50,118 bases of DNA from a virus, in the IMG/VR virus record IMGVR_UViG_3300007352_000006, one strand, 5' to 3'. The notes under the pieces were generated by a model, which was given only the letters and a program-made list of their open reading frames with translations, was not told the DNA's origin and made no database searches. This document shows positions 1 to 50,118 of this stretch, piece by piece. Numbering within the stretch: the first letter of the stretch is position 1; each line of letters starts with the position of its first letter. The position numbers were made by a program, and so were the translations under genes.

Positions 1-84
1 CTCGCGCAACATCGTCACCTGTTCGCGCAGACGGGCATTCTCATCGGCCAAAGTGCGCCCGACCTTGATCGCCAAATCCGTTCG
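1..84. repeat. Terminal overlap identical to 50035-50118 (genome closure; unit length 50034 bp)
   Basis: Read directly: both copies run ctcgcgcaacatcgtcacctg...gccaaatccgttcg. Confidence 0.95.
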
Positions 85-93
85 ATTGCCCAT
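1..93 (-). CDS. 5' portion of the gene that wraps the window junction (same gene as 49906..50118)
   Basis: In-frame ATG at 93 preceded by GGAG; sequence continues into the duplicated 84 bp. Confidence 0.45.
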   Translation of the reverse strand, partial: MGNRTDLAIKVGRTLADENARLREQVTMLRE

Positions 94-98
94 CGCCC

Positions 99-299
99 TT
101 ACTCCGACATCATGGTTTTATCGAGTGCCGCTATCGCTTCGCGCAGGGTCTTGGCCGCGTCCCCAGATACCCCGCCAGTAACCAGCACGTTCGAAACCGC
201 CCCGCGAAACATGATGACTTCCTGAACGAATGCATCCAGGCTGTCCACGAAGTCATGCTTGACTGCGAACAGCGGCTTCACGTCTTTCTTTCGTGCCAT
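99..299 (-). CDS. hypothetical early protein, 66 aa, first gene of leftward operon
   Basis: Track ORF 99..335; internal ATG 299 preferred because AGGGAGAGGG Shine-Dalgarno lies just upstream. Confidence 0.5.
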   Translation of the reverse strand: MARKKDVKPLFAVKHDFVDSLDAFVQEVIMFRGAVSNVLVTGGVSGDAAKTLREAIAALDKTMMSE

Positions 300-348
300 C
301 GCCCTCTCCCTTGATTGACAATCGCACCATGCCATATCGTAACCCGTC

Positions 349-374
349 CGTCAACCCCTATTTTACGGTTGACG
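349..374. promoter_or_regulatory. Inverted repeat CGTCAACC-N10-GGTTGACG, candidate operator between divergent early operons
   Basis: Perfect 8-bp arms at 349-356 and 367-374; each arm gives a TTGACG -35-like hexamer on one strand. Confidence 0.5.
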
Positions 375-397
375 CGGCGGGGACGTGATGGTATGAG
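369..397 (+). promoter_or_regulatory. sigma70-like rightward early promoter TTGACG-N17-TATGAG
   Basis: Hexamers at 369-374 and 392-397 with 17-nt spacer. Confidence 0.4.
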
Positions 398-404
398 AAT
401 CCCG

Positions 405-716
405 GCATGGCTGGCAATCAGCTTACTACGCTGCGACTAGTAGGGGAGTGTTAACCGAGTGCGGAATCGTCCAGGACGCAAGGAACGGGCACGGGTAAAG
501 AAGCATCACCGCGGTGAAACGTGGTGTGGCGAGTGGGGCGCCGGTACCGACTTTGTGAAAATGGGCGAGAAGAAGTACCGGCGCTGGCTTAAGGTCAGAT
601 TCGGACGGAACGCACGCACGGTGGCACGCCGAACTGAACGCCAGCGGAAATGTCCCGATATGGCCCCAACTGAGGGACAGCCGGGTAGCGACCGGCCCAT
701 GCAATATTGAGGTAGT
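405..716 (+). ncRNA. candidate long structured 5' leader / cis-acting RNA upstream of cro-like gene
   Basis: About 310 nt without credible ORF; 10-bp perfect stem 538-547/575-584; 7-bp stem with GUGAAA loop 507-526. Confidence 0.2.
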
Positions 717-902
717 ATGAACAAGCTCCGCAAATGGCGCCGCCGGGAAAAACTCTCGTTAACGGATGTCGCCAGCCGACTCGCCGTTACCAAAGGCGCG
801 GTATCCAGGTGGGAGAACGGGAACCGGACACCATCCCGCCCCCTCCTGTTCGCGATTGAGACCATGACTGGCGGTGAGGTGCCGGCGAAGGGGTGGCTGT
901 GA
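717..902 (+). CDS. Cro/XRE-type helix-turn-helix regulator, 61 aa
   Basis: KLSLTDVASRLAVTKGAVSRWENGNR is a classic XRE HTH; GAGG RBS upstream. Confidence 0.75.
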   Translation: MNKLRKWRRREKLSLTDVASRLAVTKGAVSRWENGNRTPSRPLLFAIETMTGGEVPAKGWL

Positions 903-1183
903 AACACCAGCATTTCACCCCTGAGGAAGATGCTGTGATCCTGGCCTTGGCGACAAAGGCGAAGACCTACAAGAAAACCCCGCCTTGGCAGAAGATCGCC
1001 GACACAATTAAGCGGCCACACGGCAGCACGATATATGCCAGATATCAGTTACTGATCGGTGCCCCCAAGAAATGGCCGAACGAACCATCGATCCCACTAC
1101 CACCGCCGCCGAAACCACGACACCACCCACAATTCGCCGATCCCTCGCTTGAGGCTAAGGCCAAGGCGAGGCGGGCGTTTTAA
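893..1183 (+). CDS. hypothetical protein, possible Myb/SANT-like DNA-binding domain
   Basis: GTG start 893 (or GTG 899 overlapping upstream stop); FTPEEDAVIL...W..IA pattern; Pro-rich tail. Confidence 0.45.
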   Translation: MAVKHQHFTPEEDAVILALATKAKTYKKTPPWQKIADTIKRPHGSTIYARYQLLIGAPKKWPNEPSIPLPPPPKPRHHPQFADPSLEAKAKARRAF

Positions 1184-1265
1184 CGAATGTGCCATGAACG
1201 CAATCCATCCAATCCATCATAGCATGCTTATCCGGTTAACGCACACAAACGTTGAGGTATACTAG

Positions 1266-1595
1266 ATGACGCGCAATAAGTTGGCCGCCGAGCTTCGAAA
1301 GGTTGCCGCGATAGCCTCGCCGGACAATGCGGCGAAGTACGAGGCTTTCGCGAAGCGCGCGGAGACGGGCGAGTTCGATGACTATGCCGACACCTATGTC
1401 TGCCCGATCACCCAACTCTATTCGGAACTGATCGCCGCAGGCTTTGCCAAGTTTGCCGCCCGCGTAGCAAACGGCGAGTTCGACGCCACGAAAGAAGAAA
1501 GCGACGAATGGGCGCGCAGCCCATCCGGTCAGGACGCCGCGAAGCGTCTGTTGCCGGAAATGCGCGAGATTTTTGGCCTGAAACTGAACAACTAG
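1266..1595 (+). CDS. hypothetical protein, 109 aa
   Basis: ORF with GAGG RBS (gttgaggtatactagATG). Confidence 0.6.
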   Translation: MTRNKLAAELRKVAAIASPDNAAKYEAFAKRAETGEFDDYADTYVCPITQLYSELIAAGFAKFAARVANGEFDATKEESDEWARSPSGQDAAKRLLPEMREIFGLKLNN

Positions 1596-1605
1596 GGGAA
1601 CCGCA

Positions 1606-1836
1606 ATGTCGCCCGAGATCAGCAACCAAGAAGCTATCGAAATGATGAACCGCTGCAAGCAAGAGATTATTGGCATGCGGGCAACAATCGATCGCCTCAA
1701 GCCCAAGGCCGATGCTTACGACAATCTCGTTGTCGTGCTGGGCCTACTGCCCCGTCCGAGCATCGGCATGGGCGAGGATTTGGTTTGGATCATCGACAAG
1801 CGCATCCGGGAATTGACATCGACTAAAGATGAATAA
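1606..1836 (+). CDS. hypothetical protein, 76 aa
   Basis: ORF tightly packed with neighbours, overlaps the next start. Confidence 0.5.
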   Translation: MSPEISNQEAIEMMNRCKQEIIGMRATIDRLKPKADAYDNLVVVLGLLPRPSIGMGEDLVWIIDKRIRELTSTKDE

Positions 1837-2239
1837 GATGTTCCTCCAACTCCCGATCCCACCTACCGCCAACAACCTGTTCGCCACCGGCCGCAGGAAC
1901 GGGAAATTCTGCCGTTTCCGGACAAAAAAGTATCTGGCTTGGCAGAAAGAAGCCGGGTTGATGTTGCAGACATCGAAGAAAATCCGGTTTGCCGGCGAGG
2001 TCGAAATCGAGATCACGCTCCCAAGTAACATCAGGGGCGATATCGATAATCGAGTCAAACCCATATTTGATTTACTCGTCAAGTATGGGATCGTTTGCGA
2101 CGATAGGTACATCAGGGATTTCCATGTGACCCGGCGCGGGACAAACGCATACGCGCTGATATCGGTGGTGAACGCAGACCCGCCCAAGAAACTGCCGAGC
2201 TACCGCGATGTCAGGGGCATCCTGAAAGGCAAGCCATGA
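1829..2239 (+). CDS. rusA: RusA-family Holliday junction resolvase
   Basis: PPTANNLF ... GDIDNRVKPIFDLL ... CDDRYI match RusA motifs; 136 aa is the typical size. Confidence 0.8.
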   Translation: MNKMFLQLPIPPTANNLFATGRRNGKFCRFRTKKYLAWQKEAGLMLQTSKKIRFAGEVEIEITLPSNIRGDIDNRVKPIFDLLVKYGIVCDDRYIRDFHVTRRGTNAYALISVVNADPPKKLPSYRDVRGILKGKP

Positions 2240-2478
2240 CCGCCGACGTGATCCCTTTTGCCCCACCATCGCCGATAGCAACGAGGGCAGCAGCATTGGA
2301 TACCGATGCGGCGTGGCGGGATTTCGAGCGAGCGCATCGGGACTTTATTCTGGCCCCGCTCATGCCCGGATTAGCCTTGGCCGCGGTGGCAACATACAAT
2401 CGGTGGGTTCTGCTGGCAACCCGCAGCGATACGCTATCATATACCGACATCATCGATGATGATCCGGGGACGGTATGA
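2236..2478 (+). CDS. hypothetical protein, 80 aa
   Basis: ATGA overlap with rusA stop. Confidence 0.45.
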   Translation: MTADVIPFAPPSPIATRAAALDTDAAWRDFERAHRDFILAPLMPGLALAAVATYNRWVLLATRSDTLSYTDIIDDDPGTV

Positions 2479-2672
2479 AGCGTCGGGTTCATCAACCGAA
2501 CAGCCCGATGCACGGCTGGACAATCGAGGCAACCGACACCGAATGTATGGGGGTCAAGACCTATGACTTCGAACGAGACGGAATCAGCTACCGAGTCCCC
2601 CGGGATTGGTGCCCGCCGACCGTGGGGAACAGCAAAGGAATTGGTGCGCGAGGCGATACGCCTAAAGCCTGA
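2475..2672 (+). CDS. hypothetical protein, 65 aa
   Basis: ATGA overlap with upstream stop; overlaps 2563..2805 in another frame, so one start is probably wrong. Confidence 0.35.
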   Translation: MKRRVHQPNSPMHGWTIEATDTECMGVKTYDFERDGISYRVPRDWCPPTVGNSKGIGARGDTPKA

Positions 2673-2805
2673 GTTATCTATCAAGGACATCGCGGCGGAA
2701 ACAAAGTTGGCGCGGGAATACGTTTCGGCCTGCCTGCGCCGGCTGGCGAGGGAAAAAACCAAGCCATTGGTTTACCATCGCAGCAAAATCCAGGGTGATA
2801 GATGA
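2563..2805 (+). CDS. hypothetical HTH/winged-helix protein
   Basis: AKELVREAIRLKPELSIKDIAAETKLAREYVSACLRRLAREK looks HTH-like; true start may be TTG/GTG near 2638. Confidence 0.45.
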   Translation: MTSNETESATESPGIGARRPWGTAKELVREAIRLKPELSIKDIAAETKLAREYVSACLRRLAREKTKPLVYHRSKIQGDR

Positions 2806-3071
2806 CCCGCCGCCAGCGTGAGCTATGGGATTTTATCCGGGCCTATTGGCAGGAGCACGGCATGGCACCGACCTACGATACCATGGCTACTGGAATCGGG
2901 CTCCGGAGCAAAAGCCAGGTATTTTATCTCATCAAACGACTCGAAGATCGGGGGCATGTTCGATGCGTAAAGCTGAAAGGCGGGACAACCCCGATCCCTC
3001 TCTATCCGAGGGCGATTGCGTCAAACACGTCAGGTGGTGCCGATCACAGGGCTGGACGCCGACCAGGATAA
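2802..3071 (+). CDS. LexA N-terminal DNA-binding-domain protein lacking the peptidase domain
   Basis: RQRELWDFIRAYWQEHGMAPTYDTMATGIGLRSKSQVFYLIKRLEDRGHV aligns by eye with the LexA winged helix; only 89 aa. Confidence 0.6.
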   Translation: MTRRQRELWDFIRAYWQEHGMAPTYDTMATGIGLRSKSQVFYLIKRLEDRGHVRCVKLKGGTTPIPLYPRAIASNTSGGADHRAGRRPG

Positions 3072-3161
3072 TTCGATCAGTCGGGCAGCCGGTCCCCGAG
3101 AATCCGGGCTGGGATGATGCCGCGGTAGGACTCATGCGGTCGGTGGGGATATGGTAGTAAG

Positions 3162-3920
3162 ATGAAAAAACCCGACATTTGGATGCCGCTTTACATAGGC
3201 GATTATCTTGCCGATACCATCGGATTAAGCCATGCCCAGCACGGGGCCTACTTGCTCGCCATTATGGCATATTGGCGCAAGGGCGGGCCATTAAGCGAGG
3301 CCGAAGCACAGGCAATTATGGGGTCAGAGGCGGCAAGTTTGGCGCGGTTTTTCAATATCACCGATGACGGCTGGTCGCATAGCCGAATCGATTCCGAACT
3401 CGCATCCGCAGAGACAAGGCGAGAAAAAAAGTCGCAGGCCGGTCGCAAGGGTAACGCGGTGCGATACAACTGCGACAGCACCGATACATCAACCGGGTCG
3501 CAATGCGATAGCACAGCGATCGCAAACCCTCGCTCTTCACCTTCACCTTCACCTTCACCTTCACCTTCACAATCAGAACCACAATCAGTTTTGGCGTCGC
3601 AAACGACGCCAGACCAAACCCGAGATGATCTTCTCGCTGTCCCGGAGTTCTTGGACAAACGCCGGGGTTCCAGGTTGCCTGACGGCTGGCAGCCCAGCCC
3701 CGAATTGCTGGCATGGGCGAACACCGAATGCCCGATCGTTGATTGTGTGTACGAAACCGAGAAATTCACGGATTTTTGGCGGTCACAAGCCGGCGCGAAG
3801 GCGCGGAAAACCGATTGGGACGCGACATGGCGAAATTGGATGCGAAAGGCGGGCGAGAATGGCAAAGGCAGTCGCGAAAACGGATTCATCGCCATCGCCC
3901 GTGGCTATACCGGAGATTGA
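3162..3920 (+). CDS. DUF1376 (YdaU-like) phage replication-associated protein
   Basis: MPLYIGDYLADT..HGAYLLAIMAYW N-terminal motif; W-rich DnaT-like C-terminus; (Ser-Pro)6 linker. Confidence 0.7.
   Translation: MKKPDIWMPLYIGDYLADTIGLSHAQHGAYLLAIMAYWRKGGPLSEAEAQAIMGSEAASLARFFNITDDGWSHSRIDSELASAETRREKKSQAGRKGNAVRYNCDSTDTSTGSQCDSTAIANPRSSPSPSPSPSPSQSEPQSVLASQTTPDQTRDDLLAVPEFLDKRRGSRLPDGWQPSPELLAWANTECPIVDCVYETEKFTDFWRSQAGAKARKTDWDATWRNWMRKAGENGKGSRENGFIAIARGYTGD
3535..3570. repeat. Perfect hexanucleotide tandem repeat (CTTCAC)x6
   Basis: Read directly; encodes SPSPSPSPSPSP inside 3162..3920. Confidence 0.95.
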
Positions 3921-4317
3921 GAAGTGGTTGACATTCCTTGGAATTCTATGCGCCGGCCGGATGCCAGCAGACGAGGCAAGAACCAAAATCCATGCCTACG
4001 CGCCAGGTCTGGCCGGGTGGCGGGCGACAGTGTTTACGCGGGAATCCGCGTACTGGATTGCGAAACACCTGACATGGTTCCCGTCGTTCGGTGAGTTGGA
4101 CAAACTGCTGCACGACTTCAACGCCGAGGTTTTGATTCCGCGACTGCCGAAACCACCATATCTATCGGCACCGATTCATGAACCGCCAACACCGGAACAA
4201 ATCGCGCGGGTCAAGGTTGTGGCGGATAAGACCAGAGCAGCGCTGCTCGCGACTTCGGAAAGGTTGTCCATGAACAGGCCCGTGCGGGGCACAGGATCGA
4301 CGTCTGATGCCCTATAG
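3859..4317 (+). CDS. hypothetical protein, about 152 aa
   Basis: 3' half of track ORF 3364..4317; the 5' half is a shadow of 3162..3920; ATG 3859 chosen, a later start is possible. Confidence 0.45.
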   Translation: MAKAVAKTDSSPSPVAIPEIEKWLTFLGILCAGRMPADEARTKIHAYAPGLAGWRATVFTRESAYWIAKHLTWFPSFGELDKLLHDFNAEVLIPRLPKPPYLSAPIHEPPTPEQIARVKVVADKTRAALLATSERLSMNRPVRGTGSTSDAL

Positions 4318-4335
4318 TGCGCCTACGGAATCCCC

Positions 4336-4545
4336 CTACAATACATCCTCAATCCCTTGCCACCGTCGTTTGGCAATCACTAATAGCTCTGCTCGCATTG
4401 TTTCTGGAATCGGCCGGGCGCCGGAGGCCCTGCGGTGTAGGGTCCGGCGGGAGATGCCGAGATCGCGCGCCATTGCTGTGACCCATTGGCGGCCGTACAG
4501 CGCCTCACCGATGCGGCGGAGTTCGGTGGGGGTCATTTGCCCCAC
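4336..4545 (-). CDS. small HTH DNA-binding protein, last gene of leftward island
   Basis: WVTAMARDLGISRRTLHRRASG HTH motif; 69 aa. Confidence 0.55.
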   Translation of the reverse strand: MGQMTPTELRRIGEALYGRQWVTAMARDLGISRRTLHRRASGARPIPETMRAELLVIAKRRWQGIEDVL

Positions 4546-4781
4546 TCCTCTGCGGCTGCTCGGATGCGCTCTTTCATTTGTTCAAATGCTGCTTTTTCGC
4601 CGGCCGCAAAATTGGTGGTTGTAGTCATTTTTGTTTCAGCAAAAAGCGCCCCGATATGGCATTCTTCGGCCATTCTCTTCGCAAACTCCCATACCGCTGC
4701 GCGCTCGCGTTCCTTAACCTGTTTATCATTCCAAAACACGTTGCCGCATACTGGATTCCCCTCATGTATGCCATCGCTCAT
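4533..4781 (-). CDS. hypothetical protein, 82 aa
   Basis: Internal ATG 4781 forms an ATGA overlap with the stop of 4778..5098. Confidence 0.5.
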   Translation of the reverse strand: MSDGIHEGNPVCGNVFWNDKQVKERERAAVWEFAKRMAEECHIGALFAETKMTTTTNFAAGEKAAFEQMKERIRAAAEEWGK

Positions 4782-5098
4782 TTCTTCTCTCCGTCCAGTG
4801 CGCGCAGGGCGCTGAACAAATTGGCCCAATCATCATATTCGAGCCTTTTGTTGCTGGCCGCTTGCCCCATACGTCGTGCCGCCTTGGTCACCGCCTGTTC
4901 CAGCTTCACCCGCTCGGCGACATCGGCGGGGGCGAGGGCGGACTGTATCGCATCTAGCAAATTTACATATGAATTGTTAGCCTGTTTCAATATCTCATTC
5001 TTCCGCCGCACCAGTTCACGCAGCGCGGCGTTCTCGGCTTCAAGCTCTGCAACATATTTGTGCGATACAGAATCCATCGCCAATGTTTCGTCGGTCAT
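4778..5098 (-). CDS. hypothetical coiled-coil protein, 106 aa
   Basis: Heptad-rich AELEAENAALRELVRRKNEIL. Confidence 0.55.
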   Translation of the reverse strand: MTDETLAMDSVSHKYVAELEAENAALRELVRRKNEILKQANNSYVNLLDAIQSALAPADVAERVKLEQAVTKAARRMGQAASNKRLEYDDWANLFSALRALDGEKK

Positions 5099-5111
5099 TC
5101 CATTTCCCCTT

Positions 5112-5408
5112 TCAGCGGTTCACACAATCCGATTTGCCCGAAGGCAGCCAAGCGCACAGCCTGGACAGCCCCGGGTTTCGTTCGAACAGGGCGCGGTCGG
5201 CCTCGCTCAAACCCGATTCTGTCAGATGCGAGTGATGGAATTCGTACCCGGCATGTGGTACCTTAAAGGCTGCCGCAAGCATGTTGGGTACATGGACCCG
5301 ATGGCCGTAACCTTGAACGATTTCAGAGACATACCCGTTAGGATGCGTGATCACCGCACATTCATGGGGGGCACAGGCCAGCAGGGCGGCCAGCAGGGCG
5401 GCGGTCAT
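5112..5408 (-). CDS. putative lipoprotein, 98 aa
   Basis: N-terminus MTAALLAALLAC resembles a signal peptide with lipobox-like LLAC. Confidence 0.45.
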   Translation of the reverse strand: MTAALLAALLACAPHECAVITHPNGYVSEIVQGYGHRVHVPNMLAAAFKVPHAGYEFHHSHLTESGLSEADRALFERNPGLSRLCAWLPSGKSDCVNR

Positions 5409-5411
5409 GGC

Positions 5412-5780
5412 TCACTCCCTCTGGTCCGGTGGCGCTGGCCGCTTCGGCGTTCCCCTGCAAAGCTGCATCCATTTGTCCATCGGGTTGCCCTTCGCAGACG
5501 CAAAAACGTTGATCTCGGATATTCCGCACCGGCCGATAACCAAGGCGTGGCCCTCAGGGTATTCCAAGAACGGCTCGCGGCCGTTCGCTTCGCACCAATC
5601 ACGGTATGTGCGGGAGACGTGGCCGAAATCGTAGCTCTCGCGAATCGTCTTGTTCTCGCGCGCCAGCGTAGTTCGGATGCACTCTTGCTCCGCCTTGGTC
5701 AATTCCCGATAGTAGGGGCCGAATGTCAGGCCGCCGATTCGATAGGTATATTCGGTCGAGAAGCCAGAACGGTGTTTCAT
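5412..5780 (-). CDS. hypothetical protein, 122 aa
   Basis: Start preceded by the shared GGGGAGAGTGAGCT junction motif. Confidence 0.55.
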   Translation of the reverse strand: MKHRSGFSTEYTYRIGGLTFGPYYRELTKAEQECIRTTLARENKTIRESYDFGHVSRTYRDWCEANGREPFLEYPEGHALVIGRCGISEINVFASAKGNPMDKWMQLCRGTPKRPAPPDQRE

Positions 5781-5783
5781 AGC

Positions 5784-5949
5784 TCACTCTCCCCGTGCCG
5801 GATGAGTCCACGCCAATCCGAGCTTGCGTGCGCAATCAGGCCCAATCGGGTGCGCCCCGCAATCGCCAGAATCGGGCGTATAGTTGATTTCATCGGCCGG
5901 ATGCAATACGTAGGCGCCGCGCGTTGAAGTCAAGGAATTTTGTCCGCAT
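5784..5949 (-). pseudogene. Internally deleted, frameshifted paralogue of 7818..8075
   Basis: Same MRTKFLDFNAR start; 92 nt missing at GCGGC microhomology; 57-nt identical block 5813-5869 = 7847-7903. Confidence 0.55.
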
Positions 5950-5952
5950 AGC

Positions 5953-6207
5953 TCACTCTCTCGCTTTTTCTGCGACTGTTTTGGCGCCAACATCGGGCAA
6001 ATAAGACCATGCCACATTTGATACCTTGAAACGATTCCCAGTTAATGGCTGGCGTATGAAATCATTCTCCCTTTCAACACGTTTCAGGAAATACACATCG
6101 CGCATGGCGCTCTCGACATCAGGATATGTGCACCTTGAGTCTGGAACCGTCACGCCGACGAGCGGACCATCGATAAATGTCTTGTCGTGAAAGACTATGA
6201 TTTTCAT
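5953..6207 (-). CDS. hypothetical protein, 84 aa
   Basis: ORF ending in KARE-stop followed by the GCTATG junction. Confidence 0.55.
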   Translation of the reverse strand: MKIIVFHDKTFIDGPLVGVTVPDSRCTYPDVESAMRDVYFLKRVERENDFIRQPLTGNRFKVSNVAWSYLPDVGAKTVAEKARE

Positions 6208-6224
6208 GGCCGGATTCGACGGTA

Positions 6225-6232
6225 TAATATAT
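6225..6232. repeat. Target-site duplication TAATATAT (left copy)
   Basis: Identical 8-mer directly flanks both IS ends. Confidence 0.85.
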
Positions 6233-6254
6233 GGGAATTATATACATGACTCCC
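6233..6254. repeat. IS terminal inverted repeat (left) GGGAATTATATACATGACTCCC
   Basis: Reverse complement of 7772-7793 with one mismatch. Confidence 0.9.
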
Positions 6255-6264
6255 TTTTCCACAG

Positions 6265-6402
6265 CTAAGCCTCATTTTCTTTCCTCGCCTTGGCCGCGCG
6301 CCGCTTACGCTTCTTCGCGGACTTCGATTTGGGCTTGGGGCGATAGGCGAGAACCACGTCAGTTATCGCGTCGAGGGCTTTGGGCGGCTTGGGACGTTTC
6401 AT
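6265..6402 (-). CDS. 45-aa highly basic passenger ORF inside the IS
   Basis: Below track cutoff: MKRPKPPKALDAITDVVLAYRPKPKSKSAKKRKRRAAKARKENEA; ATGA overlap with 6399..6809. Confidence 0.35.
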   Translation of the reverse strand: MKRPKPPKALDAITDVVLAYRPKPKSKSAKKRKRRAAKARKENEA

Positions 6403-6809
6403 GGCTTTGCTGCCGCGTGCTTTTCCCACGCACGATCAAGCAGGGCTTTGTCTTCTGGCGTTAAAGGCTCATCGCGTTCGGCCAAGTCCGAATCTTGTGC
6501 ACGTATTTCGGACAACTCGGCCCGAAGCCGCTGATTGTCCTCACGCACGGCCTCCAAGAGATTGCGAAGCTGGATGGTATCCTCAGCACGGCGCGCGTAA
6601 ATCAGTACCTGGTTAGCTAGGGCGCTGTTTGCCGATTCCAGCTTTTGAACCCTGGCGAGAGCTTTTTCGAGCGCATCGCGGGTGCCTTCCAGCATCTCAG
6701 CAAGGCTGTCATTGTTCGGGATAATCATAGGACACCTTTCATGATCGCAGGCAAATCCAAGCACCTGCATGTTTGTCGCACCGCAGTCTGAGCAATAGCG
6801 TCTCATCAT
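6399..6809 (-). CDS. 136-aa passenger protein inside the IS (Cys cluster plus coiled coil)
   Basis: CSDCG..CDHERC then heptad repeats; ATGATGA overlap with the transposase stop. Confidence 0.55.
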   Translation of the reverse strand: MMRRYCSDCGATNMQVLGFACDHERCPMIIPNNDSLAEMLEGTRDALEKALARVQKLESANSALANQVLIYARRAEDTIQLRNLLEAVREDNQRLRAELSEIRAQDSDLAERDEPLTPEDKALLDRAWEKHAAAKP

Positions 6810-7723
6810 TGGATCAGTGCCTTGTAGGTCAGGCGCTTGCCCTTCGTGCCGCTCACAAAGCTTTCCAGCCGCTCCATGGTGTGACGCTTCACGTTGCCGT
6901 CATTCAGACGGAAGGCAAATTCGTCAACGTAGCGGCCAAGGTGCTTTTTGCTGGCGTGGTGATAGACGCCAATCAGGCCGCGCTTCATGACCGCGAACAC
7001 GCTTTCAACGCCGTTGGTGGTCACGCTATCGCGGACGTATTCGCCTTCGCTGTGGTTGACAGTTTCGTGGTTGAAGAACAGCCCGCCAAGGCCACGGTAA
7101 ACGCCAGCTTCATCGGTGTGCAGCGTGGAACCGGCGGCGACGTGTTGGTGAATTTTGGTGTGCAGGGTCGCCATGTCGGCATCTTCAACCGCCATGGCTT
7201 TCATCTTGCCGCCGCGCTCGCGCATGGCGACAACGGCAGTCTTGCCGACCGTCCCGCGACCGGCTTTGAGCTTCTTGGACTCGTGCTTGTTCTTTTCGAT
7301 GCCGCCGACATAGGTTTCGTCGATTTCGACGATGCCTTGCAGTTTGGTCAGGTCGTCGCCGCAGGCTTCGCGAAGGCGATGCAGGACGAACCAAGCCGAC
7401 TTTTGCGTAATCCCGATTTCCTTCGCCAATTGCAGGCTGGAAATGCCCTTGCGGGCCGTGACCAGCAGATACATCGCGTAAATCCACTTGTGCAGCGGGA
7501 CATGGCTGCGCTCGAAAATGGTTCCCGTCCGCACCGTAAAATCCTCTTTGCACTGGTTGCAGCGGAAGTAGCCGCCCGCCCGCGCCGTGATCCGCTCGCC
7601 AAGGCCACAGACCGGGCACTTGGGGCCTTCCGGCCACAGACGCCCCTCCAAATAGACCCGCGCCGTCTCTTGATCCGGGAACATCGCGAACAACTCAAAG
7701 GTGGAAATCGTGGACTTACTCAT
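6806..7723 (-). CDS. IS1595-family (ISXO2-like DDE) transposase, 305 aa
   Basis: N-terminal Zn-ribbon CPVCG..CNQC, HKWIYAMYLL, DETYVGG motifs typical of the family. Confidence 0.9.
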   Translation of the reverse strand: MSKSTISTFELFAMFPDQETARVYLEGRLWPEGPKCPVCGLGERITARAGGYFRCNQCKEDFTVRTGTIFERSHVPLHKWIYAMYLLVTARKGISSLQLAKEIGITQKSAWFVLHRLREACGDDLTKLQGIVEIDETYVGGIEKNKHESKKLKAGRGTVGKTAVVAMRERGGKMKAMAVEDADMATLHTKIHQHVAAGSTLHTDEAGVYRGLGGLFFNHETVNHSEGEYVRDSVTTNGVESVFAVMKRGLIGVYHHASKKHLGRYVDEFAFRLNDGNVKRHTMERLESFVSGTKGKRLTYKALIQ

Positions 7724-7751
7724 GACCCATATCCCTCGTTTCTATGGGCAA

Positions 7752-7780
7752 AATCTAGTCAAAAATGGCGAGGGAGTCAA
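7752..7780 (-). promoter_or_regulatory. sigma70-like transposase promoter TTGACT-N17-TAGATT, partly inside the right IR
   Basis: Minus-strand hexamers at 7780-7775 and 7757-7752. Confidence 0.4.
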
Positions 7781-7793
7781 GTATATAATTCCC
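7772..7793. repeat. IS terminal inverted repeat (right) GGGAGTCAAGTATATAATTCCC
   Basis: Reverse complement of 6233-6254 with one mismatch. Confidence 0.9.
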
Positions 7794-7801
7794 TAATATA
7801 T
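7794..7801. repeat. Target-site duplication TAATATAT (right copy)
   Basis: Identical to 6225-6232. Confidence 0.85.
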
Positions 7802-7817
7802 GGAAGTGTTGTCATGG

Positions 7818-8075
7818 TTATTCTCCCTGTGCTTGGTGGGTCCACCCCAATCCGAGCTTGCGTGCGCAATCAGGCCCAATCGGGTGCGCCCCGCAATCGC
7901 CAGCGTCGGGCTTGTAATTGGCTTCGTCGGCCGGGTGCAGCACGTAAGCGCCGCCGCCGATCAAGTGGACCATGCGATAAGGCGTGCCCGGCCTGATGTC
8001 GCGCTGGCACCGGCAGCAAAATATATTCGTTTTCGGCTGATGCCGCGCGTTGAAGTCAAGGAATTTCGTCCGCAT
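7818..8075 (-). CDS. Cys-rich hypothetical protein, 85 aa (intact paralogue)
   Basis: CCRC ... DCGAHPIGPDC; RBS in the GGGGAGAGTGAGCT junction. Confidence 0.6.
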   Translation of the reverse strand: MRTKFLDFNARHQPKTNIFCCRCQRDIRPGTPYRMVHLIGGGAYVLHPADEANYKPDAGDCGAHPIGPDCARKLGLGWTHQAQGE

Positions 8076-8078
8076 AGC

Positions 8079-8144
8079 TCACTCTCCCCGTGCCTTGGCG
8101 ATGGCTGGCAGTTCCCGGACGATATTGTGTCGGGTGAAAGTCAT
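8079..8144 (-). CDS. 21-aa leader ORF
   Basis: Below cutoff; AAGGAGG RBS; ends ...ARGE-stop GCTATG like other junctions in the island. Confidence 0.25.
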   Translation of the reverse strand: MTFTRHNIVRELPAIAKARGE

Positions 8145-8170
8145 CTTCGGCCTCCTTGGTTGATTGTCAC

Positions 8171-8199
8171 AATATAGCGACCGGCGGGGCAGGAGTCAA
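8171..8199 (-). promoter_or_regulatory. sigma70-like promoter TTGACT-N17-TATATT for the leftward island
   Basis: Minus-strand hexamers at 8199-8194 and 8176-8171. Confidence 0.5.
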
Positions 8200-8213
8200 T
8201 AAGGAAGATATTC

Positions 8214-8669
8214 ATGGCGAAGAAAAAAGCGCTTTCTCGGAAGCCTGAAGAATCTGATCTCGGGCCACCAGAACCTACAGCCAGGCTTGAACGCATTATT
8301 GACCAAGCTGCGGCATTTCCCCGTGTCCGGAGACGGATTGAGAATGTGTTGGATTACTACAAGGCGAGCGATCGGATATCGGCGGACCAACACAAGGCAG
8401 GAATGACATTCAGACGGTTATGGATTCTCGCGAATCAGCTACCGAAAATCATTAGTCGATACGATCGAATTGGACATGGAATTGAGGTACTTTGTGAACG
8501 GCAGGTCGAGGCAAAAGGCGAGATAGACAATATTTTACGCAAAATGACCGTTGAATGTCGTGATATCACGGTAACTGTATGTGGGTTGGATACACCTGCC
8601 GGGCGGGGAAAGATGGATTATCTTCGAGCCGGGCTGGACATAATAGGTAACTACAAACCGCTTGCGTGA
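8214..8669 (+). CDS. hypothetical protein, 151 aa, first gene of rightward late block
   Basis: ORF with AAGGAAG RBS; no motif recognised. Confidence 0.55.
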   Translation: MAKKKALSRKPEESDLGPPEPTARLERIIDQAAAFPRVRRRIENVLDYYKASDRISADQHKAGMTFRRLWILANQLPKIISRYDRIGHGIEVLCERQVEAKGEIDNILRKMTVECRDITVTVCGLDTPAGRGKMDYLRAGLDIIGNYKPLA

Positions 8670-8709
8670 ATAAACGGGATATGGTAAAGACGATGGACCA
8701 TCAGAAATT

Positions 8710-9357
8710 ATGTCCATGGGAAACCGTCAAACCAAGCCCGGTGTTGATTGGGAATTGATCCGGCAGAGAATCGCGGCCGGCGAGAGCCTGAGAGAGATCA
8801 GCAAAACGGCCGGATGTTCTCATGTGGCAATCAGCCGGAGAGCCAGGCGGGAGGGATGGGCGGTAATCCCGGCGGCAGCACATTGGGACAAGCGGATTCG
8901 GAAAACCGGAACGGCTCGTAAATTGGCCGCTGCCGAACAAGGCAAACCAGGCGCCGGCTATTTGAAGCGGTACGGTTTGAGAACCCCCGAAAACATTTCG
9001 ATAATCCTAGAACAATGCAAGCTGGGCGCATCCGAGCGAGTGATAGCGGCTAAAATCGGCATGAGTCTAGGCGGATATCAGGCATGGGTCGAATCCGATG
9101 CCGAACTCAGAACCCAGATCGAAGATGCTCAGGCAGACTTTGCATGTCGTCACCTCGATAGCGTCTCAAAAGCCGGATACAGAGGTGATTGGAAGGCTTC
9201 AGAGGCTATCCTGAAAAGGCATAAATTGACGCGCGAAGACTGGAGCGATGGTCAGGGTAAGGTTGCCGCCCAACTTGCAGTCCAGATCAACATTGGCCGA
9301 GCTTCTCCTGACGAACAGCCGCAAGTCATTGAGATATCTGGTAAAACGGCGGATTAG
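8710..9357 (+). CDS. terS: putative terminase small subunit
   Basis: N-terminal HTH ESLREISKTAGCSHVAISRRAR; lies upstream of terL; GDWKASEAILKRH-type C-terminus. Confidence 0.5.
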   Translation: MSMGNRQTKPGVDWELIRQRIAAGESLREISKTAGCSHVAISRRARREGWAVIPAAAHWDKRIRKTGTARKLAAAEQGKPGAGYLKRYGLRTPENISIILEQCKLGASERVIAAKIGMSLGGYQAWVESDAELRTQIEDAQADFACRHLDSVSKAGYRGDWKASEAILKRHKLTREDWSDGQGKVAAQLAVQINIGRASPDEQPQVIEISGKTAD

Positions 9358-9658
9358 CCCGTGCCTGCTTTCCATAATGCATCTTATCCGGTCGTGGTTA
9401 ATAGGCCGTACACGAATGAAAGTGCGGTAATCTGATACCGACCTTTGGTGTCTGGCCGCCGTCGCGCCCGCGCGGCTTCGGCCTCATTCACACCCCCGTT
9501 TCGGTTTCCGAATTCGCTTACCTCCGTTCTAAAAACAAAATCCGCGTGGGTTCCCGGCTACCTGCGGTTGTGATTTTCGCCCGTTTCTGGTCCTGTTCCG
9601 GACTTCGGTGCCAGAAATCCCGTGCTGACACCAGTTTCGCGCTACTTCTGATAGAAGG
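9358..9658. other. 301-bp non-coding gap, candidate pac/cos or late regulatory region
   Basis: No credible ORF; hairpin TTCTGG...CCAGAA at about 9585-9617. Confidence 0.2.
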
Positions 9659-9904
9659 ATGATGTCGGTGACCCTATTGTTGTGCGCCGCTGCTCTATTA
9701 GGAATGTGGTGGCTTGGGGTTTACGGGCTTATTCTGTTCGGGCAGATTACATTGCCGCTTCACCGTTATTTTAGTGTTCGGGCCGGAGGTCCCTCTTGGG
9801 GGGTAGATGAACAGTTTTCCAGGAAGATGACCGGGCTTGGGGCGATTCTGGCGGCGTGTGTTGCCATACCGGGAGCGACTATTATTTTTCTGCTGGGGCC
9901 ATGA
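9659..9904 (+). CDS. small membrane protein, 81 aa
   Basis: Two hydrophobic helices (LLLCAAALLGMWWLGVYGLILF; LGAILAACVAIPGATIIFLL). Confidence 0.5.
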   Translation: MMSVTLLLCAAALLGMWWLGVYGLILFGQITLPLHRYFSVRAGGPSWGVDEQFSRKMTGLGAILAACVAIPGATIIFLLGP

Positions 9905-10092
9905 TGCCTGAACCGAAGGAGATCAACATTAACGCCTTTGTCGGGGCATCTCCTTCCGGTACGTTCAGCCTTGTAATACAGTTGGATGGATTCAGGGATC
10001 ATGAACTGGCCACCAGATGCGGCGAAGCTCTCCTGGGGCTGATCTACGAGAATCTGAGACAGAACGCCCCTACCACTGAGGTCGAGCAATGA
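9901..10092 (+). CDS. hypothetical protein, 63 aa
   Basis: ATG 9901 forms an ATGA overlap with the upstream stop. Confidence 0.45.
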   Translation: MMPEPKEININAFVGASPSGTFSLVIQLDGFRDHELATRCGEALLGLIYENLRQNAPTTEVEQ

Positions 10093-10253
10093 ACGGTTCC
10101 CAGAGCCGATCCAAGCGACAAAAGGTCGAGAAGGTCATGGGGGAGTACAAGCGGGGTGAGCTTCACTCCGGCAAGAAGGGCCCCGTGGTCAAATCCAGGA
10201 GTCAGGCCGTAGCGATTGCGATGTCCGAGGCGGGTATCGGAAAGAAAGGATGA
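10089..10253 (+). CDS. small DUF6496-like protein, 54 aa
   Basis: Below cutoff: KVEKVMGEYKRGELHSGKKGPVVKSRSQAVAIAMSEAG resembles that family; ATGA overlap. Confidence 0.45.
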   Translation: MNGSQSRSKRQKVEKVMGEYKRGELHSGKKGPVVKSRSQAVAIAMSEAGIGKKG

Positions 10254-10259
10254 TTGGCA

Positions 10260-10496
10260 ATGTACGCCGGCATGAGATTTGGCATCAGGGCGGTTTTAAG
10301 AAATGGGACGACCATTGAATTCGGCTGGTCTGACAGTGAGGATGTCGTTCGTATTCTTTTCGGAAAATTCAGGTCAGCATTATTGGAATCGGATGATCGG
10401 CGTTTGGGGAGGCCAATTTGGCATCCTGATAGCATTGATGTGTTTCTGGACTTGAGCGAGATTGCTGGCGCATCAATCGTTTCCAGAGTTTATTGA
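10260..10496 (+). CDS. hypothetical protein, 78 aa
   Basis: ATG 10260 (track start 10254 is TTG). Confidence 0.45.
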   Translation: MYAGMRFGIRAVLRNGTTIEFGWSDSEDVVRILFGKFRSALLESDDRRLGRPIWHPDSIDVFLDLSEIAGASIVSRVY

Positions 10497-10521
10497 GGCC
10501 AGATGAAGAAGAAATGACCCC

Positions 10522-10683
10522 GTGAAGCCCTGCAAGCACAAATACGACCGAAAACTCCTCAGGGAACACGAGTATATGTGGGATAATTTCAGTGATCCAT
10601 CAAAGTACATCCCTGGAATGTTGTATTACAGGCCGTGTCGGCTATGTGGAGACCGGAAGCTGGTCAAGTGGGTTGCTGATTGA
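10522..10683 (+). CDS. mini zinc-ribbon-like protein, 53 aa
   Basis: GTG-start ORF below cutoff; CKHKY ... CRLCGDRK; stop overlaps the terL start. Confidence 0.25.
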   Translation: MKPCKHKYDRKLLREHEYMWDNFSDPSKYIPGMLYYRPCRLCGDRKLVKWVAD

Positions 10684-12107
10684 TTGTTCTCGATTACACC
10701 CCGCAACCAAGACAGAAACTGCTCCATGAAACTCCGGCGACGTTCATACTCTACGGCGGTGCTGCCGGGGGGGCGAAAAGCCACGGACTGCGCTGGGATT
10801 TGTACGGTTGGTGTCTGACAGTTCCAGGTATCGACTGCTTCCTTTTCCGCAAAACACTTCCTGAGCTTGAGGCGAATCACATCCGCAAGATGCGTGCGGA
10901 GATTCCCGGCTCCATTGCCACCTACAACGAGTCCCGCAAGAGACTAGAATTCCTGAACGGTTCCGGTCTGAATATGTGTTTCTGCGAAACCGACGATGAT
11001 GTCGTGAAGTACCAGGGCTCGGAAATGCATGTCTTCGCTTTTGACGAGGCTGCTCTTGCGAAACCCGATCACCTGGCCTTCCTGCTGACCCGTAATCGAC
11101 TCGGGGGATTCCAGGAGCGAATCCCGCCGCAATATCGCCATCTTCTGCCGAGGGCCGTGTTTTCCTCCAACCCCGGAGGCCCGGCGCACAACTTCCTGAA
11201 AGAGAACTTCATCGACCCCGCTCCGGCGGAGACGGTCTTTCTCCATCCCCTGTACAGGCGGAAGACCATCTTCATCCCGTCCTCGATGAAGGACAACAAG
11301 TACCTCGATACCGGGTATGAAAACCAGTTCGTCGGGCTGCCCGAGGAACGGAGAAAAGCTCTCGTCGAGGGAGATTGGGATGCCATTGTCGGACAGGCTC
11401 TTCCGATAGACCGTTCCGTCCACATGATTGGTCCATTCAAACCTCCACCCCATTGGACGAAGTTCATGGCGATGGATTGGGGTACGGCGAGGCCGTTTTC
11501 CGTTGGCTGGTACTGCGTCTCGGAGGGGACCGAGGTCGAGTGGAAGATCGGGAATTGGGGGAAGAGATATCTCCCCGCGGGGTCAGTGATTCGGTATCGG
11601 GAATGGTATGGCTGGAACGGCAAAGCCAACCACGGTTGTCGGATGGAATCCCCGGCAGTAGCGAAGAAGATTCTCGAAATCGAAAACGGGGAAAACATCG
11701 ATTACCGTATTGCTGATGGTGCGATGTGGGCCAAAACAGACGGCCCCTCTCCGGCTGAGAGAATGCTTGAAGCTACAGATGGCAGACTGGCCCTTCGCTC
11801 CACAGGGGCCAAGGACCGCAAGATGATGTACGCCGAATGCATTGCGAGACTCATGGGGCAGGACGGCCATCCGATGTTCTTTGCGACATCTGATTGTAAG
11901 CATTTCTGGAGAACGGTTCCAGTATTGATTACAGACGAAATAGACCCCGACAAAGGGCCGGATACAAAGATGGAGGACCACGTATACGATGAATGGTCCT
12001 ATGCTATGCGTTCTCGTCCCTTCATTCAGACGAAGGACGACAGATGGTATCAAGAGAACTACGAAGATTTGAAAAATCTTAAGCCGATTGATCCGTATGC
12101 AACATAA
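10680..12107 (+). CDS. terL: terminase large subunit
   Basis: Walker A GGAAGGAKSH, VFAFDEA Walker B-like motif, nuclease-like C-terminal half; TTG start; 475 aa. Confidence 0.85.
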   Translation: MIVLDYTPQPRQKLLHETPATFILYGGAAGGAKSHGLRWDLYGWCLTVPGIDCFLFRKTLPELEANHIRKMRAEIPGSIATYNESRKRLEFLNGSGLNMCFCETDDDVVKYQGSEMHVFAFDEAALAKPDHLAFLLTRNRLGGFQERIPPQYRHLLPRAVFSSNPGGPAHNFLKENFIDPAPAETVFLHPLYRRKTIFIPSSMKDNKYLDTGYENQFVGLPEERRKALVEGDWDAIVGQALPIDRSVHMIGPFKPPPHWTKFMAMDWGTARPFSVGWYCVSEGTEVEWKIGNWGKRYLPAGSVIRYREWYGWNGKANHGCRMESPAVAKKILEIENGENIDYRIADGAMWAKTDGPSPAERMLEATDGRLALRSTGAKDRKMMYAECIARLMGQDGHPMFFATSDCKHFWRTVPVLITDEIDPDKGPDTKMEDHVYDEWSYAMRSRPFIQTKDDRWYQENYEDLKNLKPIDPYAT

Positions 12108-12849
12108 TCCTACCGTCTATATTACCGAACATATCAATTCCAAGGTAGTTGGTTCGGCCTTTGCGGAAGGCTGCGGGGGCCGGATAGCCTCACCCGTTCG
12201 GCTTCTTGATGGGCCGGCAGTCGTATATGGAATCCTTAGAGGATGCGGCGACATCATACGCCAAGCCGAGTGGGTGGGGCGGGATTTCTTCCATATTGAC
12301 CTCGGGTATTTCAAACGGGGTCACTATGAGGGTTACTACAGAGTTACGCAGAACGCCTTCCAAGCCGATCTTGACGATGTTCTCGTAAGACCAGACAGGT
12401 GGGAAACCCTAAAAATCCCCCTTCGTCCATGGAAAAGGACGGGACGGAACGTAGTCGTATGTCCGATGACGGGAGCCGTGGGCGATTTTCTCAACATCAA
12501 TACGAGAAAATGGATCGAAACCGTTACCGACGAATTGAGGAAGTATACCGAACGCCCAATAATCGTGAAGCCTAAGGGCGATGTCGATATATCCGAGATG
12601 TTTGAGGACGCGTGGTGTGTTGTCACACACTCATCGAATGCTGCCGTGGATGCGGTTTTAGCCGGAGTCCCCGTCGTGACCCTGGGGGATTCGGCCTGCG
12701 AACAGATTTCTTGGGGTTTAAGTGATATCGAATCTCCATTCTGGCCTGAACGGGACTGGTGGTGCCATAAACTCGCCTATCATCAGTTTACTCTTGATGA
12801 ATTCCGTAACGGCGTGGCATGGAAAATCCTTCAGGAACACGATGTTTGA
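12097..12849 (+). CDS. putative GT-B-like glycosyltransferase
   Basis: VVTHSSNAAVDAVLAGVPVVTLGDS resembles the donor-binding half of GT-B enzymes; ATG 12097 preferred to TTG 12088. Confidence 0.4.
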   Translation: MQHNPTVYITEHINSKVVGSAFAEGCGGRIASPVRLLDGPAVVYGILRGCGDIIRQAEWVGRDFFHIDLGYFKRGHYEGYYRVTQNAFQADLDDVLVRPDRWETLKIPLRPWKRTGRNVVVCPMTGAVGDFLNINTRKWIETVTDELRKYTERPIIVKPKGDVDISEMFEDAWCVVTHSSNAAVDAVLAGVPVVTLGDSACEQISWGLSDIESPFWPERDWWCHKLAYHQFTLDEFRNGVAWKILQEHDV

Positions 12850-13441
12850 AGTCATCACCATCGAAGGAATCCAGTATCCGAATCACTCTGATGCTCAGAG
12901 ATGGTATGACCAGCTTCAATATCTGAAAATCGGCCTTTCATACGTCAAGAATTTCGACCTCGCCATTGATGGTGGAGCGTTTGTCGGGGCATGGACGCGG
13001 GAAATGGCGAAAAGATTCAAGAAGGTTGTTGCTTTCGAGCCCGACCCGCAGAATTTCGAGCTTCTGAAGCGAAATACGAAGGAATTCGATAACGTTTTTC
13101 TTCACAACGCCGCTTTGGGCGACCAGAACACGAAAATCGGCCTTGACGGCAAGGTTCCGTGTTCAAGATACATCATTCCGGAGGGCGAAATCCAAATGCT
13201 AAGACTGGATTCGCTCAATCTTGCCCCAACATTCGTGAAATTCGACCTTGAGGGCACTGAAATCTTCGCTCTCCGTGGAGCAGAACAGACCCTGAAGGCA
13301 TATAAGCCAGTTGTTCAGATGGAATACAAGGACAGGGTGTGGGATCGATACAATTCCGGTGATCCGGAAAGGCTTTTGAAATCATGGGGCTGGAAATTCC
13401 AGGAAAAGGCCCACGTTGACCGTATCTACACATGGACCTGA
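12842..13441 (+). CDS. FkbM-family SAM-dependent methyltransferase
   Basis: AIDGGAFVGAWT, VVAFEPDPQNFELLKRN, VKFDLEGTEIFALRG motifs. Confidence 0.7.
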   Translation: MFEVITIEGIQYPNHSDAQRWYDQLQYLKIGLSYVKNFDLAIDGGAFVGAWTREMAKRFKKVVAFEPDPQNFELLKRNTKEFDNVFLHNAALGDQNTKIGLDGKVPCSRYIIPEGEIQMLRLDSLNLAPTFVKFDLEGTEIFALRGAEQTLKAYKPVVQMEYKDRVWDRYNSGDPERLLKSWGWKFQEKAHVDRIYTWT

Positions 13442-13941
13442 TCGAACAGTACCGGATGATGCATGAAGCCGGGAAGTTTCCCGGTTTTTCCTGTCTCCCT
13501 CATCTGAATGAGATCGGTCTTGCGATCATGCGATCGAGATCGAAGACGCTTCTGGACTATGGCTCAGGTGACGGGCAGCAGTACTCTCTTGCCAAGCTCG
13601 ACAAACGCTGGGGTGTTGAGGTCACCTGTTACGATCCAGCGGTGAAGAAATTCGAGACGAAACCATTTCGGAAATTCGATTTCGTTCTCTGCTGTGACGT
13701 TCTTGAACACATTCCGGAAGAGGGCATTGGCCCGGTTCTCGGGGATGTCTTCTGGCACGCCGGGAAATATGTCTTTTTGACCATATCGACCAGGGAAGCG
13801 AGGAAAACGCTTCCCGATGGAAGAAACTGCCATTTGACGGTGAAGCCGATTGAATGGTGGCTACAGCAGATCGGCCCAAGACAGGTGCCCTACGATGTCG
13901 TTTTCGATGAAAAGAATTCTATGTCTTCTCGGGCTTCATGA
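13432..13941 (+). CDS. class I SAM-dependent methyltransferase
   Basis: LLDYGSGDGQ glycine-rich SAM motif and CCDVLEHIPEE. Confidence 0.6.
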   Translation: MDLIEQYRMMHEAGKFPGFSCLPHLNEIGLAIMRSRSKTLLDYGSGDGQQYSLAKLDKRWGVEVTCYDPAVKKFETKPFRKFDFVLCCDVLEHIPEEGIGPVLGDVFWHAGKYVFLTISTREARKTLPDGRNCHLTVKPIEWWLQQIGPRQVPYDVVFDEKNSMSSRAS

Positions 13942-14056
13942 CGACCAGGTTACGTGGTTCGGCCGGAGAAAGGTCGGACAAAACGAATACGTCCTCTCGG
14001 TTCATGTCTGCCGTGTGTGCGGAAGAAGAAAGAATGTAACGAATGATCACCGATAA
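13907..14056 (+). CDS. mini zinc-ribbon-like protein, 49 aa
   Basis: MKRILCLLGLHDD ... CRVCGRRK; paralogous pattern to 10522..10683 and 15155..15343. Confidence 0.35.
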   Translation: MKRILCLLGLHDDQVTWFGRRKVGQNEYVLSVHVCRVCGRRKNVTNDHR

Positions 14057-14987
14057 GATTGACAACATCACCAGTATCGGCCCGGAATTCCGGGCTTCTT
14101 TTTTGCCCGCCCCGAAAAGCGTCAAGATCGAACTGACGGGACGCTGTAACTACCGATGTGGATTCTGCGCTCTTCGCACCCGTACCGTACAGCCGAAATC
14201 AGACATGGATTGGGATTTGTACACCCGTCTGGTTCTGGAAATGCGACAGGCGGATGTCGAGGAACTCGGGATGTTCTATCTCGGCGAATCCTTTCTTTTC
14301 GATTGGCTCCCAGAGGCAATCCGGTTCGCCAAGTCGGCGGGATTCCCATATGTCTTCCTGACCACGAACGGTTCCTGTGCGACCCCGGAAATGGTCGAAG
14401 CCTGCATGGCCGCCGGGCTGGACTCCCTGAAATTCTCAATGAACAACGCCGATGAAGCACAATTCACGAAAGTCGCCGGGGTGAAGGCGAAACTGTGGGC
14501 CGATGCGATAGCAAATCTTCATGCAGCCCGTAAAATACGCGATCAGGGCCCATACGATTGCGGGTTATACGCTTCTTCGATCCGGTACGACGGCGAACAG
14601 CAGGAGAAAATGGAGGCGTTCCTTGAACGGGACGTAATCCCTTATGTGGATGAGCATTACTGGCTACCCCTTTATTCTATGGGCTCTCTGGCTGCACGGC
14701 GTGAGAAAGAGCTTGGATACCGTCCGATTGCCGGAAACCAGGGGAGACTCGGCAATCTCAGGGAGCCGCTGCCGTGCTGGTCCGCCTTTACCGAGGGACA
14801 TATCACTGCCTCGGGAAAACTCAGCGCGTGTTGTTTCGATGCCGACGAACGTTGGGCGATGGCTGATCTCACGGAAGTTGGGTTCATGGACGGATGGAAT
14901 TCCGAATCCTTCCAACGATTACGGGCCGCTCACTTGAAAAAGGATGTCTTCGGAACGCCGTGTGAGGAATGCGTCGCATATGCCTGA
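14043..14987 (+). CDS. radical SAM enzyme with SPASM/twitch-like C-terminal Cys cluster
   Basis: CNYRCGFC (CX3CX2C) near the N-terminus; C-terminal CWSAF..GKLSACC and PCEEC. Confidence 0.8.
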   Translation: MITDKIDNITSIGPEFRASFLPAPKSVKIELTGRCNYRCGFCALRTRTVQPKSDMDWDLYTRLVLEMRQADVEELGMFYLGESFLFDWLPEAIRFAKSAGFPYVFLTTNGSCATPEMVEACMAAGLDSLKFSMNNADEAQFTKVAGVKAKLWADAIANLHAARKIRDQGPYDCGLYASSIRYDGEQQEKMEAFLERDVIPYVDEHYWLPLYSMGSLAARREKELGYRPIAGNQGRLGNLREPLPCWSAFTEGHITASGKLSACCFDADERWAMADLTEVGFMDGWNSESFQRLRAAHLKKDVFGTPCEECVAYA

Positions 14988-15162
14988 TTGGGGGCGCATC
15001 GAAAATCAATACGGCGTTGATTTCGTGGCCTATCTGAAGAGTATTGGTTATCCGGATGATCCTGTAACCAAAGAACTGTCCGAGAATGACGGATATCCAG
15101 GAATTGAAATAATCCACAGTGCGTGGAAGGCATGGAATGAAGGATTTCGTTGCTATGCCTAG
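14980..15162 (+). CDS. hypothetical protein, 60 aa
   Basis: ATG 14980 overlaps the rSAM stop by 8 nt. Confidence 0.4.
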   Translation: MPDWGRIENQYGVDFVAYLKSIGYPDDPVTKELSENDGYPGIEIIHSAWKAWNEGFRCYA

Positions 15163-15343
15163 CGAACAAGCAATAACCGGGATGATTTTATTGTTATGCC
15201 TTTATCTCCCGCTTCTAATCTGGCTCGCTTTCGTAATCATAAAAGATAATGGGCTCATATGTCGTCTGATTGATCATAAGACGGTGTATTTCTGTTCTGG
15301 TTGGGTTCGATGCGACAGATGTTTTAAATGGTTTAATCAATGA
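15155..15343 (+). CDS. small membrane plus zinc-ribbon-like protein, 62 aa
   Basis: TM helix ITGMILLLCLYLPLLIWLAFVII then ICRLIDHK ... CDRC. Confidence 0.4.
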   Translation: MPSEQAITGMILLLCLYLPLLIWLAFVIIKDNGLICRLIDHKTVYFCSGWVRCDRCFKWFNQ

Positions 15344-16047
15344 AAGTCTTTGTTGGCTATGACGCCCGCGAACCGGAAGCTTACAAGGTCTGCGTTCGCT
15401 CGCTCCTGAAACATTCATCTATTGATCTTGATATTATACCACTTCTGGACGCCGACCTAAGGGCGAAGAATTTATACCGGCGACAATACAAGCAACTCGC
15501 CGTGGGCCCGAGATATGATTTTCTTGATGGCAAGCCGTTTTCTACGGATTTTGCGTTCACCCGTTTCCTTGTTCCATCCCTGTGCGATTTTGGACCGGCG
15601 GTTTTCTGCGATGCGGATTTCCTGTGGCGCGGCGATATCAATAGCCTCTTGGATCATTTCGACAATTCCAAGGCTGTGCTGGTTGTCCAACACGACCACA
15701 AGCCGGACGAATCCGAGAAGATGGATCACATGATCCAGGAATCGTACCCGAGAAAGAACTGGTCAAGCCTGATCCTGTGGAACTGCTCGCACTATGCTTG
15801 CCGGGCATTGACGCCAGAGTATGTGAATACAAAACCAGGCTCGGACCTTCATGGGTTCAAATGGGTTGACGACGATCATATCGGGTCGCTCCCCGTTGAG
15901 TGGAATTATCTTGTCGGCTGGAACACGAAGGAACAATGCGAACATCCTTCCGCCGTTCATTTCACGAACGGTATCCCGACGATGCCGGGTTGGTGGAATC
16001 AGGAATATGCCTCGGAATGGCTGAGCACATTGAGAGAAATCCAGTGA
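15340..16047 (+). CDS. GT8-like (GT-A fold) glycosyltransferase
   Basis: FTRFLVPSL, VFCDADFLWRGDINSL (DxD), HFTNG..PGWW resemble family 8 glycosyltransferases. Confidence 0.65.
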   Translation: MKVFVGYDAREPEAYKVCVRSLLKHSSIDLDIIPLLDADLRAKNLYRRQYKQLAVGPRYDFLDGKPFSTDFAFTRFLVPSLCDFGPAVFCDADFLWRGDINSLLDHFDNSKAVLVVQHDHKPDESEKMDHMIQESYPRKNWSSLILWNCSHYACRALTPEYVNTKPGSDLHGFKWVDDDHIGSLPVEWNYLVGWNTKEQCEHPSAVHFTNGIPTMPGWWNQEYASEWLSTLREIQ

Positions 16048-16772
16048 GACGCTGCATAACCAGTTTCTCACAAGCAGGATACGCAGAATATGGCAAGAGA
16101 TTTCTCCAGTCCTATGTGGGGCACTGGCCTATTCCAATTACGGTATTCTATGAGCACAAGAAGCCGGATTTCGAGCATGAAAAAGTCTCCTATATCGACT
16201 TGATGGCTGATGAAGACCTGATCTTCTTTCTCATAGATCATGAATGGGAATCCGCAGCGAACGGAATTCAATGGGACGATTCCGGTAAACCCTTTGCTAA
16301 CTATCGCTATCAGGCGTGCAAGTTCGCCAGAAAAATCTACGCGCTTACATCTCCGCGCATGGAAGATTCCGATTGGCTGATCTGGCTGGACGCCGATATC
16401 GAAACCCACAAGGACATCGACGACAGATTCTTTGCAGAAACCTGCAAGAAAGAATTCGTCGCCTCTTATCTCGGGCGGGCGGATTGGCACCATTCCGAAT
16501 GTGGGTTCGTCGCCTACAATATAAACAAGCGTGGCGACGATTTCCTGGCCCGCATGAGGGATATCTACAATTCCGGGGAACTGTTCGATCTGGACGAATG
16601 GCATGATTCGTTCGTTTTCGATCATGTCAGGAAGAAATGCGAGGAAAGCGGATTGAAATTCCTCAACCTGTCCGCCGGGGTGCCGGGGAATCATGTCTGG
16701 CCGAATACGATCCTCGGCGAATACATGAGTCATAACAAAGGCCCAGAACTGAAGGAACGAGCCTATAAATGA
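16044..16772 (+). CDS. putative GT-A-like glycosyltransferase (DxD)
   Basis: GTG start in a GTGA overlap; ITSFSQAGYAEYGKRFL and WLIWLDADIE motifs. Confidence 0.45.
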   Translation: MRRCITSFSQAGYAEYGKRFLQSYVGHWPIPITVFYEHKKPDFEHEKVSYIDLMADEDLIFFLIDHEWESAANGIQWDDSGKPFANYRYQACKFARKIYALTSPRMEDSDWLIWLDADIETHKDIDDRFFAETCKKEFVASYLGRADWHHSECGFVAYNINKRGDDFLARMRDIYNSGELFDLDEWHDSFVFDHVRKKCEESGLKFLNLSAGVPGNHVWPNTILGEYMSHNKGPELKERAYK

Positions 16773-18160
16773 GCCGTTATATCCAACTTCATGCATTGAT
16801 CGACCATCACAAGCCGCAGACGTTCGTTGAGATCGGTACTTGGAACGGGATGCGAGCACTTGAGCTTTCCAAGTCCCTTCTCAAGCACCATCAACAGGTC
16901 ATGTATTATGGGTTCGACCTGTTCGAAGACGCTACGGAAGAAACCGATAAGGCAGAGTTGAACGTCAAGGCCCATTCCAGCTTGGAAGCGGTAACTGATC
17001 TGCTGTCCCAAGTAGGGCCGGGATTCAAATTCACCCTGATCAAAGGTAATACCCGCGAGACGCTTCCGAAATGGAAGTCGCAGCTTTCGCAGGCTGACAT
17101 GGTGTTCATCGACGGCGGGCACTCAGTCGAAACCATCGCGTCGGACTATGAGAATGTGAGGGGGGCGAAGGTCGTCATTTTCGACGACTATTATGTCCCT
17201 GATGACAAGGGGAGATGTCAGGACACGGAAAAACACGGCTGCAACAAGCTCCTTGAAAACGTACCTCATACGATCCTGTCCGCGAAAGACCCGGTGAAGG
17301 GGGGCGGATTGGTGCAAATGGCCGTCAGTCCTCCGGAGGCGGCAAAGATACAGCTACAGCGGAACGTAGAGGTCAAGACCAAGAACTGCGTCCCGCATCC
17401 GGAGATACAGGCAAACATCCGATATTCGGTCGGATTGAAACCACCGTTGATGCCGAAGATGCCGGCCCACAAACACCTTGCCTTGATGTGCTCGGGCGGC
17501 CCTTCGCTGGAATGGTATCTCTACGAACTGGCGGAAAAACAGAAGGCCGGCGGGAAACTCGTATGTGTCAAGCACGCCCACGATCTTCTGCTGAAAAACA
17601 ACATCGTGCCGGATTTCTGCATCCTTCTCGACCCGAGGGGACATGTGCAGGACTTCATTGATAACCCGCATCCCGAGGTTCATTACCTCGTGGCGTCGAT
17701 GTGCCATCCGTCCACGTTCGACAAGCTGATCGAGAAAAAGGCGAAGCTGTGGACGTATCATGCTGCAGTAGGCGCCGATGAACAAAATCTGCTCAAGGAA
17801 ATCGGTGGACAGGGGCTTCTTATCGGTGGCGGGTCTTCCTCTTGCACAAGAGGGATTTCCGTCATGTGGTCCATCGGATTCCGCAGATTCGAATTGTTTG
17901 GGTATGATTCGTCGTATGTCGAACCGCCAAATTTGTGGAATATGGAACCGGAAGAGCGCAACAAGTTTTGCAAGATCGCCATCAATGGGCGGGAATTTTA
18001 TACGGACTTCGAGAAGCTCGCGGAAGTCCAGGATTACGAAAAACTCAGGAAACACGACATGGGCGGGGATTTCACCGTCCACGGCGGCGGTATGATCCCC
18101 CATGTCGAAAGGATTTTGACACAGAATGTCAATGATACCTTCAGACGCATCTTCGGCTGA
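16769..18160 (+). CDS. fusion of class I methyltransferase and Maf/DUF115 (MptE-like) domain
   Basis: N-terminal FVEIGTWNG ... VFIDGGHS; C-terminal LALMCSGGPSL ... LIGGGSS resembles motility-accessory-factor glycosyltransferases. Confidence 0.55.
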   Translation: MSRYIQLHALIDHHKPQTFVEIGTWNGMRALELSKSLLKHHQQVMYYGFDLFEDATEETDKAELNVKAHSSLEAVTDLLSQVGPGFKFTLIKGNTRETLPKWKSQLSQADMVFIDGGHSVETIASDYENVRGAKVVIFDDYYVPDDKGRCQDTEKHGCNKLLENVPHTILSAKDPVKGGGLVQMAVSPPEAAKIQLQRNVEVKTKNCVPHPEIQANIRYSVGLKPPLMPKMPAHKHLALMCSGGPSLEWYLYELAEKQKAGGKLVCVKHAHDLLLKNNIVPDFCILLDPRGHVQDFIDNPHPEVHYLVASMCHPSTFDKLIEKKAKLWTYHAAVGADEQNLLKEIGGQGLLIGGGSSSCTRGISVMWSIGFRRFELFGYDSSYVEPPNLWNMEPEERNKFCKIAINGREFYTDFEKLAEVQDYEKLRKHDMGGDFTVHGGGMIPHVERILTQNVNDTFRRIFG

Positions 18161-20117
18161 GCTTGCGAACCTCGCCCAGAGTCTGCCCGAAGATGAACTG
18201 AAGAAAATTGCCGATCAGTGCATCCGTGAATTCGATGACGACGACGCAACCCGGAAGCCGTGGTTGCAGATGCACGCCGAGTGGATGAAGCTCTTTTATC
18301 AGGACGATAAGCCGAAAAATCCCCCGTGGCAGGGCGCTTCCAGTGAATCTCTACCCTTGCTTGCCGAGGCTTGTGTCCAGTTTCAGGCCCGCGCTTATCG
18401 CAACCTGTTCCCGAACGAACACGTCATCAAGGCGATGCCGGAGGGAGAGGTTACGAATGACAAAAAAGAACGCGCCAACAGGGTCGGGAAACACATAAGC
18501 TGGCAGCTTATGGTCCGCGACAAGCGGTACAAGTCCGACAAGGACGCCCTCCTGCTTTCCGTTCCCCTACATGGATCGTTTTTCACGAAGACCTATTACG
18601 ATCCGTTTTTGGGGAGAAATCGTACCGATAACGTCAGGGCAGAGGATTTGGTTGTCCCCTACGGGGTCGGGCCGAGGGAACTGGAGGATATCGAACGTAA
18701 AACGCACATCATTTGGATGTCCGTCAACCAGACCCGGTCATTGAAAGCATCTGGATATTTTATTGAGGAAGGGAAACCCTATACGCTCGGTCAGAAAACG
18801 GAAACCCAGAAAGCAACCGAGAAACAGGAAGGATTGCAGGAATCCATCCTCCAGCAAGAACACCTGCCCTGCAAAATTCTTGAACAGCACCGCCTTCTCG
18901 ACTTGGATGGGGACGGTCTGGCGGAGCCCTATATCGTAACGCTCGATTACGCCTCAAGGAAGATACTGAGAATCGCGATCCGGTATGAAACGGACGAAAT
19001 GGGGAATCCTATCGGGGACAAGCGACCGATTGAATTCTTCGTCCATTATCCATTTATGCCGAATCCGGATGGGTTCTACGGGCTGGGATATGGGCATCTG
19101 CTTGGTAACATAAATATTGCCCTCAACAAGATGCTTCGTCAGACGGTTGATGCGGCCACGCTCGCGAATGTTGGGAATCATTCAGGATTCGTGAACCAGG
19201 CTGTCGGGGCCGGCAAGGGCGATATCGAATTCCATCTCGGGAAGTTCAAGACCATCCGGGGGACATCGGAAGACCTTTCCCGCTCGATATATCAGTTCAA
19301 ATTCCCTGGTCCTAATGCTGCGCTGATCGAATTGATAGCCCTTCTGGACGGGAAGGGCCGTGGGCTGGCGTCAGTGCCAGAAGCCCTGACCGGACAGATG
19401 GACAAGGTTGTCCAGCCCACGACTGTTCTTGCTCTTATCGAGCAGGGTTTGCAGGTTTTCTCGACGGTCTATGAGCGGATCATCGAATCGTGGAAGCGCG
19501 AACTTGCCATTCACTATCGTTTGAACCGGAAGTACATGCCGAATTCGGAGTACTTCACGATCCAGGATATGGCGCAGGGACTCCAGAATCTGGCCATCGG
19601 AAAAGACGACTACAAGGATGACTTCCTCGTTACGCCTATCGTCGATCCGAAGATGGCGACCGAACAGCAGAGGCTTGCTAAGGCACAGGCCGAATGGCAG
19701 TTCGTTTCTACGAATCCCATTATCATGCAGAATCCAATTGCATTGTACCGGGCGTCGAAGCGTTATCTTGAAGCCATCGGCTCGACGGACATAGATGAGA
19801 TTCTTCCCCCGATGGTCGCTGACACGCCGCCGAGGGTGGACGATCAGGGGATAGAGAACATGGGGGCGCTCCAACCGATTCCCATGATGTCCGATGTCTA
19901 TATGGACCAGAACCACCTTGAGCATATCAAGAAGATCGACGAATTCCTGCAATCCCCGTATGCCGCACAGATCACGCCAATGGGCCTTCAGATTCTCATG
20001 GGGCATCGGCAGAAGCACGCCGCGTTCCTGTACGGCATGACGGAAACAAATCTGCCTTCCGTCATTGACGATAAGGCTCCGACTATCCCAAGTGCCCAGA
20101 TGGCTCCGCTCCAATGA
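18126..20117 (+). CDS. portal protein
   Basis: 663 aa, first large gene of the head module after terL; size and context; not verified by motif. Confidence 0.6.
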   Translation: MSMIPSDASSAELANLAQSLPEDELKKIADQCIREFDDDDATRKPWLQMHAEWMKLFYQDDKPKNPPWQGASSESLPLLAEACVQFQARAYRNLFPNEHVIKAMPEGEVTNDKKERANRVGKHISWQLMVRDKRYKSDKDALLLSVPLHGSFFTKTYYDPFLGRNRTDNVRAEDLVVPYGVGPRELEDIERKTHIIWMSVNQTRSLKASGYFIEEGKPYTLGQKTETQKATEKQEGLQESILQQEHLPCKILEQHRLLDLDGDGLAEPYIVTLDYASRKILRIAIRYETDEMGNPIGDKRPIEFFVHYPFMPNPDGFYGLGYGHLLGNINIALNKMLRQTVDAATLANVGNHSGFVNQAVGAGKGDIEFHLGKFKTIRGTSEDLSRSIYQFKFPGPNAALIELIALLDGKGRGLASVPEALTGQMDKVVQPTTVLALIEQGLQVFSTVYERIIESWKRELAIHYRLNRKYMPNSEYFTIQDMAQGLQNLAIGKDDYKDDFLVTPIVDPKMATEQQRLAKAQAEWQFVSTNPIIMQNPIALYRASKRYLEAIGSTDIDEILPPMVADTPPRVDDQGIENMGALQPIPMMSDVYMDQNHLEHIKKIDEFLQSPYAAQITPMGLQILMGHRQKHAAFLYGMTETNLPSVIDDKAPTIPSAQMAPLQ

Positions 20118-20299
20118 TGGAAAAAGAGGAACGTCTGGCATGGGGGAACAGTTTCCCTACGAAGGATTTCCTGAGAGAGCTTACACAGAGATTCCAGCCC
20201 GGCGAGGAATGGGCGAGAACGTCGAACTTCGACCGGGTTAATATGCTCAGGGGGCAGAAAGAGGTTCTTGACTGGATTTTCGAGGAATATCTGAAATGA
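20114..20299 (+). CDS. hypothetical protein, 61 aa
   Basis: ATGA overlaps at both ends. Confidence 0.45.
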   Translation: MMEKEERLAWGNSFPTKDFLRELTQRFQPGEEWARTSNFDRVNMLRGQKEVLDWIFEEYLK

Positions 20300-21390
20300 A
20301 TTTCATGCAAGAACTAGCCAGGGCTACACAGAAAAAGCCGATTAATGAACAATATGGTATGGATTGGTTATCGAATTTGTCTCGCTATCGCATGGCCGAA
20401 CGGCGCGGTAGAACGGCCAAAGGCAGGGAGCGCCACGTCGAAAATTATCCGTCGAACATGCCGGAAATTGCTGATGATATGGCGATGATGGGGCGTGGCG
20501 GCGACAACATGGTCGCCCACATGACCAAGGGTGAATTCAATATCCCCCGGAAGGTTCTCGACGAAAATCCGAATCTTCTTGGTGCTATCGCCAAGGCCAT
20601 GACTCGTTCCGGTCTTGACTGGACGGAATTCGTCGCCGGCTCTCCGAACATGAAGCGAAATCCTGAAACCGGGGCCGGGGAATTTTATGTCGGCGAAGGT
20701 ACATCCGGTGATGCGCCTGGAATCGATGCGAGCATTTCTGATACAGGCGCGTCTATCGGTGGTGCTCCTGGAATGGAGGGCATTTCTGATCCTGGCCAGA
20801 CTGGCGCTCCAACGGGCGTATCTCCGGCTGAAGGTGGAGGTGGTATTGGCGGAAACATCAGTTTTTCGGAACAGGTGAACCAGGCGGTCCCAAGTCTTCT
20901 GGGCTATTCCATGTATAGCAAGGGGGCCGAACAAATTGGTTCGAGCATTAATGCCTTACTCGGCGCTCTTGGCATCGAAGGGAGCGCGCCGGCTGTTGGT
21001 TCTGCTGACCCGGGCGGGCATGGAATAGGGACGCTCGAAAATCTTTCCCCGGCCCAAAAAGAAACGCTTGAAGAAGTCATCAAGAAATATTCCCGCCCTG
21101 TGGAACTAGCTCAGCCCGGTTTTCTTGGTCTAGGAGCAGGAATGACGCCGCTCCAGCTTCGTTCGGCTATCGCAACATATGGAACCGAAGGCGAGGATTC
21201 AGCATTCGATGATCCTCTAACCAAATCTTACTACAAGAATCTTCTGCAGCGATCATTGATTTCCGATACCGGAGAACTCGGGGACTATTCCCAGATTCTC
21301 CCCATAGAGCATCGTTATCTACAGCAGGCGCTCGGGCTGAACTATCAGCCCACGACCCAAGGCCTTCTGGACGCCATCGCGGCGTCGTAA
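20296..21390 (+). CDS. virion-module protein, 364 aa
   Basis: GGDNMVAHMTKGEFNIP ... NPETGAGEFY motif seen in phage structural-module proteins; Gly-rich middle. Confidence 0.55.
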   Translation: MNFMQELARATQKKPINEQYGMDWLSNLSRYRMAERRGRTAKGRERHVENYPSNMPEIADDMAMMGRGGDNMVAHMTKGEFNIPRKVLDENPNLLGAIAKAMTRSGLDWTEFVAGSPNMKRNPETGAGEFYVGEGTSGDAPGIDASISDTGASIGGAPGMEGISDPGQTGAPTGVSPAEGGGGIGGNISFSEQVNQAVPSLLGYSMYSKGAEQIGSSINALLGALGIEGSAPAVGSADPGGHGIGTLENLSPAQKETLEEVIKKYSRPVELAQPGFLGLGAGMTPLQLRSAIATYGTEGEDSAFDDPLTKSYYKNLLQRSLISDTGELGDYSQILPIEHRYLQQALGLNYQPTTQGLLDAIAAS

Positions 21391-21447
21391 TCGCGTCTGG
21401 CCGCTTCAGGCCCGTTAGACGCACTTTCCTCAAAGCACGGAGCTTAC

Positions 21448-21735
21448 ATGGCAATCGACCCTCTATTTGCGCGCGTACTCCTTCAGCGGGAAAAGCTGAA
21501 GACTTCTATTATCATTCCGGACATAGCGGCGAAGCGAAACGCCCCCTGTATCGGGACGGTCCTGAAGACCGGAGATACCTGTGAAGACAGGATCAAGGGA
21601 CTTGTTGGAAAGAAAGTCCTTTTCGGCCAGCACGCCGGGACATGGATCAATGAGGACGGAACGGCCGTCGCCGATCCGCTGAAGGCCGAATTTTTCATGT
21701 GCATGGAAGAAGACCTACTTGGAGTCATCGAATGA
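21448..21735 (+). CDS. GroES/Cpn10-like co-chaperonin
   Basis: PLFARVLLQREKLKTSIIIPD..IGTVLKTGD..VGKKVLFGQHAG..EEDLLGVIE aligns by eye with GroES. Confidence 0.55.
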   Translation: MAIDPLFARVLLQREKLKTSIIIPDIAAKRNAPCIGTVLKTGDTCEDRIKGLVGKKVLFGQHAGTWINEDGTAVADPLKAEFFMCMEEDLLGVIE

Positions 21736-22508
21736 CCGAGCAGACAGCAGAACAGCAAACCGAAGTGAAAACGGAGCAGAAGCCGGGTACGGAATTCGTC
21801 GATTTCGCGGACCTTCCCCCGGAAGTAAGGGAAAAAGTCGAGCCGCGGTTCAAGCGTTTGTACTGGAACTTGAAAGAGCATGAACGCGCTCTTGTCGATA
21901 TCGGTTCCCGGTACAAGGTGGTTGAAGACGAGCTTCTGAATCTCAAGCAGAATCACGTCAACCAGAAGACCGAAGACGAATTGACCGGGCTGAGACGCGA
22001 GAAGATCGCGGCTCTTGAACGGGCCGATTATGTCCGCGCCGCCGAACTGGACGAGAAGATTTTCGAAATCAAGGCTCAACCAAAAAAAGCCGAGGTCAAG
22101 CAGCCGGAAACTACCGAAGCCCAGCTTGGCCCCACTGAAATGGCGGCCTATCAGATGTGGTCCGGCCAGACGGATCAGAATGGGAATCTCATGCGTCCGT
22201 GGACGCAGAAGACGCACCCGCTGTTCTCGAAGGCAATGGCTGAGGTTCATGCCGTAGGGGCGGACCCGAGATTTTCCGGCGAACCTGTTGAAAAAATTCT
22301 ACAGGAAATCGATCGCCGCATGGGGATAACCGGGCGCCCGGCCGCGCAACAGGTTCTTGGCGCCTCGCAGACACGTCAGGTGGACAAGAAAATTGCATTG
22401 TCCGAAGACGAAAAGCGGGTTGCCCGCAGACTTTACCGCCTCTCCGGCATCGTGAAAAACGACGATGAGGCATTTGACCGCTATCTGAAAGCAAAGGGGA
22501 CAAAGTAA
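21732..22508 (+). CDS. putative scaffolding protein
   Basis: 258 aa, acidic, coiled-coil rich, between portal and capsid; ATGA overlap start. Confidence 0.45.
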   Translation: MTEQTAEQQTEVKTEQKPGTEFVDFADLPPEVREKVEPRFKRLYWNLKEHERALVDIGSRYKVVEDELLNLKQNHVNQKTEDELTGLRREKIAALERADYVRAAELDEKIFEIKAQPKKAEVKQPETTEAQLGPTEMAAYQMWSGQTDQNGNLMRPWTQKTHPLFSKAMAEVHAVGADPRFSGEPVEKILQEIDRRMGITGRPAAQQVLGASQTRQVDKKIALSEDEKRVARRLYRLSGIVKNDDEAFDRYLKAKGTK

Positions 22509-22924
22509 TGACCGAGACAAAGAAAAATGGCCGTCCTTCGTGGAAGCCGGCCTCGATGCTCGATGTCGTCAGGAAAGTCCCTGGCTTTCGTTACCGCTGG
22601 GTATCAAAGGACCCGGCGAACATGGACAAGAAGCAGCGTGAAGGATGGGCTCACGTCAATCAGATGACGGGGCTCGAAGGAGAGCATATCGCACCCGGAA
22701 ATGCAGCAGATGGCAAACCGCTTACGTCCCTGAAGGAATACCGCGATCTTACTCTGATGGCGATGCCGGAAGAGATGGCACAGGAACGCGACAGGTATTT
22801 CCAGGAGAAAACCCTTGCCCAGACTGCGGGTCTGAAAAAGCGCGCGGAAGAAGCCAACGAGGACAACGCGCGCAAATACGGAGCCGACCCAACGGGGGTA
22901 AGGGGGAAAATCGTCATCGAATAA
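22508..22924 (+). CDS. head-module hypothetical protein, 138 aa
   Basis: TAATG overlap; FRYRWVSKDPANMDKKQREGW motif. Confidence 0.55.
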   Translation: MTETKKNGRPSWKPASMLDVVRKVPGFRYRWVSKDPANMDKKQREGWAHVNQMTGLEGEHIAPGNAADGKPLTSLKEYRDLTLMAMPEEMAQERDRYFQEKTLAQTAGLKKRAEEANEDNARKYGADPTGVRGKIVIE

Positions 22925-22939
22925 CCCCAGGAGAAGAAA

Positions 22940-23515
22940 ATGGCTACTTCCGGTAGTCGTCGCCGGGGATTCGTGCCTTGCCGTCACCTTTCCGGGAGCA
23001 AGACTTTCCGCACGAATCTTTACCCGGTGAGCGCCGATAACGCAGCCGTGTGGCCCGGTGATCCGGTCTGCATGGTCGGCGGTCGCGCCGCTCGCTATAC
23101 CACGGCTCAGGGTGTCAACTATCTTGGTATCATCAAGGCTTGTTACGATACCAACAAGAAGCCCCTGACCTTCAACCAGCCCACTCGCGGCCCGTACCTG
23201 ATTGCTTCGCAGGGCGGTTATGTCGAGGTCTACGACGATCCCGACATCACCTATCTGGTGGAGTACAACGGCACGGCTGCGGACACCACGCCCGGCCAGG
23301 TGGCGGAGATCGAGCTTACTGCGGGTTCTACCGCCGTAGGCCAGTCCCGTGTCTTCATCGCGGCCGTTACCGCGAATTCAGGCGTGACCGCTGCCGCCGT
23401 GGGCAAGCCGTTCCGCGTCATCGGACTCGGTCCGAACGAACTGGACGAGGCCGGCGGCACCGGCAACGATCTTGAGGTCGTGGCTCGAAACCACGTCTTC
23501 AAGAAGGCCACGTAA
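22940..23515 (+). CDS. head-module protein, 191 aa (possible decoration/auxiliary capsid protein)
   Basis: GGAG RBS; immediately upstream of the major capsid gene. Confidence 0.5.
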   Translation: MATSGSRRRGFVPCRHLSGSKTFRTNLYPVSADNAAVWPGDPVCMVGGRAARYTTAQGVNYLGIIKACYDTNKKPLTFNQPTRGPYLIASQGGYVEVYDDPDITYLVEYNGTAADTTPGQVAEIELTAGSTAVGQSRVFIAAVTANSGVTAAAVGKPFRVIGLGPNELDEAGGTGNDLEVVARNHVFKKAT

Positions 23516-23528
23516 GGAGGGCTGAGCA

Positions 23529-24419
23529 ATGACTGTATCCACTGGCAATTTTGCCGAACTGCTCTGGCCCGGCATCAAGGACCTGTTCGGTCAGGCTTAC
23601 GAGCGTTGGGAGACGAAGTACACGCAGTTCTGCGACATCATGGAATCGGACAAGGCGTTCGAGAAGCTCCAGGGTGTCACCGGCCTGCCGCTGGCTTCGA
23701 TCAAGACCCAGGGCAACCAGATTCCGTTTGTCGATCCCATGCAGGGGTTGCAGAAGGAATTCGTGAACGTCACCTACGCCATCGGTTCCGGTGTTACCCG
23801 CGAAATGTACGAGGACGATCAGTACAACTACATCAACTCGATCCCCTCGATGATCGCGGAGAGCGTCCGGCAGACCGAAGAGACTGTGGCGACGAATGTG
23901 CTGAACAACGGCTTTTCCACCGCTACGGCGGCGGATGGCCTCAGCGTGTTCAACGCAAGCCATGTTCTTGTCGCAGGCGGGACGTATCGCAATCAGCCTT
24001 CGACGGCCGCCGATCTCACGCAGACCTCGCTTGAGCAGGCGTTCATCGACATCTCGGACTACACCGACGACCAAGGCCTGAAGATCAACATCATGCCCAA
24101 GGTTCTCATCGTTCCGACCGCGTTGCAGTTCGTCGCGGAGAAAATCCTCAATACTGAGTATGAGGTCGATACCGCGAACAATACGGTCAATCCGATGAAG
24201 GGCCGGTTGCCGCTCGTTGTCACCCCGTTCCTGACCGATACCGACGCATGGTTCATCAAGACCTCGTCCCGCAACGGGATGGTCTTCTTCAACCGGCGCT
24301 CGGCCGATCTGGAGCGCGACAACGACTTCAACACCCAGAACCTCTTGTTCGCCGGCACCCGCCGTTTCTCGGTTGGCGTCGCCGACGCGCATGGTCTTTA
24401 CGGTTCGCAGGGCGCGTAA
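23529..24419 (+). CDS. major capsid protein
   Basis: 296 aa, strong AAGGAGGG RBS, followed by a strong terminator; composition typical of HK97-fold MCPs. Confidence 0.7.
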   Translation: MTVSTGNFAELLWPGIKDLFGQAYERWETKYTQFCDIMESDKAFEKLQGVTGLPLASIKTQGNQIPFVDPMQGLQKEFVNVTYAIGSGVTREMYEDDQYNYINSIPSMIAESVRQTEETVATNVLNNGFSTATAADGLSVFNASHVLVAGGTYRNQPSTAADLTQTSLEQAFIDISDYTDDQGLKINIMPKVLIVPTALQFVAEKILNTEYEVDTANNTVNPMKGRLPLVVTPFLTDTDAWFIKTSSRNGMVFFNRRSADLERDNDFNTQNLLFAGTRRFSVGVADAHGLYGSQGA

Positions 24420-24430
24420 GAGCACTCACC

Positions 24431-24460
24431 GGGGGAGGCTTCGGCCTCCCCCTTCTTCTC
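24431..24460 (+). terminator. rho-independent terminator after capsid gene
   Basis: GGGGGAGGC-TTCG-GCCTCCCCC stem-loop followed by TTCTTCTC. Confidence 0.7.
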
Positions 24461-24515
24461 AAGTCACTGACTGACCGTTGAACACGGCAGACGGAACCCA
24501 TAAGGAGTCCGACAG

Positions 24516-24962
24516 ATGACCACTTTCCGTGGCCCGCTCTACGTGCGGGCAAAGGCAGATAACGGTATCCCCGCGCAGAGCGACAAGGGCACCGTCATTC
24601 TCGAACAGATGGTGTCGCTGGCCGCAGATACCTCGGGGGCATCCTCGATTGTCCTGCCGGCGAATTCCCGCATCGTGGATATGAATGTCGTCGTCATCAC
24701 CCCGGCGACGCTCAATACCCAGGGCATTCTTGTCCGCGTCGGTACCACGAGCGATGCGATCAAGTTCGCCAACATCAAGACATCGGCCTCAAATATCTAT
24801 CGCTGCGGTTACGCCCCTAACCTCACGGCCGGTTCCGTGGCGGCATGGCACAACATCGGGACGGGCTCTCAGCGGCTTTATATCGATGTAACCGCCGCCG
24901 CCTCGGCTGCCGAAACCGCCGAATTCACCGGCCTGCTCTCCATCCAGTACGTATTGAGGTAA
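24516..24962 (+). CDS. virion-module hypothetical protein, 148 aa
   Basis: AAGGAG RBS; co-oriented structural block. Confidence 0.55.
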   Translation: MTTFRGPLYVRAKADNGIPAQSDKGTVILEQMVSLAADTSGASSIVLPANSRIVDMNVVVITPATLNTQGILVRVGTTSDAIKFANIKTSASNIYRCGYAPNLTAGSVAAWHNIGTGSQRLYIDVTAAASAAETAEFTGLLSIQYVLR

Positions 24963-24965
24963 GTC

Positions 24966-25298
24966 ATGGCCCGCACTACGACAGTCAGTGCGAAGGGCAG
25001 CGCCGGAACTCAATCTGCCTGGATTCCGCTTGACCAGCATATCTCCCCGTTCAACGTGGGATTTGGCGTTGTCAAGTCGGGAACCGGGGACATCACCTAT
25101 TCGGTCCAGCATACCTTCAACGACGTGCTGGCCGGAGAAACGGCGACGGCCTTCGATCACTCTTCCGTTTCCGGGGCTACGGGCTCCGTGGACGGAAACT
25201 ACGCCTATCCGGTCAAGGCCGTCCGCCTCAACATCACGGCGGCTTCCGGGGCGTCGTCCCTTCAGTTCTACGTGATCCAGGCCGGGATCACGCAATGA
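24966..25298 (+). CDS. virion-module hypothetical protein, 110 aa
   Basis: ORF in structural block. Confidence 0.55.
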   Translation: MARTTTVSAKGSAGTQSAWIPLDQHISPFNVGFGVVKSGTGDITYSVQHTFNDVLAGETATAFDHSSVSGATGSVDGNYAYPVKAVRLNITAASGASSLQFYVIQAGITQ

Positions 25299-25537
25299 GT
25301 ATCCTGGATTGGTTCCGGCCGAAACCAGAGGTCGAGGTTCCGAAGGAGATTCCTCGGATCGGAGTCAAGGGCAAGGAGATTTCGTTCGGGTCCAAGCCGA
25401 AGAAGAAACGGGCCGAAATGCGTTCCGCGCGAATCCGGGTCAAACTGTCGGAACTGGAAAGCGAGGGACGGTCGGATTCTCCCGAAGCCGAGAAACTCAG
25501 GAAGGAACTCAAGTTCCTGTCCGCATTCACGGGGTAA
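25295..25537 (+). CDS. hypothetical basic protein, 80 aa
   Basis: ATGA overlap start. Confidence 0.45.
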   Translation: MSILDWFRPKPEVEVPKEIPRIGVKGKEISFGSKPKKKRAEMRSARIRVKLSELESEGRSDSPEAEKLRKELKFLSAFTG

Positions 25538-25540
25538 GAC

Positions 25541-25984
25541 ATGGCTTGGGTAGTCTATCCGAACTGGATCAAACTCCAGCACAACGGCTCGGCCGTTGAT
25601 CTGGACCTTGCCAGCAATCTGGCGATGTTCTTCCTGACATCCGCCTACACACCGAACAACGGTGACGGGACTTGGGTCAATGTCACGGCGGCTATGGTGG
25701 CCTCGGGAGCTTCTTATGCCCCTAACGTCGGGAAATCCATTACTTCGCCGACGATCACGCTTGCCACCACGCAGGGCGTTACGACTTTTGACTGCGCTGA
25801 CGTGACTGTAACGGCGGATGCCGGTGGATTCACGAACGCCCGATACGCCATTATTGGAGTCTCTGCCGCAACCACGGCCAATCGACGATTGATCTGCTAT
25901 GCGGATTTGGGTGCCGACAAGACCATCGTGGGCGGTGATCTTGTCATTCAGATGGCAGCCTCCGGCGTGTTCGAGGTCAGTTGA
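25541..25984 (+). CDS. virion-module hypothetical protein, 147 aa
   Basis: ORF in structural block. Confidence 0.55.
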   Translation: MAWVVYPNWIKLQHNGSAVDLDLASNLAMFFLTSAYTPNNGDGTWVNVTAAMVASGASYAPNVGKSITSPTITLATTQGVTTFDCADVTVTADAGGFTNARYAIIGVSAATTANRRLICYADLGADKTIVGGDLVIQMAASGVFEVS

Positions 25985-26487
25985 TGGCTAATTCTTTCAA
26001 GATCGTCTATTCGGCGGTCGTTAATTGCTCCGTACAGGGATTGCATAACCAGGTATCCACCGCTGCGCAGGGATGGCAATCGACCGTTCAGGATAATGCT
26101 ACGGCTGCGGGTGGGTTTCAAGACGCCCTAGTCATGCCGACAATCTCGTTCAATGCGACGGCGGCACCGGCCAATTCCAAAGCCGCTTTCATCTATGCCT
26201 ATGCAGGCGTATCAGCGGATAATCTGACCAATCCAGCTACTGGTACGGAAGGTACGTTGAACGTGGTTGATTTTACGTCCAATGCGCTTGCCATGAGACT
26301 CATTGGAACAATTCCGTATACAACCCAAGGGGAAACGGTTGAGGGCGGACCATTTTCGGTGGCACAGGGATTCGGTGGTATTCTTCCACCCTATTGGGGG
26401 ATTTTCATTCTTAATCATTCCGGCGCTCAGGTTTCCGCCGCCGGCAGTTCCGTCAAATACGTCTATGTGCATGTGACGGCGGCTTGA
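25984..26487 (+). CDS. virion-module hypothetical protein, 167 aa
   Basis: ATG 25984 overlaps the upstream TGA. Confidence 0.55.
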   Translation: MANSFKIVYSAVVNCSVQGLHNQVSTAAQGWQSTVQDNATAAGGFQDALVMPTISFNATAAPANSKAAFIYAYAGVSADNLTNPATGTEGTLNVVDFTSNALAMRLIGTIPYTTQGETVEGGPFSVAQGFGGILPPYWGIFILNHSGAQVSAAGSSVKYVYVHVTAA

Positions 26488-26488
26488 T

Positions 26489-27739
26489 GTGGCCGCGCTC
26501 CTGAACCCCCAACGCTGGCTGACGAAGCCGAGCTATCCGGTCGAAGCCAACGAAGCGCACTGGTTTGCACAGCAATGCAGTCTGATCATGCCGATGTGGC
26601 AGGACCACGGGCTGATCAATGTTGGGCGCCGCCGGGATATCGTGCCGGCGTTCAGTGGCAATTCACGGATGTCGGTCGATGCATTCGACCAGCACTACAA
26701 CATCGCGACCCTTGGCGACTACATCGATTGCGGCGCCGTTACACCGCTTCAAGTCAATAGTTTTACGCTTCTCTGTGTTGTCCGCCCCGGCACCATCGCG
26801 GCCATCACGACCGTTGCGCAATCGAACTTCACGGCTGGCGCGGCGAGTGACAGTGGGATGCAATTCCGTCTCAGCGCTCTAGGGAAAGTTGACCTCATCA
26901 AGGACAACGTCGCTGCGATCTATGGCGGCACTCGGGCCCTGACCACGACAAAGGCGCACGCCGTCGGGCTTTCGTACAATTCATCCACGGGGCTTTGCAG
27001 CGTCGCCATCGATGGCACCCCGGATGGTACAGCGACATCAGCCCAGACCTTCACGCACAACAAGTTTGTGCTCGGCCGGAAGCGCGGGAACGATCTTACG
27101 GAGACACAACTTCACCGCGATTATCTGTTCGCCCACGCTGGTTATATCGCGACGATGGCCGAACTCTGCAATCTGACCGCCGAGCCCTACGCCATCCTGC
27201 GCCCGCGCCGGTCGATGCTATACTTTCCTGTATCTGTTGCCGGTGGCGGGGAAACCGTCCAGATCGGCAAGGGAACGATCTCCTATGCCGAGAAAATTCC
27301 TCAATCCAATGTATTCTATCTTATCGGCCGGACGGCCATTCAGTATACCGGAAAGGCTACCGCAACAAGATTGATCACATCGGTCGCTCGTGGGGCGGTA
27401 AATTACAATGAAAAGACCCTGAAGGCGAATTCCTATTCCGCCGTCGGCAAGGGTTCGGCGGCGTATTCCGGCAAGGCCACAAACGCACGGTCCTTCATCG
27501 AGATAGCGAAGGATACAATTATCTATGCCGGAAAGGCGGTAACGACTCTCGGACAATCCATCGTCAACATCGCCACCGGGGCGATAAACTACACCGGAAA
27601 AGCCATTGCCACCGGAGCCACGGCCATATTCTCGGTATGGCTTGGCCGTTCGGTGGCTCGTATCACTGCATCTCTGAGATCGGGAGTCGGAAGGAGCGGC
27701 ATGTCAACCGTGTCGAACGAGGAAGATGTCAATCCGTAA
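26489..27739 (+). CDS. LamG/concanavalin-like domain protein with C-terminal 20-aa tandem repeats
   Basis: GTG start; FTLLCVVRPG ... GLSYNSSTGLCSVAIDG ... FVLGRKR LamG-like core; about six x-I-x-Y-x-G-K-A repeats. Confidence 0.55.
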   Translation: MAALLNPQRWLTKPSYPVEANEAHWFAQQCSLIMPMWQDHGLINVGRRRDIVPAFSGNSRMSVDAFDQHYNIATLGDYIDCGAVTPLQVNSFTLLCVVRPGTIAAITTVAQSNFTAGAASDSGMQFRLSALGKVDLIKDNVAAIYGGTRALTTTKAHAVGLSYNSSTGLCSVAIDGTPDGTATSAQTFTHNKFVLGRKRGNDLTETQLHRDYLFAHAGYIATMAELCNLTAEPYAILRPRRSMLYFPVSVAGGGETVQIGKGTISYAEKIPQSNVFYLIGRTAIQYTGKATATRLITSVARGAVNYNEKTLKANSYSAVGKGSAAYSGKATNARSFIEIAKDTIIYAGKAVTTLGQSIVNIATGAINYTGKAIATGATAIFSVWLGRSVARITASLRSGVGRSGMSTVSNEEDVNP

Positions 27740-28112
27740 CACTCACGCGGTCGGCGACTATTTGATGGTGTCCGACGAAAGCGGATTCACGCATTACGCC
27801 TCGGAGATGGTCCGGACATGGGACGGCAGATGGGTTCACAAGGACGAATGGGAGCCCAGACATCCGCAGGATTTCGTCCGCGCCAAGAACGACCCTGTTT
27901 CCCTTCAGATCGTCCGTCCGAATCAGACCGTTTCGGCCGTCCCGACAAGCGCGGAAAGCATCGTCGGGCTTCTGACCGTGGGCGAGACGGGGATTCAGAC
28001 CGTCTACGGTCCAGCAACGCATATCTTCGACCCCGATGATCTCTGGCATCAGCTTCTCTCGCCAATAGGAATCGGGGACATGGAAATCGGAACAACTTTC
28101 ATCGTGTCATGA
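27726..28112 (+). CDS. virion-module hypothetical protein, 128 aa
   Basis: ORF in structural block. Confidence 0.5.
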   Translation: MSIRNTHAVGDYLMVSDESGFTHYASEMVRTWDGRWVHKDEWEPRHPQDFVRAKNDPVSLQIVRPNQTVSAVPTSAESIVGLLTVGETGIQTVYGPATHIFDPDDLWHQLLSPIGIGDMEIGTTFIVS

Positions 28113-28453
28113 CAGCACAAACGCGCGCCGTCAACAAAGCCGTCTTCGAACAGGGGGACAGACCCCAAGGCTCGAATTATGTCGATTTGATCGATTCGTT
28201 CCTGTCATTGCAGGATACGACCGCCCAGACGATGAATTCCGATCTCACCGCACAGGTTATTACCGCGACTGAAGTTTCGGCCGGAACCGTGAATGCAGCT
28301 ACCGTCTCGGTTTCCGCCCTTACTGTCACGGTGACAACGACTGTCGCCGCGTCCGGTGGAGTCGGCGGAGCGGTTCCAACATCCGCAGACGGGTTTTTCC
28401 CGATCACGGTTGGGGGGAATATCCGTTACGTTCCGTTCTTCAAAGTCAAATAA
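28109..28453 (+). CDS. fiber-like small protein, 114 aa
   Basis: FEQGDRPQGSNYVDLIDSF N-terminal motif shared with 35067..35705; Thr/Val-rich. Confidence 0.5.
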   Translation: MTAQTRAVNKAVFEQGDRPQGSNYVDLIDSFLSLQDTTAQTMNSDLTAQVITATEVSAGTVNAATVSVSALTVTVTTTVAASGGVGGAVPTSADGFFPITVGGNIRYVPFFKVK

Positions 28454-29146
28454 ATGGCCCTGACAGACCTCCGCCAGACCTCAATTCAGATCGTCAACCG
28501 GGTGCAGAGAAAGCTTGGGGTCAATGCGACTGCCTCGCTTGCCTCCACAAAACATTCCATCGTCCTGACCGATCTTCTGAACGAGGTTGTTTCAGACCTG
28601 TCCGATGCCGGCGAATGGCAGGAAATGATTCGCGAGGTCAATGTCACTGCTGCGACCTCGACAATCACCTATTCCGTCGAGACATCCGCCGTCGTTCATC
28701 ATATCTCGGAAATTGCCTTTGATACCGACGTATCTCCCCTGAGTGTCGTGGATGTCGAGGAAATCCGTCGCCTCAATCGTCTTTCCGGGACCGGGAGGCC
28801 GAGACACTTTTCCCCGTTTGGAACCGATTCGGTTGGGAACCCGCAAATCCGCGTCCATCCACAGCCCGGCTCGAATGAAAATGGGAAACTCCTGAAAATA
28901 CTCTACTACCAGAAGCCACGTCTCTACACGACCTCGGACGATTCCATTTCCATCCCGTTCCCTGCCGATGTCGTTTTCCAGGGTTTGTATGCAAAGGCCC
29001 TTTTGGAAGAAAACGGGGGCGAACAAACCAGACAATACCAGACTGCCTATGCTGAATATGAACGGATGAAGCAGGAGGCGATAAACCGCTTCACCACGGA
29101 CACCGGGACCGACATGAACATCGTTCCGATGGGCGGGCGTGGATGA
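28454..29146 (+). CDS. putative tail adaptor / tubular-A-like protein, 230 aa
   Basis: Size and position upstream of a 674-aa tail protein, as in podoviruses. Confidence 0.4.
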   Translation: MALTDLRQTSIQIVNRVQRKLGVNATASLASTKHSIVLTDLLNEVVSDLSDAGEWQEMIREVNVTAATSTITYSVETSAVVHHISEIAFDTDVSPLSVVDVEEIRRLNRLSGTGRPRHFSPFGTDSVGNPQIRVHPQPGSNENGKLLKILYYQKPRLYTTSDDSISIPFPADVVFQGLYAKALLEENGGEQTRQYQTAYAEYERMKQEAINRFTTDTGTDMNIVPMGGRG

Positions 29147-31167
29147 GCCGGCGAGAGGTCGTCTATCCCGTTGCTTCGAAGGGAATGGCGACGGCATACG
29201 CGGAAGCCGAACTCCCGATTGATTATGCAGCCTATATCCGGAATCGCTTTCTCAATGCCGCTGGTGGATATGAGAAGCGCGAAGGGATTTCCCAGCTAGG
29301 TTCCACCATAAGCGGTTCTCCGACGCTTACGGGAGTCCATGAGCTTATCAAATCCGATGGCACCGCGATCCTGTTCGTTTCCGGGAACGGGAAAATTTAC
29401 AAATACGATGATGTTTCCGCATGGTCGCAGGTCTATGCTTTCGAGAACACGACGGCTCATGTCCATGCCGTCCAGTTCGATAAGAGACTGATCTTCTGCA
29501 ACGGCTCAAACAGGGATATCTATACCGAGGACGGTACCACATTCAAGGAATTGGTCCCGCTCATTGAGATCGGAAAGACGACATCCGGGACAAACGAAAC
29601 CGGGCTGCATGATTCCGATATAACGAACTGGATTTCGGCGACCGATGTGGCGGTAAACGATCTGGTCTACAACGTGACCAGAGGTGGATACGGCATTGTC
29701 ACGGCTGTAACGACCGCTTCCGTCTCGCATACCAGAATCGCCCCCAACGGAACGGGAATCGGTATTGTCGCGGCCACGGCTTCCGCCGGCGATGCCTATG
29801 AAATCCACGATCTGGTAGAACTCAACATCATCCCGGTCGGAAACGATCTCGACAATACCGCGATTCTCACAAGCGGAGCCTCAGCCACCGTCGTTGCGGT
29901 TTCGGGAGTGAATTTCTCGACCACGGAGGTCAGGGCCGGCGATATCATCTATAATTCGACCCGGAATGCCGCCACTCAGGTAGTCACAGCATCGGCAAAT
30001 CTTGTCGTTACGTCAGTCGCCGGACAAACCTCGGGAGACACGATCACCCTCCACAAGTCGGCGATGCCAATATCGACGATCATGCACGTCCATTATGGGC
30101 GGTTGTATCATTTGGATGCGAGAGACAAAAAGAAAATCCGTATCTCGGGGGCGAATGATCCGCAGGACATGACCTCGGATGCCGGGACACTGGATTCGAT
30201 CTCGTTCAATGTAGGCGCCCTTCAGCCGTTCGGGGATACGATCCAGAATATGGCGTCGTTCCAGCGGTTCTTTGTCATCGCTGGAAAGCATAATATCTTC
30301 GCCTATACCGGGACTACCCCCATTGGGACGGGGGCGGATTTCAGCCCCGTCGGTTTATTTCCTCAGGGTCTTGTTGCCGAACACGGTCTTGTCTCTCTTG
30401 GTAACGACGTTGCGATAGTCACGCACGATGGTATTCAGGCGCTTTCGGTAATCGACGATTCGTCCAATTTGAATCGAGCGAATATCTCCGAAGCCATCCG
30501 GCCGACGCTGCGGAAGGAAATCAATGCCACGAACCCCGATAATATCTGGGCTGTTCACTATCCCCAGAGATCGTGGTTGCTCCTGAAGGTCGGCTCACTT
30601 CTCTACTGCTATACCTATTCCACGGTCGGAAGGGATAAGCAGGGAAGACCTATCCCCGGCGGATGGACGGTTTTCGATGGTCCGTTTGCCCAGCAGAGAG
30701 CCTATTACGTCCGCCAGAACGGCGATCTGATCTGCTGCGGTACAGGTGGGAAGGTCTATGAATTCGACACCGGCATTTATTCCGACGACAGCCGGACGAT
30801 CCCGACCGAATACCGTACCGGATGGCTTGATCTCGAAGAGCCGAAGCTGACCAATCGCATCAAGCAAGGGACTTATATCAAGCCGGTCATCGATGCGGCC
30901 TCCACGGTTTATACCATCCGTGCCGAATCGCCCTATGACTTCGAAAGTTCGGATGTCATAGAAATTTCGGCCACCGGGGCCTCCTCTCCTATCGGCGTCG
31001 CGGTTATCGGTGAAACTATTATCGGCGGGTCGTCGGTGCAGAACGAGAAGTACTCTCTCCGGTGGAGGGGGGAATCCGTCCGTCTCACGTTCACGACTGA
31101 CGACGCGAATGGTCCCGATACGCTTTCTCGCTTCTCCCTCTACGTCAACGTTCTGGGCAGAGAATAA
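29143..31167 (+). CDS. putative tail tubular-B/nozzle-like protein, 674 aa
   Basis: Large beta-rich protein in T7-like gene order. Confidence 0.45.
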   Translation: MSRREVVYPVASKGMATAYAEAELPIDYAAYIRNRFLNAAGGYEKREGISQLGSTISGSPTLTGVHELIKSDGTAILFVSGNGKIYKYDDVSAWSQVYAFENTTAHVHAVQFDKRLIFCNGSNRDIYTEDGTTFKELVPLIEIGKTTSGTNETGLHDSDITNWISATDVAVNDLVYNVTRGGYGIVTAVTTASVSHTRIAPNGTGIGIVAATASAGDAYEIHDLVELNIIPVGNDLDNTAILTSGASATVVAVSGVNFSTTEVRAGDIIYNSTRNAATQVVTASANLVVTSVAGQTSGDTITLHKSAMPISTIMHVHYGRLYHLDARDKKKIRISGANDPQDMTSDAGTLDSISFNVGALQPFGDTIQNMASFQRFFVIAGKHNIFAYTGTTPIGTGADFSPVGLFPQGLVAEHGLVSLGNDVAIVTHDGIQALSVIDDSSNLNRANISEAIRPTLRKEINATNPDNIWAVHYPQRSWLLLKVGSLLYCYTYSTVGRDKQGRPIPGGWTVFDGPFAQQRAYYVRQNGDLICCGTGGKVYEFDTGIYSDDSRTIPTEYRTGWLDLEEPKLTNRIKQGTYIKPVIDAASTVYTIRAESPYDFESSDVIEISATGASSPIGVAVIGETIIGGSSVQNEKYSLRWRGESVRLTFTTDDANGPDTLSRFSLYVNVLGRE

Positions 31168-31793
31168 TGCTCGACTTTCTCAAGGATATCGCCGGCATCG
31201 GTTCGGCGGCAACGGGTATCGCATCCCTTTTCATGGGGGGCGACGAACCCGAGGGCATGGCCGAACTTCGGGGCACTGCGGCGCAGCAGCAACGCTATGC
31301 CTCCGCGCTGGTGAATCCCGATGATCTTCTTTACAAGCAGCTTGTCGCTGAGGGAGAAACTGCGTCCAAGGCCGATCTTGCGGAGGCCATCAGACAAATC
31401 GCCATCCGGAACCGTCGTGATACCGCCCGCACCGGAATGGGCATCCTGAACCCTGAAAGACGGGACGAATCTCTCGCCCAGGCGTTTGCGAAATCCTACG
31501 AATCCTCCCGGCTCAACGCCCGTCTTGCGGCGAGAAACTATCTAGCCCAAGCTGCGGGATTGAATGCGAACACGGCCTCGATGTTCGGTAATCTCATGCA
31601 GGCATCCATGCTTCAGGGTGCATTGAACAGAGGCCAGACCGCCTCTGGGCTTCAGGCCCTTTTCACGGGATTGGGGAAGGTTCCCTCCATTCTTGATTCG
31701 CAATTCGGCGATAAGCCCCTTAACGGTTCATCTTCAACAGTCTCCCAGCCTTACGTCTCACGATTCGGCACCGGCAGAACGGACGAACAGTAA
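31167..31793 (+). CDS. putative internal virion protein, 208 aa
   Basis: Helical, Ala/Gln-rich; position after tail tube genes. Confidence 0.4.
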   Translation: MLDFLKDIAGIGSAATGIASLFMGGDEPEGMAELRGTAAQQQRYASALVNPDDLLYKQLVAEGETASKADLAEAIRQIAIRNRRDTARTGMGILNPERRDESLAQAFAKSYESSRLNARLAARNYLAQAAGLNANTASMFGNLMQASMLQGALNRGQTASGLQALFTGLGKVPSILDSQFGDKPLNGSSSTVSQPYVSRFGTGRTDEQ

Positions 31794-33055
31794 TGGACGA
31801 TCTCTCCACTGCGCTCGCGCAATCCCGAGACAGGATCACGGAACTCCTGCGCCCTAAGGAAAGCGGCCTCATGGATGTCGGCATGGCTGCGCTTGAGGCT
31901 TACGGAACCGGGAAACCGTTTTCGCAGATTTACAAAGCCGGGGAATCCGAGAATCTGAACAAGGCGTCGGCGCTCTACAACATGTTCCGGCAGGAACGTC
32001 AGTTCGGGTTGCAGGAACGGGGACTCCAGCGTCAGAATCGATTGGCCGATCTCCAGGAAGCGAAGATGGTCTTCGACATGACCACTACCGCTGCGGATAG
32101 GGGTGACAAACGCGCGAAGGCTGTTCAAGAAGCCGTTTACGGGATCACCGACAATCCTAACGAGCGAATGGATATCCTTCATCGGCTCTACAAAGACCCC
32201 GACCCCGTAACCCCGACGAATGTTCATGAAAAGATCGCTGGTCTGGGAATTGGACTGACGGGAAAGCCGAAAAACGTCCAGACCGTCCAGACGGCCGAAG
32301 GCGTATATGCCCTGACCCCCGAGGGTGGATTGGGGACCAGATTCGGTTCTCCGGCCACGGCGGCTGCCCCGGCACCCTATGAAAAAACCGAGCAGCAGGG
32401 ATTGGGGAAGTTCGGGGCCGAAACTTATACCGGATATCTTACGAAAGCTCGTACCGCCCAGACCTTTTTGGACCGACTTGACGGCGTTTCGATTCTTCTG
32501 GATCAGGTGAGGAATCAAGGTGCCGGCGGGCCGATGCTGAATACGATTTCCTCATATCTCCAGACCTTCGGGATTGATCCAGCGAGAGTCACCCCCTTCT
32601 TGCAGAACGCCGGCCCCGGCGAAGCCTCCCAAGCCCTTTCGAATGCGCTTATCAAGGAAAGCATCGGTTCCCTGGGGTCTGGTGTATCCGAAGGAGACAG
32701 GAAACTGGTCACAACCATGTTTCCCCAGCTTGGGTTCACCAAGGAAGGTAATAATTTACTCACGGATGCCCTGCGGAGGATGTCGCAGAGGCAGTTGGAA
32801 ATCGCCCGGTTCGCGCAGGACTACCGCACTAGTGGAAAGTCATTGGTCGATCTCGACCTTGCGATTGCGAGTGAATTTGCGGGAAAACCCATTTTCGATC
32901 AGACATTTATCTCGCAGGCCCGGTCGGTCGCCTCGACCTCTCGACCTCCTGAAGTTCCTCCGGACGTAACCCAGCGGACGATAGGGGCAAAATACTGGTC
33001 GCCGAAACTTAACCGTGTCGTCATCTGGCGCGGGGACGGGTGGGATACGGAATGA
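31793..33055 (+). CDS. putative internal virion protein, 420 aa
   Basis: TAATG overlap; position. Confidence 0.4.
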   Translation: MDDLSTALAQSRDRITELLRPKESGLMDVGMAALEAYGTGKPFSQIYKAGESENLNKASALYNMFRQERQFGLQERGLQRQNRLADLQEAKMVFDMTTTAADRGDKRAKAVQEAVYGITDNPNERMDILHRLYKDPDPVTPTNVHEKIAGLGIGLTGKPKNVQTVQTAEGVYALTPEGGLGTRFGSPATAAAPAPYEKTEQQGLGKFGAETYTGYLTKARTAQTFLDRLDGVSILLDQVRNQGAGGPMLNTISSYLQTFGIDPARVTPFLQNAGPGEASQALSNALIKESIGSLGSGVSEGDRKLVTTMFPQLGFTKEGNNLLTDALRRMSQRQLEIARFAQDYRTSGKSLVDLDLAIASEFAGKPIFDQTFISQARSVASTSRPPEVPPDVTQRTIGAKYWSPKLNRVVIWRGDGWDTE

Positions 33056-35070
33056 CCAGACTTTCCGACGCTGACGTTCTCGGGACCACTCCAAATACCA
33101 GACTGACTGACGCAGATGTCATCGGAGAGGCCCCGCAGAAGCCGAGATTTGACGTTTCAGGGGCCTTGAAGGCATTTGAGGACCCGAGAGCCCTTGAGGC
33201 GATGGGCGCCCCAGAACGAGTTATGGGCGGAATGGTGGGCCAGACCATTCAGGGCTTCAACGTTGGTTTGGCTGAAATGCTCTCCATCCCGACCCGCCTC
33301 AATAATCTTGCCCGCGAAGCAGTGGGTATGGAGACTGTCCCAGATGCGAGGCAAGTCTTTGAAAAACTTGGCGTAATTTCCGGCAGGAAACCGGAAAACA
33401 TCGCAGAGGAATTCGTCGGGCGAATCGGAGAGGAGTTAGGGGCTGTAACAGCTACTGGCGGGGCGGTTCTTGGTGCCGGTCGAGCCGTGGGCAGGGCGGG
33501 CGGTGTAGTCGCCAATCTTCTAAGGGAGGCGGCGAGGGACCCTGTTGGATTCCTGAGGCGGGAACTCAAGCTCGGTGTCGGTGCCGGGGCTGGGGCCGGA
33601 GTAGCAGAACAGGTTGCCCCGGACCAGCCCTTGGTGGAGTTGGGTGCGCAGATAGCCGGCGCGACGATAGCCGGCAGGCCACCGAAAATGCCCGCCGGAC
33701 AGAAGGCTGTTGCCGAATCTCTTGAACAAGCCGCCGGGGTTGAGGGTCGTCTATTGCGTTCGGAAATTACCGAAGGTGAGGCGGCGGTGAGAGAAGTCAT
33801 TCCCGACTATCCCGTTACCGTGGCACAGGCCACCGGAAGACCAGGCTTGGCCGGCATGGAACAATCTATGCGTGGACAGGAATATGGGCGCCCTCTTTCC
33901 GAACGGTTGTCCTATCAGCAGCAATTGGAGAAAGAAGCCCTTCTAGGGCCATCCCCGATCCGTATGGAGCCGGAACAAGCCGGTCTTGCGATTCGAGAGG
34001 AATTGGAAACTGGCTATAAGGCTGTGAAGGGTGCGAGAAAGACTGCCGCGGAGCCGCTTTTCACGGCGGCCGAGAAAAGCACCACTCCCGTAGATACGAA
34101 ATCCATACTTGATTTTGTTGACGAACGAATCGGCGCAACAAAAGGCGCTATTCGTTCTGCGCTGGAATCTGTTCGGAACGATCTATTTTCCGGGAAGGAA
34201 CTGGATACCACCGCATCCGGCATGATGGCGACGCGGAAAGCTATCGGAGAACGTCTCGACGCCATTGGGGAGCGAAGACTATCCAATCTCCAGCGTACCG
34301 AACTCATTACGATTCGAGACAAGATCGATGAAGTGATGCAGGCCGTCCCTGAATTCGCACAGGCACAGGCCGAATTCAAGCGTCTTTCCTCACCTGTTAA
34401 TATCTATACCGAACGCCCTGCTGTTTCTGGTGTTCTGGAAAAAGACCGTCTGACAAAACGATACGATATCGAAGCCTCACAAGTTCCAAAGGAATTCGTC
34501 GGACTTCAGAAAGCACAACCGGAAACATTCCGCCAACTTGTCGAGGCTACCGGATCGAGATCAAATGCCGTGGAAGCGGCTAAAAACATCCTTGGCCAGA
34601 CGCTGGAACGGAAAATGTCATCCGGTGAGGGCGTCTTGACGGCGCAGAAAATGGGCGAAGTCGTGGCGAATTTCGCGCCGTTGATTCGAGAGGCATATGG
34701 CCCCGATCAGCTTCAGAGAATCAACGAACTTCGTCGCGTCGTCGCCATGCGGGAGGTCTCCACAAAACCCGTCTCGGCATGGGCAAGACAATCTACAACT
34801 GCGGAGAAAATGGCCGGCACGGCACAGATCATAGATACTCTATGGCCGGGGCGTGCTCTGGCACTCAAATTTCCCTTCGCAGCGCAATGGGGTCGCAGAG
34901 CACTTCAAGGCGCTGGAGAACGAGAAGCACAAAGACGTGCCGTGATCCTTCGCGACGCCATGCTCGACCCACAGATTGCTAAAGACCTTCTCACGAAACT
35001 CGATTCCGTCAGGGCCGAACAGGCCATTACAAGACTTAATCTCTATCTTGCCAACACGGGGCAGGAATGA
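33052..35070 (+). CDS. putative internal virion/ejection protein, 672 aa
   Basis: ATG 33052 in an ATGA overlap (track start 33040 is GTG); helical, Gly/Ala-rich membrane-like segment. Confidence 0.4.
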   Translation: MTRLSDADVLGTTPNTRLTDADVIGEAPQKPRFDVSGALKAFEDPRALEAMGAPERVMGGMVGQTIQGFNVGLAEMLSIPTRLNNLAREAVGMETVPDARQVFEKLGVISGRKPENIAEEFVGRIGEELGAVTATGGAVLGAGRAVGRAGGVVANLLREAARDPVGFLRRELKLGVGAGAGAGVAEQVAPDQPLVELGAQIAGATIAGRPPKMPAGQKAVAESLEQAAGVEGRLLRSEITEGEAAVREVIPDYPVTVAQATGRPGLAGMEQSMRGQEYGRPLSERLSYQQQLEKEALLGPSPIRMEPEQAGLAIREELETGYKAVKGARKTAAEPLFTAAEKSTTPVDTKSILDFVDERIGATKGAIRSALESVRNDLFSGKELDTTASGMMATRKAIGERLDAIGERRLSNLQRTELITIRDKIDEVMQAVPEFAQAQAEFKRLSSPVNIYTERPAVSGVLEKDRLTKRYDIEASQVPKEFVGLQKAQPETFRQLVEATGSRSNAVEAAKNILGQTLERKMSSGEGVLTAQKMGEVVANFAPLIREAYGPDQLQRINELRRVVAMREVSTKPVSAWARQSTTAEKMAGTAQIIDTLWPGRALALKFPFAAQWGRRALQGAGEREAQRRAVILRDAMLDPQIAKDLLTKLDSVRAEQAITRLNLYLANTGQE

Positions 35071-35705
35071 CCATTAAAACCAAGACATCCCTGAAATCAT
35101 ACTTCGAAACCGGGGACAAACCAACACAGGCAGAATTTGCGAACTTGATAGACACGTTCTATCGGGATTCCCTGCTTGCCATTGCAACAGCAGCGGAAAC
35201 CGACAAGACCGGAATCATTGAAATCCAGGCATCGGCACTTGTCACGGCATTACCTGTCGGAGCAGTTGGAAGACAACTGATCTCCGTCGCCGCCACGGCT
35301 TCGGCGAGAATGGCCCTTGGGATCACGTCGGCGGCCGGAACAATTCTCGACGCCTCTACTACTGCCGCCGCCAGACAAGCCCTGAATATCGAGACGGATT
35401 CGTTTTCCGTTTTCATCGAGGAACCGCAGAACAAGACTTATGTTCTCGACCTGAAAGCAGCTTATCCATATACGATTTCATGGGTTGCCGTAAAGACTTC
35501 GGCCGGATCAGTAATCTGCAATCACCAGATTGAGGGGGTTTCGATCACCAATATGTCCGCCGTAACGGCCGGATCGACAGAACAGACCGCATCTGCTGGA
35601 GGGGCGAATTCCGTCGCATTGGGAAATACCTATCAGGTCGTTCTCACCGGGAATTCGACCGCCGCCGATCTTTCAATGACCATCGCTTATCAGAGGACCG
35701 GATGA
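35067..35705 (+). CDS. putative tail fiber protein, 212 aa
   Basis: N-terminal SLKSYFETGDKPTQAEFANLIDTF motif common in phage fibers. Confidence 0.5.
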   Translation: MTIKTKTSLKSYFETGDKPTQAEFANLIDTFYRDSLLAIATAAETDKTGIIEIQASALVTALPVGAVGRQLISVAATASARMALGITSAAGTILDASTTAAARQALNIETDSFSVFIEEPQNKTYVLDLKAAYPYTISWVAVKTSAGSVICNHQIEGVSITNMSAVTAGSTEQTASAGGANSVALGNTYQVVLTGNSTAADLSMTIAYQRTG

Positions 35706-36373
35706 GAGCAATTATTTTCGGCGCTCCCGCCGCTGATTCTCTGCCGGTATTCGAATCGATCACAAGTACAGCAGATTCATCGCGTAGAACGACATGGGCA
35801 ATAGATCATGTGGTAACTGCAAATAACGATAGAATTGTACTGGTCCATGTCGCCATCATAGGCACCGCTCTTTCCAATATAAATGCGATAGTGAATTGTG
35901 ACGGGCAGACTATGACCAGAGTTACAGGGGCATCTAATACTACTAATACTTCCGTCGAATCAAGCTGGTGGTATCTTACTGGTGTTTCTGCCGGTACTAT
36001 AACAATAGATGGTACATTTTTTGGCAAACCAAACGCAGATTGTATTGCTGCGATTAATTATTCCAATGTCAATCAAGTCAAGCCAATAGGTGTCGTTAGA
36101 AAATGGCAGAATTTGACAACTCCAACTGCATCGGTTGCAACGACATTATTCAAAAATTCCCTTCTTGTCGGCTCAATAACAGGAAATGATTCGACAGATA
36201 CTTATACTCCTGTCTGTGCCGCCGTAACAGAACAACTTGAAAAAGATATAGGGACGCAAGGAACAACCTGGATAGGGCAAATGCCTGCCGCCTCTCAAGG
36301 GGATTACAAATTCGGCGTTGCCGATGCCATCGTTAATGATCTCACGATTGTCTTCGAACTACGGGGGACATAA
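35702..36373 (+). CDS. hypothetical protein, 223 aa (AT-richer; possible receptor-binding module)
   Basis: ATGA overlap; visibly lower GC than its neighbours. Confidence 0.5.
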   Translation: MRAIIFGAPAADSLPVFESITSTADSSRRTTWAIDHVVTANNDRIVLVHVAIIGTALSNINAIVNCDGQTMTRVTGASNTTNTSVESSWWYLTGVSAGTITIDGTFFGKPNADCIAAINYSNVNQVKPIGVVRKWQNLTTPTASVATTLFKNSLLVGSITGNDSTDTYTPVCAAVTEQLEKDIGTQGTTWIGQMPAASQGDYKFGVADAIVNDLTIVFELRGT

Positions 36374-36663
36374 TGCGTATCCTTGCCTTCATACTGATGC
36401 TGGTTTCAACGCCTGCCTTAGGACAGATTCTTGGCACCATACAGATGCCATGCGCCCCATCCGAACTTGCATTGATGCCGGTCGAGGCAGCGGGGTATAG
36501 TCTGAAGGCCCGCGCGGCGGACGAAGACGGATCGCTATGGATGCGCTTCGAGCACAAGGATGGGCGATATCTTCTTCTCCTGGAATTCCCTCAGAACGGC
36601 TTGACATGCCGGGCTGGGGGTGGCGACCAATGGGAGGCGACCCAACAGGGAATCGGATCGTGA
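36373..36663 (+). CDS. secreted small protein, 96 aa
   Basis: Signal-peptide-like MRILAFILMLVSTPALG. Confidence 0.5.
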   Translation: MRILAFILMLVSTPALGQILGTIQMPCAPSELALMPVEAAGYSLKARAADEDGSLWMRFEHKDGRYLLLLEFPQNGLTCRAGGGDQWEATQQGIGS

Positions 36664-36878
36664 CCCCCGAGGAGCAGCGCCGATTAGCTGTCGTGGAAAC
36701 TCGCGCCGAAACCATGGCCGCCGATATCCACGAAATGAAGGTTGATCTCAAACGTATCGCCGATATTCTTGCTCAAGCCAAGGGATCATGGCGAACGTTG
36801 GTCGTCATCGGGGCGATTTCGGGGGCGGTGGGAGCGTTCATTGGCAAATTCGCCCCGTTCCTGCCATTTGGGAAATAA
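36660..36878 (+). CDS. coiled-coil protein with C-terminal TM helix, 72 aa (lysis-related candidate)
   Basis: GTG in a GTGA overlap; TLVVIGAISGAVGAFIGKFAPFL. Confidence 0.4.
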   Translation: MTPEEQRRLAVVETRAETMAADIHEMKVDLKRIADILAQAKGSWRTLVVIGAISGAVGAFIGKFAPFLPFGK

Positions 36879-36881
36879 TCA

Positions 36882-37109
36882 ATGCCAACCCCCAGACTCA
36901 CAAAAGCGGAAGCCGAACGACGAATTGCATTGGTCGAACAAAAACTACGCGAAGGGTACAAACCGCAGGGCATAGCTGTACGTGCCGGCGAAACTGGGGC
37001 CGTCCGTGCCGCCATAGAATCTGATGGTCTGAGCATAGGCGGGGCGGGAACCGGATTGGTCGCTGTATATTCCGGAACCAAAGCCCGAGGTCTTCCGTCC
37101 GGTCTATGA
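36882..37109 (+). CDS. hypothetical protein, 75 aa (possibly the 5' part of a split gene)
   Basis: ORF; the downstream frame is already open from 37039. Confidence 0.4.
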   Translation: MPTPRLTKAEAERRIALVEQKLREGYKPQGIAVRAGETGAVRAAIESDGLSIGGAGTGLVAVYSGTKARGLPSGL

Positions 37110-37212
37110 GGATCGTACCCCGCCAAATAATGATCTCGCTGCCCTGCTCCGCAAGGGCCCTCTGACCCTGGAATCCGCTGCTGAAAAACTTCGTATTACC
37201 CGTGGCGCCGCG

Positions 37213-38139
37213 TTGGATATGATTGATATCCTCCGTGCAAGCGGGATGAACATCCATCAATCTGGTGATTATTGGTCGGTTGCCAAGACTCAACCGCCGG
37301 CATTCACCGATGGCGACCTGCCGACCTATATTTCCAGGCCGGATAATACCTTTCGATTCGGTGCGTGGGGTGATTCGCATCTCGGGTCAAAATACGAACG
37401 TCTCGATGTCGCCAACGATCTTTATGATTGGTACGCCAAGGAAGGGGCAGACCGGGTATTCAATACCGGCAACTGGGTTGATGGCTACAAAGTTGGGTTG
37501 AACGAACACGATTTCCATATCCCGCATATGGAGGGCCAGCTTAAATATCTGGCCGAGAATTACCCCAAACGCGATGGCTTGATAACCTACGCGATCACAG
37601 GGGAAGACCACGAAGGCTGGTGGGCGCGTTCGATGGGCATCGACATCGGTAGACGTGCAGAACAGACGATGCGCGAATACGGTAGAGAAGATTGGATCAA
37701 TCTTGGTTTTATGGAGGCCCACGTCAGATTGGTGAATGCCAATACCGGAACAGAATCCATTCTTGCAGTTGTCCATCCCGGTGGCGGTACAGCCTACGCG
37801 CTGAGCTATTCGGTCCAAAAAATCGTCGAGGCCCTGGAGGGTGGTGAAAAACCCGCCGTTGCGCTGTACGGCCATTATCATAAACTATGGGCTGGGAATA
37901 TCCGTAATGTCTGGGTTGTCGTGACAGGTTGCGGTCAGGACCAAACGGTGTTCACCCGGAATAAGATCAAGCAGGAGGTCCATGTCGGCGGTACTCTGAT
38001 CGATTTGGAACAAGACCCCGAAACCGGCGCTATCATCGGCATGACGCCGCGATTGCGGCGCTACTTCGTGAAGGGGTACTATAACAACCGCTGGAACAAG
38101 GCCGGCGATGTCACTTTGCCAAAACGGGGCATCGGATGA
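37213..38139 (+). CDS. calcineurin-like metallophosphoesterase
   Basis: GDSHLG, GNWVDG, GEDHEG, HPGGG, GHYH motifs; in-frame HTH-like sequence upstream lacks an ATG. Confidence 0.7.
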   Translation: MDMIDILRASGMNIHQSGDYWSVAKTQPPAFTDGDLPTYISRPDNTFRFGAWGDSHLGSKYERLDVANDLYDWYAKEGADRVFNTGNWVDGYKVGLNEHDFHIPHMEGQLKYLAENYPKRDGLITYAITGEDHEGWWARSMGIDIGRRAEQTMREYGREDWINLGFMEAHVRLVNANTGTESILAVVHPGGGTAYALSYSVQKIVEALEGGEKPAVALYGHYHKLWAGNIRNVWVVVTGCGQDQTVFTRNKIKQEVHVGGTLIDLEQDPETGAIIGMTPRLRRYFVKGYYNNRWNKAGDVTLPKRGIG

Positions 38140-38369
38140 ACGATAACGTCGTCTGGCTTCCAACGACACTCGATATCCCTCCTGATCGCGTATTGCAAGA
38201 AGCGATAATGGACCCGTCGCTTGACACAGTTGTTGTCATTGGGAAAACACAAGAGGGCAGGCTTTATCTAGCATCTTCAACTGGTAACGGCGGGGAAATT
38301 TCTTTGCTGATACGGCGCGCAGAGCATTTCCTGATCCATTGGCTTATTGAACAGTGCGGGGATGCATGA
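38136..38369 (+). CDS. hypothetical protein, 77 aa
   Basis: ATGA overlap start. Confidence 0.5.
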   Translation: MNDNVVWLPTTLDIPPDRVLQEAIMDPSLDTVVVIGKTQEGRLYLASSTGNGGEISLLIRRAEHFLIHWLIEQCGDA

Positions 38370-38584
38370 AAATCGTCCGCATCACCTGGCACGACGCCGA
38401 AGCCGATGCGGAGTGGGCGAAAGCCGATGATCCTGTTACTGTACCGGAGTGCGAGACGGTGGGGTTCCTGGTGAAGAAAACACGGAAAGAAATCGTGATC
38501 GCACATACCCGTTCGGGTGATGATGTCAACGGTAGATTCAGCATACCGAGGGGGTGTGTGGTCAGGATCAAGGAGATCGCATGA
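38366..38584 (+). CDS. hypothetical protein, 72 aa
   Basis: ATG 38366 in an ATGA overlap. Confidence 0.5.
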   Translation: MKIVRITWHDAEADAEWAKADDPVTVPECETVGFLVKKTRKEIVIAHTRSGDDVNGRFSIPRGCVVRIKEIA

Positions 38585-38931
38585 AGCAACCGATGTTCTG
38601 GTATCTGGCAACCCCGTACAGCAAATATCCCGCTGGATTGACGCGGGCTTTCGAAGATGCAGCGATACAAGCCGCGCGTCTGATCGAACGAGGTCTTCGA
38701 ATCTATTCACCCATTGCCCATACACATCCGGTCGCAACACACGGCAATATCGATCCATTGGATCATGATATCTGGCTTGCACTCGACGAAGCGATGATGC
38801 ACGCCGCTGTCGGTTTAATCGTCTGCCGGATGGAAAGTTGGCAGGAAAGCCACGGGATAAAGATCGAAATCGAGGCATTTCAGAAAGCCGGCAAGCCGGT
38901 GCTCTACATGGACCCGTTGCCTCAAAAATGA
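38581..38931 (+). CDS. DUF1937 / nucleoside 2-deoxyribosyltransferase-like protein
   Basis: MFWYLATPYSKYP ... YSPIAHTHP pattern of DUF1937. Confidence 0.55.
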   Translation: MKQPMFWYLATPYSKYPAGLTRAFEDAAIQAARLIERGLRIYSPIAHTHPVATHGNIDPLDHDIWLALDEAMMHAAVGLIVCRMESWQESHGIKIEIEAFQKAGKPVLYMDPLPQK

Positions 38932-38977
38932 TGCAACACGAACGCTAACGCCCCTTATGCCTTGCAAATGAGGCACC

Positions 38978-39181
38978 ATGAACCATTGTCGAGATTGCCA
39001 TCATTATCTCCCAAATCTGCATCACCCGAACATGGGCGAATGCAAGTCGCTGCATTGGTGGCGGGGATATGAGTACAATTTAGATGATATCCCGATAACA
39101 GATATTTTAATCGAATATGATGAGGGATGGGGCGCGTATATGGGATCGGATTTCGGTTGCGTACATTGGGAAAAGAAATGA
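38978..39181 (+). CDS. Cys/His-rich hypothetical protein, 67 aa
   Basis: CRDCHHY ... GEC ... GCVHW. Confidence 0.45.
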   Translation: MNHCRDCHHYLPNLHHPNMGECKSLHWWRGYEYNLDDIPITDILIEYDEGWGAYMGSDFGCVHWEKK

Positions 39182-39687
39182 ATCCGAAACAGTTCACCCA
39201 ATTCGTGATCTACCCGGTACTGCAAAACCTGGGAATGTGGAGCCCGGCGGCAAGCCATCTTGTTCTCGGCACCGCGTTAGTCGAATCAAACCTTCACGAT
39301 ATCGACCAGATCATCGGATCAGATGACGGTGAATTGGGTCCGGCACTAGGCATCTATCAGATCGAACCGCAGACGCATTGGGACCTCTACCACAACTTTC
39401 TCGACTTGCTGACAGGGGACGAGGAACGGGATTTCAAACGCCAGGCATTAAAAGGATCACTCCTTCGGATGCTGGCGCTCTCACCACCACCCGAGGTCCA
39501 GCTTGTCACCAATCTCTGGTACGCCACCGCGATCTGTAGATTGATCTATTACCGTAGACCGGAACCGTTACCCCCGGATTCCCCGGCCGAATTGGCGAGA
39601 TATTACAAGCTGTGGTTCAATACGGCGGAGGGGAAATCGTCGATTAATAAGGCAATACCCCATTTCGAGCGGGCATGTGCCTTATAA
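39178..39687 (+). CDS. lysozyme-like (SLT-type transglycosylase-like) protein, endolysin candidate
   Basis: LVESNLHDIDQ ... GPALGIYQIEPQT resembles the catalytic Glu and GLMQI region of SLT domains. Confidence 0.5.
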   Translation: MNPKQFTQFVIYPVLQNLGMWSPAASHLVLGTALVESNLHDIDQIIGSDDGELGPALGIYQIEPQTHWDLYHNFLDLLTGDEERDFKRQALKGSLLRMLALSPPPEVQLVTNLWYATAICRLIYYRRPEPLPPDSPAELARYYKLWFNTAEGKSSINKAIPHFERACAL

Positions 39688-39691
39688 AAGA

Positions 39692-39721
39692 GGCCCCCGG
39701 AGCCGAAGCTCTACGGGGGCC
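39692..39721 (+). terminator. stem-loop GGCCCCCG-N14-CGGGGGCC, weak terminator candidate
   Basis: 8-bp GC stem; no U-tract. Confidence 0.25.
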
Positions 39722-39791
39722 AGTTGGGTCCGGGGTACGCACCCGGACAGGGAGGCCAGCCATTGGCTGGAATTGAAACTCTACCACACCC

Positions 39792-40010
39792 ATGGAGGAT
39801 GTCAAGATGCGCTCGAAACTGTCGTCGCTGACCATCAAGGGCCTGATCCTCACCGCTCTTGGTGCTGTCAGCCAGGTCCTCACATTGCTCGGCTTCGGTC
39901 TGGCACCGGAGGAATATGCCGGGATGGTCAAATTCGTCGAGGTCGGGTTTGAGGCTGTTGGTTTGCTGACCGCCTACATCGGCCGGGTCCGGATCGGTGA
40001 TCTGAAATGA
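39792..40010 (+). CDS. holin-like two-TM protein, 72 aa
   Basis: GLILTALGAVSQVLTLLGFGL and VGFEAVGLLTAYIG helices, charged C-terminus. Confidence 0.45.
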   Translation: MEDVKMRSKLSSLTIKGLILTALGAVSQVLTLLGFGLAPEEYAGMVKFVEVGFEAVGLLTAYIGRVRIGDLK

Positions 40011-40562
40011 TCGATGCAATCCGGGGCATGGTGGCGGCGGCGATTTTCTTTTTCGATCCGCACGCCCCTGCTTTGTAACGCGGCTTTTCGGTTGGCGCTT
40101 TGCGACTTCCTATCACCTACGGTGAAACCGTGTATCAGGCTCCGGCATCTAACCTGCCGACTGGAACTGCGGGCCGGGCGTTACCCCGACGTGACGCATC
40201 ATCACGGCCGTGAGAGCAGGTGTACAACATCCACGCTCGCCGCAGCACGCTGGATCATGCCATACCAGAATGGCGCTGTAAAGTGGTGCGGCCCCCGGCC
40301 CCTGAATCCATCGCCATCGCTGGCAACTGCCTCCGGCTGGAGACTCGGGGGTGTTCCGGCGCTGACCGCACCACCGACATTATATCAGAAAGCAGAACGG
40401 CCGCCCATTGCTGAGCGGCCGTCTGCGGCGCACCGGGGCCCAAATGAAGTAGGCTGCCAATTCTTGTACCCAGAGGGAGTCTGGGCCACTCGTCTGCTGC
40501 AACAGAACGACATTGCAGTGTCGCAAAAGGCAGCAAATCCACCCTCCCACACCGGCCCTGCG
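40011..40562. other. 552-bp GC-rich region with no credible coding potential
   Basis: The in-frame extension of the lipase ORF is Arg/Cys/Trp-rich; several hairpins at 40393-40517. Confidence 0.3.
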
Positions 40563-41258
40563 ATGTCAATATCCCCCCGCCTGATCCACGCCGCCGCCGT
40601 AGCCTCTGACCGGGTTTACGATGTCTTCCTCAGCGGTGCCGATACTGGTGACGCCGTTGCCTTTGATGAGAACGGCTCGCATATCCTGTGCCTGAAAACG
40701 CCAGAATATCTGATGGTGGCATGGCAGGGGACCGATTCCAGTAATTGGCGGGATGTCGCCTCGAATATGAGGATCGATCCCAAACCAACACCGCTGGGAG
40801 GCTGGGCGCACGCCGGATATCTGTCCTATACCTTGAAGGGGTGGGGCCCGGTAAGGGGCTGGCTGGAACAGAACGCTGATGGACGACCTGTTTACGCAAC
40901 GGGCCACTCAAGGGGCGGAGCCGCGGCTACAGTGGCTTTACAGTTCTGGCACCACTGGACGGCCGCGATCACGTTTGGTGCTCCTAAACCCGGAAATCTG
41001 GCGTTCTGGGCGGCTATTAAAGCCCCGGTCTACAGGGTGACGATCGAATCCGACTTCGCCCCCGAACATCCCACGGTATTTGGGATTCCAGTACCGGGTT
41101 ATTGGCAAGGTGGAGAACAATTGATGCTGGATCAATTCGGGCTGACCCCAGTCGAATGGAAGCCGATGGCGAACCGGGGCCGGCAGGACCGATCACCGCA
41201 CAATTCCGGGCTCTACCGGACATGGGCGGCGATGGCGGCGGCATTAAGTACCGTTTAG
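40563..41258 (+). CDS. class 3 lipase / alpha-beta hydrolase, 231 aa
   Basis: VAWQGTDSSNW and GHSRGGA (GxSxG) motifs; start at MSISPRL rather than track start 40014. Confidence 0.7.
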   Translation: MSISPRLIHAAAVASDRVYDVFLSGADTGDAVAFDENGSHILCLKTPEYLMVAWQGTDSSNWRDVASNMRIDPKPTPLGGWAHAGYLSYTLKGWGPVRGWLEQNADGRPVYATGHSRGGAAATVALQFWHHWTAAITFGAPKPGNLAFWAAIKAPVYRVTIESDFAPEHPTVFGIPVPGYWQGGEQLMLDQFGLTPVEWKPMANRGRQDRSPHNSGLYRTWAAMAAALSTV

Positions 41259-41278
41259 GCCGGGGACTAAATTTAGCA

Positions 41279-41352
41279 TGGCATAGGCGGCCGGGCTCGA
41301 ACCGGCATCTGCGGTTTTGGAGACCGCTGCTCTACCATTGAGCTACGCCCAC
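41279..41352 (-). tRNA. trnW: tRNA-Trp (anticodon CCA), CCA end encoded
   Basis: Folded by hand: 7-bp acceptor, GCTC/GAGC D stem, GCGGT/ACCGC anticodon stem, loop CTCCAAA, GCCGG-TTCGAGC-CCGGC T arm. Confidence 0.9.
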
Positions 41353-41517
41353 ATCCGGCTTACGCCACGGCCCCGGTCCGTCCCCCTGCACAGCGGCTGA
41401 CCATACCATGACGCGGTTGTAGACCGGGTACAAACCACCGCACCACAGCAGATTCATCAAACGGCCGATAATCCCGCCGAGCCGGCACAGGGCCCACGCT
41501 AGAAGCCAGCGCATCAT
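41332..41517 (-). CDS. small hydrophobic protein, 61 aa (uncertain; 3' end overlaps the tRNA)
   Basis: GAGGTAG RBS before ATGATG; N-terminal hydrophobic segment. Confidence 0.3.
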   Translation of the reverse strand: MMRWLLAWALCRLGGIIGRLMNLLWCGGLYPVYNRVMVWSAAVQGDGPGPWRKPDVGVAQW

Positions 41518-41526
41518 CTACCTCAT

Positions 41527-41573
41527 GTTATAAACCGGCTGTAATTACACCGGATCAACCGACGTTTTATAAC
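41527..41573. promoter_or_regulatory. AT-rich palindrome cluster: GTTATAAA ... TGTAATTACA ... TTTATAAC
   Basis: 8-bp inverted arms 41527-41534/41566-41573 enclosing the 10-bp palindrome 41540-41549. Confidence 0.4.
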
Positions 41574-41660
41574 ACCCGCCGGGGGAGGGCGGTCCATCGC
41601 GGCCCAAGCTGGACAGTCGCTGCATTGCGCCCATGCAGCCCTGGGCCGACCCCGGCGGAT

Positions 41661-42005
41661 TCAATCATCGCGCGCATGAGGATATTCACATTTCCTCGGG
41701 TCGCCATTCACGCATCGCGCCGCCCCATTTTGGCAACGCCAACAATTATGCAGGACGAACATGCCTTCGCGCGAATAATCTGGATCGCGCGGGTCGAGCG
41801 GCTTTCTATGAGTCTTTTCATGTGCATCGCGGCATTCGGGCTTTTTGCAAACATGCACAATTTTCTCGCCACTAGAATTGATGCCGCAATCCGAGCACGC
41901 CCAAACCGTGTCAACCCCACATATAACGCAGGGGGCAACACTGTACGGGCATTTGAATGACCCAAAATGTGTGCCGCCGCAAATTGGACAATTATTCATA
42001 TTCAT
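41661..42005 (-). CDS. Cys-rich zinc-finger-like protein, 114 aa
   Basis: Multiple CxxC pairs; ATG 42005 preferred (GGAGG RBS). Confidence 0.5.
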   Translation of the reverse strand: MNMNNCPICGGTHFGSFKCPYSVAPCVICGVDTVWACSDCGINSSGEKIVHVCKKPECRDAHEKTHRKPLDPRDPDYSREGMFVLHNCWRCQNGAARCVNGDPRKCEYPHARDD

Positions 42006-42039
42006 CCCAGGCCTCCAATACATGACGACCCCGGCGGGT

Positions 42040-42225
42040 TCATATTAAGTCAGTACGGCAGCCCTCACATAGCGGACCAACACCAACGACAAATATCGAA
42101 TCATCTTCGCATCTGCCTGTTGGCGAGTTGCAGAGAACACATAACTGACGTGTCCCTGGGTAGTGGCTGGCATTGATGATGCGATGTGTGTCTTGGTCAA
42201 GCGTTTTCCCATCCCACCAGTTCAT
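42040..42225 (-). CDS. Cys-rich small protein, 61 aa
   Basis: Strong AAGGAGG RBS; CVLC ... CEGC. Confidence 0.5.
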   Translation of the reverse strand: MNWWDGKTLDQDTHRIINASHYPGTRQLCVLCNSPTGRCEDDSIFVVGVGPLCEGCRTDLI

Positions 42226-42528
42226 TCTCTCCCTACCTCCTTAGTTGGAGCGCGGGCCGGGCCCTCGGTCTATAGACCAGAACGGCGGACGTTCCGGCTC
42301 CCGTACTTGCAAGTATTCTCCGCCGTAGGCCGCGCTTCCCGCCTCTCGGCGGAACTGTTGGGTGTGGGCCGGGCATTTCGGCATCGGGCTTCTCGCTGTG
42401 CGGTCTCCCGCCTCGGATTCGCTGGCGCCAGCTATAGCGATATTCACCCTGGAAAGCATCCCGAACCTAGTCACGGTGCATTTCTGCCCCACACCCACCC
42501 GTCTCTCGACGGGAACTGAAACACGAAT
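42226..42528 (-). ncRNA. candidate structured RNA (about 300 nt) with three GAGA-tetraloop hairpins
   Basis: Minus-strand CCCGTC-GAGA-GACGGG, GCGG-GAGA-CCGC, CCGCC-GAGA-GGCGG; 10-bp long-range pairing 42359-42368/42488-42497. Confidence 0.3.
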
Positions 42529-42858
42529 TCATCTATTCCAAGTCTGCCTAATTGTTGCGTGGTGCAGATATTGCTGTATCGACCTCACTTTCCGTTCTTC
42601 TGCTTTGGTGATGTTATCGCGCGTCACCCCCATTTGAGCGGCAACTACAGCATCAGCCGCAATCAATAGGTCGCCGATTTCCTTTGCCAGCAATTCAGCA
42701 TTGGTTGTTTCATCTTCGTCTTTGGGATGGTGCGATTTCAGGCCATGCCGCAATATCTTGCCGACGATTTGCACAACCTCACCGCATTCCTCGGCGAGCA
42801 AGGCTAGCAACTCGGTCTGTGCTGGTGTAAGCTGATTGAAGTTTTCTTCCGCCATCAT
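42529..42858 (-). CDS. MazG-like nucleotide pyrophosphohydrolase
   Basis: LLALLAEECGEVVQIVGKILRHG ... EIGDLL all-alpha NTP-PPase motifs; start at MMAEENF with AAAGGAG RBS. Confidence 0.6.
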   Translation of the reverse strand: MMAEENFNQLTPAQTELLALLAEECGEVVQIVGKILRHGLKSHHPKDEDETTNAELLAKEIGDLLIAADAVVAAQMGVTRDNITKAEERKVRSIQQYLHHATIRQTWNR

Positions 42859-42859
42859 C

Positions 42860-43102
42860 CTACTCCTTTTCCTGTGCCGATGCGAGCATGGCGCGCCAGC
42901 AATCACTAGCACGCTCTGGCAGAGTTCGATTCGCCATCTCACACCATCCCTTTTCTCCCGCGAGCTTCATCTGTTCCGTTGGCCCTGCTTTCTCCAACGC
43001 GGCAATGACAACATCAGCTTCCGGCAACCAGTTCTCCCAAACTGGGTCGAGGGACGCATTATGCTCGGCTAGCGCACGCGCGATGATCTCTCGGATGGTC
43101 AT
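42860..43102 (-). CDS. hypothetical protein, 80 aa
   Basis: ATG 43102 in an ATGA overlap. Confidence 0.45.
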   Translation of the reverse strand: MTIREIIARALAEHNASLDPVWENWLPEADVVIAALEKAGPTEQMKLAGEKGWCEMANRTLPERASDCWRAMLASAQEKE

Positions 43103-43281
43103 GACACCCCCATGCGCTTGCGCCGGAGGACGAGCCATTGTTGTAAAATGATTGGTCGATAATCACCCCTATTAAAACCCATTGCAACCCATTCATCTTC
43201 TGTCGGGTCGGCAAGGCATTCGGCTTTGCATTCGTCTATCGCTACCTTGACAAAGCTATTTGGTGCTTTGCGTTTGGTCAT
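43099..43281 (-). CDS. hypothetical protein, 60 aa
   Basis: ATGA overlaps at both ends. Confidence 0.45.
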   Translation of the reverse strand: MTKRKAPNSFVKVAIDECKAECLADPTEDEWVAMGFNRGDYRPIILQQWLVLRRKRMGVS

Positions 43282-43472
43282 GTCTTCATCCTCCGCAGGG
43301 CCGCTTCGATATAAACCGCTGCGTCAAGCAGTTCTTCCTGCAAGTGCGATAACCATTGTGTGTGACTGAGGTTAGCTTGGTCTGTCGTCACCCCGTACTT
43401 TGCAATTCCCCGCCGCGATCTGGCGGTTAATTTCTTGCACACGGAGGCGACGTTCTGGTCAGGCGTTGTCAT
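43278..43472 (-). CDS. small MazG-like / dNTP diphosphohydrolase-N-like protein, 64 aa
   Basis: GIAKYG ... W ... HLQEELLDAAVY pattern; start MTTPDQ directly after the HNH stop. Confidence 0.4.
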   Translation of the reverse strand: MTTPDQNVASVCKKLTARSRRGIAKYGVTTDQANLSHTQWLSHLQEELLDAAVYIEAALRRMKT

Positions 43473-43473
43473 A

Positions 43474-43983
43474 TCATCCCCCGTAAAGCCATGTTTCGTA
43501 CCGCTGCCGCAGTATCCGCTTGCGCGCCAACCCCCGTCGGATAAGACTAACCATTGATACGGATATGCCATAAGTTTTTGCCGTCACAGCGAGAGGCCCT
43601 GAACTATCTCGAATCGCGACAACATCTTCGTCTGTGAGCTTTGTCTGTGGAAGATCGGCACCAAATTTGATGTTGCGGTTAATTGGTGTTTTCCGCCGGC
43701 CCTTGCGGGACATATCGCGAGAATTGTCAAGATTAGTTCCAAGAAAAAGATGGTTGGGGTTGACGCAAGATGGCGTATCACAACGATGTAAAACGCATAT
43801 GCCGTTTGGGATAGGCCCGTGGTGGGCCAACCAAGATGCGCGTGAAGCTATATACGATTTACCTTTATTCCGGAGCTTTCCATACCCGCCAGGATTTAGC
43901 GCACCAATCCATAGCCAGCACCCGGACATTGGTTCTGGGGTTGAGCCGTTTTCTATTGCCTGCATCAAATCAATAGCTCGCAT
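43474..43983 (-). CDS. HNH homing endonuclease (HNH_3 type) with C-terminal HTH
   Basis: GCWLWIGALNPGGYG ... VLHRCDTPSCVNPNHLFLGTNLDN. Confidence 0.8.
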   Translation of the reverse strand: MRAIDLMQAIENGSTPEPMSGCWLWIGALNPGGYGKLRNKGKSYIASRASWLAHHGPIPNGICVLHRCDTPSCVNPNHLFLGTNLDNSRDMSRKGRRKTPINRNIKFGADLPQTKLTDEDVVAIRDSSGPLAVTAKTYGISVSMVSLIRRGLARKRILRQRYETWLYGG

Positions 43984-44275
43984 TGTTGCCCGCCGCCCAT
44001 TTCCGGTATCGTTCCCGAAGCATGGGCTTCATGATTTTTTCGAGCCACCATTCCGGCCCCGGATTCGCCTCTTGATCCGCATGGCAGGTGAAGCACAGCG
44101 CAACGACCAGGCTGTCATCCGGTTTCAGCGATTGCCCGCCTTCGTGCCCGGCCCGGACGTGCGCCGGGATCGTGGTGCCGTCATTGCGCCCGCACGCCTC
44201 GCATTCACGGCCCGCGAAGCTGTCGAGATAGCGGCGGTCGCGGATGCGCTGGCGCTTCGGGAGCAGGAGAGTCAT
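43970..44275 (-). CDS. DUF968 / Ref-like HNH nuclease
   Basis: CEACG ... PAHVRAGHEGGQSLKPDD ... LCFTCH. Confidence 0.55.
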   Translation of the reverse strand: MTLLLPKRQRIRDRRYLDSFAGRECEACGRNDGTTIPAHVRAGHEGGQSLKPDDSLVVALCFTCHADQEANPGPEWWLEKIMKPMLRERYRKWAAGNNASY

Positions 44276-44315
44276 GCCTTCTCAAGCTCCTCGATCAGCG
44301 CGTCGCGCATGGCGC

Positions 44316-44429
44316 TCATCGTCCGTTCATTCTCTTATTGATCTGCCGCAACTCACGGATTCGCTCGTCGCACAGGATCTGCAGCCGGTCGTACACCTTG
44401 CCCGGCGGGCACGCGGCCGTGTCGGTCAT
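44316..44429 (-). CDS. 37-aa ORF
   Basis: Below cutoff as a separate gene; ATGA overlap with 44426..44932. Confidence 0.3.
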   Translation of the reverse strand: MTDTAACPPGKVYDRLQILCDERIRELRQINKRMNGR

Positions 44430-44932
44430 TTCGGCATCCCTTCCTTCGCTGAGGCTTCTGCCTTCGCCGAGGCTTCGGCGGCCGGCTTCGGCGCGCGCTC
44501 GGCATCTTCGGCCCGAAAGATCACGGCATGGTCGGCCGGCAGCCACGACCGGAGCGCGGCAACCGCTTCATCGATGTTTGGATGCCGCTGCGACATCCCG
44601 CCATCGGCGGATCGTTGTGAGAACACCAGCTTGAAATAGTCCCGGGTGTGGGTGCTGATCTCGAACCGGATGCGCGCCTCGTGGCAGAGCAGGACGAGCT
44701 TGGTCAGGCCGTCGAAGTCGAACGTCGACAGCCGGTTCGACCGCGCGACGATCTCGACCGCCCGCCCGCCGAGGAACGGCCGCCAGTGCCGCTTGAACGC
44801 GATCGGCGCGTTGTAGATGCCGCCGTAGCTGAGGCCGATGATCTCGGCGACCTTCGCCTCGGTCCGTGACAATGGCCGGTCGAGCATCTCGCGCAGCCAG
44901 TACGCATGATCGTATTTGACGTACTGGGTCAC
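44426..44932 (-). CDS. hypothetical protein, 168 aa
   Basis: ORF with EASAKAEASAKE tail repeat. Confidence 0.55.
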   Translation of the reverse strand: MTQYVKYDHAYWLREMLDRPLSRTEAKVAEIIGLSYGGIYNAPIAFKRHWRPFLGGRAVEIVARSNRLSTFDFDGLTKLVLLCHEARIRFEISTHTRDYFKLVFSQRSADGGMSQRHPNIDEAVAALRSWLPADHAVIFRAEDAERAPKPAAEASAKAEASAKEGMPK

Positions 44933-45936
44933 TTAGGCACCTCGTTCCATTCGCGGCCGTCGAGCAGGCGGCCGGCGCGGGATTTGCCGACGCGGGCCAT
45001 GCAGAAATCGCCGCGCATCCGGCAGCGCGCGACATGAATCGCGGGCGTTACCGAGCCGTCATCATCATCGGTGACAAAGCCAATCCCGTCGGTGCGCGCG
45101 GGTGCATAGCTACCCCACTGCTTGAAGAAGTAGGGAATGCCGTGCGCGGCACAGAAGTCGCGCGCGGCGCGGTGCCAGTCGGGATGCGAGGGCCGCGCCT
45201 TCGGCCCCGATTCGCCGCCCGAGATCAGCCAGCGCAGGAATTCCCAGCCGCGCCAGTCGATCGGACCAAGCGCCGGTTCGTAGGAGACGAAGGTGTTCCA
45301 GCCGGCTGCGGCGAGGGCGGCAAGATCGTCGCGGCGCCGGTCGGCCCACTCCTGGTTCTCGACGCTGACGCCGAGCCAGACGTTCGGCAGGGGCCAGACG
45401 CCGAGGCGGATGCGGCGGCCAGGCGGCGCGTGTGGTTCATGTTCCGGATCGGCGATCAGCACCAAGGTAATATCGCGGGCATCTGTCAGCGCCAGATCGC
45501 AGACCTGATCGTAGACCCGCTGCGCCACGCCGGGGTCGGTCATGTACGCCCGCATCCGCTCCGGCCGCTTGGTGAGGATTTGGAAGGTGTGCTGCGGCGC
45601 CAGCGCCATCACCGCGAGGTGCCGGTCGATCCAGTCGTCGGGGACCCAGTCGCCGAACAGGTCGGTCATCGAGTTCCAGAAGATGCGGCGCGGTTTGCGC
45701 CAGCGCAGAGGCATCAGCAGCGCGGCTTCGTCGAGGAACATACCGACCTTGGAGGCATCCTGCGCGGCGAAGCGCACCGGGTTGCCGAAGCGGGTCTGGA
45801 ACCGCTCGCTGTAGCAATTGGCGCAGCCGGGCGAGACGTGGATGCAGAAGTGCCCGGTCTTGCTGGCCTTACGGTTGCGCGCCCGAATCGGGTTCACCGA
45901 CGAATCGGTCCATTCGATCTTGCTGTTCTCAGCCAA
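44929..45936 (-). CDS. DUF5131 (phage Gp37/Gp68 family) protein
   Basis: KIEWTDSSVNPI ... VSPGCANCYSE N-terminal signature; TTG start with AGGAGG RBS. Confidence 0.8.
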   Translation of the reverse strand: MAENSKIEWTDSSVNPIRARNRKASKTGHFCIHVSPGCANCYSERFQTRFGNPVRFAAQDASKVGMFLDEAALLMPLRWRKPRRIFWNSMTDLFGDWVPDDWIDRHLAVMALAPQHTFQILTKRPERMRAYMTDPGVAQRVYDQVCDLALTDARDITLVLIADPEHEPHAPPGRRIRLGVWPLPNVWLGVSVENQEWADRRRDDLAALAAAGWNTFVSYEPALGPIDWRGWEFLRWLISGGESGPKARPSHPDWHRAARDFCAAHGIPYFFKQWGSYAPARTDGIGFVTDDDDGSVTPAIHVARCRMRGDFCMARVGKSRAGRLLDGREWNEVPK

Positions 45937-46051
45937 TCCACCCTCCTTCAGTCGGCCGGCAAGCCGCCCGCCTTTCGCCGGCCATCATGCGTTCAGCCGC
46001 TGCGCTGTTTTCCGTGTGCATCGGGAATGCGGCTGGCGGGGACGAATTCAT
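45929..46051 (-). CDS. 40-aa bridging ORF
   Basis: Below cutoff; ATGA overlap with the exonuclease stop; its stop overlaps the DUF5131 start. Confidence 0.25.
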   Translation of the reverse strand: MNSSPPAAFPMHTENSAAAERMMAGERRAACRPTEGGWIG

Positions 46052-46782
46052 ACCGTAAACCCCTCGGCGATGAATCGTTTCTCGTTCTGCCGGCGGAACT
46101 CGGCGTTGATGTCCTGGACCTCGCGGAGCAGGGCCGGGGTCGAGACGCGGCGCAACGGCTGGAAAGCGCCCAGCGCCAGCGCCCGGCGGTGCATGTCGTC
46201 AAGGGTGCCGCAGAACCGTTTCAGGGCGTCCGACAGTTTGGCGATATACGGTTCGTCGGGTGCGGTCTGGATCAGTGCCGGCGGGCAATGCGGGTGGAAG
46301 GCGTAGAGATCGGCGCGCTCCAGTTCGGCGACGAGGATCTGGCCCTGTACCTGCGGCTTGTAGTCGTCGGTCATTCCATCGAGCAGATAGCCCAAATGGA
46401 CATGGGGTGACGGGCACTTGATCTCGACCGCGACCCGGCGCGACCCGACGACGAGACGATCCGGCGAGCAGCCGATCGACCCGTCATCGGTGGTGATGAA
46501 CGACACCGCGACGGTCTCGACATCGAACTGGAATTGGTACTGCTGGACCGCCATGTCCTCCAGATCCTTTCCACGTTCCATCCACGGATTTGAGAACGAG
46601 CTTTCGGTCGGCATGTTCAGCAGGCGTTCGGCGACCAAGCGGAGGGCGTAATCGGCGGCCTGCGCCGACAGCTCGGCCTTCTTTTTCGTGACGACGCGAT
46701 GGAAATTTGACGCCGTCGGGATGCCGAGCCGAAGGGCAAGCCATTCGTCGGAGCCCTGCGCGACGCCGGTCCAGATTTTCAT
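46048..46782 (-). CDS. YqaJ-type (lambda Exo-like) recombination exonuclease
   Basis: GSDEWLALRLGIPTASNF ... EIKCP motifs. Confidence 0.8.
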   Translation of the reverse strand: MKIWTGVAQGSDEWLALRLGIPTASNFHRVVTKKKAELSAQAADYALRLVAERLLNMPTESSFSNPWMERGKDLEDMAVQQYQFQFDVETVAVSFITTDDGSIGCSPDRLVVGSRRVAVEIKCPSPHVHLGYLLDGMTDDYKPQVQGQILVAELERADLYAFHPHCPPALIQTAPDEPYIAKLSDALKRFCGTLDDMHRRALALGAFQPLRRVSTPALLREVQDINAEFRRQNEKRFIAEGFTV

Positions 46783-47534
46783 GCCGGCACCTTCCGGAGC
46801 TTGGTCAGCAACAGGTTCTTCGCCATGGTGAATGCCCCATGCGGGATTTCCGCCAGGTGCGCGGCCCCGGTTGCGGCGAGGAACTTCTGTTCGTCGGTGC
46901 CGGTTTCGTCGATCAGGGCTTCCAGTTCGGCAACCTGTTCGGGCGTGACGAACGAAACGCCACCCTTCACGCCGTCGTCATCGTCACCCTCGCGCACGAT
47001 GTTCAGCAGCATCTCGGCGCAGTAGCGCTTGCCGTAGCTGAGCGTGGACCCGACCGCCTGGAGGTTGTTCCGGCCCGGCCCTGTATCGACGGGAAGCGGG
47101 ATCTCGGCCCGCTTGGAATGCCCGCTGCTGTGCAGCAGTTCCCCGGTGACGACCAGCCCGCCGCCTTCCTTCGCCGCAGAGTTGAACGTCAGCGAGAATC
47201 CTTCCGCGCTGTAGACCGGCCGAATCACCGCATCCATGTCCTCCCACTTCGCGAACGGGATCGCACGGCCCTTGCCGAGATCGATGGTGCCGTTCTTCTT
47301 GACCCTGGGCAGCTTCGCCGACAGCCGGGAAAAGGCTTCGGTGAATTCACGCCTCGCCTGCCGGTCCTCCATTTCGGCCTGCATCCGGAGCAGGGCGTCG
47401 AGCTTGGCGACATCGACCGATGCATCTTTGGCGAGCGCGATGATTGCCGGCAGAAGCGATTGCGGTTGTTCCGTCGGTATAGGTGACAGCGCCGTTTGTG
47501 TGACGGGCGACAATGCGCCGGGTTCGTCGATCAC
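46779..47534 (-). CDS. erf: ERF-family single-strand annealing protein
   Basis: AVGSTLSYGKRYCAEMLLNI and HSSGH motifs of ERF. Confidence 0.7.
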   Translation of the reverse strand: MIDEPGALSPVTQTALSPIPTEQPQSLLPAIIALAKDASVDVAKLDALLRMQAEMEDRQARREFTEAFSRLSAKLPRVKKNGTIDLGKGRAIPFAKWEDMDAVIRPVYSAEGFSLTFNSAAKEGGGLVVTGELLHSSGHSKRAEIPLPVDTGPGRNNLQAVGSTLSYGKRYCAEMLLNIVREGDDDDGVKGGVSFVTPEQVAELEALIDETGTDEQKFLAATGAAHLAEIPHGAFTMAKNLLLTKLRKVPA

Positions 47535-47899
47535 AGCCCCTCTCCCTCGGTGATGGTGATGACCTTACGGGCGTCATGCCCACGAAGTTCCCTTGGGTTC
47601 ACATCGCCGTATGCCACATCGACGGTCGTCACGACACCGTTTCGAAATAAGAACACCGTCACCGTATGCGTGGCGGGCTCGTTGACGAGGTCCCAATCAG
47701 GATAACTCCCATGCGGATGCCATAGGCCGTTCAAATGCCATGATTCGGCACTTTCCTCTCTATCGCCCAACACGAGCCCGACGATTGGCTCCGAACTCGC
47801 TGCATCCGTACAGAGTATCCGCACCCTCCGGCCATCGCGGGTCCGCGCGATCAGGTGCCCGTTCTCGTCCTCGCGGCACTTCGTGATATCGAAGGTCAT
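47531..47899 (-). CDS. hypothetical protein, 122 aa
   Basis: ATG 47899 in an ATGA overlap. Confidence 0.5.
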   Translation of the reverse strand: MTFDITKCREDENGHLIARTRDGRRVRILCTDAASSEPIVGLVLGDREESAESWHLNGLWHPHGSYPDWDLVNEPATHTVTVFLFRNGVVTTVDVAYGDVNPRELRGHDARKVITITEGEGL

Positions 47900-47985
47900 G
47901 ACCACACCACCATTAATGCGATGAACATCAAGAATCCGAAGACCAAGGTGGTCGTCAGCGTAGAAAACCACCATTCATCGCTCAC
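47896..47985 (-). CDS. 29-aa single-TM micro-ORF
   Basis: GTGA overlap upstream, ATGA downstream; WWFSTLTTTLVFGFLMFIALMVVW. Confidence 0.25.
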   Translation of the reverse strand: MSDEWWFSTLTTTLVFGFLMFIALMVVWS

Positions 47986-48089
47986 GACACCACCATCCTT
48001 ATCAGTTCGAACGCCACTGCGAAGGCCAGTACCAGGAAGGCCCGGCCGAGGGGATTGGAAAGCGGGGGCGGGATATAGCAGCGAGTCAT
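47982..48089 (-). CDS. 35-aa single-TM micro-ORF
   Basis: ATGA overlap with 48086..48286; GRAFLVLAFAVAFELI. Confidence 0.3.
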   Translation of the reverse strand: MTRCYIPPPLSNPLGRAFLVLAFAVAFELIRMVVS

Positions 48090-48286
48090 GGCTTCCCCTT
48101 AATAGCCTGGGGCGTGCTGCATGTCTTGACCAGTTCATCGCCGCGTTCGGCGTACCGCAGCCGCTCAAGCACACGCGTTACAGCGAGGTCCGTCAAATCC
48201 CATTTCCCCGCCGCATATCGCGTATGCCCGATCAGATAATTGAGCGCGCGCGCTATTCTGCGCTCGCCCTCCCCATATGTGGTCAT
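48086..48286 (-). CDS. hypothetical protein, 66 aa
   Basis: GAAGGAAGG RBS. Confidence 0.5.
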   Translation of the reverse strand: MTTYGEGERRIARALNYLIGHTRYAAGKWDLTDLAVTRVLERLRYAERGDELVKTCSTPQAIKGKP

Positions 48287-48325
48287 GCCGCACCTTCCTT
48301 CTCTGCATAGCAGCGGGGCATGGTT

Positions 48326-48511
48326 TCACCACCACCCAAACCAAATGCCGATGCCATGAACCACGCCGACGGGCGGGAATACCAGCCCAAGAATAAGCAG
48401 GGCGGCATAATTCGTGGCGACGGTCACATAAATGTGTGTCACTATTGCGACCAAACATGTGACCGCGACAGCCACCCAAAAAAATCCGGCAAGATCATCC
48501 GAATATTTCAT
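48326..48511 (-). CDS. small membrane protein, 61 aa
   Basis: Two hydrophobic helices. Confidence 0.5.
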   Translation of the reverse strand: MKYSDDLAGFFWVAVAVTCLVAIVTHIYVTVATNYAALLILGLVFPPVGVVHGIGIWFGWW

Positions 48512-48675
48512 TCCGCATCTTCCTTCTTTCCGGGCCGCTCACCGGTATCGTGCTCGGCGTTGTGGGCGACCTTTTCCTGTTCCGCCCGCTTGGCCTGTTC
48601 CTCGAACTTCGCGAAGCCGGGGATATGTTTCCGGCACCACGGCAGGTCGAGTTCACGCATGGTGAGGTCGGTCAT
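48508..48675 (-). CDS. 55-aa ORF
   Basis: Below cutoff; ATGA overlaps at both ends. Confidence 0.4.
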   Translation of the reverse strand: MTDLTMRELDLPWCRKHIPGFAKFEEQAKRAEQEKVAHNAEHDTGERPGKKEDAE

Positions 48676-48902
48676 GCGATTCTCCACACCCGGACACCGC
48701 CATCAACGGTGCGGCAGAGGAATTTATAGGGCGGATGGCGGGCTGCCCAGCCTGAAGGTGTCGAACCCATGGAGTAAACCGTTTTGCCTGGGATAAAGAG
48801 TGAGTCCCCCACCTCCATTTCGGCCCATGGATATTTCCCGACTCGCCCCCCTACACCCGTTGGCGGGATCGATATGCTTTTCTCGATTTTGAATTCGGTC
48901 AT
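48672..48902 (-). CDS. hypothetical protein, 76 aa
   Basis: ATG 48902 in an ATGA overlap; KYPWAEMEVGDSLFIP. Confidence 0.5.
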   Translation of the reverse strand: MTEFKIEKSISIPPTGVGGRVGKYPWAEMEVGDSLFIPGKTVYSMGSTPSGWAARHPPYKFLCRTVDGGVRVWRIA

Positions 48903-49060
48903 TCGATTTCTCCTGCTTCCTTGAGGGCGGCACGGGCGACATTCGCCTGCCACAACCCGCCAAGGGTGATCTCTTTCAGCGCCGCCACGAGGGCGGGGTA
49001 TTTATCGGCGCGGCGATCGCGTTCGGCTGCCAGATTGGCAATCCATTCCTCGGCCCTCAT
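48899..49060 (-). CDS. 53-aa ORF
   Basis: Below cutoff; ATGA overlaps at both ends. Confidence 0.4.
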   Translation of the reverse strand: MRAEEWIANLAAERDRRADKYPALVAALKEITLGGLWQANVARAALKEAGEIE

Positions 49061-49227
49061 TTCTTCCTCCTCACTTCCCGGATTTCGACGCGGATGACGG
49101 TTTCGCCCAAATTGGCCTCAACTGCATCCGGGATAGCCCATATCCGCGGAGAGACCGCATATCGAGCTAACTTCCCGCGTTTTGATTTCATCCCCCACGC
49201 CAGCACCGGCTTCGCGCGCTTCTTCAT
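49057..49227 (-). CDS. 56-aa basic ORF
   Basis: Below cutoff; ATGA overlaps. Confidence 0.4.
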   Translation of the reverse strand: MKKRAKPVLAWGMKSKRGKLARYAVSPRIWAIPDAVEANLGETVIRVEIREVRRKK

Positions 49228-49382
49228 GGCGTCACCCCCCTCAGCGTCTTCCGAATCTCGCGCTTAACATTCGCTCGTGCCGCAGTCTTGCCGCTATTGC
49301 CACCGTGGTTGATCTTGGAGTAACGCGACTGGCAGCACGGGCAGCGGCGCAGGCGAGTAATGGCGGCGTGTAAGGGTTTCAT
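49224..49382 (-). CDS. 52-aa basic ORF with CPCC
   Basis: Below cutoff; ATGA overlaps at both ends. Confidence 0.4.
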   Translation of the reverse strand: MKPLHAAITRLRRCPCCQSRYSKINHGGNSGKTAARANVKREIRKTLRGVTP

Positions 49383-49615
49383 GGCGTCACCTTCAGCCTG
49401 CGGACTTGACCAGCGATTGCAGATTCATCGTATCCGTCAACTTTCGCCGCCGCATCTTCGACTCCGGCGTTGTAGGCTTCGCGCAGTAGGACGGCCAATC
49501 TCCCCGCATCTTCGTCGACCGTTTTATCCGACACCAGCGATTGCAGATTATCCGACCATTCCCCGCCGGCCTGTTCGGTTACGAACAACTTTGCTGTTGC
49601 CAGGAAATCCATCAC
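49379..49615 (-). CDS. acidic hypothetical protein, 78 aa
   Basis: ORF, ATGA overlaps. Confidence 0.5.
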   Translation of the reverse strand: MMDFLATAKLFVTEQAGGEWSDNLQSLVSDKTVDEDAGRLAVLLREAYNAGVEDAAAKVDGYDESAIAGQVRRLKVTP

Positions 49616-49902
49616 TTCCCCTCCCGTTCCTCATATTCGTGTTCCCGTGCGGCGGCGCGGTCGTCATCATCCCATTCCCAGAAATGGCCATCGCACCATT
49701 CGACCACCGCGGATTTCATTGACCGCAGCTTATCGTACAATATGACCCCCATAGATTCCCACGGTACCGTCACGCACCCATAATCACGGTGGTACAGCGA
49801 TATCGAATGGACGATCCAGCCGCCATCATCGCTGACCTCGGCCTCAAGGGACCAGCCATCCTGCAACGGCACGGAAACATCGCGGGCCATGAGCGGTGCC
49901 AT
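49612..49902 (-). CDS. acidic, Trp-rich hypothetical protein, 96 aa
   Basis: ORF. Confidence 0.5.
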   Translation of the reverse strand: MAPLMARDVSVPLQDGWSLEAEVSDDGGWIVHSISLYHRDYGCVTVPWESMGVILYDKLRSMKSAVVEWCDGHFWEWDDDDRAAAREHEYEEREGK

Positions 49903-49905
49903 CGG

Positions 49906-50118
49906 TCAGGATTCCGTTTTGGCAATGGCGGCGTCTATGACGGCCAAATCCGGCGCCGTCAATCGTTTGTCAGGCGTGGTGAAGGTCATTGTCCCATCCA
50001 CGGCAGCAACGTACCCTCGCGCGATTGTCAGTGCCTCGCGCAACATCGTCACCTGTTCGCGCAGACGGGCATTCTCATCGGCCAAAGTGCGCCCGACCTT
50101 GATCGCCAAATCCGTTCG
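49906..50118 (-). CDS. hypothetical coiled-coil protein running off the window end (wraps to ATG at position 93)
   Basis: Track ORF 49906..50109 uses TTG; an in-frame ATG with GGAG RBS lies 18 nt further upstream across the junction. Confidence 0.5.
   Translation of the reverse strand, partial: RTDLAIKVGRTLADENARLREQVTMLREALTIARGYVAAVDGTMTFTTPDKRLTAPDLAVIDAAIAKTES
50035..50118. repeat. Terminal overlap identical to 1-84
   Basis: Read directly. Confidence 0.95.

Follow-up and report, generated by a model that had tools for sequence, protein, structure and literature searches.

A phage gene cassette with predicted links to flagellin glycosylation lies between the terminase and portal genes

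The Maf (DUF115) flagellin O-glycosyltransferases, for example that of Magnetospirillum magneticum, are soluble cytoplasmic enzymes with a central nucleotide-sugar-binding domain. Among viruses, chlorovirus PBCV-1 has methylated capsid glycans and encodes A064R, a protein with two glycosyltransferase domains and a methyltransferase. Mycobacteriophage glycosyltransferases, in some phages together with a methyltransferase, are expressed with the virion genes and are thought, or have been shown, to decorate capsid or tail proteins; Freeman et al. are said to have described in 2023 the glycosylation of virions of the Che8, Corndog and Myrna type. PMC11256854 also mentions mycobacteriophage virion glycosylation. 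A second class of soluble flagellin glycosyltransferases, the FlmG type, consists of TPR and a GT-B domain (bioRxiv 10.1101/2022.03.25.485807). Phages also encode DNA glycosyltransferases, namely the T4 alpha/beta-GT and GT-A or GT-B enzymes associated with 5mYOX or ThyS (bioRxiv 10.1101/2023.12.21.572611).

Here we describe a cassette of seven enzyme genes, by homology apparently related to bacterial flagellin-glycosylation genes, in IMGVR_UViG_3300007352_000006, a complete phage genome of 50 kb (50,118 nucleotides, the whole of which we call the window). Ten co-oriented, overlapping ORFs on the + strand, o1 to o10, separate the genes for the large terminase (TerL) and the portal (Table 1). 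TerL shares 33% identity with annotated phage terminases (1e-55), and the portal assignment is also backed by SU10_portal in relatives. No intergenic gap was found between terL and portal: o1 starts 11 nt before the TerL stop, o1/o2, o2/o3 and o4/o5 overlap by 8, 10 and 14 nt, o7/o8 and o9/o10 overlap at ATGA and o8/o9 at GTGA, and the portal start lies 35 nt inside o10. Within the cassette we found no convincing promoter or terminator, none scoring above chance. The cassette is thus predicted to be translationally coupled to terL and portal and, because of this coupling and the lack of an internal terminator or promoter, to be expressed late in this phage, within the transcription unit for packaging and morphogenesis.

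The initial annotation had counted ten genes. The ten ORFs are indeed present, but none of the ~200 related loci fetched contains a homolog of o4 (its "mini zinc-ribbon"), o6 or o7, which may not be genes; we therefore count seven supported enzyme genes, o1 being the weakly supported one. None of the seven enzymes contains a membrane-like segment, suggesting that they act in the cytoplasm; the only such segment in the cassette lies in the orphan o7 (KD19 2.94; 41% GC).

Table 1. Features of the cassette, its boundaries and the candidate acceptor genes
Feature	Position	Strand	Assignment	Evidence
TerL	10680..12107	+	large terminase, upstream boundary	tblastn to annotated phage terminases
o1	12097..12849	+	DUF6716-like, possible glycosyltransferase with GT-B C-terminal-half-like region	sub-threshold Pfam
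o2	12842..13441	+	FkbM-family methyltransferase, accessory	PF05050 2e-10
o3	13432..13941	+	class I SAM methyltransferase (Methyltransf_23), accessory	PF13489 2.4e-8
o4	13850..14056	+	small Cys-containing ORF, orphan	phrog_15735 2.5e-4, sole match
o5	14043..14987	+	radical-SAM, one C-terminal auxiliary-cluster domain (SPASM/twitch), accessory	PF04055 1.8e-12
o6	14944..15162	+	small ORF, orphan	no family match
o7	15119..15343	+	small ORF, one hydrophobic helix, C-terminal CxxC, orphan	ORF
o8	15340..16047	+	GT8-like retaining GT-A glycosyltransferase, core member 1	phrog_28018 7e-64
o9	16044..16772	+	second retaining GT-A glycosyltransferase (WLDAD), core member 2	AF2 + Foldseek
o10	16769..18160	+	cation-type O-methyltransferase fused to Maf/DUF115 (MptE-like) domain, core member 3	
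Portal	18126..20117	+	portal, downstream boundary	phrog_1216 1.6e-13
Post-capsid pair	24516..25298	+	two small proteins encoded right after the capsid gene; candidate acceptors	lead only

The anchor of the cassette is o10, which comprises a methyltransferase (residues 1–190) and a Maf-like, glycosyltransferase-like region (residues 235–390) with a C-terminal subdomain. Pfam (PF13578, 2.3e-12; PF01973, 7.5e-16, above cut-off), FlagModPseD (1.6e-6) and a profile comparison with the M. magneticum Maf structure, PDB 5MU5 (2.3e-5), bear out the fusion proposed originally. With the AF2 model (pLDDT 91.7), Foldseek ranked 5MU5 best (4e-8), followed by MptE HPPK, YrrM/TrmR, MeT1 and ST8SiaIII. The central domain is common to Maf and o10, with the Maf GSGPS aligned to a GGPS motif; both enzymes are soluble and cytoplasmic, and cellular homologs of the partner genes of o10 occur in a flagellar locus. 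In contrast to Maf, o10 is phage-encoded, with no flagellin or Pse/Leg biosynthesis genes nearby and a putative acceptor and donor, and carries an O-methyltransferase domain in place of the Maf N- and C-terminal domains (463 vs. 632–666 aa), so that acceptor recognition is not transferable from Maf. The methyltransferase domain resembles MeT1, YrrM and TylF, suggesting sugar O-methylation. In joining glycosyltransferase and sugar O-methyltransferase domains in one virus-encoded protein of a cytoplasmic machinery, o10 recalls PBCV-1; however, PBCV-1 is a eukaryotic giant virus with N-linked glycans and no Maf-like domain, and the likeness is seen at the level of domain type.

The two other core members are GT-A enzymes. 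For o8, found in 18/18 loci of the clade of this phage and 59/66 marine loci, the match to PF01501 (2e-4) is just under cut-off, the family profile matches WbbM (GT8) at 5e-4, and D91 and D93 of the DxD motif D91-A-D93 are invariant. The start of o9 was set at a GTG overlapping the o8 stop; its AF2 model (pLDDT 97.2) matches the retaining GT-A enzymes LARGE1, a3GalT, glycogenin and XXYLT1 at 2e-8 to 1e-6, and W114, D116 and D118 are invariant. Pfam, profile and Foldseek results thus agree essentially with the first assignments of these two genes and of the FkbM, class I methyltransferase and radical-SAM genes. The call of o1 as GT-B-like was not confirmed: all its Pfam matches (DUF6716, 19 bits vs. 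a cut-off of 27; Epimerase_2; Capsule_synth) are sub-threshold, and its family profile has no match in the PDB. PF20471 is carried by some o1 family members, and o1 homologs, found in 15/18 clade members, adjoin o8/o9 homologs in phage Mosig and two further loci (L088, L090); o1 is possibly a glycosyltransferase. The methyltransferases o2 (TIGR01444, 66.2 bits vs. a cut-off of 37.7; phrog_8156, 5e-25) and o3 (phrog_24759, 1e-22) each occur in 8/18 clade members, o3 also 3′ of the core in the marine branch.

Most relatives fetched share the core of o8, o9 and o10 in this order, which is kept in about 76 of 83 loci. We found 378 relatives in IMG/VR and 981 o10 clusters at E<=1e-30, and no match to the cassette core in 50,697 GenBank phage records. 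By these counts about a thousand uncultivated phage lineages appear to share the core, which suggests that sugar-coated phage particles are far commoner than the few known cases. Many lineages encode o9, the methyltransferase and the Maf part as one protein of 720–840 aa (812 aa in marine phages); in bacteria o9 is fused to the methyltransferase without the Maf part, and a cyanobacterium has an o9-MT-MT-FkbM protein of 1055 aa. Conserved gene order and gene fusions together argue for a functional linkage of the three core genes. Additional genes in some relatives encode an epimerase/dehydratase, SIS/SDR/TPP enzymes or KdsA/KdsB.

The cassette lies upstream of portal in 28 portal relatives. The synteny comparison suggested at the outset identified two genomes, L147 and L148, in which terL abuts portal and the cassette is absent, so we read it as a probable insertion where two virion genes meet. 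The larger, marine branch differs: there the core closes the DNA-replication module, outside the virion genes, behind genes for DNA polymerase, a Cas4-type exonuclease, RNR, ThyX and Hsp20 and ahead of the holin gene. Placement in a late virion operon, as first claimed, therefore holds for the present clade but not for the marine branch. Within this clade the cassette resembles the mycobacteriophage systems, whose glycosyltransferases, in some phages with a methyltransferase, are likewise phage-encoded and expressed with virion genes; however, their enzyme families are unrelated and include neither a Maf-like domain nor the o8-o9-o10 core, their hosts are Actinobacteria, and any glycoprotein made by the present cassette is putative.

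Cellular homologs point to a protein target. A Steroidobacteraceae contig (998 kb) has the order FlgH-FlgI-FlgJ-FlgK-FlgL, a TPR protein, an o8 homolog, o9::MT, flagellin and FliD, placing homologs of both GT-A enzymes and of the methyltransferase between flgL and fliC, the classical place for a flagellin glycosylation island; among about 35 cellular loci this was the only one in a flagellar setting. The TPR protein is homologous (9e-22) to one in podovirus MW202512, whose gene comes second after that for the capsid and has FkbM and GT8-like genes as neighbours, and a TPR-GT61 protein adjoins the cyanobacterial o9 fusion. The TPR protein of the flagellar island, which has an uncharacterised C-terminal domain, and its homolog beside the GT8-like gene of MW202512 recall FlmG; the window, however, has no TPR protein, and o1 has no detectable relation to either. 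Elsewhere o9 homologs adjoin NeuB and a CMP-transferase in a pyruvyl-transferase cluster, or KdsA and KdsB, which, with the likeness of o10 to ST8SiaIII, hints at a possible ulosonic-acid donor.

Our tentative explanation, to which we would give somewhat less than an even chance, is that virion proteins become O-glycosylated late in infection, with methylated glycans built from host sugar nucleotides, the acceptor being putative. The cassette would be a phage-borne module of the flagellin-glycosylation type, co-transcribed late with terminase and portal, whose soluble enzymes would work in the host cytoplasm. Through its Maf-like domain, o10 would place the first sugar on Ser/Thr of a phage structural protein, probably from a CMP-activated donor (Kdo- or nonulosonic-acid-type), as with Maf and sialyltransferases; o8, o9 and possibly o1 would lengthen the glycan with host UDP-sugars; the o10 methyltransferase domain and the FkbM and Methyltransf_23 enzymes would O-methylate the sugars; and o5 would tailor a sugar or sugar nucleotide. 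Enzyme families and folds, the fusions and co-occurrence of the genes, their co-transcription architecture and the flagellar setting of cellular homologs are observed; the donors, step order, acceptor and benefit, be it shielding, stability or adsorption, are our inference. Since the window contains no sugar-nucleotide (donor-sugar) synthesis genes, as noted initially, host nucleotide sugars would be needed, and the description of the system as self-contained fails. Counting against this explanation, the virion target is deduced purely from gene position, MptE-like domains include the pterin pyrophosphokinases that are the next-best Foldseek matches of o10, and LPS is a common substrate of GT8-type enzymes.

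The most likely acceptors would be accessory head proteins, such as the two post-capsid small proteins (148 and 110 aa; 19% and 23% Ser+Thr), which have no family or PDB match. A homolog of 24966–25298 is present in nearly all cassette-bearing clade members that reach past the capsid gene, the sole exception being L152. In L147 and L148 both genes are absent and the capsid gene abuts a homolog of 27726–28112; the co-occurrence is weak, since there are only these two negative genomes and they are also the most divergent. For the fiber-like and LamG proteins proposed earlier, no evidence of a link to the cassette was found.

It is unlikely, though well worth weighing, that the cassette instead alters a host glycoconjugate or protein (LPS/O-antigen, capsule, S-layer, pilus or flagellar protein), to mask receptors and so keep debris from trapping progeny, to block superinfection or to change the cell surface. 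GT8 enzymes and FkbM methyltransferases are typical of LPS/O-antigen clusters, the o8 match WbbM is an O-antigen enzyme, the cellular homologs serve surface structures, and the marine-branch core sits outside the virion genes. Yet all the enzymes are soluble, with no Gtr- or Wzy-type membrane component, coupling to terL and portal would restrict their synthesis to late in the lytic cycle, and the ORFs scanned yielded neither an integrase nor a lysogeny module. SAR11 is non-flagellated; because the marine branch is nearest to SAR11 phages (44% DNA polymerase identity) and o8, o9 and two copies of o1 occur in Pelagibacter phage Mosig, host flagellin seems unlikely as a general target and could not serve in such hosts.

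We regard it as improbable that the enzymes glycosylate and methylate phage DNA, whose hypermodified bases would then escape restriction. Glycosylation of 5hmC or 5hmU by phage GT-A and GT-B enzymes is documented, and the genes for these can adjoin terminase or replication genes (bioRxiv 10.1101/2023.12.21.572611), sometimes with methyltransferases or epimerases, and the marine-branch core adjoins DNA-metabolism genes including thymidylate synthase. That enzyme, however, is ThyX (PF02511, 2e-47), not a ThyA-type hydroxymethylase. In agreement with the initial annotation, the precursor enzymes are missing: among the window ORFs scanned there is no hydroxymethylase, 5mYOX/TET, C5-cytosine methyltransferase (hence no C5-MT and 5mYOX pair) or DNA polymerase. 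Moreover, o9 matches GT6/GT8 retaining enzymes and not the JGT/TarP-like DNA GT-A class (bioRxiv 10.1101/2023.12.21.572611). With the Maf-like fold and the flagellar-cluster homologs, this argues for protein over DNA or peptide as the target, as first proposed.

The radical-SAM enzyme o5 (SPASM domain PF13186, 5e-9) has the invariant residues C35, C39 and C42 (CxxxCxxC) and C245, C263, C264, C307 and C310. Its homologs at 52–62% identity are known from five loci, where neighbours include an NAD-epimerase/dehydratase (L005, L016) and SIS/SDR/TPP enzymes (L100), and it is outside the core (3/18 clade members). SPASM radical-SAM enzymes are often peptide maturases, o5 has NCBIfam matches to PqqE and other maturases (weak, far under cut-offs) and three small ORFs flank its gene, but a RiPP-like unit whose peptide the glycosyltransferases and methyltransferases would decorate is scarcely credible, given that these ORFs have no homolog even in the five o5 loci, that the neighbours there are sugar enzymes, that o5 is rare in the clade, and that the five conserved C-terminal Cys are twitch-like, as in the carbohydrate-oxidising enzyme BtrN, which is also a weak PDB match of o5. 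Returning to O-glycosylation of virion proteins, we infer a role for o5 in sugar tailoring.

Ten plus-strand ORFs (o1-o10) fill the 6 kb between the large terminase (terL) and portal genes, as the initial annotation had claimed for a cassette wedged between these two genes. Its count of ten genes did not survive: o4, o6, and o7 have no homologs in related loci even at E=10, chance-level matches aside, and judged on sequence they cannot be counted as established genes, which leaves seven enzymes, none with membrane-like segments. Overlaps between neighbouring ORFs range from 4 to 44 nt, a range that takes in 11 nt at the terL end and 35 nt at the portal end; o3 and o4 overlap by 92 nt if the first TTG is taken as the o4 start. 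Inside the cassette, a consensus scan detected neither promoters nor terminators beyond chance expectation. A single strong terminator candidate occurs in the region, an intrinsic-terminator-like hairpin directly 3' of the capsid gene, which spans 23529-24419. Because the ORFs overlap and internal promoters and terminators were not found, we place the cassette within the packaging/morphogenesis transcription unit. The cassette is poorer in G+C (51.1%) than the genome (55.6%).

The window begins and ends with the same exact direct repeat, which marks it as a whole phage genome (~50,034 bp) that closed into a circle on assembly, and all its annotated regions are phage-like. NCBI files the 50,118-bp contig under a 'Myxococcales bacterium' MAG, though it is a complete phage genome. 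A megablast search with 10680-20117 found no close relatives among 50,697 GenBank phage records.

Features of the window, with the cassette ORFs and their genomic surroundings
Feature	Coordinates	Strand	Remark
Direct repeat, 84 bp	1-84 and 50035-50118		window ends
IS1595-family transposase	6806-7723	-	305 aa
RusA, DUF1376, small-terminase-like HTH protein			family scan
Large terminase	10680-12107	+	upstream neighbour of cassette
o1	12097-12849	+	250 aa
o2	12842-13441	+	FkbM methyltransferase
o3	13432-13941	+	class I methyltransferase
o4	13850-14056	+	no homologs
o5	14043-14987	+	radical-SAM enzyme
o6	14944-15162	+	no homologs
o7	15119-15343	+	no homologs
o8	15340-16047	+	GT8-like, predicted
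o9	16044-16772	+	GT-A, predicted; start taken at GTG 16044, overlapping o8 stop
o10	16769-18160	+	methyltransferase::Maf-like, 463 aa
Portal	18126-20117	+	downstream neighbour of cassette
Probable co-chaperonin	21448-21735	+	95 aa, between portal and capsid genes
Major capsid protein; head-closure-like domain			structural genes, family scan
Terminator-like hairpin	24431-24452	+	9 pairs, 8 G-C, then T-rich tail; strongest of region
Variable small genes	24516-27739		just downstream of hairpin
148-aa protein	24516-24962		
110-aa protein	24966-25298		23% Ser+Thr
Class-3 lipase-domain protein	40014-41258	+	414 aa
HNH endonuclease			
DUF5131 (Gp37/Gp68-type) protein	44929-45936	-	
YqaJ exonuclease, ERF recombinase			adjoin DUF5131 gene

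We compared synteny among IMG/VR relatives, anchored on the portal gene. The cassette is present in 28 portal relatives, nearly always directly upstream of portal, and two relatives (L147 and L148) lack it: there terL abuts portal, with 47 and 101 nt between the alignments. These two share 41% identity with the window in portal, 45-53% in terL, and 41-42% in the capsid protein. The terL-portal junction therefore stands as the insertion site, and the cassette is, by this synteny, an insertion. Related modules lie 3' of the capsid gene in podovirus MW202512 and just upstream of terL in MW202713 and L155. In a larger marine branch (66 loci), nearest to HTVC103P-type pelagiphages (44% DNA-polymerase identity), the core of the module ends the replication module (DNA polymerase, Cas4-type exonuclease, RNR, ThyX, and Hsp20) and is followed by a methyltransferase and a holin. 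These differing genomic places show the module to be mobile. The proposed location in a late virion operon fits the window's own clade (18 loci) but not the marine branch.

Pfam profiles, an AF2 model, and Foldseek bear out the description of o10 as a methyltransferase fused to a Maf/DUF115 domain. Residues 237-384 match PF01973 (MptE-like) with 58.8 bits against a cut-off of 34.6, and this domain is present in every o10 homolog listed. The best PDB match of the two-domain model (pLDDT 91.7) is the Magnetospirillum magneticum flagellin glycosyltransferase Maf (5MU5; 4.3e-8), followed by archaeal MptE kinases and the sialyltransferase ST8SiaIII. The SGGPS sequence of o10 (242-246), in which G244 is invariant, aligns with GSGPS of 5MU5 as a Gly-Gly/Ser-Pro-Ser nucleotide-binding loop. 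The N-terminal 190 residues form a cation-type O-methyltransferase (PF13578) resembling YrrM/TrmR and the sugar O-methyltransferase MeT1; a marine homolog of this domain weakly matches TylF. The tripartite Maf architecture is absent from o10, of which residues ~236-392 alone align to 5MU5 residues 274-428 (of 666). The N- and C-terminal domains that flank the central domain of Maf have a proposed role in flagellin recognition. The window contains neither flagellin nor CMP-Pse/Leg biosynthesis genes that we could find. Because o10 is without the flanking domains and without flagellin linkage, it is not a Maf in the strict sense; we assign it by sequence to the DUF115/MptE-like superfamily.

The two glycosyltransferases upstream of o10 also agree with their first description, as a GT8-like enzyme with a DAD motif and a GT-A-like WLDAD protein. 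o8 stays below the PF01501 cut-off (21.3 bits against 24.3), and it matches phrog_28018 at 7e-64; its family profile finds WbbM (GT8) at 5e-4 and GlyE at 0.03, and D91 and D93 of its DxD motif are invariant. We therefore regard o8 as a predicted GT8-like enzyme. The AF2 model of o9 (pLDDT 97.2, pTM 0.92) has a GT-A Rossmann-like fold with 272 PDB matches (E<=1e-3), among which LARGE1, alpha-1,3-galactosyltransferase (a3GalT), and glycogenin rank highest and XXYLT1 also appears. Its WxDxD motif (D116, D118) is invariant. No Pfam family matches o9, placing it outside the curated families; the model predicts a second retaining GT-A glycosyltransferase, of GT6/GT8 type.

An exact-sequence look-up and a single-sequence IMG/VR scan with o10 gave no match. 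A word-indexed protein search found at least 471 relatives, an alignment-based scan recovered 378 in IMG/VR, and an exhaustive profile search gave 981 clusters (50% identity) at E<=1e-30. Searching the 50,697 phage records by tblastn with o10 and a marine 812-aa fusion detected no methyltransferase::Maf fusion, so no cultured phage of that collection bears one. The order o8-o9-o10 is kept in ~76 of the 83 loci fetched around o10 relatives. In the marine branch o9, the methyltransferase, and the Maf-like domain form a single protein of ~720-840 aa, and in bacteria o9 and the methyltransferase are joined in one protein of 467-470 aa that lacks a Maf-like domain. One cyanobacterium (Dapis sp., L092 9002-12169) has a 1055-aa protein joining an o9-like GT-A, two o10-type methyltransferases, and FkbM. 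From the kept order and the fusions we define the core as GT8-like enzyme, GT-A enzyme, O-methyltransferase, and Maf-like domain, and the fusions argue that these activities work on one substrate. Genes for a TPR-GT61 protein, a TPR protein, and a B12-binding radical-SAM enzyme lie beside that of the Dapis protein, which offers a cellular counterpart accessible to study in culture.

The remaining enzymes are less constant: all 18 loci of the window's clade have o8 and o10, 15 have o1, eight each have the FkbM and Methyltransf_23 genes, and three have the radical-SAM gene. The FkbM assignment of o2 holds (TIGR01444, 66.2 bits against 37.7; PF05050, 41.4 against 22.7), as does that of o3 to the class I methyltransferases, which family profiles place in Methyltransf_23. 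The 'GT-B-like' label of o1 stays tentative. No profile exceeds its cut-off; sub-threshold matches of the C-terminal ~75 residues, to DUF6716 (best, 19.4 against 27), Epimerase_2, and Capsule_synth, fall in the C-terminal half of GT-B-type families. Some o1 homologs reach PF20471 (DUF6716). At its length o1 is short for a GT-B enzyme, its family profile finds only noise in the PDB, and hhalign detects no relation to the TPR proteins of a Steroidobacteraceae flagellar island and of MW202512.

The radical-SAM identity of o5 is likewise secure, with PF04055 (48.2 against 29.5) and PF13186 (36.7 against 21.5) above cut-off and an invariant CxxxCxxC (C35, C39, C42). Five invariant cysteines in its C-terminal domain correspond to one auxiliary cluster (twitch/partial-SPASM-like), short of the seven-Cys SPASM set. 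Genes of the o5 type each accompany an NAD-dependent epimerase/dehydratase in L005 and L016, and a radical-SAM gene of 62% identity, from a phage contig in a Gallionella bin, lies beside SIS, SDR, and TPP-dependent enzymes, the stand-alone methyltransferase, and a GT8-like gene. These sugar-type neighbours suggest that o5 is an optional sugar-tailoring accessory and not a peptide maturase. We rejected a RiPP maturase system, in which a precursor peptide gene would be conserved alongside the radical-SAM gene: no homolog of o4, o6, or o7 occurs beside radical-SAM homologs or elsewhere in the fetched loci.

The existence of the cassette is confirmed, it is conserved and widespread, and its enzymes are understood well enough for testing; any target named for it is a candidate. 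Three lines of evidence favour a protein substrate: the Maf-like fold, a flagellar locus, and a shared TPR protein. Only one cellular locus combines homologs of the two GT-A enzymes with the methyltransferase: a flagellar cluster, part of a 998-kb Steroidobacteraceae contig, in the order FlgH, FlgI, FlgJ, FlgK, FlgL, TPR protein, o8 homolog, o9::methyltransferase, flagellin, FliD, and sigma-54 activators. Such a neighbourhood beside flagellin is the classical site of a flagellin glycosylation island. By tblastn, no flagellar genes lie near other cellular homologs beyond L096. At this Steroidobacteraceae locus, a 634-aa plus-strand ORF proved to be a shadow ORF without PDB or A1 match; the real gene is that of the TPR protein, on the minus strand. 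This TPR protein is homologous (9e-22) to one encoded two genes 3' of the capsid gene in MW202512, where the genes that follow encode an endonuclease, an FkbM methyltransferase, and a GT8-like protein. Soluble cytoplasmic flagellin glycosyltransferases fall into two known classes, Maf and FlmG, and the donors of both are thought to be CMP-activated nonulosonic acids (bioRxiv 10.1101/2022.03.25.485807). The linkage of TPR and GT8-like genes in MW202512 indicates that phages acquired flagellin-style modules of one type or the other, accompanied in both cases by the same GT8-like enzyme.

A plausible donor is a sugar of the Kdo or nonulosonic-acid type. Homologs of o9 have NeuB and a CMP-sugar synthetase as neighbours in one bacterium, and KdsA and KdsB in a 78.5-kb phage contig (L126), and the likeness of o10 to ST8SiaIII is a further hint. 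L126, a JGI contig, and a 329-kb contig (L088), both large and phage-like, carry o9, o8, and o1 homologs plus many sugar-related genes (KdsA, KdsB, mannose-1-P enzymes, a sulfotransferase-methyltransferase fusion, a carbamoyltransferase, and a radical-SAM/SPASM gene), and would represent much richer viral glycan toolkits around the same enzymes.

Small post-capsid proteins are a lead for the acceptors. In L147 and L148 the small genes 3' of the capsid gene are absent and the capsid gene abuts a homolog of 27726-28112. The 110-aa protein has a homolog in nearly every cassette-bearing clade member reaching that far (exception, L152), and the 148-aa protein has one in many cassette-bearing members; neither product has a family or PDB match. 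The small post-capsid proteins of MW202512 and of L199 showed no relation to their counterparts in the window. The role of these proteins as acceptors is a hypothesis drawn from two negative genomes only, both the most divergent. Our preferred reading, a tentative one, is O-glycosylation of virion proteins. In a bolder and somewhat less likely form of it, the core would be a phage-captured, flagellin-type (Maf-like) O-glycosyltransferase fused to a sugar O-methyltransferase, and often also to a GT-A enzyme, that decorates accessory capsid proteins with a methylated glycan in which Kdo or a nonulosonic acid may occur.

The main rival of a virion target is modification of host LPS or capsule. 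Host flagellin is an unlikely general target, since relatives either infect non-flagellated SAR11 or are akin to phages that do. Glycosylation of phage DNA is unlikely, and we rejected it as the main reading: such systems encode a route to 5-hydroxymethyl pyrimidines (a ThyA-like hydroxymethylase, or a C5-methyltransferase with 5mYOX), whereas the thymidylate synthase beside the marine core is ThyX, not a hydroxymethylase, the window ORFs scanned (not every small ORF) include no hydroxymethylase, C5-methyltransferase, 5mYOX, or DNA polymerase, in line with the first reading that DNA-base modification enzymes are absent, and the GT-A class of o9 differs from that of the DNA enzymes (bioRxiv 10.1101/2023.12.21.572611).

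The nearest functional analogues are Maf-dependent flagellin glycosylation, mycobacteriophage virion glycosylation, and the chlorovirus capsid-glycan enzymes, in which glycosyltransferase and methyltransferase domains are also fused. We found no literature description of a phage DUF115/MptE-like/Maf-like enzyme or of this core. To our knowledge, enzymatic glycosylation of phage particles has been proven experimentally only for a few mycobacteriophages, in which it blunts antibody recognition. If the bolder form of our reading is true, ~1000 uncultivated phage lineages, among them relatives of SAR11 pelagiphages and soil/bioreactor podophage-like viruses, would have an enzymatically made glycan coat, and virion glycosylation would be common in environmental phages and not a mycobacteriophage peculiarity. 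The cassette would extend virion glycosylation to other and far more numerous phages, with other enzymology, derived from flagellin glycosylation. If marine and soil phages wear glycan coats, effects are to be expected on adsorption, particle stability, grazing, aggregation, and carbon-flux estimates. The compact soluble three-domain enzyme (GT-A, O-methyltransferase, and Maf-like) is directly testable in E. coli; this offers a testable function for ~1000 protein clusters now labelled 'MptE-like' or 'methyltransferase' in databases, and the core enzymes could also yield protein-glycoengineering tools.

Several genes outside the cassette deserve mention. An ORF at 4578-5927 (+), considered as a recombinase/helicase, has no PDB match and is probably a shadow ORF. 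The 95-aa gene within the head module has positional homologs (38-49% identity) with a Cpn10/GroES Pfam domain and probably encodes a phage co-chaperonin. The class-3 lipase-domain protein (3.6e-9), at the end of the structural/lysis region, is unusual in a phage and may target the host envelope. G+C rises to 63-67% at 44000-47000, compared with 55.6% for the genome, and the DUF5131 protein matches its family at 2e-75. The IS1595-family transposase recurs, identical, on at least 22 other contigs (70 blocks in the index; loci L202-L206), distinct phage-like genomes that come from the same habitats. Every copy is followed by the same two ORFs, of 109 aa and 45 aa, and the element appears to be an insertion sequence that moves among unrelated phages.

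Follow-up and report, generated by a model that had tools for sequence, protein, structure and literature searches.

The gene at positions 14043-14987 of the window (the whole stretch of 50,118 nucleotides of viral DNA analysed here) encodes a radical SAM protein of 314 amino acids, in the following called rSAM. We propose that rSAM is an oxygen-sensitive, twitch-type tailoring enzyme that oxidises, reduces or epimerises a sugar without O2 or NAD and would belong to a glycan system of TPR-plus-glycosyltransferase (TPR-GT) and GT8-like proteins. The probability of this assignment is estimated at about one half. The gene lies in a co-oriented cassette between the terminase gene terL (10680-12107) and the portal gene (18126-20117), with the following features.

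10680-12107, + strand: large terminase (TerL), forming the left border of the cassette; 33% identical (tblastn, E=1e-55) to proteins annotated as terminase large subunit.
12088-12849, + strand: GT-B-like protein with weak Pfam matches to DUF6716 and Epimerase_2; homologues in 16 related loci.
12722-13441, + strand: FkbM-family methyltransferase; TIGR01444 with 65 bits, above cut-off; phrog_8156.
13432-13941, + strand: class I methyltransferase (Methyltransf_23); Pfam and PHROG matches.
13850-14056, + strand: small Cys-rich open reading frame overlapping the rSAM start; weak phrog_15735 match, no conserved partner.
14043-14987, + strand: rSAM, twitch-type enzyme gene (P0001, 314 aa); open reading frame, Pfam, homologues and AF2 model.
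14145-14168, + strand: CX3CX2C motif (C35, C39, C42), predicted to hold the SAM-binding 4Fe-4S cluster; read directly, invariant in the alignment.
14775-14834, + strand: C245-x12-G258-x4-C263(C264), first part of the twitch motif for the putative auxiliary cluster; alignment and AF2 hairpin.
14961-14972, + strand: C307-x2-C310, second half of the putative auxiliary-cluster ligands; both invariant in the alignment.
14944-15343, + strand: two small open reading frames (14944-15162 and 15119-15343) between rSAM and the GT8-like gene; no conserved partners.
15340-16047, + strand: GT8-like retaining glycosyltransferase, regularly partnered with rSAM; phrog_28018 with E=7e-64, weak Pfam GT8 match, AF2/Foldseek.
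15900-16772, + strand: cassette protein of 290 aa ("u6") with no assigned family, the true start of which is probably downstream of 16047; homologues in 19 viral rSAM loci.
16769-18160, + strand: Methyltransf_24 plus MptE-like (Maf/PseD-type) protein; Pfam.
18126-20117, + strand: portal protein, at the right border of the cassette; Pfam SU10_portal with 30.4 bits, at the cut-off.

The rSAM reading frame starts with ATG, and the N-terminus of the protein (MITDKID...) lines up with the N-termini of its homologues in an alignment of 31 family members reaching down to 26% identity. The sequence CNYRCGFC is an exact CX3CX2C motif, as had been claimed in the original prediction, and the protein was matched by the Pfam profile Radical_SAM (PF04055; E=1.8e-12, 48.2 bits, cut-off 29.5). 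Together with the partial TIM-barrel fold of the model, the motif and the core profile match place rSAM in the radical SAM superfamily. Its C-terminal region reads C245-WSAFTEGHITAS-G258-KLSA-C263-C264. The string "CWSAF-x12-GKLSACC" proposed earlier describes a genuine C-x12-G-x4-C motif if the residues are counted from the cysteine, but the spacing as written is wrong, since only eight residues separate CWSAF and GKLSACC. The final PCEEC (C307 and C310), also noted before, ends four residues ahead of the stop codon and contains the last cysteines of the protein, while the string CX2CX5CX3C is indeed absent from the rSAM sequence. Thus, rSAM does not have the seven-Cys motif of the SPASM subfamily (CX9-15GX4C ... 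CX2CX5CX3C ... C). Residues 245 to 310 are nevertheless matched by the Pfam SPASM profile (E=5.1e-9, 36.7 bits, cut-off 21.5) because this profile also takes in twitch-like domains. Seven cysteines (35, 39, 42, 245, 263, 307 and 310) are invariant in the 31 sequences, of which only C245, C263, C307 and C310 follow the radical SAM core; C264 is variable and G258 is conserved in at least 90% of the sequences. The four invariant extra cysteines are arranged as in BtrN and therefore support the prediction of a single auxiliary cluster, of BtrN-like twitch or partial-SPASM type, in agreement with the earlier proposal. Many basic residues are invariant as well (K28, K97, K130, R294, H297), which would be compatible with an anionic substrate.

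The AF2 model of rSAM (pLDDT 92.4) contains a beta-hairpin at residues 251-261 (strands 251-254 and 259-261) that carries the C245-x12-G258-x4-C263 element. Hence, both parts of the twitch signature, a CX9-15GX4C motif on a beta-hairpin and further cysteines as putative ligands of a single cluster, are seen in the alignment and the model. Along its whole length the model superposes on the twitch/SPASM enzymes BtrN, DesII, BlsE and MoaA. The superposition with BtrN spans residues 20-314 (Z 19.7, rmsd 2.6 A, 198 residues), and Z values of 20.2, 19.9 and 12.7 were obtained for DesII, BlsE and SpeY, respectively. Many solved radical SAM enzymes reach Z values of 19-21, among which ChlB, SkfB and SuiB match as highly as DesII, BlsE and BtrN, so that structural matches cannot separate sugar-acting from peptide-acting enzymes.

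The rSAM family, compact and unusually well conserved, comprises more than 5000 proteins with 60-72% identity (best 72%), which puts the motif pattern far beyond chance; some copies harbor an intein within the cluster motif. This level of identity is seen in cellular copies and also across phages whose terminases, portals and capsids are unrelated. The designation as a phage radical SAM enzyme is correct with regard to the setting, but the family is not restricted to phages, since chromosomal orthologues with 65-71% identity occur behind FNR boxes in Betaproteobacteria. One bacterium with a cellular orthologue is Betaproteobacteria bacterium GR16-43 (CP019169.1). Clear orthology to a housekeeping family such as QueE or NrdG, named in the original prediction as the outcome that would speak against it, was not found. 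The best NCBIfam equivalogs (NrdG, MoaA, PqqE, NirJ, AhbD, TYW1, anSME and viperin) gave 18-62 bits with rSAM at cut-offs of 130-650, and no QueE model was among the listed matches. A literature search yielded neither a characterised member of the family nor a paper on it. In 50,697 phage records just one weak rSAM match (24% identity) was detected, and no PHROG corresponds to the protein. Distant homologues exist in 49 of 401 genomes of the window's own phylum, with E-values no better than ~1e-45. The Pfam neighbours of these homologues (DegT three times, epimerase and GT1 twice each, NeuB and WbqC once each) give a faint sugar signal, but the naive reading frame calls are poor at high GC and the counts were excluded from the evidence.

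The genomic partners of rSAM point to sugars. The phage has a Mu gpT-like capsid and an SU10-type portal, and the location of rSAM inside a glycosylation cassette was recognised correctly, the gene being surrounded by GT8-like, GT-B-like, methyltransferase and MptE-like genes. The AF2 model of the GT8-like protein (pLDDT 93.8) has WbbM, LgtC, GlyE, XXYLT1 and glycogenin as its top Foldseek matches. Of 56 viral loci, 39 contain its gene and 32 have it directly beside rSAM, 23 times immediately downstream and nine times immediately upstream; in most phages the two genes are contiguous without any small reading frame between them. The Methyltransf_23 protein (13432-13941) is encoded in 26 viral rSAM loci and shares 34% identity (E=4e-26) with a methyltransferase encoded next to the GT8-like gene in cells. 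Neither the 15900 reading frame nor the Methyltransf_24 plus MptE-like protein has a homologue in five cellular carrier genomes. Other phage cassettes with rSAM contain genes for GDP-mannose-dehydratase-like, DegT aminotransferase and GT29-like proteins and for methyltransferases. TPR-GT and KpsF partners are absent from the window's own cassette. The phage TPR protein of the related loci is homologous over its full length to cellular TPR proteins adjoining the GT8-like gene. PDB sequences matched the TPR protein in its repeats only. KpsF-like genes directly adjoin rSAM in two loci (L046 and L058) and the GT8-like gene in two others (L228 and L232). Moreover, rSAM relatives are fused to a KpsF SIS domain (P0134/P0283, 50% identity; TIGR00393 with 212 bits, above cut-off), to an MptE-like domain (P0280, 45% identity) and to a Capsule_synth domain (PF05159, KpsC/S-like; P0255, 32% identity).

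The association with the GT8-like gene extends to cellular genomes. In 251 Burkholderiales genomes rSAM was detected in 13 and the GT8-like gene in 26, both occurring together in 12 where 1.3 would be expected, though the independence of these counts is overstated as they were drawn from related genomes. Half of the GT8-like carriers lack rSAM, and on the chromosomes the two genes are usually megabases apart. In a Uliginosibacterium MAG (L046) they belong to a co-directional group with the order TPR-GT, rSAM, KpsF, GT8 and MT23 that contains no phage genes. Two clusters of reading frames in cellular low-oxygen islands (c29 and c47) were considered as GT8-like and rejected (hhalign probability 0.1%); these frames may be spurious. 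The cellular orthologues of rSAM sit in hemN-fnr-ccoNOQP-nnrS-narGHJI (cbb3/nar/hemN) islands. An FNR-type box is located 50-120 bp upstream of rSAM in 22 of 41 cellular low-oxygen loci, as against none of 63 viral loci and a background of 0.044 per 270 bp. TTGAT-N4-ATCAA is such a box in a carrier bacterium.

From the gene with its motifs, superfamily-level membership and genomic partners, and from the FNR boxes, we infer a scheme for cluster binding, chemistry, substrate and target. In this scheme, rSAM would bind the SAM-binding 4Fe-4S cluster through C35, C39 and C42 and a fully Cys-ligated auxiliary 4Fe-4S cluster through C245, C263, C307 and C310. If rSAM works like BtrN, SpeY and HygY, it would cleave SAM reductively to a 5'-deoxyadenosyl radical, which would abstract hydrogen from a carbon atom of the sugar. 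The resulting substrate radical might then be oxidised via the auxiliary cluster to a keto-sugar, as in a dehydrogenase, or be quenched again from the opposite face, as in an epimerase; neither route would require O2 or NAD. rSAM probably acts on an anionic, LPS-core-type sugar, the candidates being a derivative of arabinose-5-phosphate or Kdo, or a heptose; this sugar might be used free, activated or after transfer. The core of the glycan system would be the GT8-like retaining glycosyltransferase, accompanied in most relatives by a Methyltransf_23 methyltransferase and by a TPR protein whose C-terminal domain is GT9-like. Given its position in the packaging/head module, the phage cassette most likely decorates virion proteins, a modification of host surface molecules being less likely. 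The FNR-type control in Betaproteobacteria, which include soil and water bacteria with the gene, implies that there the modification, or its rSAM route, is made only at low oxygen.

More tentatively, at odds well below even, twitch rSAM and the GT8-like protein could form a conserved two-part, O2-independent branch of TPR-GT protein glycosylation, FNR-switched in Betaproteobacteria and carried within head or packaging operons by many uncultured phages for the decoration of their virions in anoxic habitats. This branch would often be joined by KpsF, the TPR-GT9-like protein and a methyltransferase, and might build an LPS-core-like methylated glycan by a sugar step that is new to radical SAM enzymes, e.g. 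on an arabinose-5-phosphate- or Kdo-type sugar.

Among the other explanations, rSAM could modify a residue, like anSME or an epimerase, of the protein that is glycosylated by the cassette (a capsid, tail or host surface protein), for instance so as to create or change the residue used for attachment. The TPR-containing partners do point to a protein target, the cassettes adjoin capsid, portal and terminase genes, and the structural matches include anSME and EpeE. On the other hand, an identity of 60-72% across phages with unrelated structural genes and in cellular copies fits poorly with co-evolving protein substrates, and the fusion partners of rSAM are sugar-pathway domains (KpsF SIS, MptE-like, Capsule_synth) and no protein-binding domains. 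Characteristic features of anSME are lacking as well, there being one cluster motif and no sulfatase genes in the contexts examined. We regard this explanation as rather unlikely.

Little credence is also given to the assumption that rSAM is an auxiliary metabolic gene apart from the cassette, i.e. a host enzyme for low oxygen that acts with an NMO-family flavoprotein and aids the anaerobic metabolism of the host during infection. In most cellular genomes the neighbours of rSAM are a Dnr/Crp regulator and the flavoprotein gene, without sugar genes, so that rSAM may have another or an additional role in cells; the location of the orthologues in the hemN-fnr-ccoNOQP-nnrS-narGHJI islands and the presence of an NMO-like gene in 39 of 80 genome loci are in line with this. 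But the NMO-like gene is found in none of the viral rSAM loci, phages keep rSAM and the GT8-like gene together with either of the two coming first, the GT8-like gene also occurs in 12 of the 13 cellular carriers, and in some cellular islands rSAM, KpsF, GT8, MT23 and TPR-GT occur together.

A special case of the sugar function would be an O2-independent counterpart of the Fe/2-oxoglutarate-dependent Kdo 3-hydroxylase KdoO, converting Kdo to Ko or performing a similar reaction in an LPS-core-like glycan. The FNR boxes of the cellular copies in low-oxygen islands and the links to the Kdo pathway (KpsF fusion and adjacency, Capsule_synth fusion) would agree with such a role. Yet KdoO (PF11004), which 43 of the 251 genomes from this order encode, is absent from all 13 rSAM carriers and all 26 GT8-like carriers, and hence there is no aerobic/anaerobic pair within one genome. 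Hydroxylation is, besides, a rare chemistry for radical SAM enzymes. A KdoO twin is thus not supported by the genomes and appears improbable.

The original prediction left open whether rSAM acts on peptides or on sugars. Its description of the neighbourhood holds, but the two possibilities no longer stand on equal terms. Maturation of the flanking small Cys-rich reading frames (13850-14056, 14944-15162 and 15119-15343), e.g. by thioether or other cross-links, is suggested by their very position at the borders of rSAM in the window, by the frequency of peptide maturases among SPASM/twitch enzymes and by ChlB, SkfB, SuiB and CteB, which are among the top structural matches. However, none of 152 related loci contains a homologue of any of the three frames, and no small gene is conserved next to the cellular orthologues, so the conserved adjoining precursor gene typical of RiPP maturases is missing. 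The usual neighbours of rSAM are the GT8-like gene, which abuts it in 32 of the 56 viral loci, and terL. In the alignment and the AF2 model only ~25 residues, forming one helix, lie ahead of the radical SAM core, which would leave hardly any room for an RRE-type leader-binding domain. Pfam domains other than Radical_SAM and SPASM were not matched in rSAM, though some maturases also lack an RRE, and all NCBIfam peptide-maturase models remained far under their cut-offs. Because the small frames are unconserved, the GT8-like gene abuts and a peptide-recognition domain would hardly fit into 314 residues, the sugar function is favoured and a peptide substrate seems very improbable. A viperin- or MoaA-like modification of an NTP or of DNA is hardly tenable: among solved structures, viperin (E=1.4e-6) and viperin-like enzymes match rSAM best in sequence, and both NCBIfam models are usual N-terminal matches, but these matches are confined to residues 22-165, the core shared by radical SAM enzymes, and lie far under the family cut-offs, the four invariant auxiliary cysteines contrast with viperin, which has no auxiliary cluster, and with MoaA, whose auxiliary cluster has three Cys ligands, and the partners of rSAM are glycosyltransferases and methyltransferases inside a morphogenesis module.

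For annotation, rSAM should be named neither peptide maturase, MoaA or PqqE nor "SPASM maturase". To our knowledge, sugar tailoring by radical SAM enzymes has so far been described almost only from antibiotic pathways. The rSAM family links glycosylation cassettes in the structural modules of many uncultured phages with oxygen control of the FNR type and with a TPR-GT/GT8 glycan island found in Betaproteobacteria. If solved, its chemistry would define a new O2-independent sugar modification and would also hint at what the widespread phage cassettes add to virions or hosts.

Among known systems, the peptide- or protein-modifying maturases anSME, SuiB, SkfB and ChlB share with rSAM the overall fold and the Pfam SPASM match. 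Maturases of this group that possess a full SPASM domain have two auxiliary clusters on the seven-Cys motif, peptide-binding elements and adjoining precursor genes, whereas rSAM and its loci show none of these as a present or conserved feature. The group 2 capsule system of E. coli (kpsF-kpsU-kpsC-kpsS), which serves Kdo supply and transfer, resembles the surroundings of rSAM in the KpsF SIS and PF05159 domains that are fused to or adjoin rSAM relatives; it contains no radical SAM enzyme, and none of the KpsF, KpsU, KpsC and KpsS genes is present in the window. In mycobacteriophages, glycosyltransferase genes are likewise situated within the structural module, and decoration of the capsid or tail was reportedly proposed or shown by Freeman et al. 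in 2023. These phages differ in their hosts and transferase families, and we know of no report of a radical SAM component in their virion glycosylation. For flagellin and other protein O-glycosylation by FlmG or Maf/MptE-like transferases, there is a similarity to the partners of rSAM, which comprise TPR-plus-GT, MptE-like, DegT and methyltransferase proteins and therefore suggest cytoplasmic protein glycosylation. FlmG of Caulobacter, which acts in flagellin glycosylation, consists of a TPR domain and a glycosyltransferase domain (PMC7591256). The transferase domains among the partners of rSAM look, in contrast to those of the FlmG/Maf-type systems, GT9-like and GT8-like. A radical SAM enzyme is not known to us from any FlmG/Maf-type system.

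With regard to chemistry, SpeY (spectinomycin dehydrogenase), HygY (hygromycin B epimerase), DesII and BlsE also tailor sugars without O2 or NAD, the latter two acting on sugars linked to nucleotides. HygY and SpeY are twitch enzymes, in line with the PDB title of 7wzv. None of the four has sequence-level orthology to rSAM, they belong to antibiotic pathways of actinomycetes, and we know of none that is FNR-controlled or encoded by a phage. BtrN, the first twitch radical SAM enzyme to be established and the 2-deoxy-scyllo-inosamine dehydrogenase of the butirosin pathway, is only 16-18% identical to rSAM and was matched by phmmer in the N-terminal core alone (residues 26-126, E=0.003). Furthermore, rSAM is ~60 residues longer and occurs in glycosyltransferase cassettes and FNR-controlled islands with no aminoglycoside genes nearby; thus, neither the sequence orthology nor the aminoglycoside cluster that characterise BtrN and the DOIA dehydrogenases was found. 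What the two proteins have in common is the C...GX4C hairpin with a downstream CX2C, which in rSAM would likewise hold a single auxiliary 4Fe-4S cluster, the small size and a pathway context that includes a DegT-family aminotransferase, which belongs to the BtrN pathway and to many of the phage rSAM cassettes, and the carbohydrate-like small molecule on which BtrN acts is akin to the substrate proposed for rSAM.

The radical SAM gene (rSAM, protein P0001) is located within a tightly packed block of co-oriented genes, the cassette, with the large terminase gene on one side and the portal gene on the other. Small Cys-rich ORFs are spread through it. The following features were considered:

10522-10683: small Cys-rich, zinc-ribbon-like ORF
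10680-12107, + strand: large terminase, 33% identical to annotated terminases
13850-14056: small Cys-rich, zinc-ribbon-like ORF
14043-14987, + strand: rSAM ORF, 314 residues
14145-14168, + strand: CNYRCGFC (C35/C39/C42 of rSAM), read directly from the sequence
14944-15162: small Cys-rich, zinc-ribbon-like ORF
15119-15343: small Cys-rich, zinc-ribbon-like ORF
15340-16047, + strand: GT8-like gene, predicted retaining glycosyltransferase
18126-20117, + strand: portal, SU10-type
23529-24419: Mu gpT-like capsid gene, beyond the portal

The canonical CX3CX2C motif is present at exactly the nucleotides originally predicted. The C-terminal part of the protein reads C245-WSAFTEGHITAS-G258-KLSA-C263-C264. 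Hence, the C-x12-G-x4-C motif, initially written as CWSAF-x12-GKLSACC, is real but its spacing had been miscounted, as the x12 runs from C245. A terminal P-C307-E-E-C310 lies four residues upstream of the stop and, as had been stated, the CX2CX5CX3C string is absent from the whole 314-residue sequence. Pfam Radical_SAM matched residues 29-165 (48 bits, cut-off 29.5) and Pfam SPASM residues 245-310 (36.7 bits, cut-off 21.5). In an alignment of 31 full-length relatives with identities down to 26%, the only invariant cysteines were those at positions 35, 39, 42, 245, 263, 307 and 310, while C264 was variable; the basic residues K28, K97, K130, R294 and H297 were invariant as well. A SPASM motif of seven cysteines, as needed to hold two clusters, is absent.

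An AlphaFold model (pLDDT 92.4), in which residues 251-261 form a predicted beta-hairpin, was superposed nearly full-length on ChlB, SkfB, DesII, SuiB, MoaA, BlsE, BtrN and anSME (Z 19-21; Foldseek was also used). These matches of the predicted structure confirm the radical SAM/twitch class but do not distinguish between sugar- and peptide-acting enzymes. None of the NCBIfam equivalogs approached its cut-off. The scores for the models of the tungsten-cofactor maturase (62 bits, cut-off 380), MoaA (46, cut-off 325), PqqE (45, cut-off 381), prokaryotic viperin (40, cut-off 180) and NrdG (22, cut-off 131) were far too low for an assignment, and a QueE model was not among the NCBIfam matches listed. 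Viperin was the top sequence match among solved structures (E=1.4e-6), restricted to the common core. Thus, the orthology to a housekeeping family that would have contradicted the original prediction was not found.

A word-indexed search yielded 5126 relatives, the best 120 of them with identities of 67-72%. As a library of representatives clustered at 50% identity contained no more than 136 clusters scoring below E=1e-30, the family is compact and under strong constraint. No PHROG matched rSAM, and among 50,697 deposited phage genomes there was one weak match (24% identity). A limited pattern scan located the family both in IMG/VR (72 viral contigs) and in GTDB (194 genome stretches). In a FastTree tree, the viral sequences were diverse and paraphyletic, with the cellular ones forming two tight clades nested within them. 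Eight relatives of 585-605 aa (P0272-P0279) contain an intein (PF14890), which in P0272 interrupts CX3CX2C precisely at its second cysteine, C39 (...RCNFRC, about 275 aa, CGFCAL...). Inteins prefer the most conserved positions of essential phage genes.

The window constitutes the entire contig C24 of a 5.4-Mb MAG, in which neither a second close rSAM copy nor a second GT8-like copy was found. In 400 genomes of the MAG's phylum, only distant rSAM relatives were detected (E about 1e-45 at best). Due to the single copy and these distant relatives, either the cassette is foreign to the lineage of the binned host or the contig was mis-binned. With a GC content of 0.48-0.55, the cassette matches its flanks. 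The window also codes, at 40014-41258, for a protein of 414 aa in which a class 3 lipase domain was recognised (PF01764, E=3.6e-9).

Viral rSAM cassettes adjoin genes for terminases, portals or capsids, which belong to several unrelated types. Their genes encode GT8-like proteins, TPR proteins, Methyltransf_23 methyltransferases (MT23), a GDP-mannose-dehydratase-like enzyme, a DegT aminotransferase, a GT29-like protein and MptE-like proteins. A GT8-like gene is present in 39 of 56 viral loci flanked on both sides, immediately downstream of rSAM in 23 and immediately upstream in nine. The GT8-like protein of the window matches phrog_28018; its model (pLDDT 93.8) is structurally most similar to the WbbM GT8 domain, LgtC, GlyE, XXYLT1, UGGT and glycogenin, and its D91-x-D93 is invariant. 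All five rSAM-carrying cellular genomes tested possess one strong GT8-like homologue (E 1e-85 to 1e-98), located megabases away from rSAM (in G001, 1.62 Mb and 4.65 Mb, respectively). Among 251 genomes evenly drawn from the order of G001, 13 contained rSAM, 26 GT8-like and 12 both, compared to 1.3 expected (Fisher p=1e-12, a value overstating independence since the genomes are related).

The cellular GT8-like gene is accompanied by genes for one to four TPR proteins whose C-terminal domain is GT9-like, and for MT23, a DegT aminotransferase, a sugar nucleotidyltransferase, an ABC-2 exporter and a TPR-GT41 protein. Its immediate neighbour in two loci is a KpsF-type SIS+CBS isomerase gene. The phage TPR protein is homologous over its full length to TPR proteins of this island, and the MT23 of the window is homologous to its counterpart there. 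In some Rhodocyclales, rSAM itself lies within the island: locus L046 has the order TPR-GT, rSAM, KpsF, GT8, MT23 on a single strand without phage genes, and L058 has an FNR box at rSAM and KpsF directly downstream. The shared genes and these layouts indicate that the phage cassette mirrors a cellular glycan island, of which rSAM is an accessory member, relocated under oxygen control in many bacteria. In the Usitatibacter-like GT8-like loci L216-L220, genes for a secretin, three unknown proteins and a PpiC-type rotamase precede GT8-like, which is followed by an ABC-2 permease, an ABC ATPase and an 1100-aa TPR-GT41 (OGT-like) protein. This conserved gene order resembles a system for a glycan or glycoprotein that is linked to export.

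An accessory role of rSAM, possibly linked to anoxia, fits the presence of GT8-like without rSAM in cultured phages, for example Caulobacter giant phages, Pelagibacter phage Mosig, Synechococcus S-SCSM2R, Stenotrophomonas DLP_6 and podovirus MW202512.1. MW202512.1 (L240, 14735-29367), a complete 44.4-kb genome of spring origin, has a minimal cassette directly after the major capsid gene (TPR protein, endonuclease, FkbM methyltransferase, GT8-like; no rSAM).

Cellular rSAM loci of Usitatibacteraceae and other Burkholderiales contain hemN, a Crp/Fnr regulator, ccoNOP/ccoG, usp, an NMO-family flavoprotein gene, sirB, nnrS, ppiC and narGHJI. Of the 80 genome loci, 39 contain the NMO-like gene, which none of the viral loci has. 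In L005-L080, rSAM is usually upstream of the Dnr/Crp regulator and NMO-family flavoprotein genes. An FNR/Dnr-type box (TTGA[TC]-N4-[AG]TCAA, 50-120 bp 5' of the start codon) occurred in 22 of 41 cellular low-oxygen loci, in 8 of 27 genome loci of undefined context and in none of 63 viral loci. Given a background of 0.044 per 270 bp, the frequency in low-oxygen loci makes it very probable from sequence that the cellular orthologues belong to an FNR/Dnr regulon.

Initially, peptide and sugar substrates had both been left open; a sugar is now favoured. None of 152 related loci contains a homologue of the small ORFs at 10522-10683, 13850-14056, 14944-15162 or 15119-15343, and the rSAM-GT8 pair, split by two of the small ORFs in the window, is usually contiguous elsewhere. 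The ORFs beside rSAM were considered unrelated passengers and may be mobile mini-genes. On two contigs, a KpsF/GutQ SIS domain (TIGR00393, 212 bits, over cut-off) is fused to an rSAM 50% identical to the phage protein (P0134/P0283). P0280 combines an MptE-like domain with rSAM (45% identity), and P0255 a PF05159 (Capsule_synth) domain, of the KpsC/KpsS capsule family, with a more distant rSAM (32%). A cytidylyltransferase-like domain in an Atlas structural neighbour cluster is a lead only. The fusions all point to sugar chemistry, none to peptide chemistry, and several to LPS-core-type sugars such as Kdo or heptose. The idea that rSAM is the anaerobic counterpart of the Kdo hydroxylase KdoO (PF11004) was not supported, as no genome of the 251 pairs the aerobic and anaerobic forms; KdoO occurs in 43 of them, whereas all 13 genomes with rSAM lack it. 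GT8-like and KdoO were mutually exclusive in this sample (KdoO in 0/26 GT8-like carriers versus 43/225 others), which may be mere phylogeny.

Minimal phage cassettes comprise TPR, MT23, rSAM and GT8. Since they lack sugar-activation genes, the substrate would have to be either a metabolite common in the host or the sugar after its transfer. The invariant basic residues suggest that it bears a phosphate or carboxylate. As cassettes run in the same direction as the adjoining capsid, portal or terminase genes and include TPR-GT proteins, virion proteins are the most plausible putative target of phage glycosylation.

Literature models for radical SAM sugar chemistry are BtrN, SpeY and HygY. By analogy, a carbon of the sugar is the most likely site from which rSAM would abstract a hydrogen. 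Transfer of the electron to the auxiliary cluster would give a keto-sugar for a DegT aminotransferase or a reductase, while return of hydrogen on the opposite face would give an epimer. The four additional invariant cysteines, in the hairpin C...GX4C and the downstream CX2C, support, at the level of sequence, a ligand set for a single auxiliary 4Fe-4S cluster, in line with the cluster of twitch or partial-SPASM type predicted at the outset. The twitch enzyme BtrN has the same arrangement of cluster ligands, and it is this hairpin C...GX4C with a downstream CX2C that the rSAM family and BtrN have in common.
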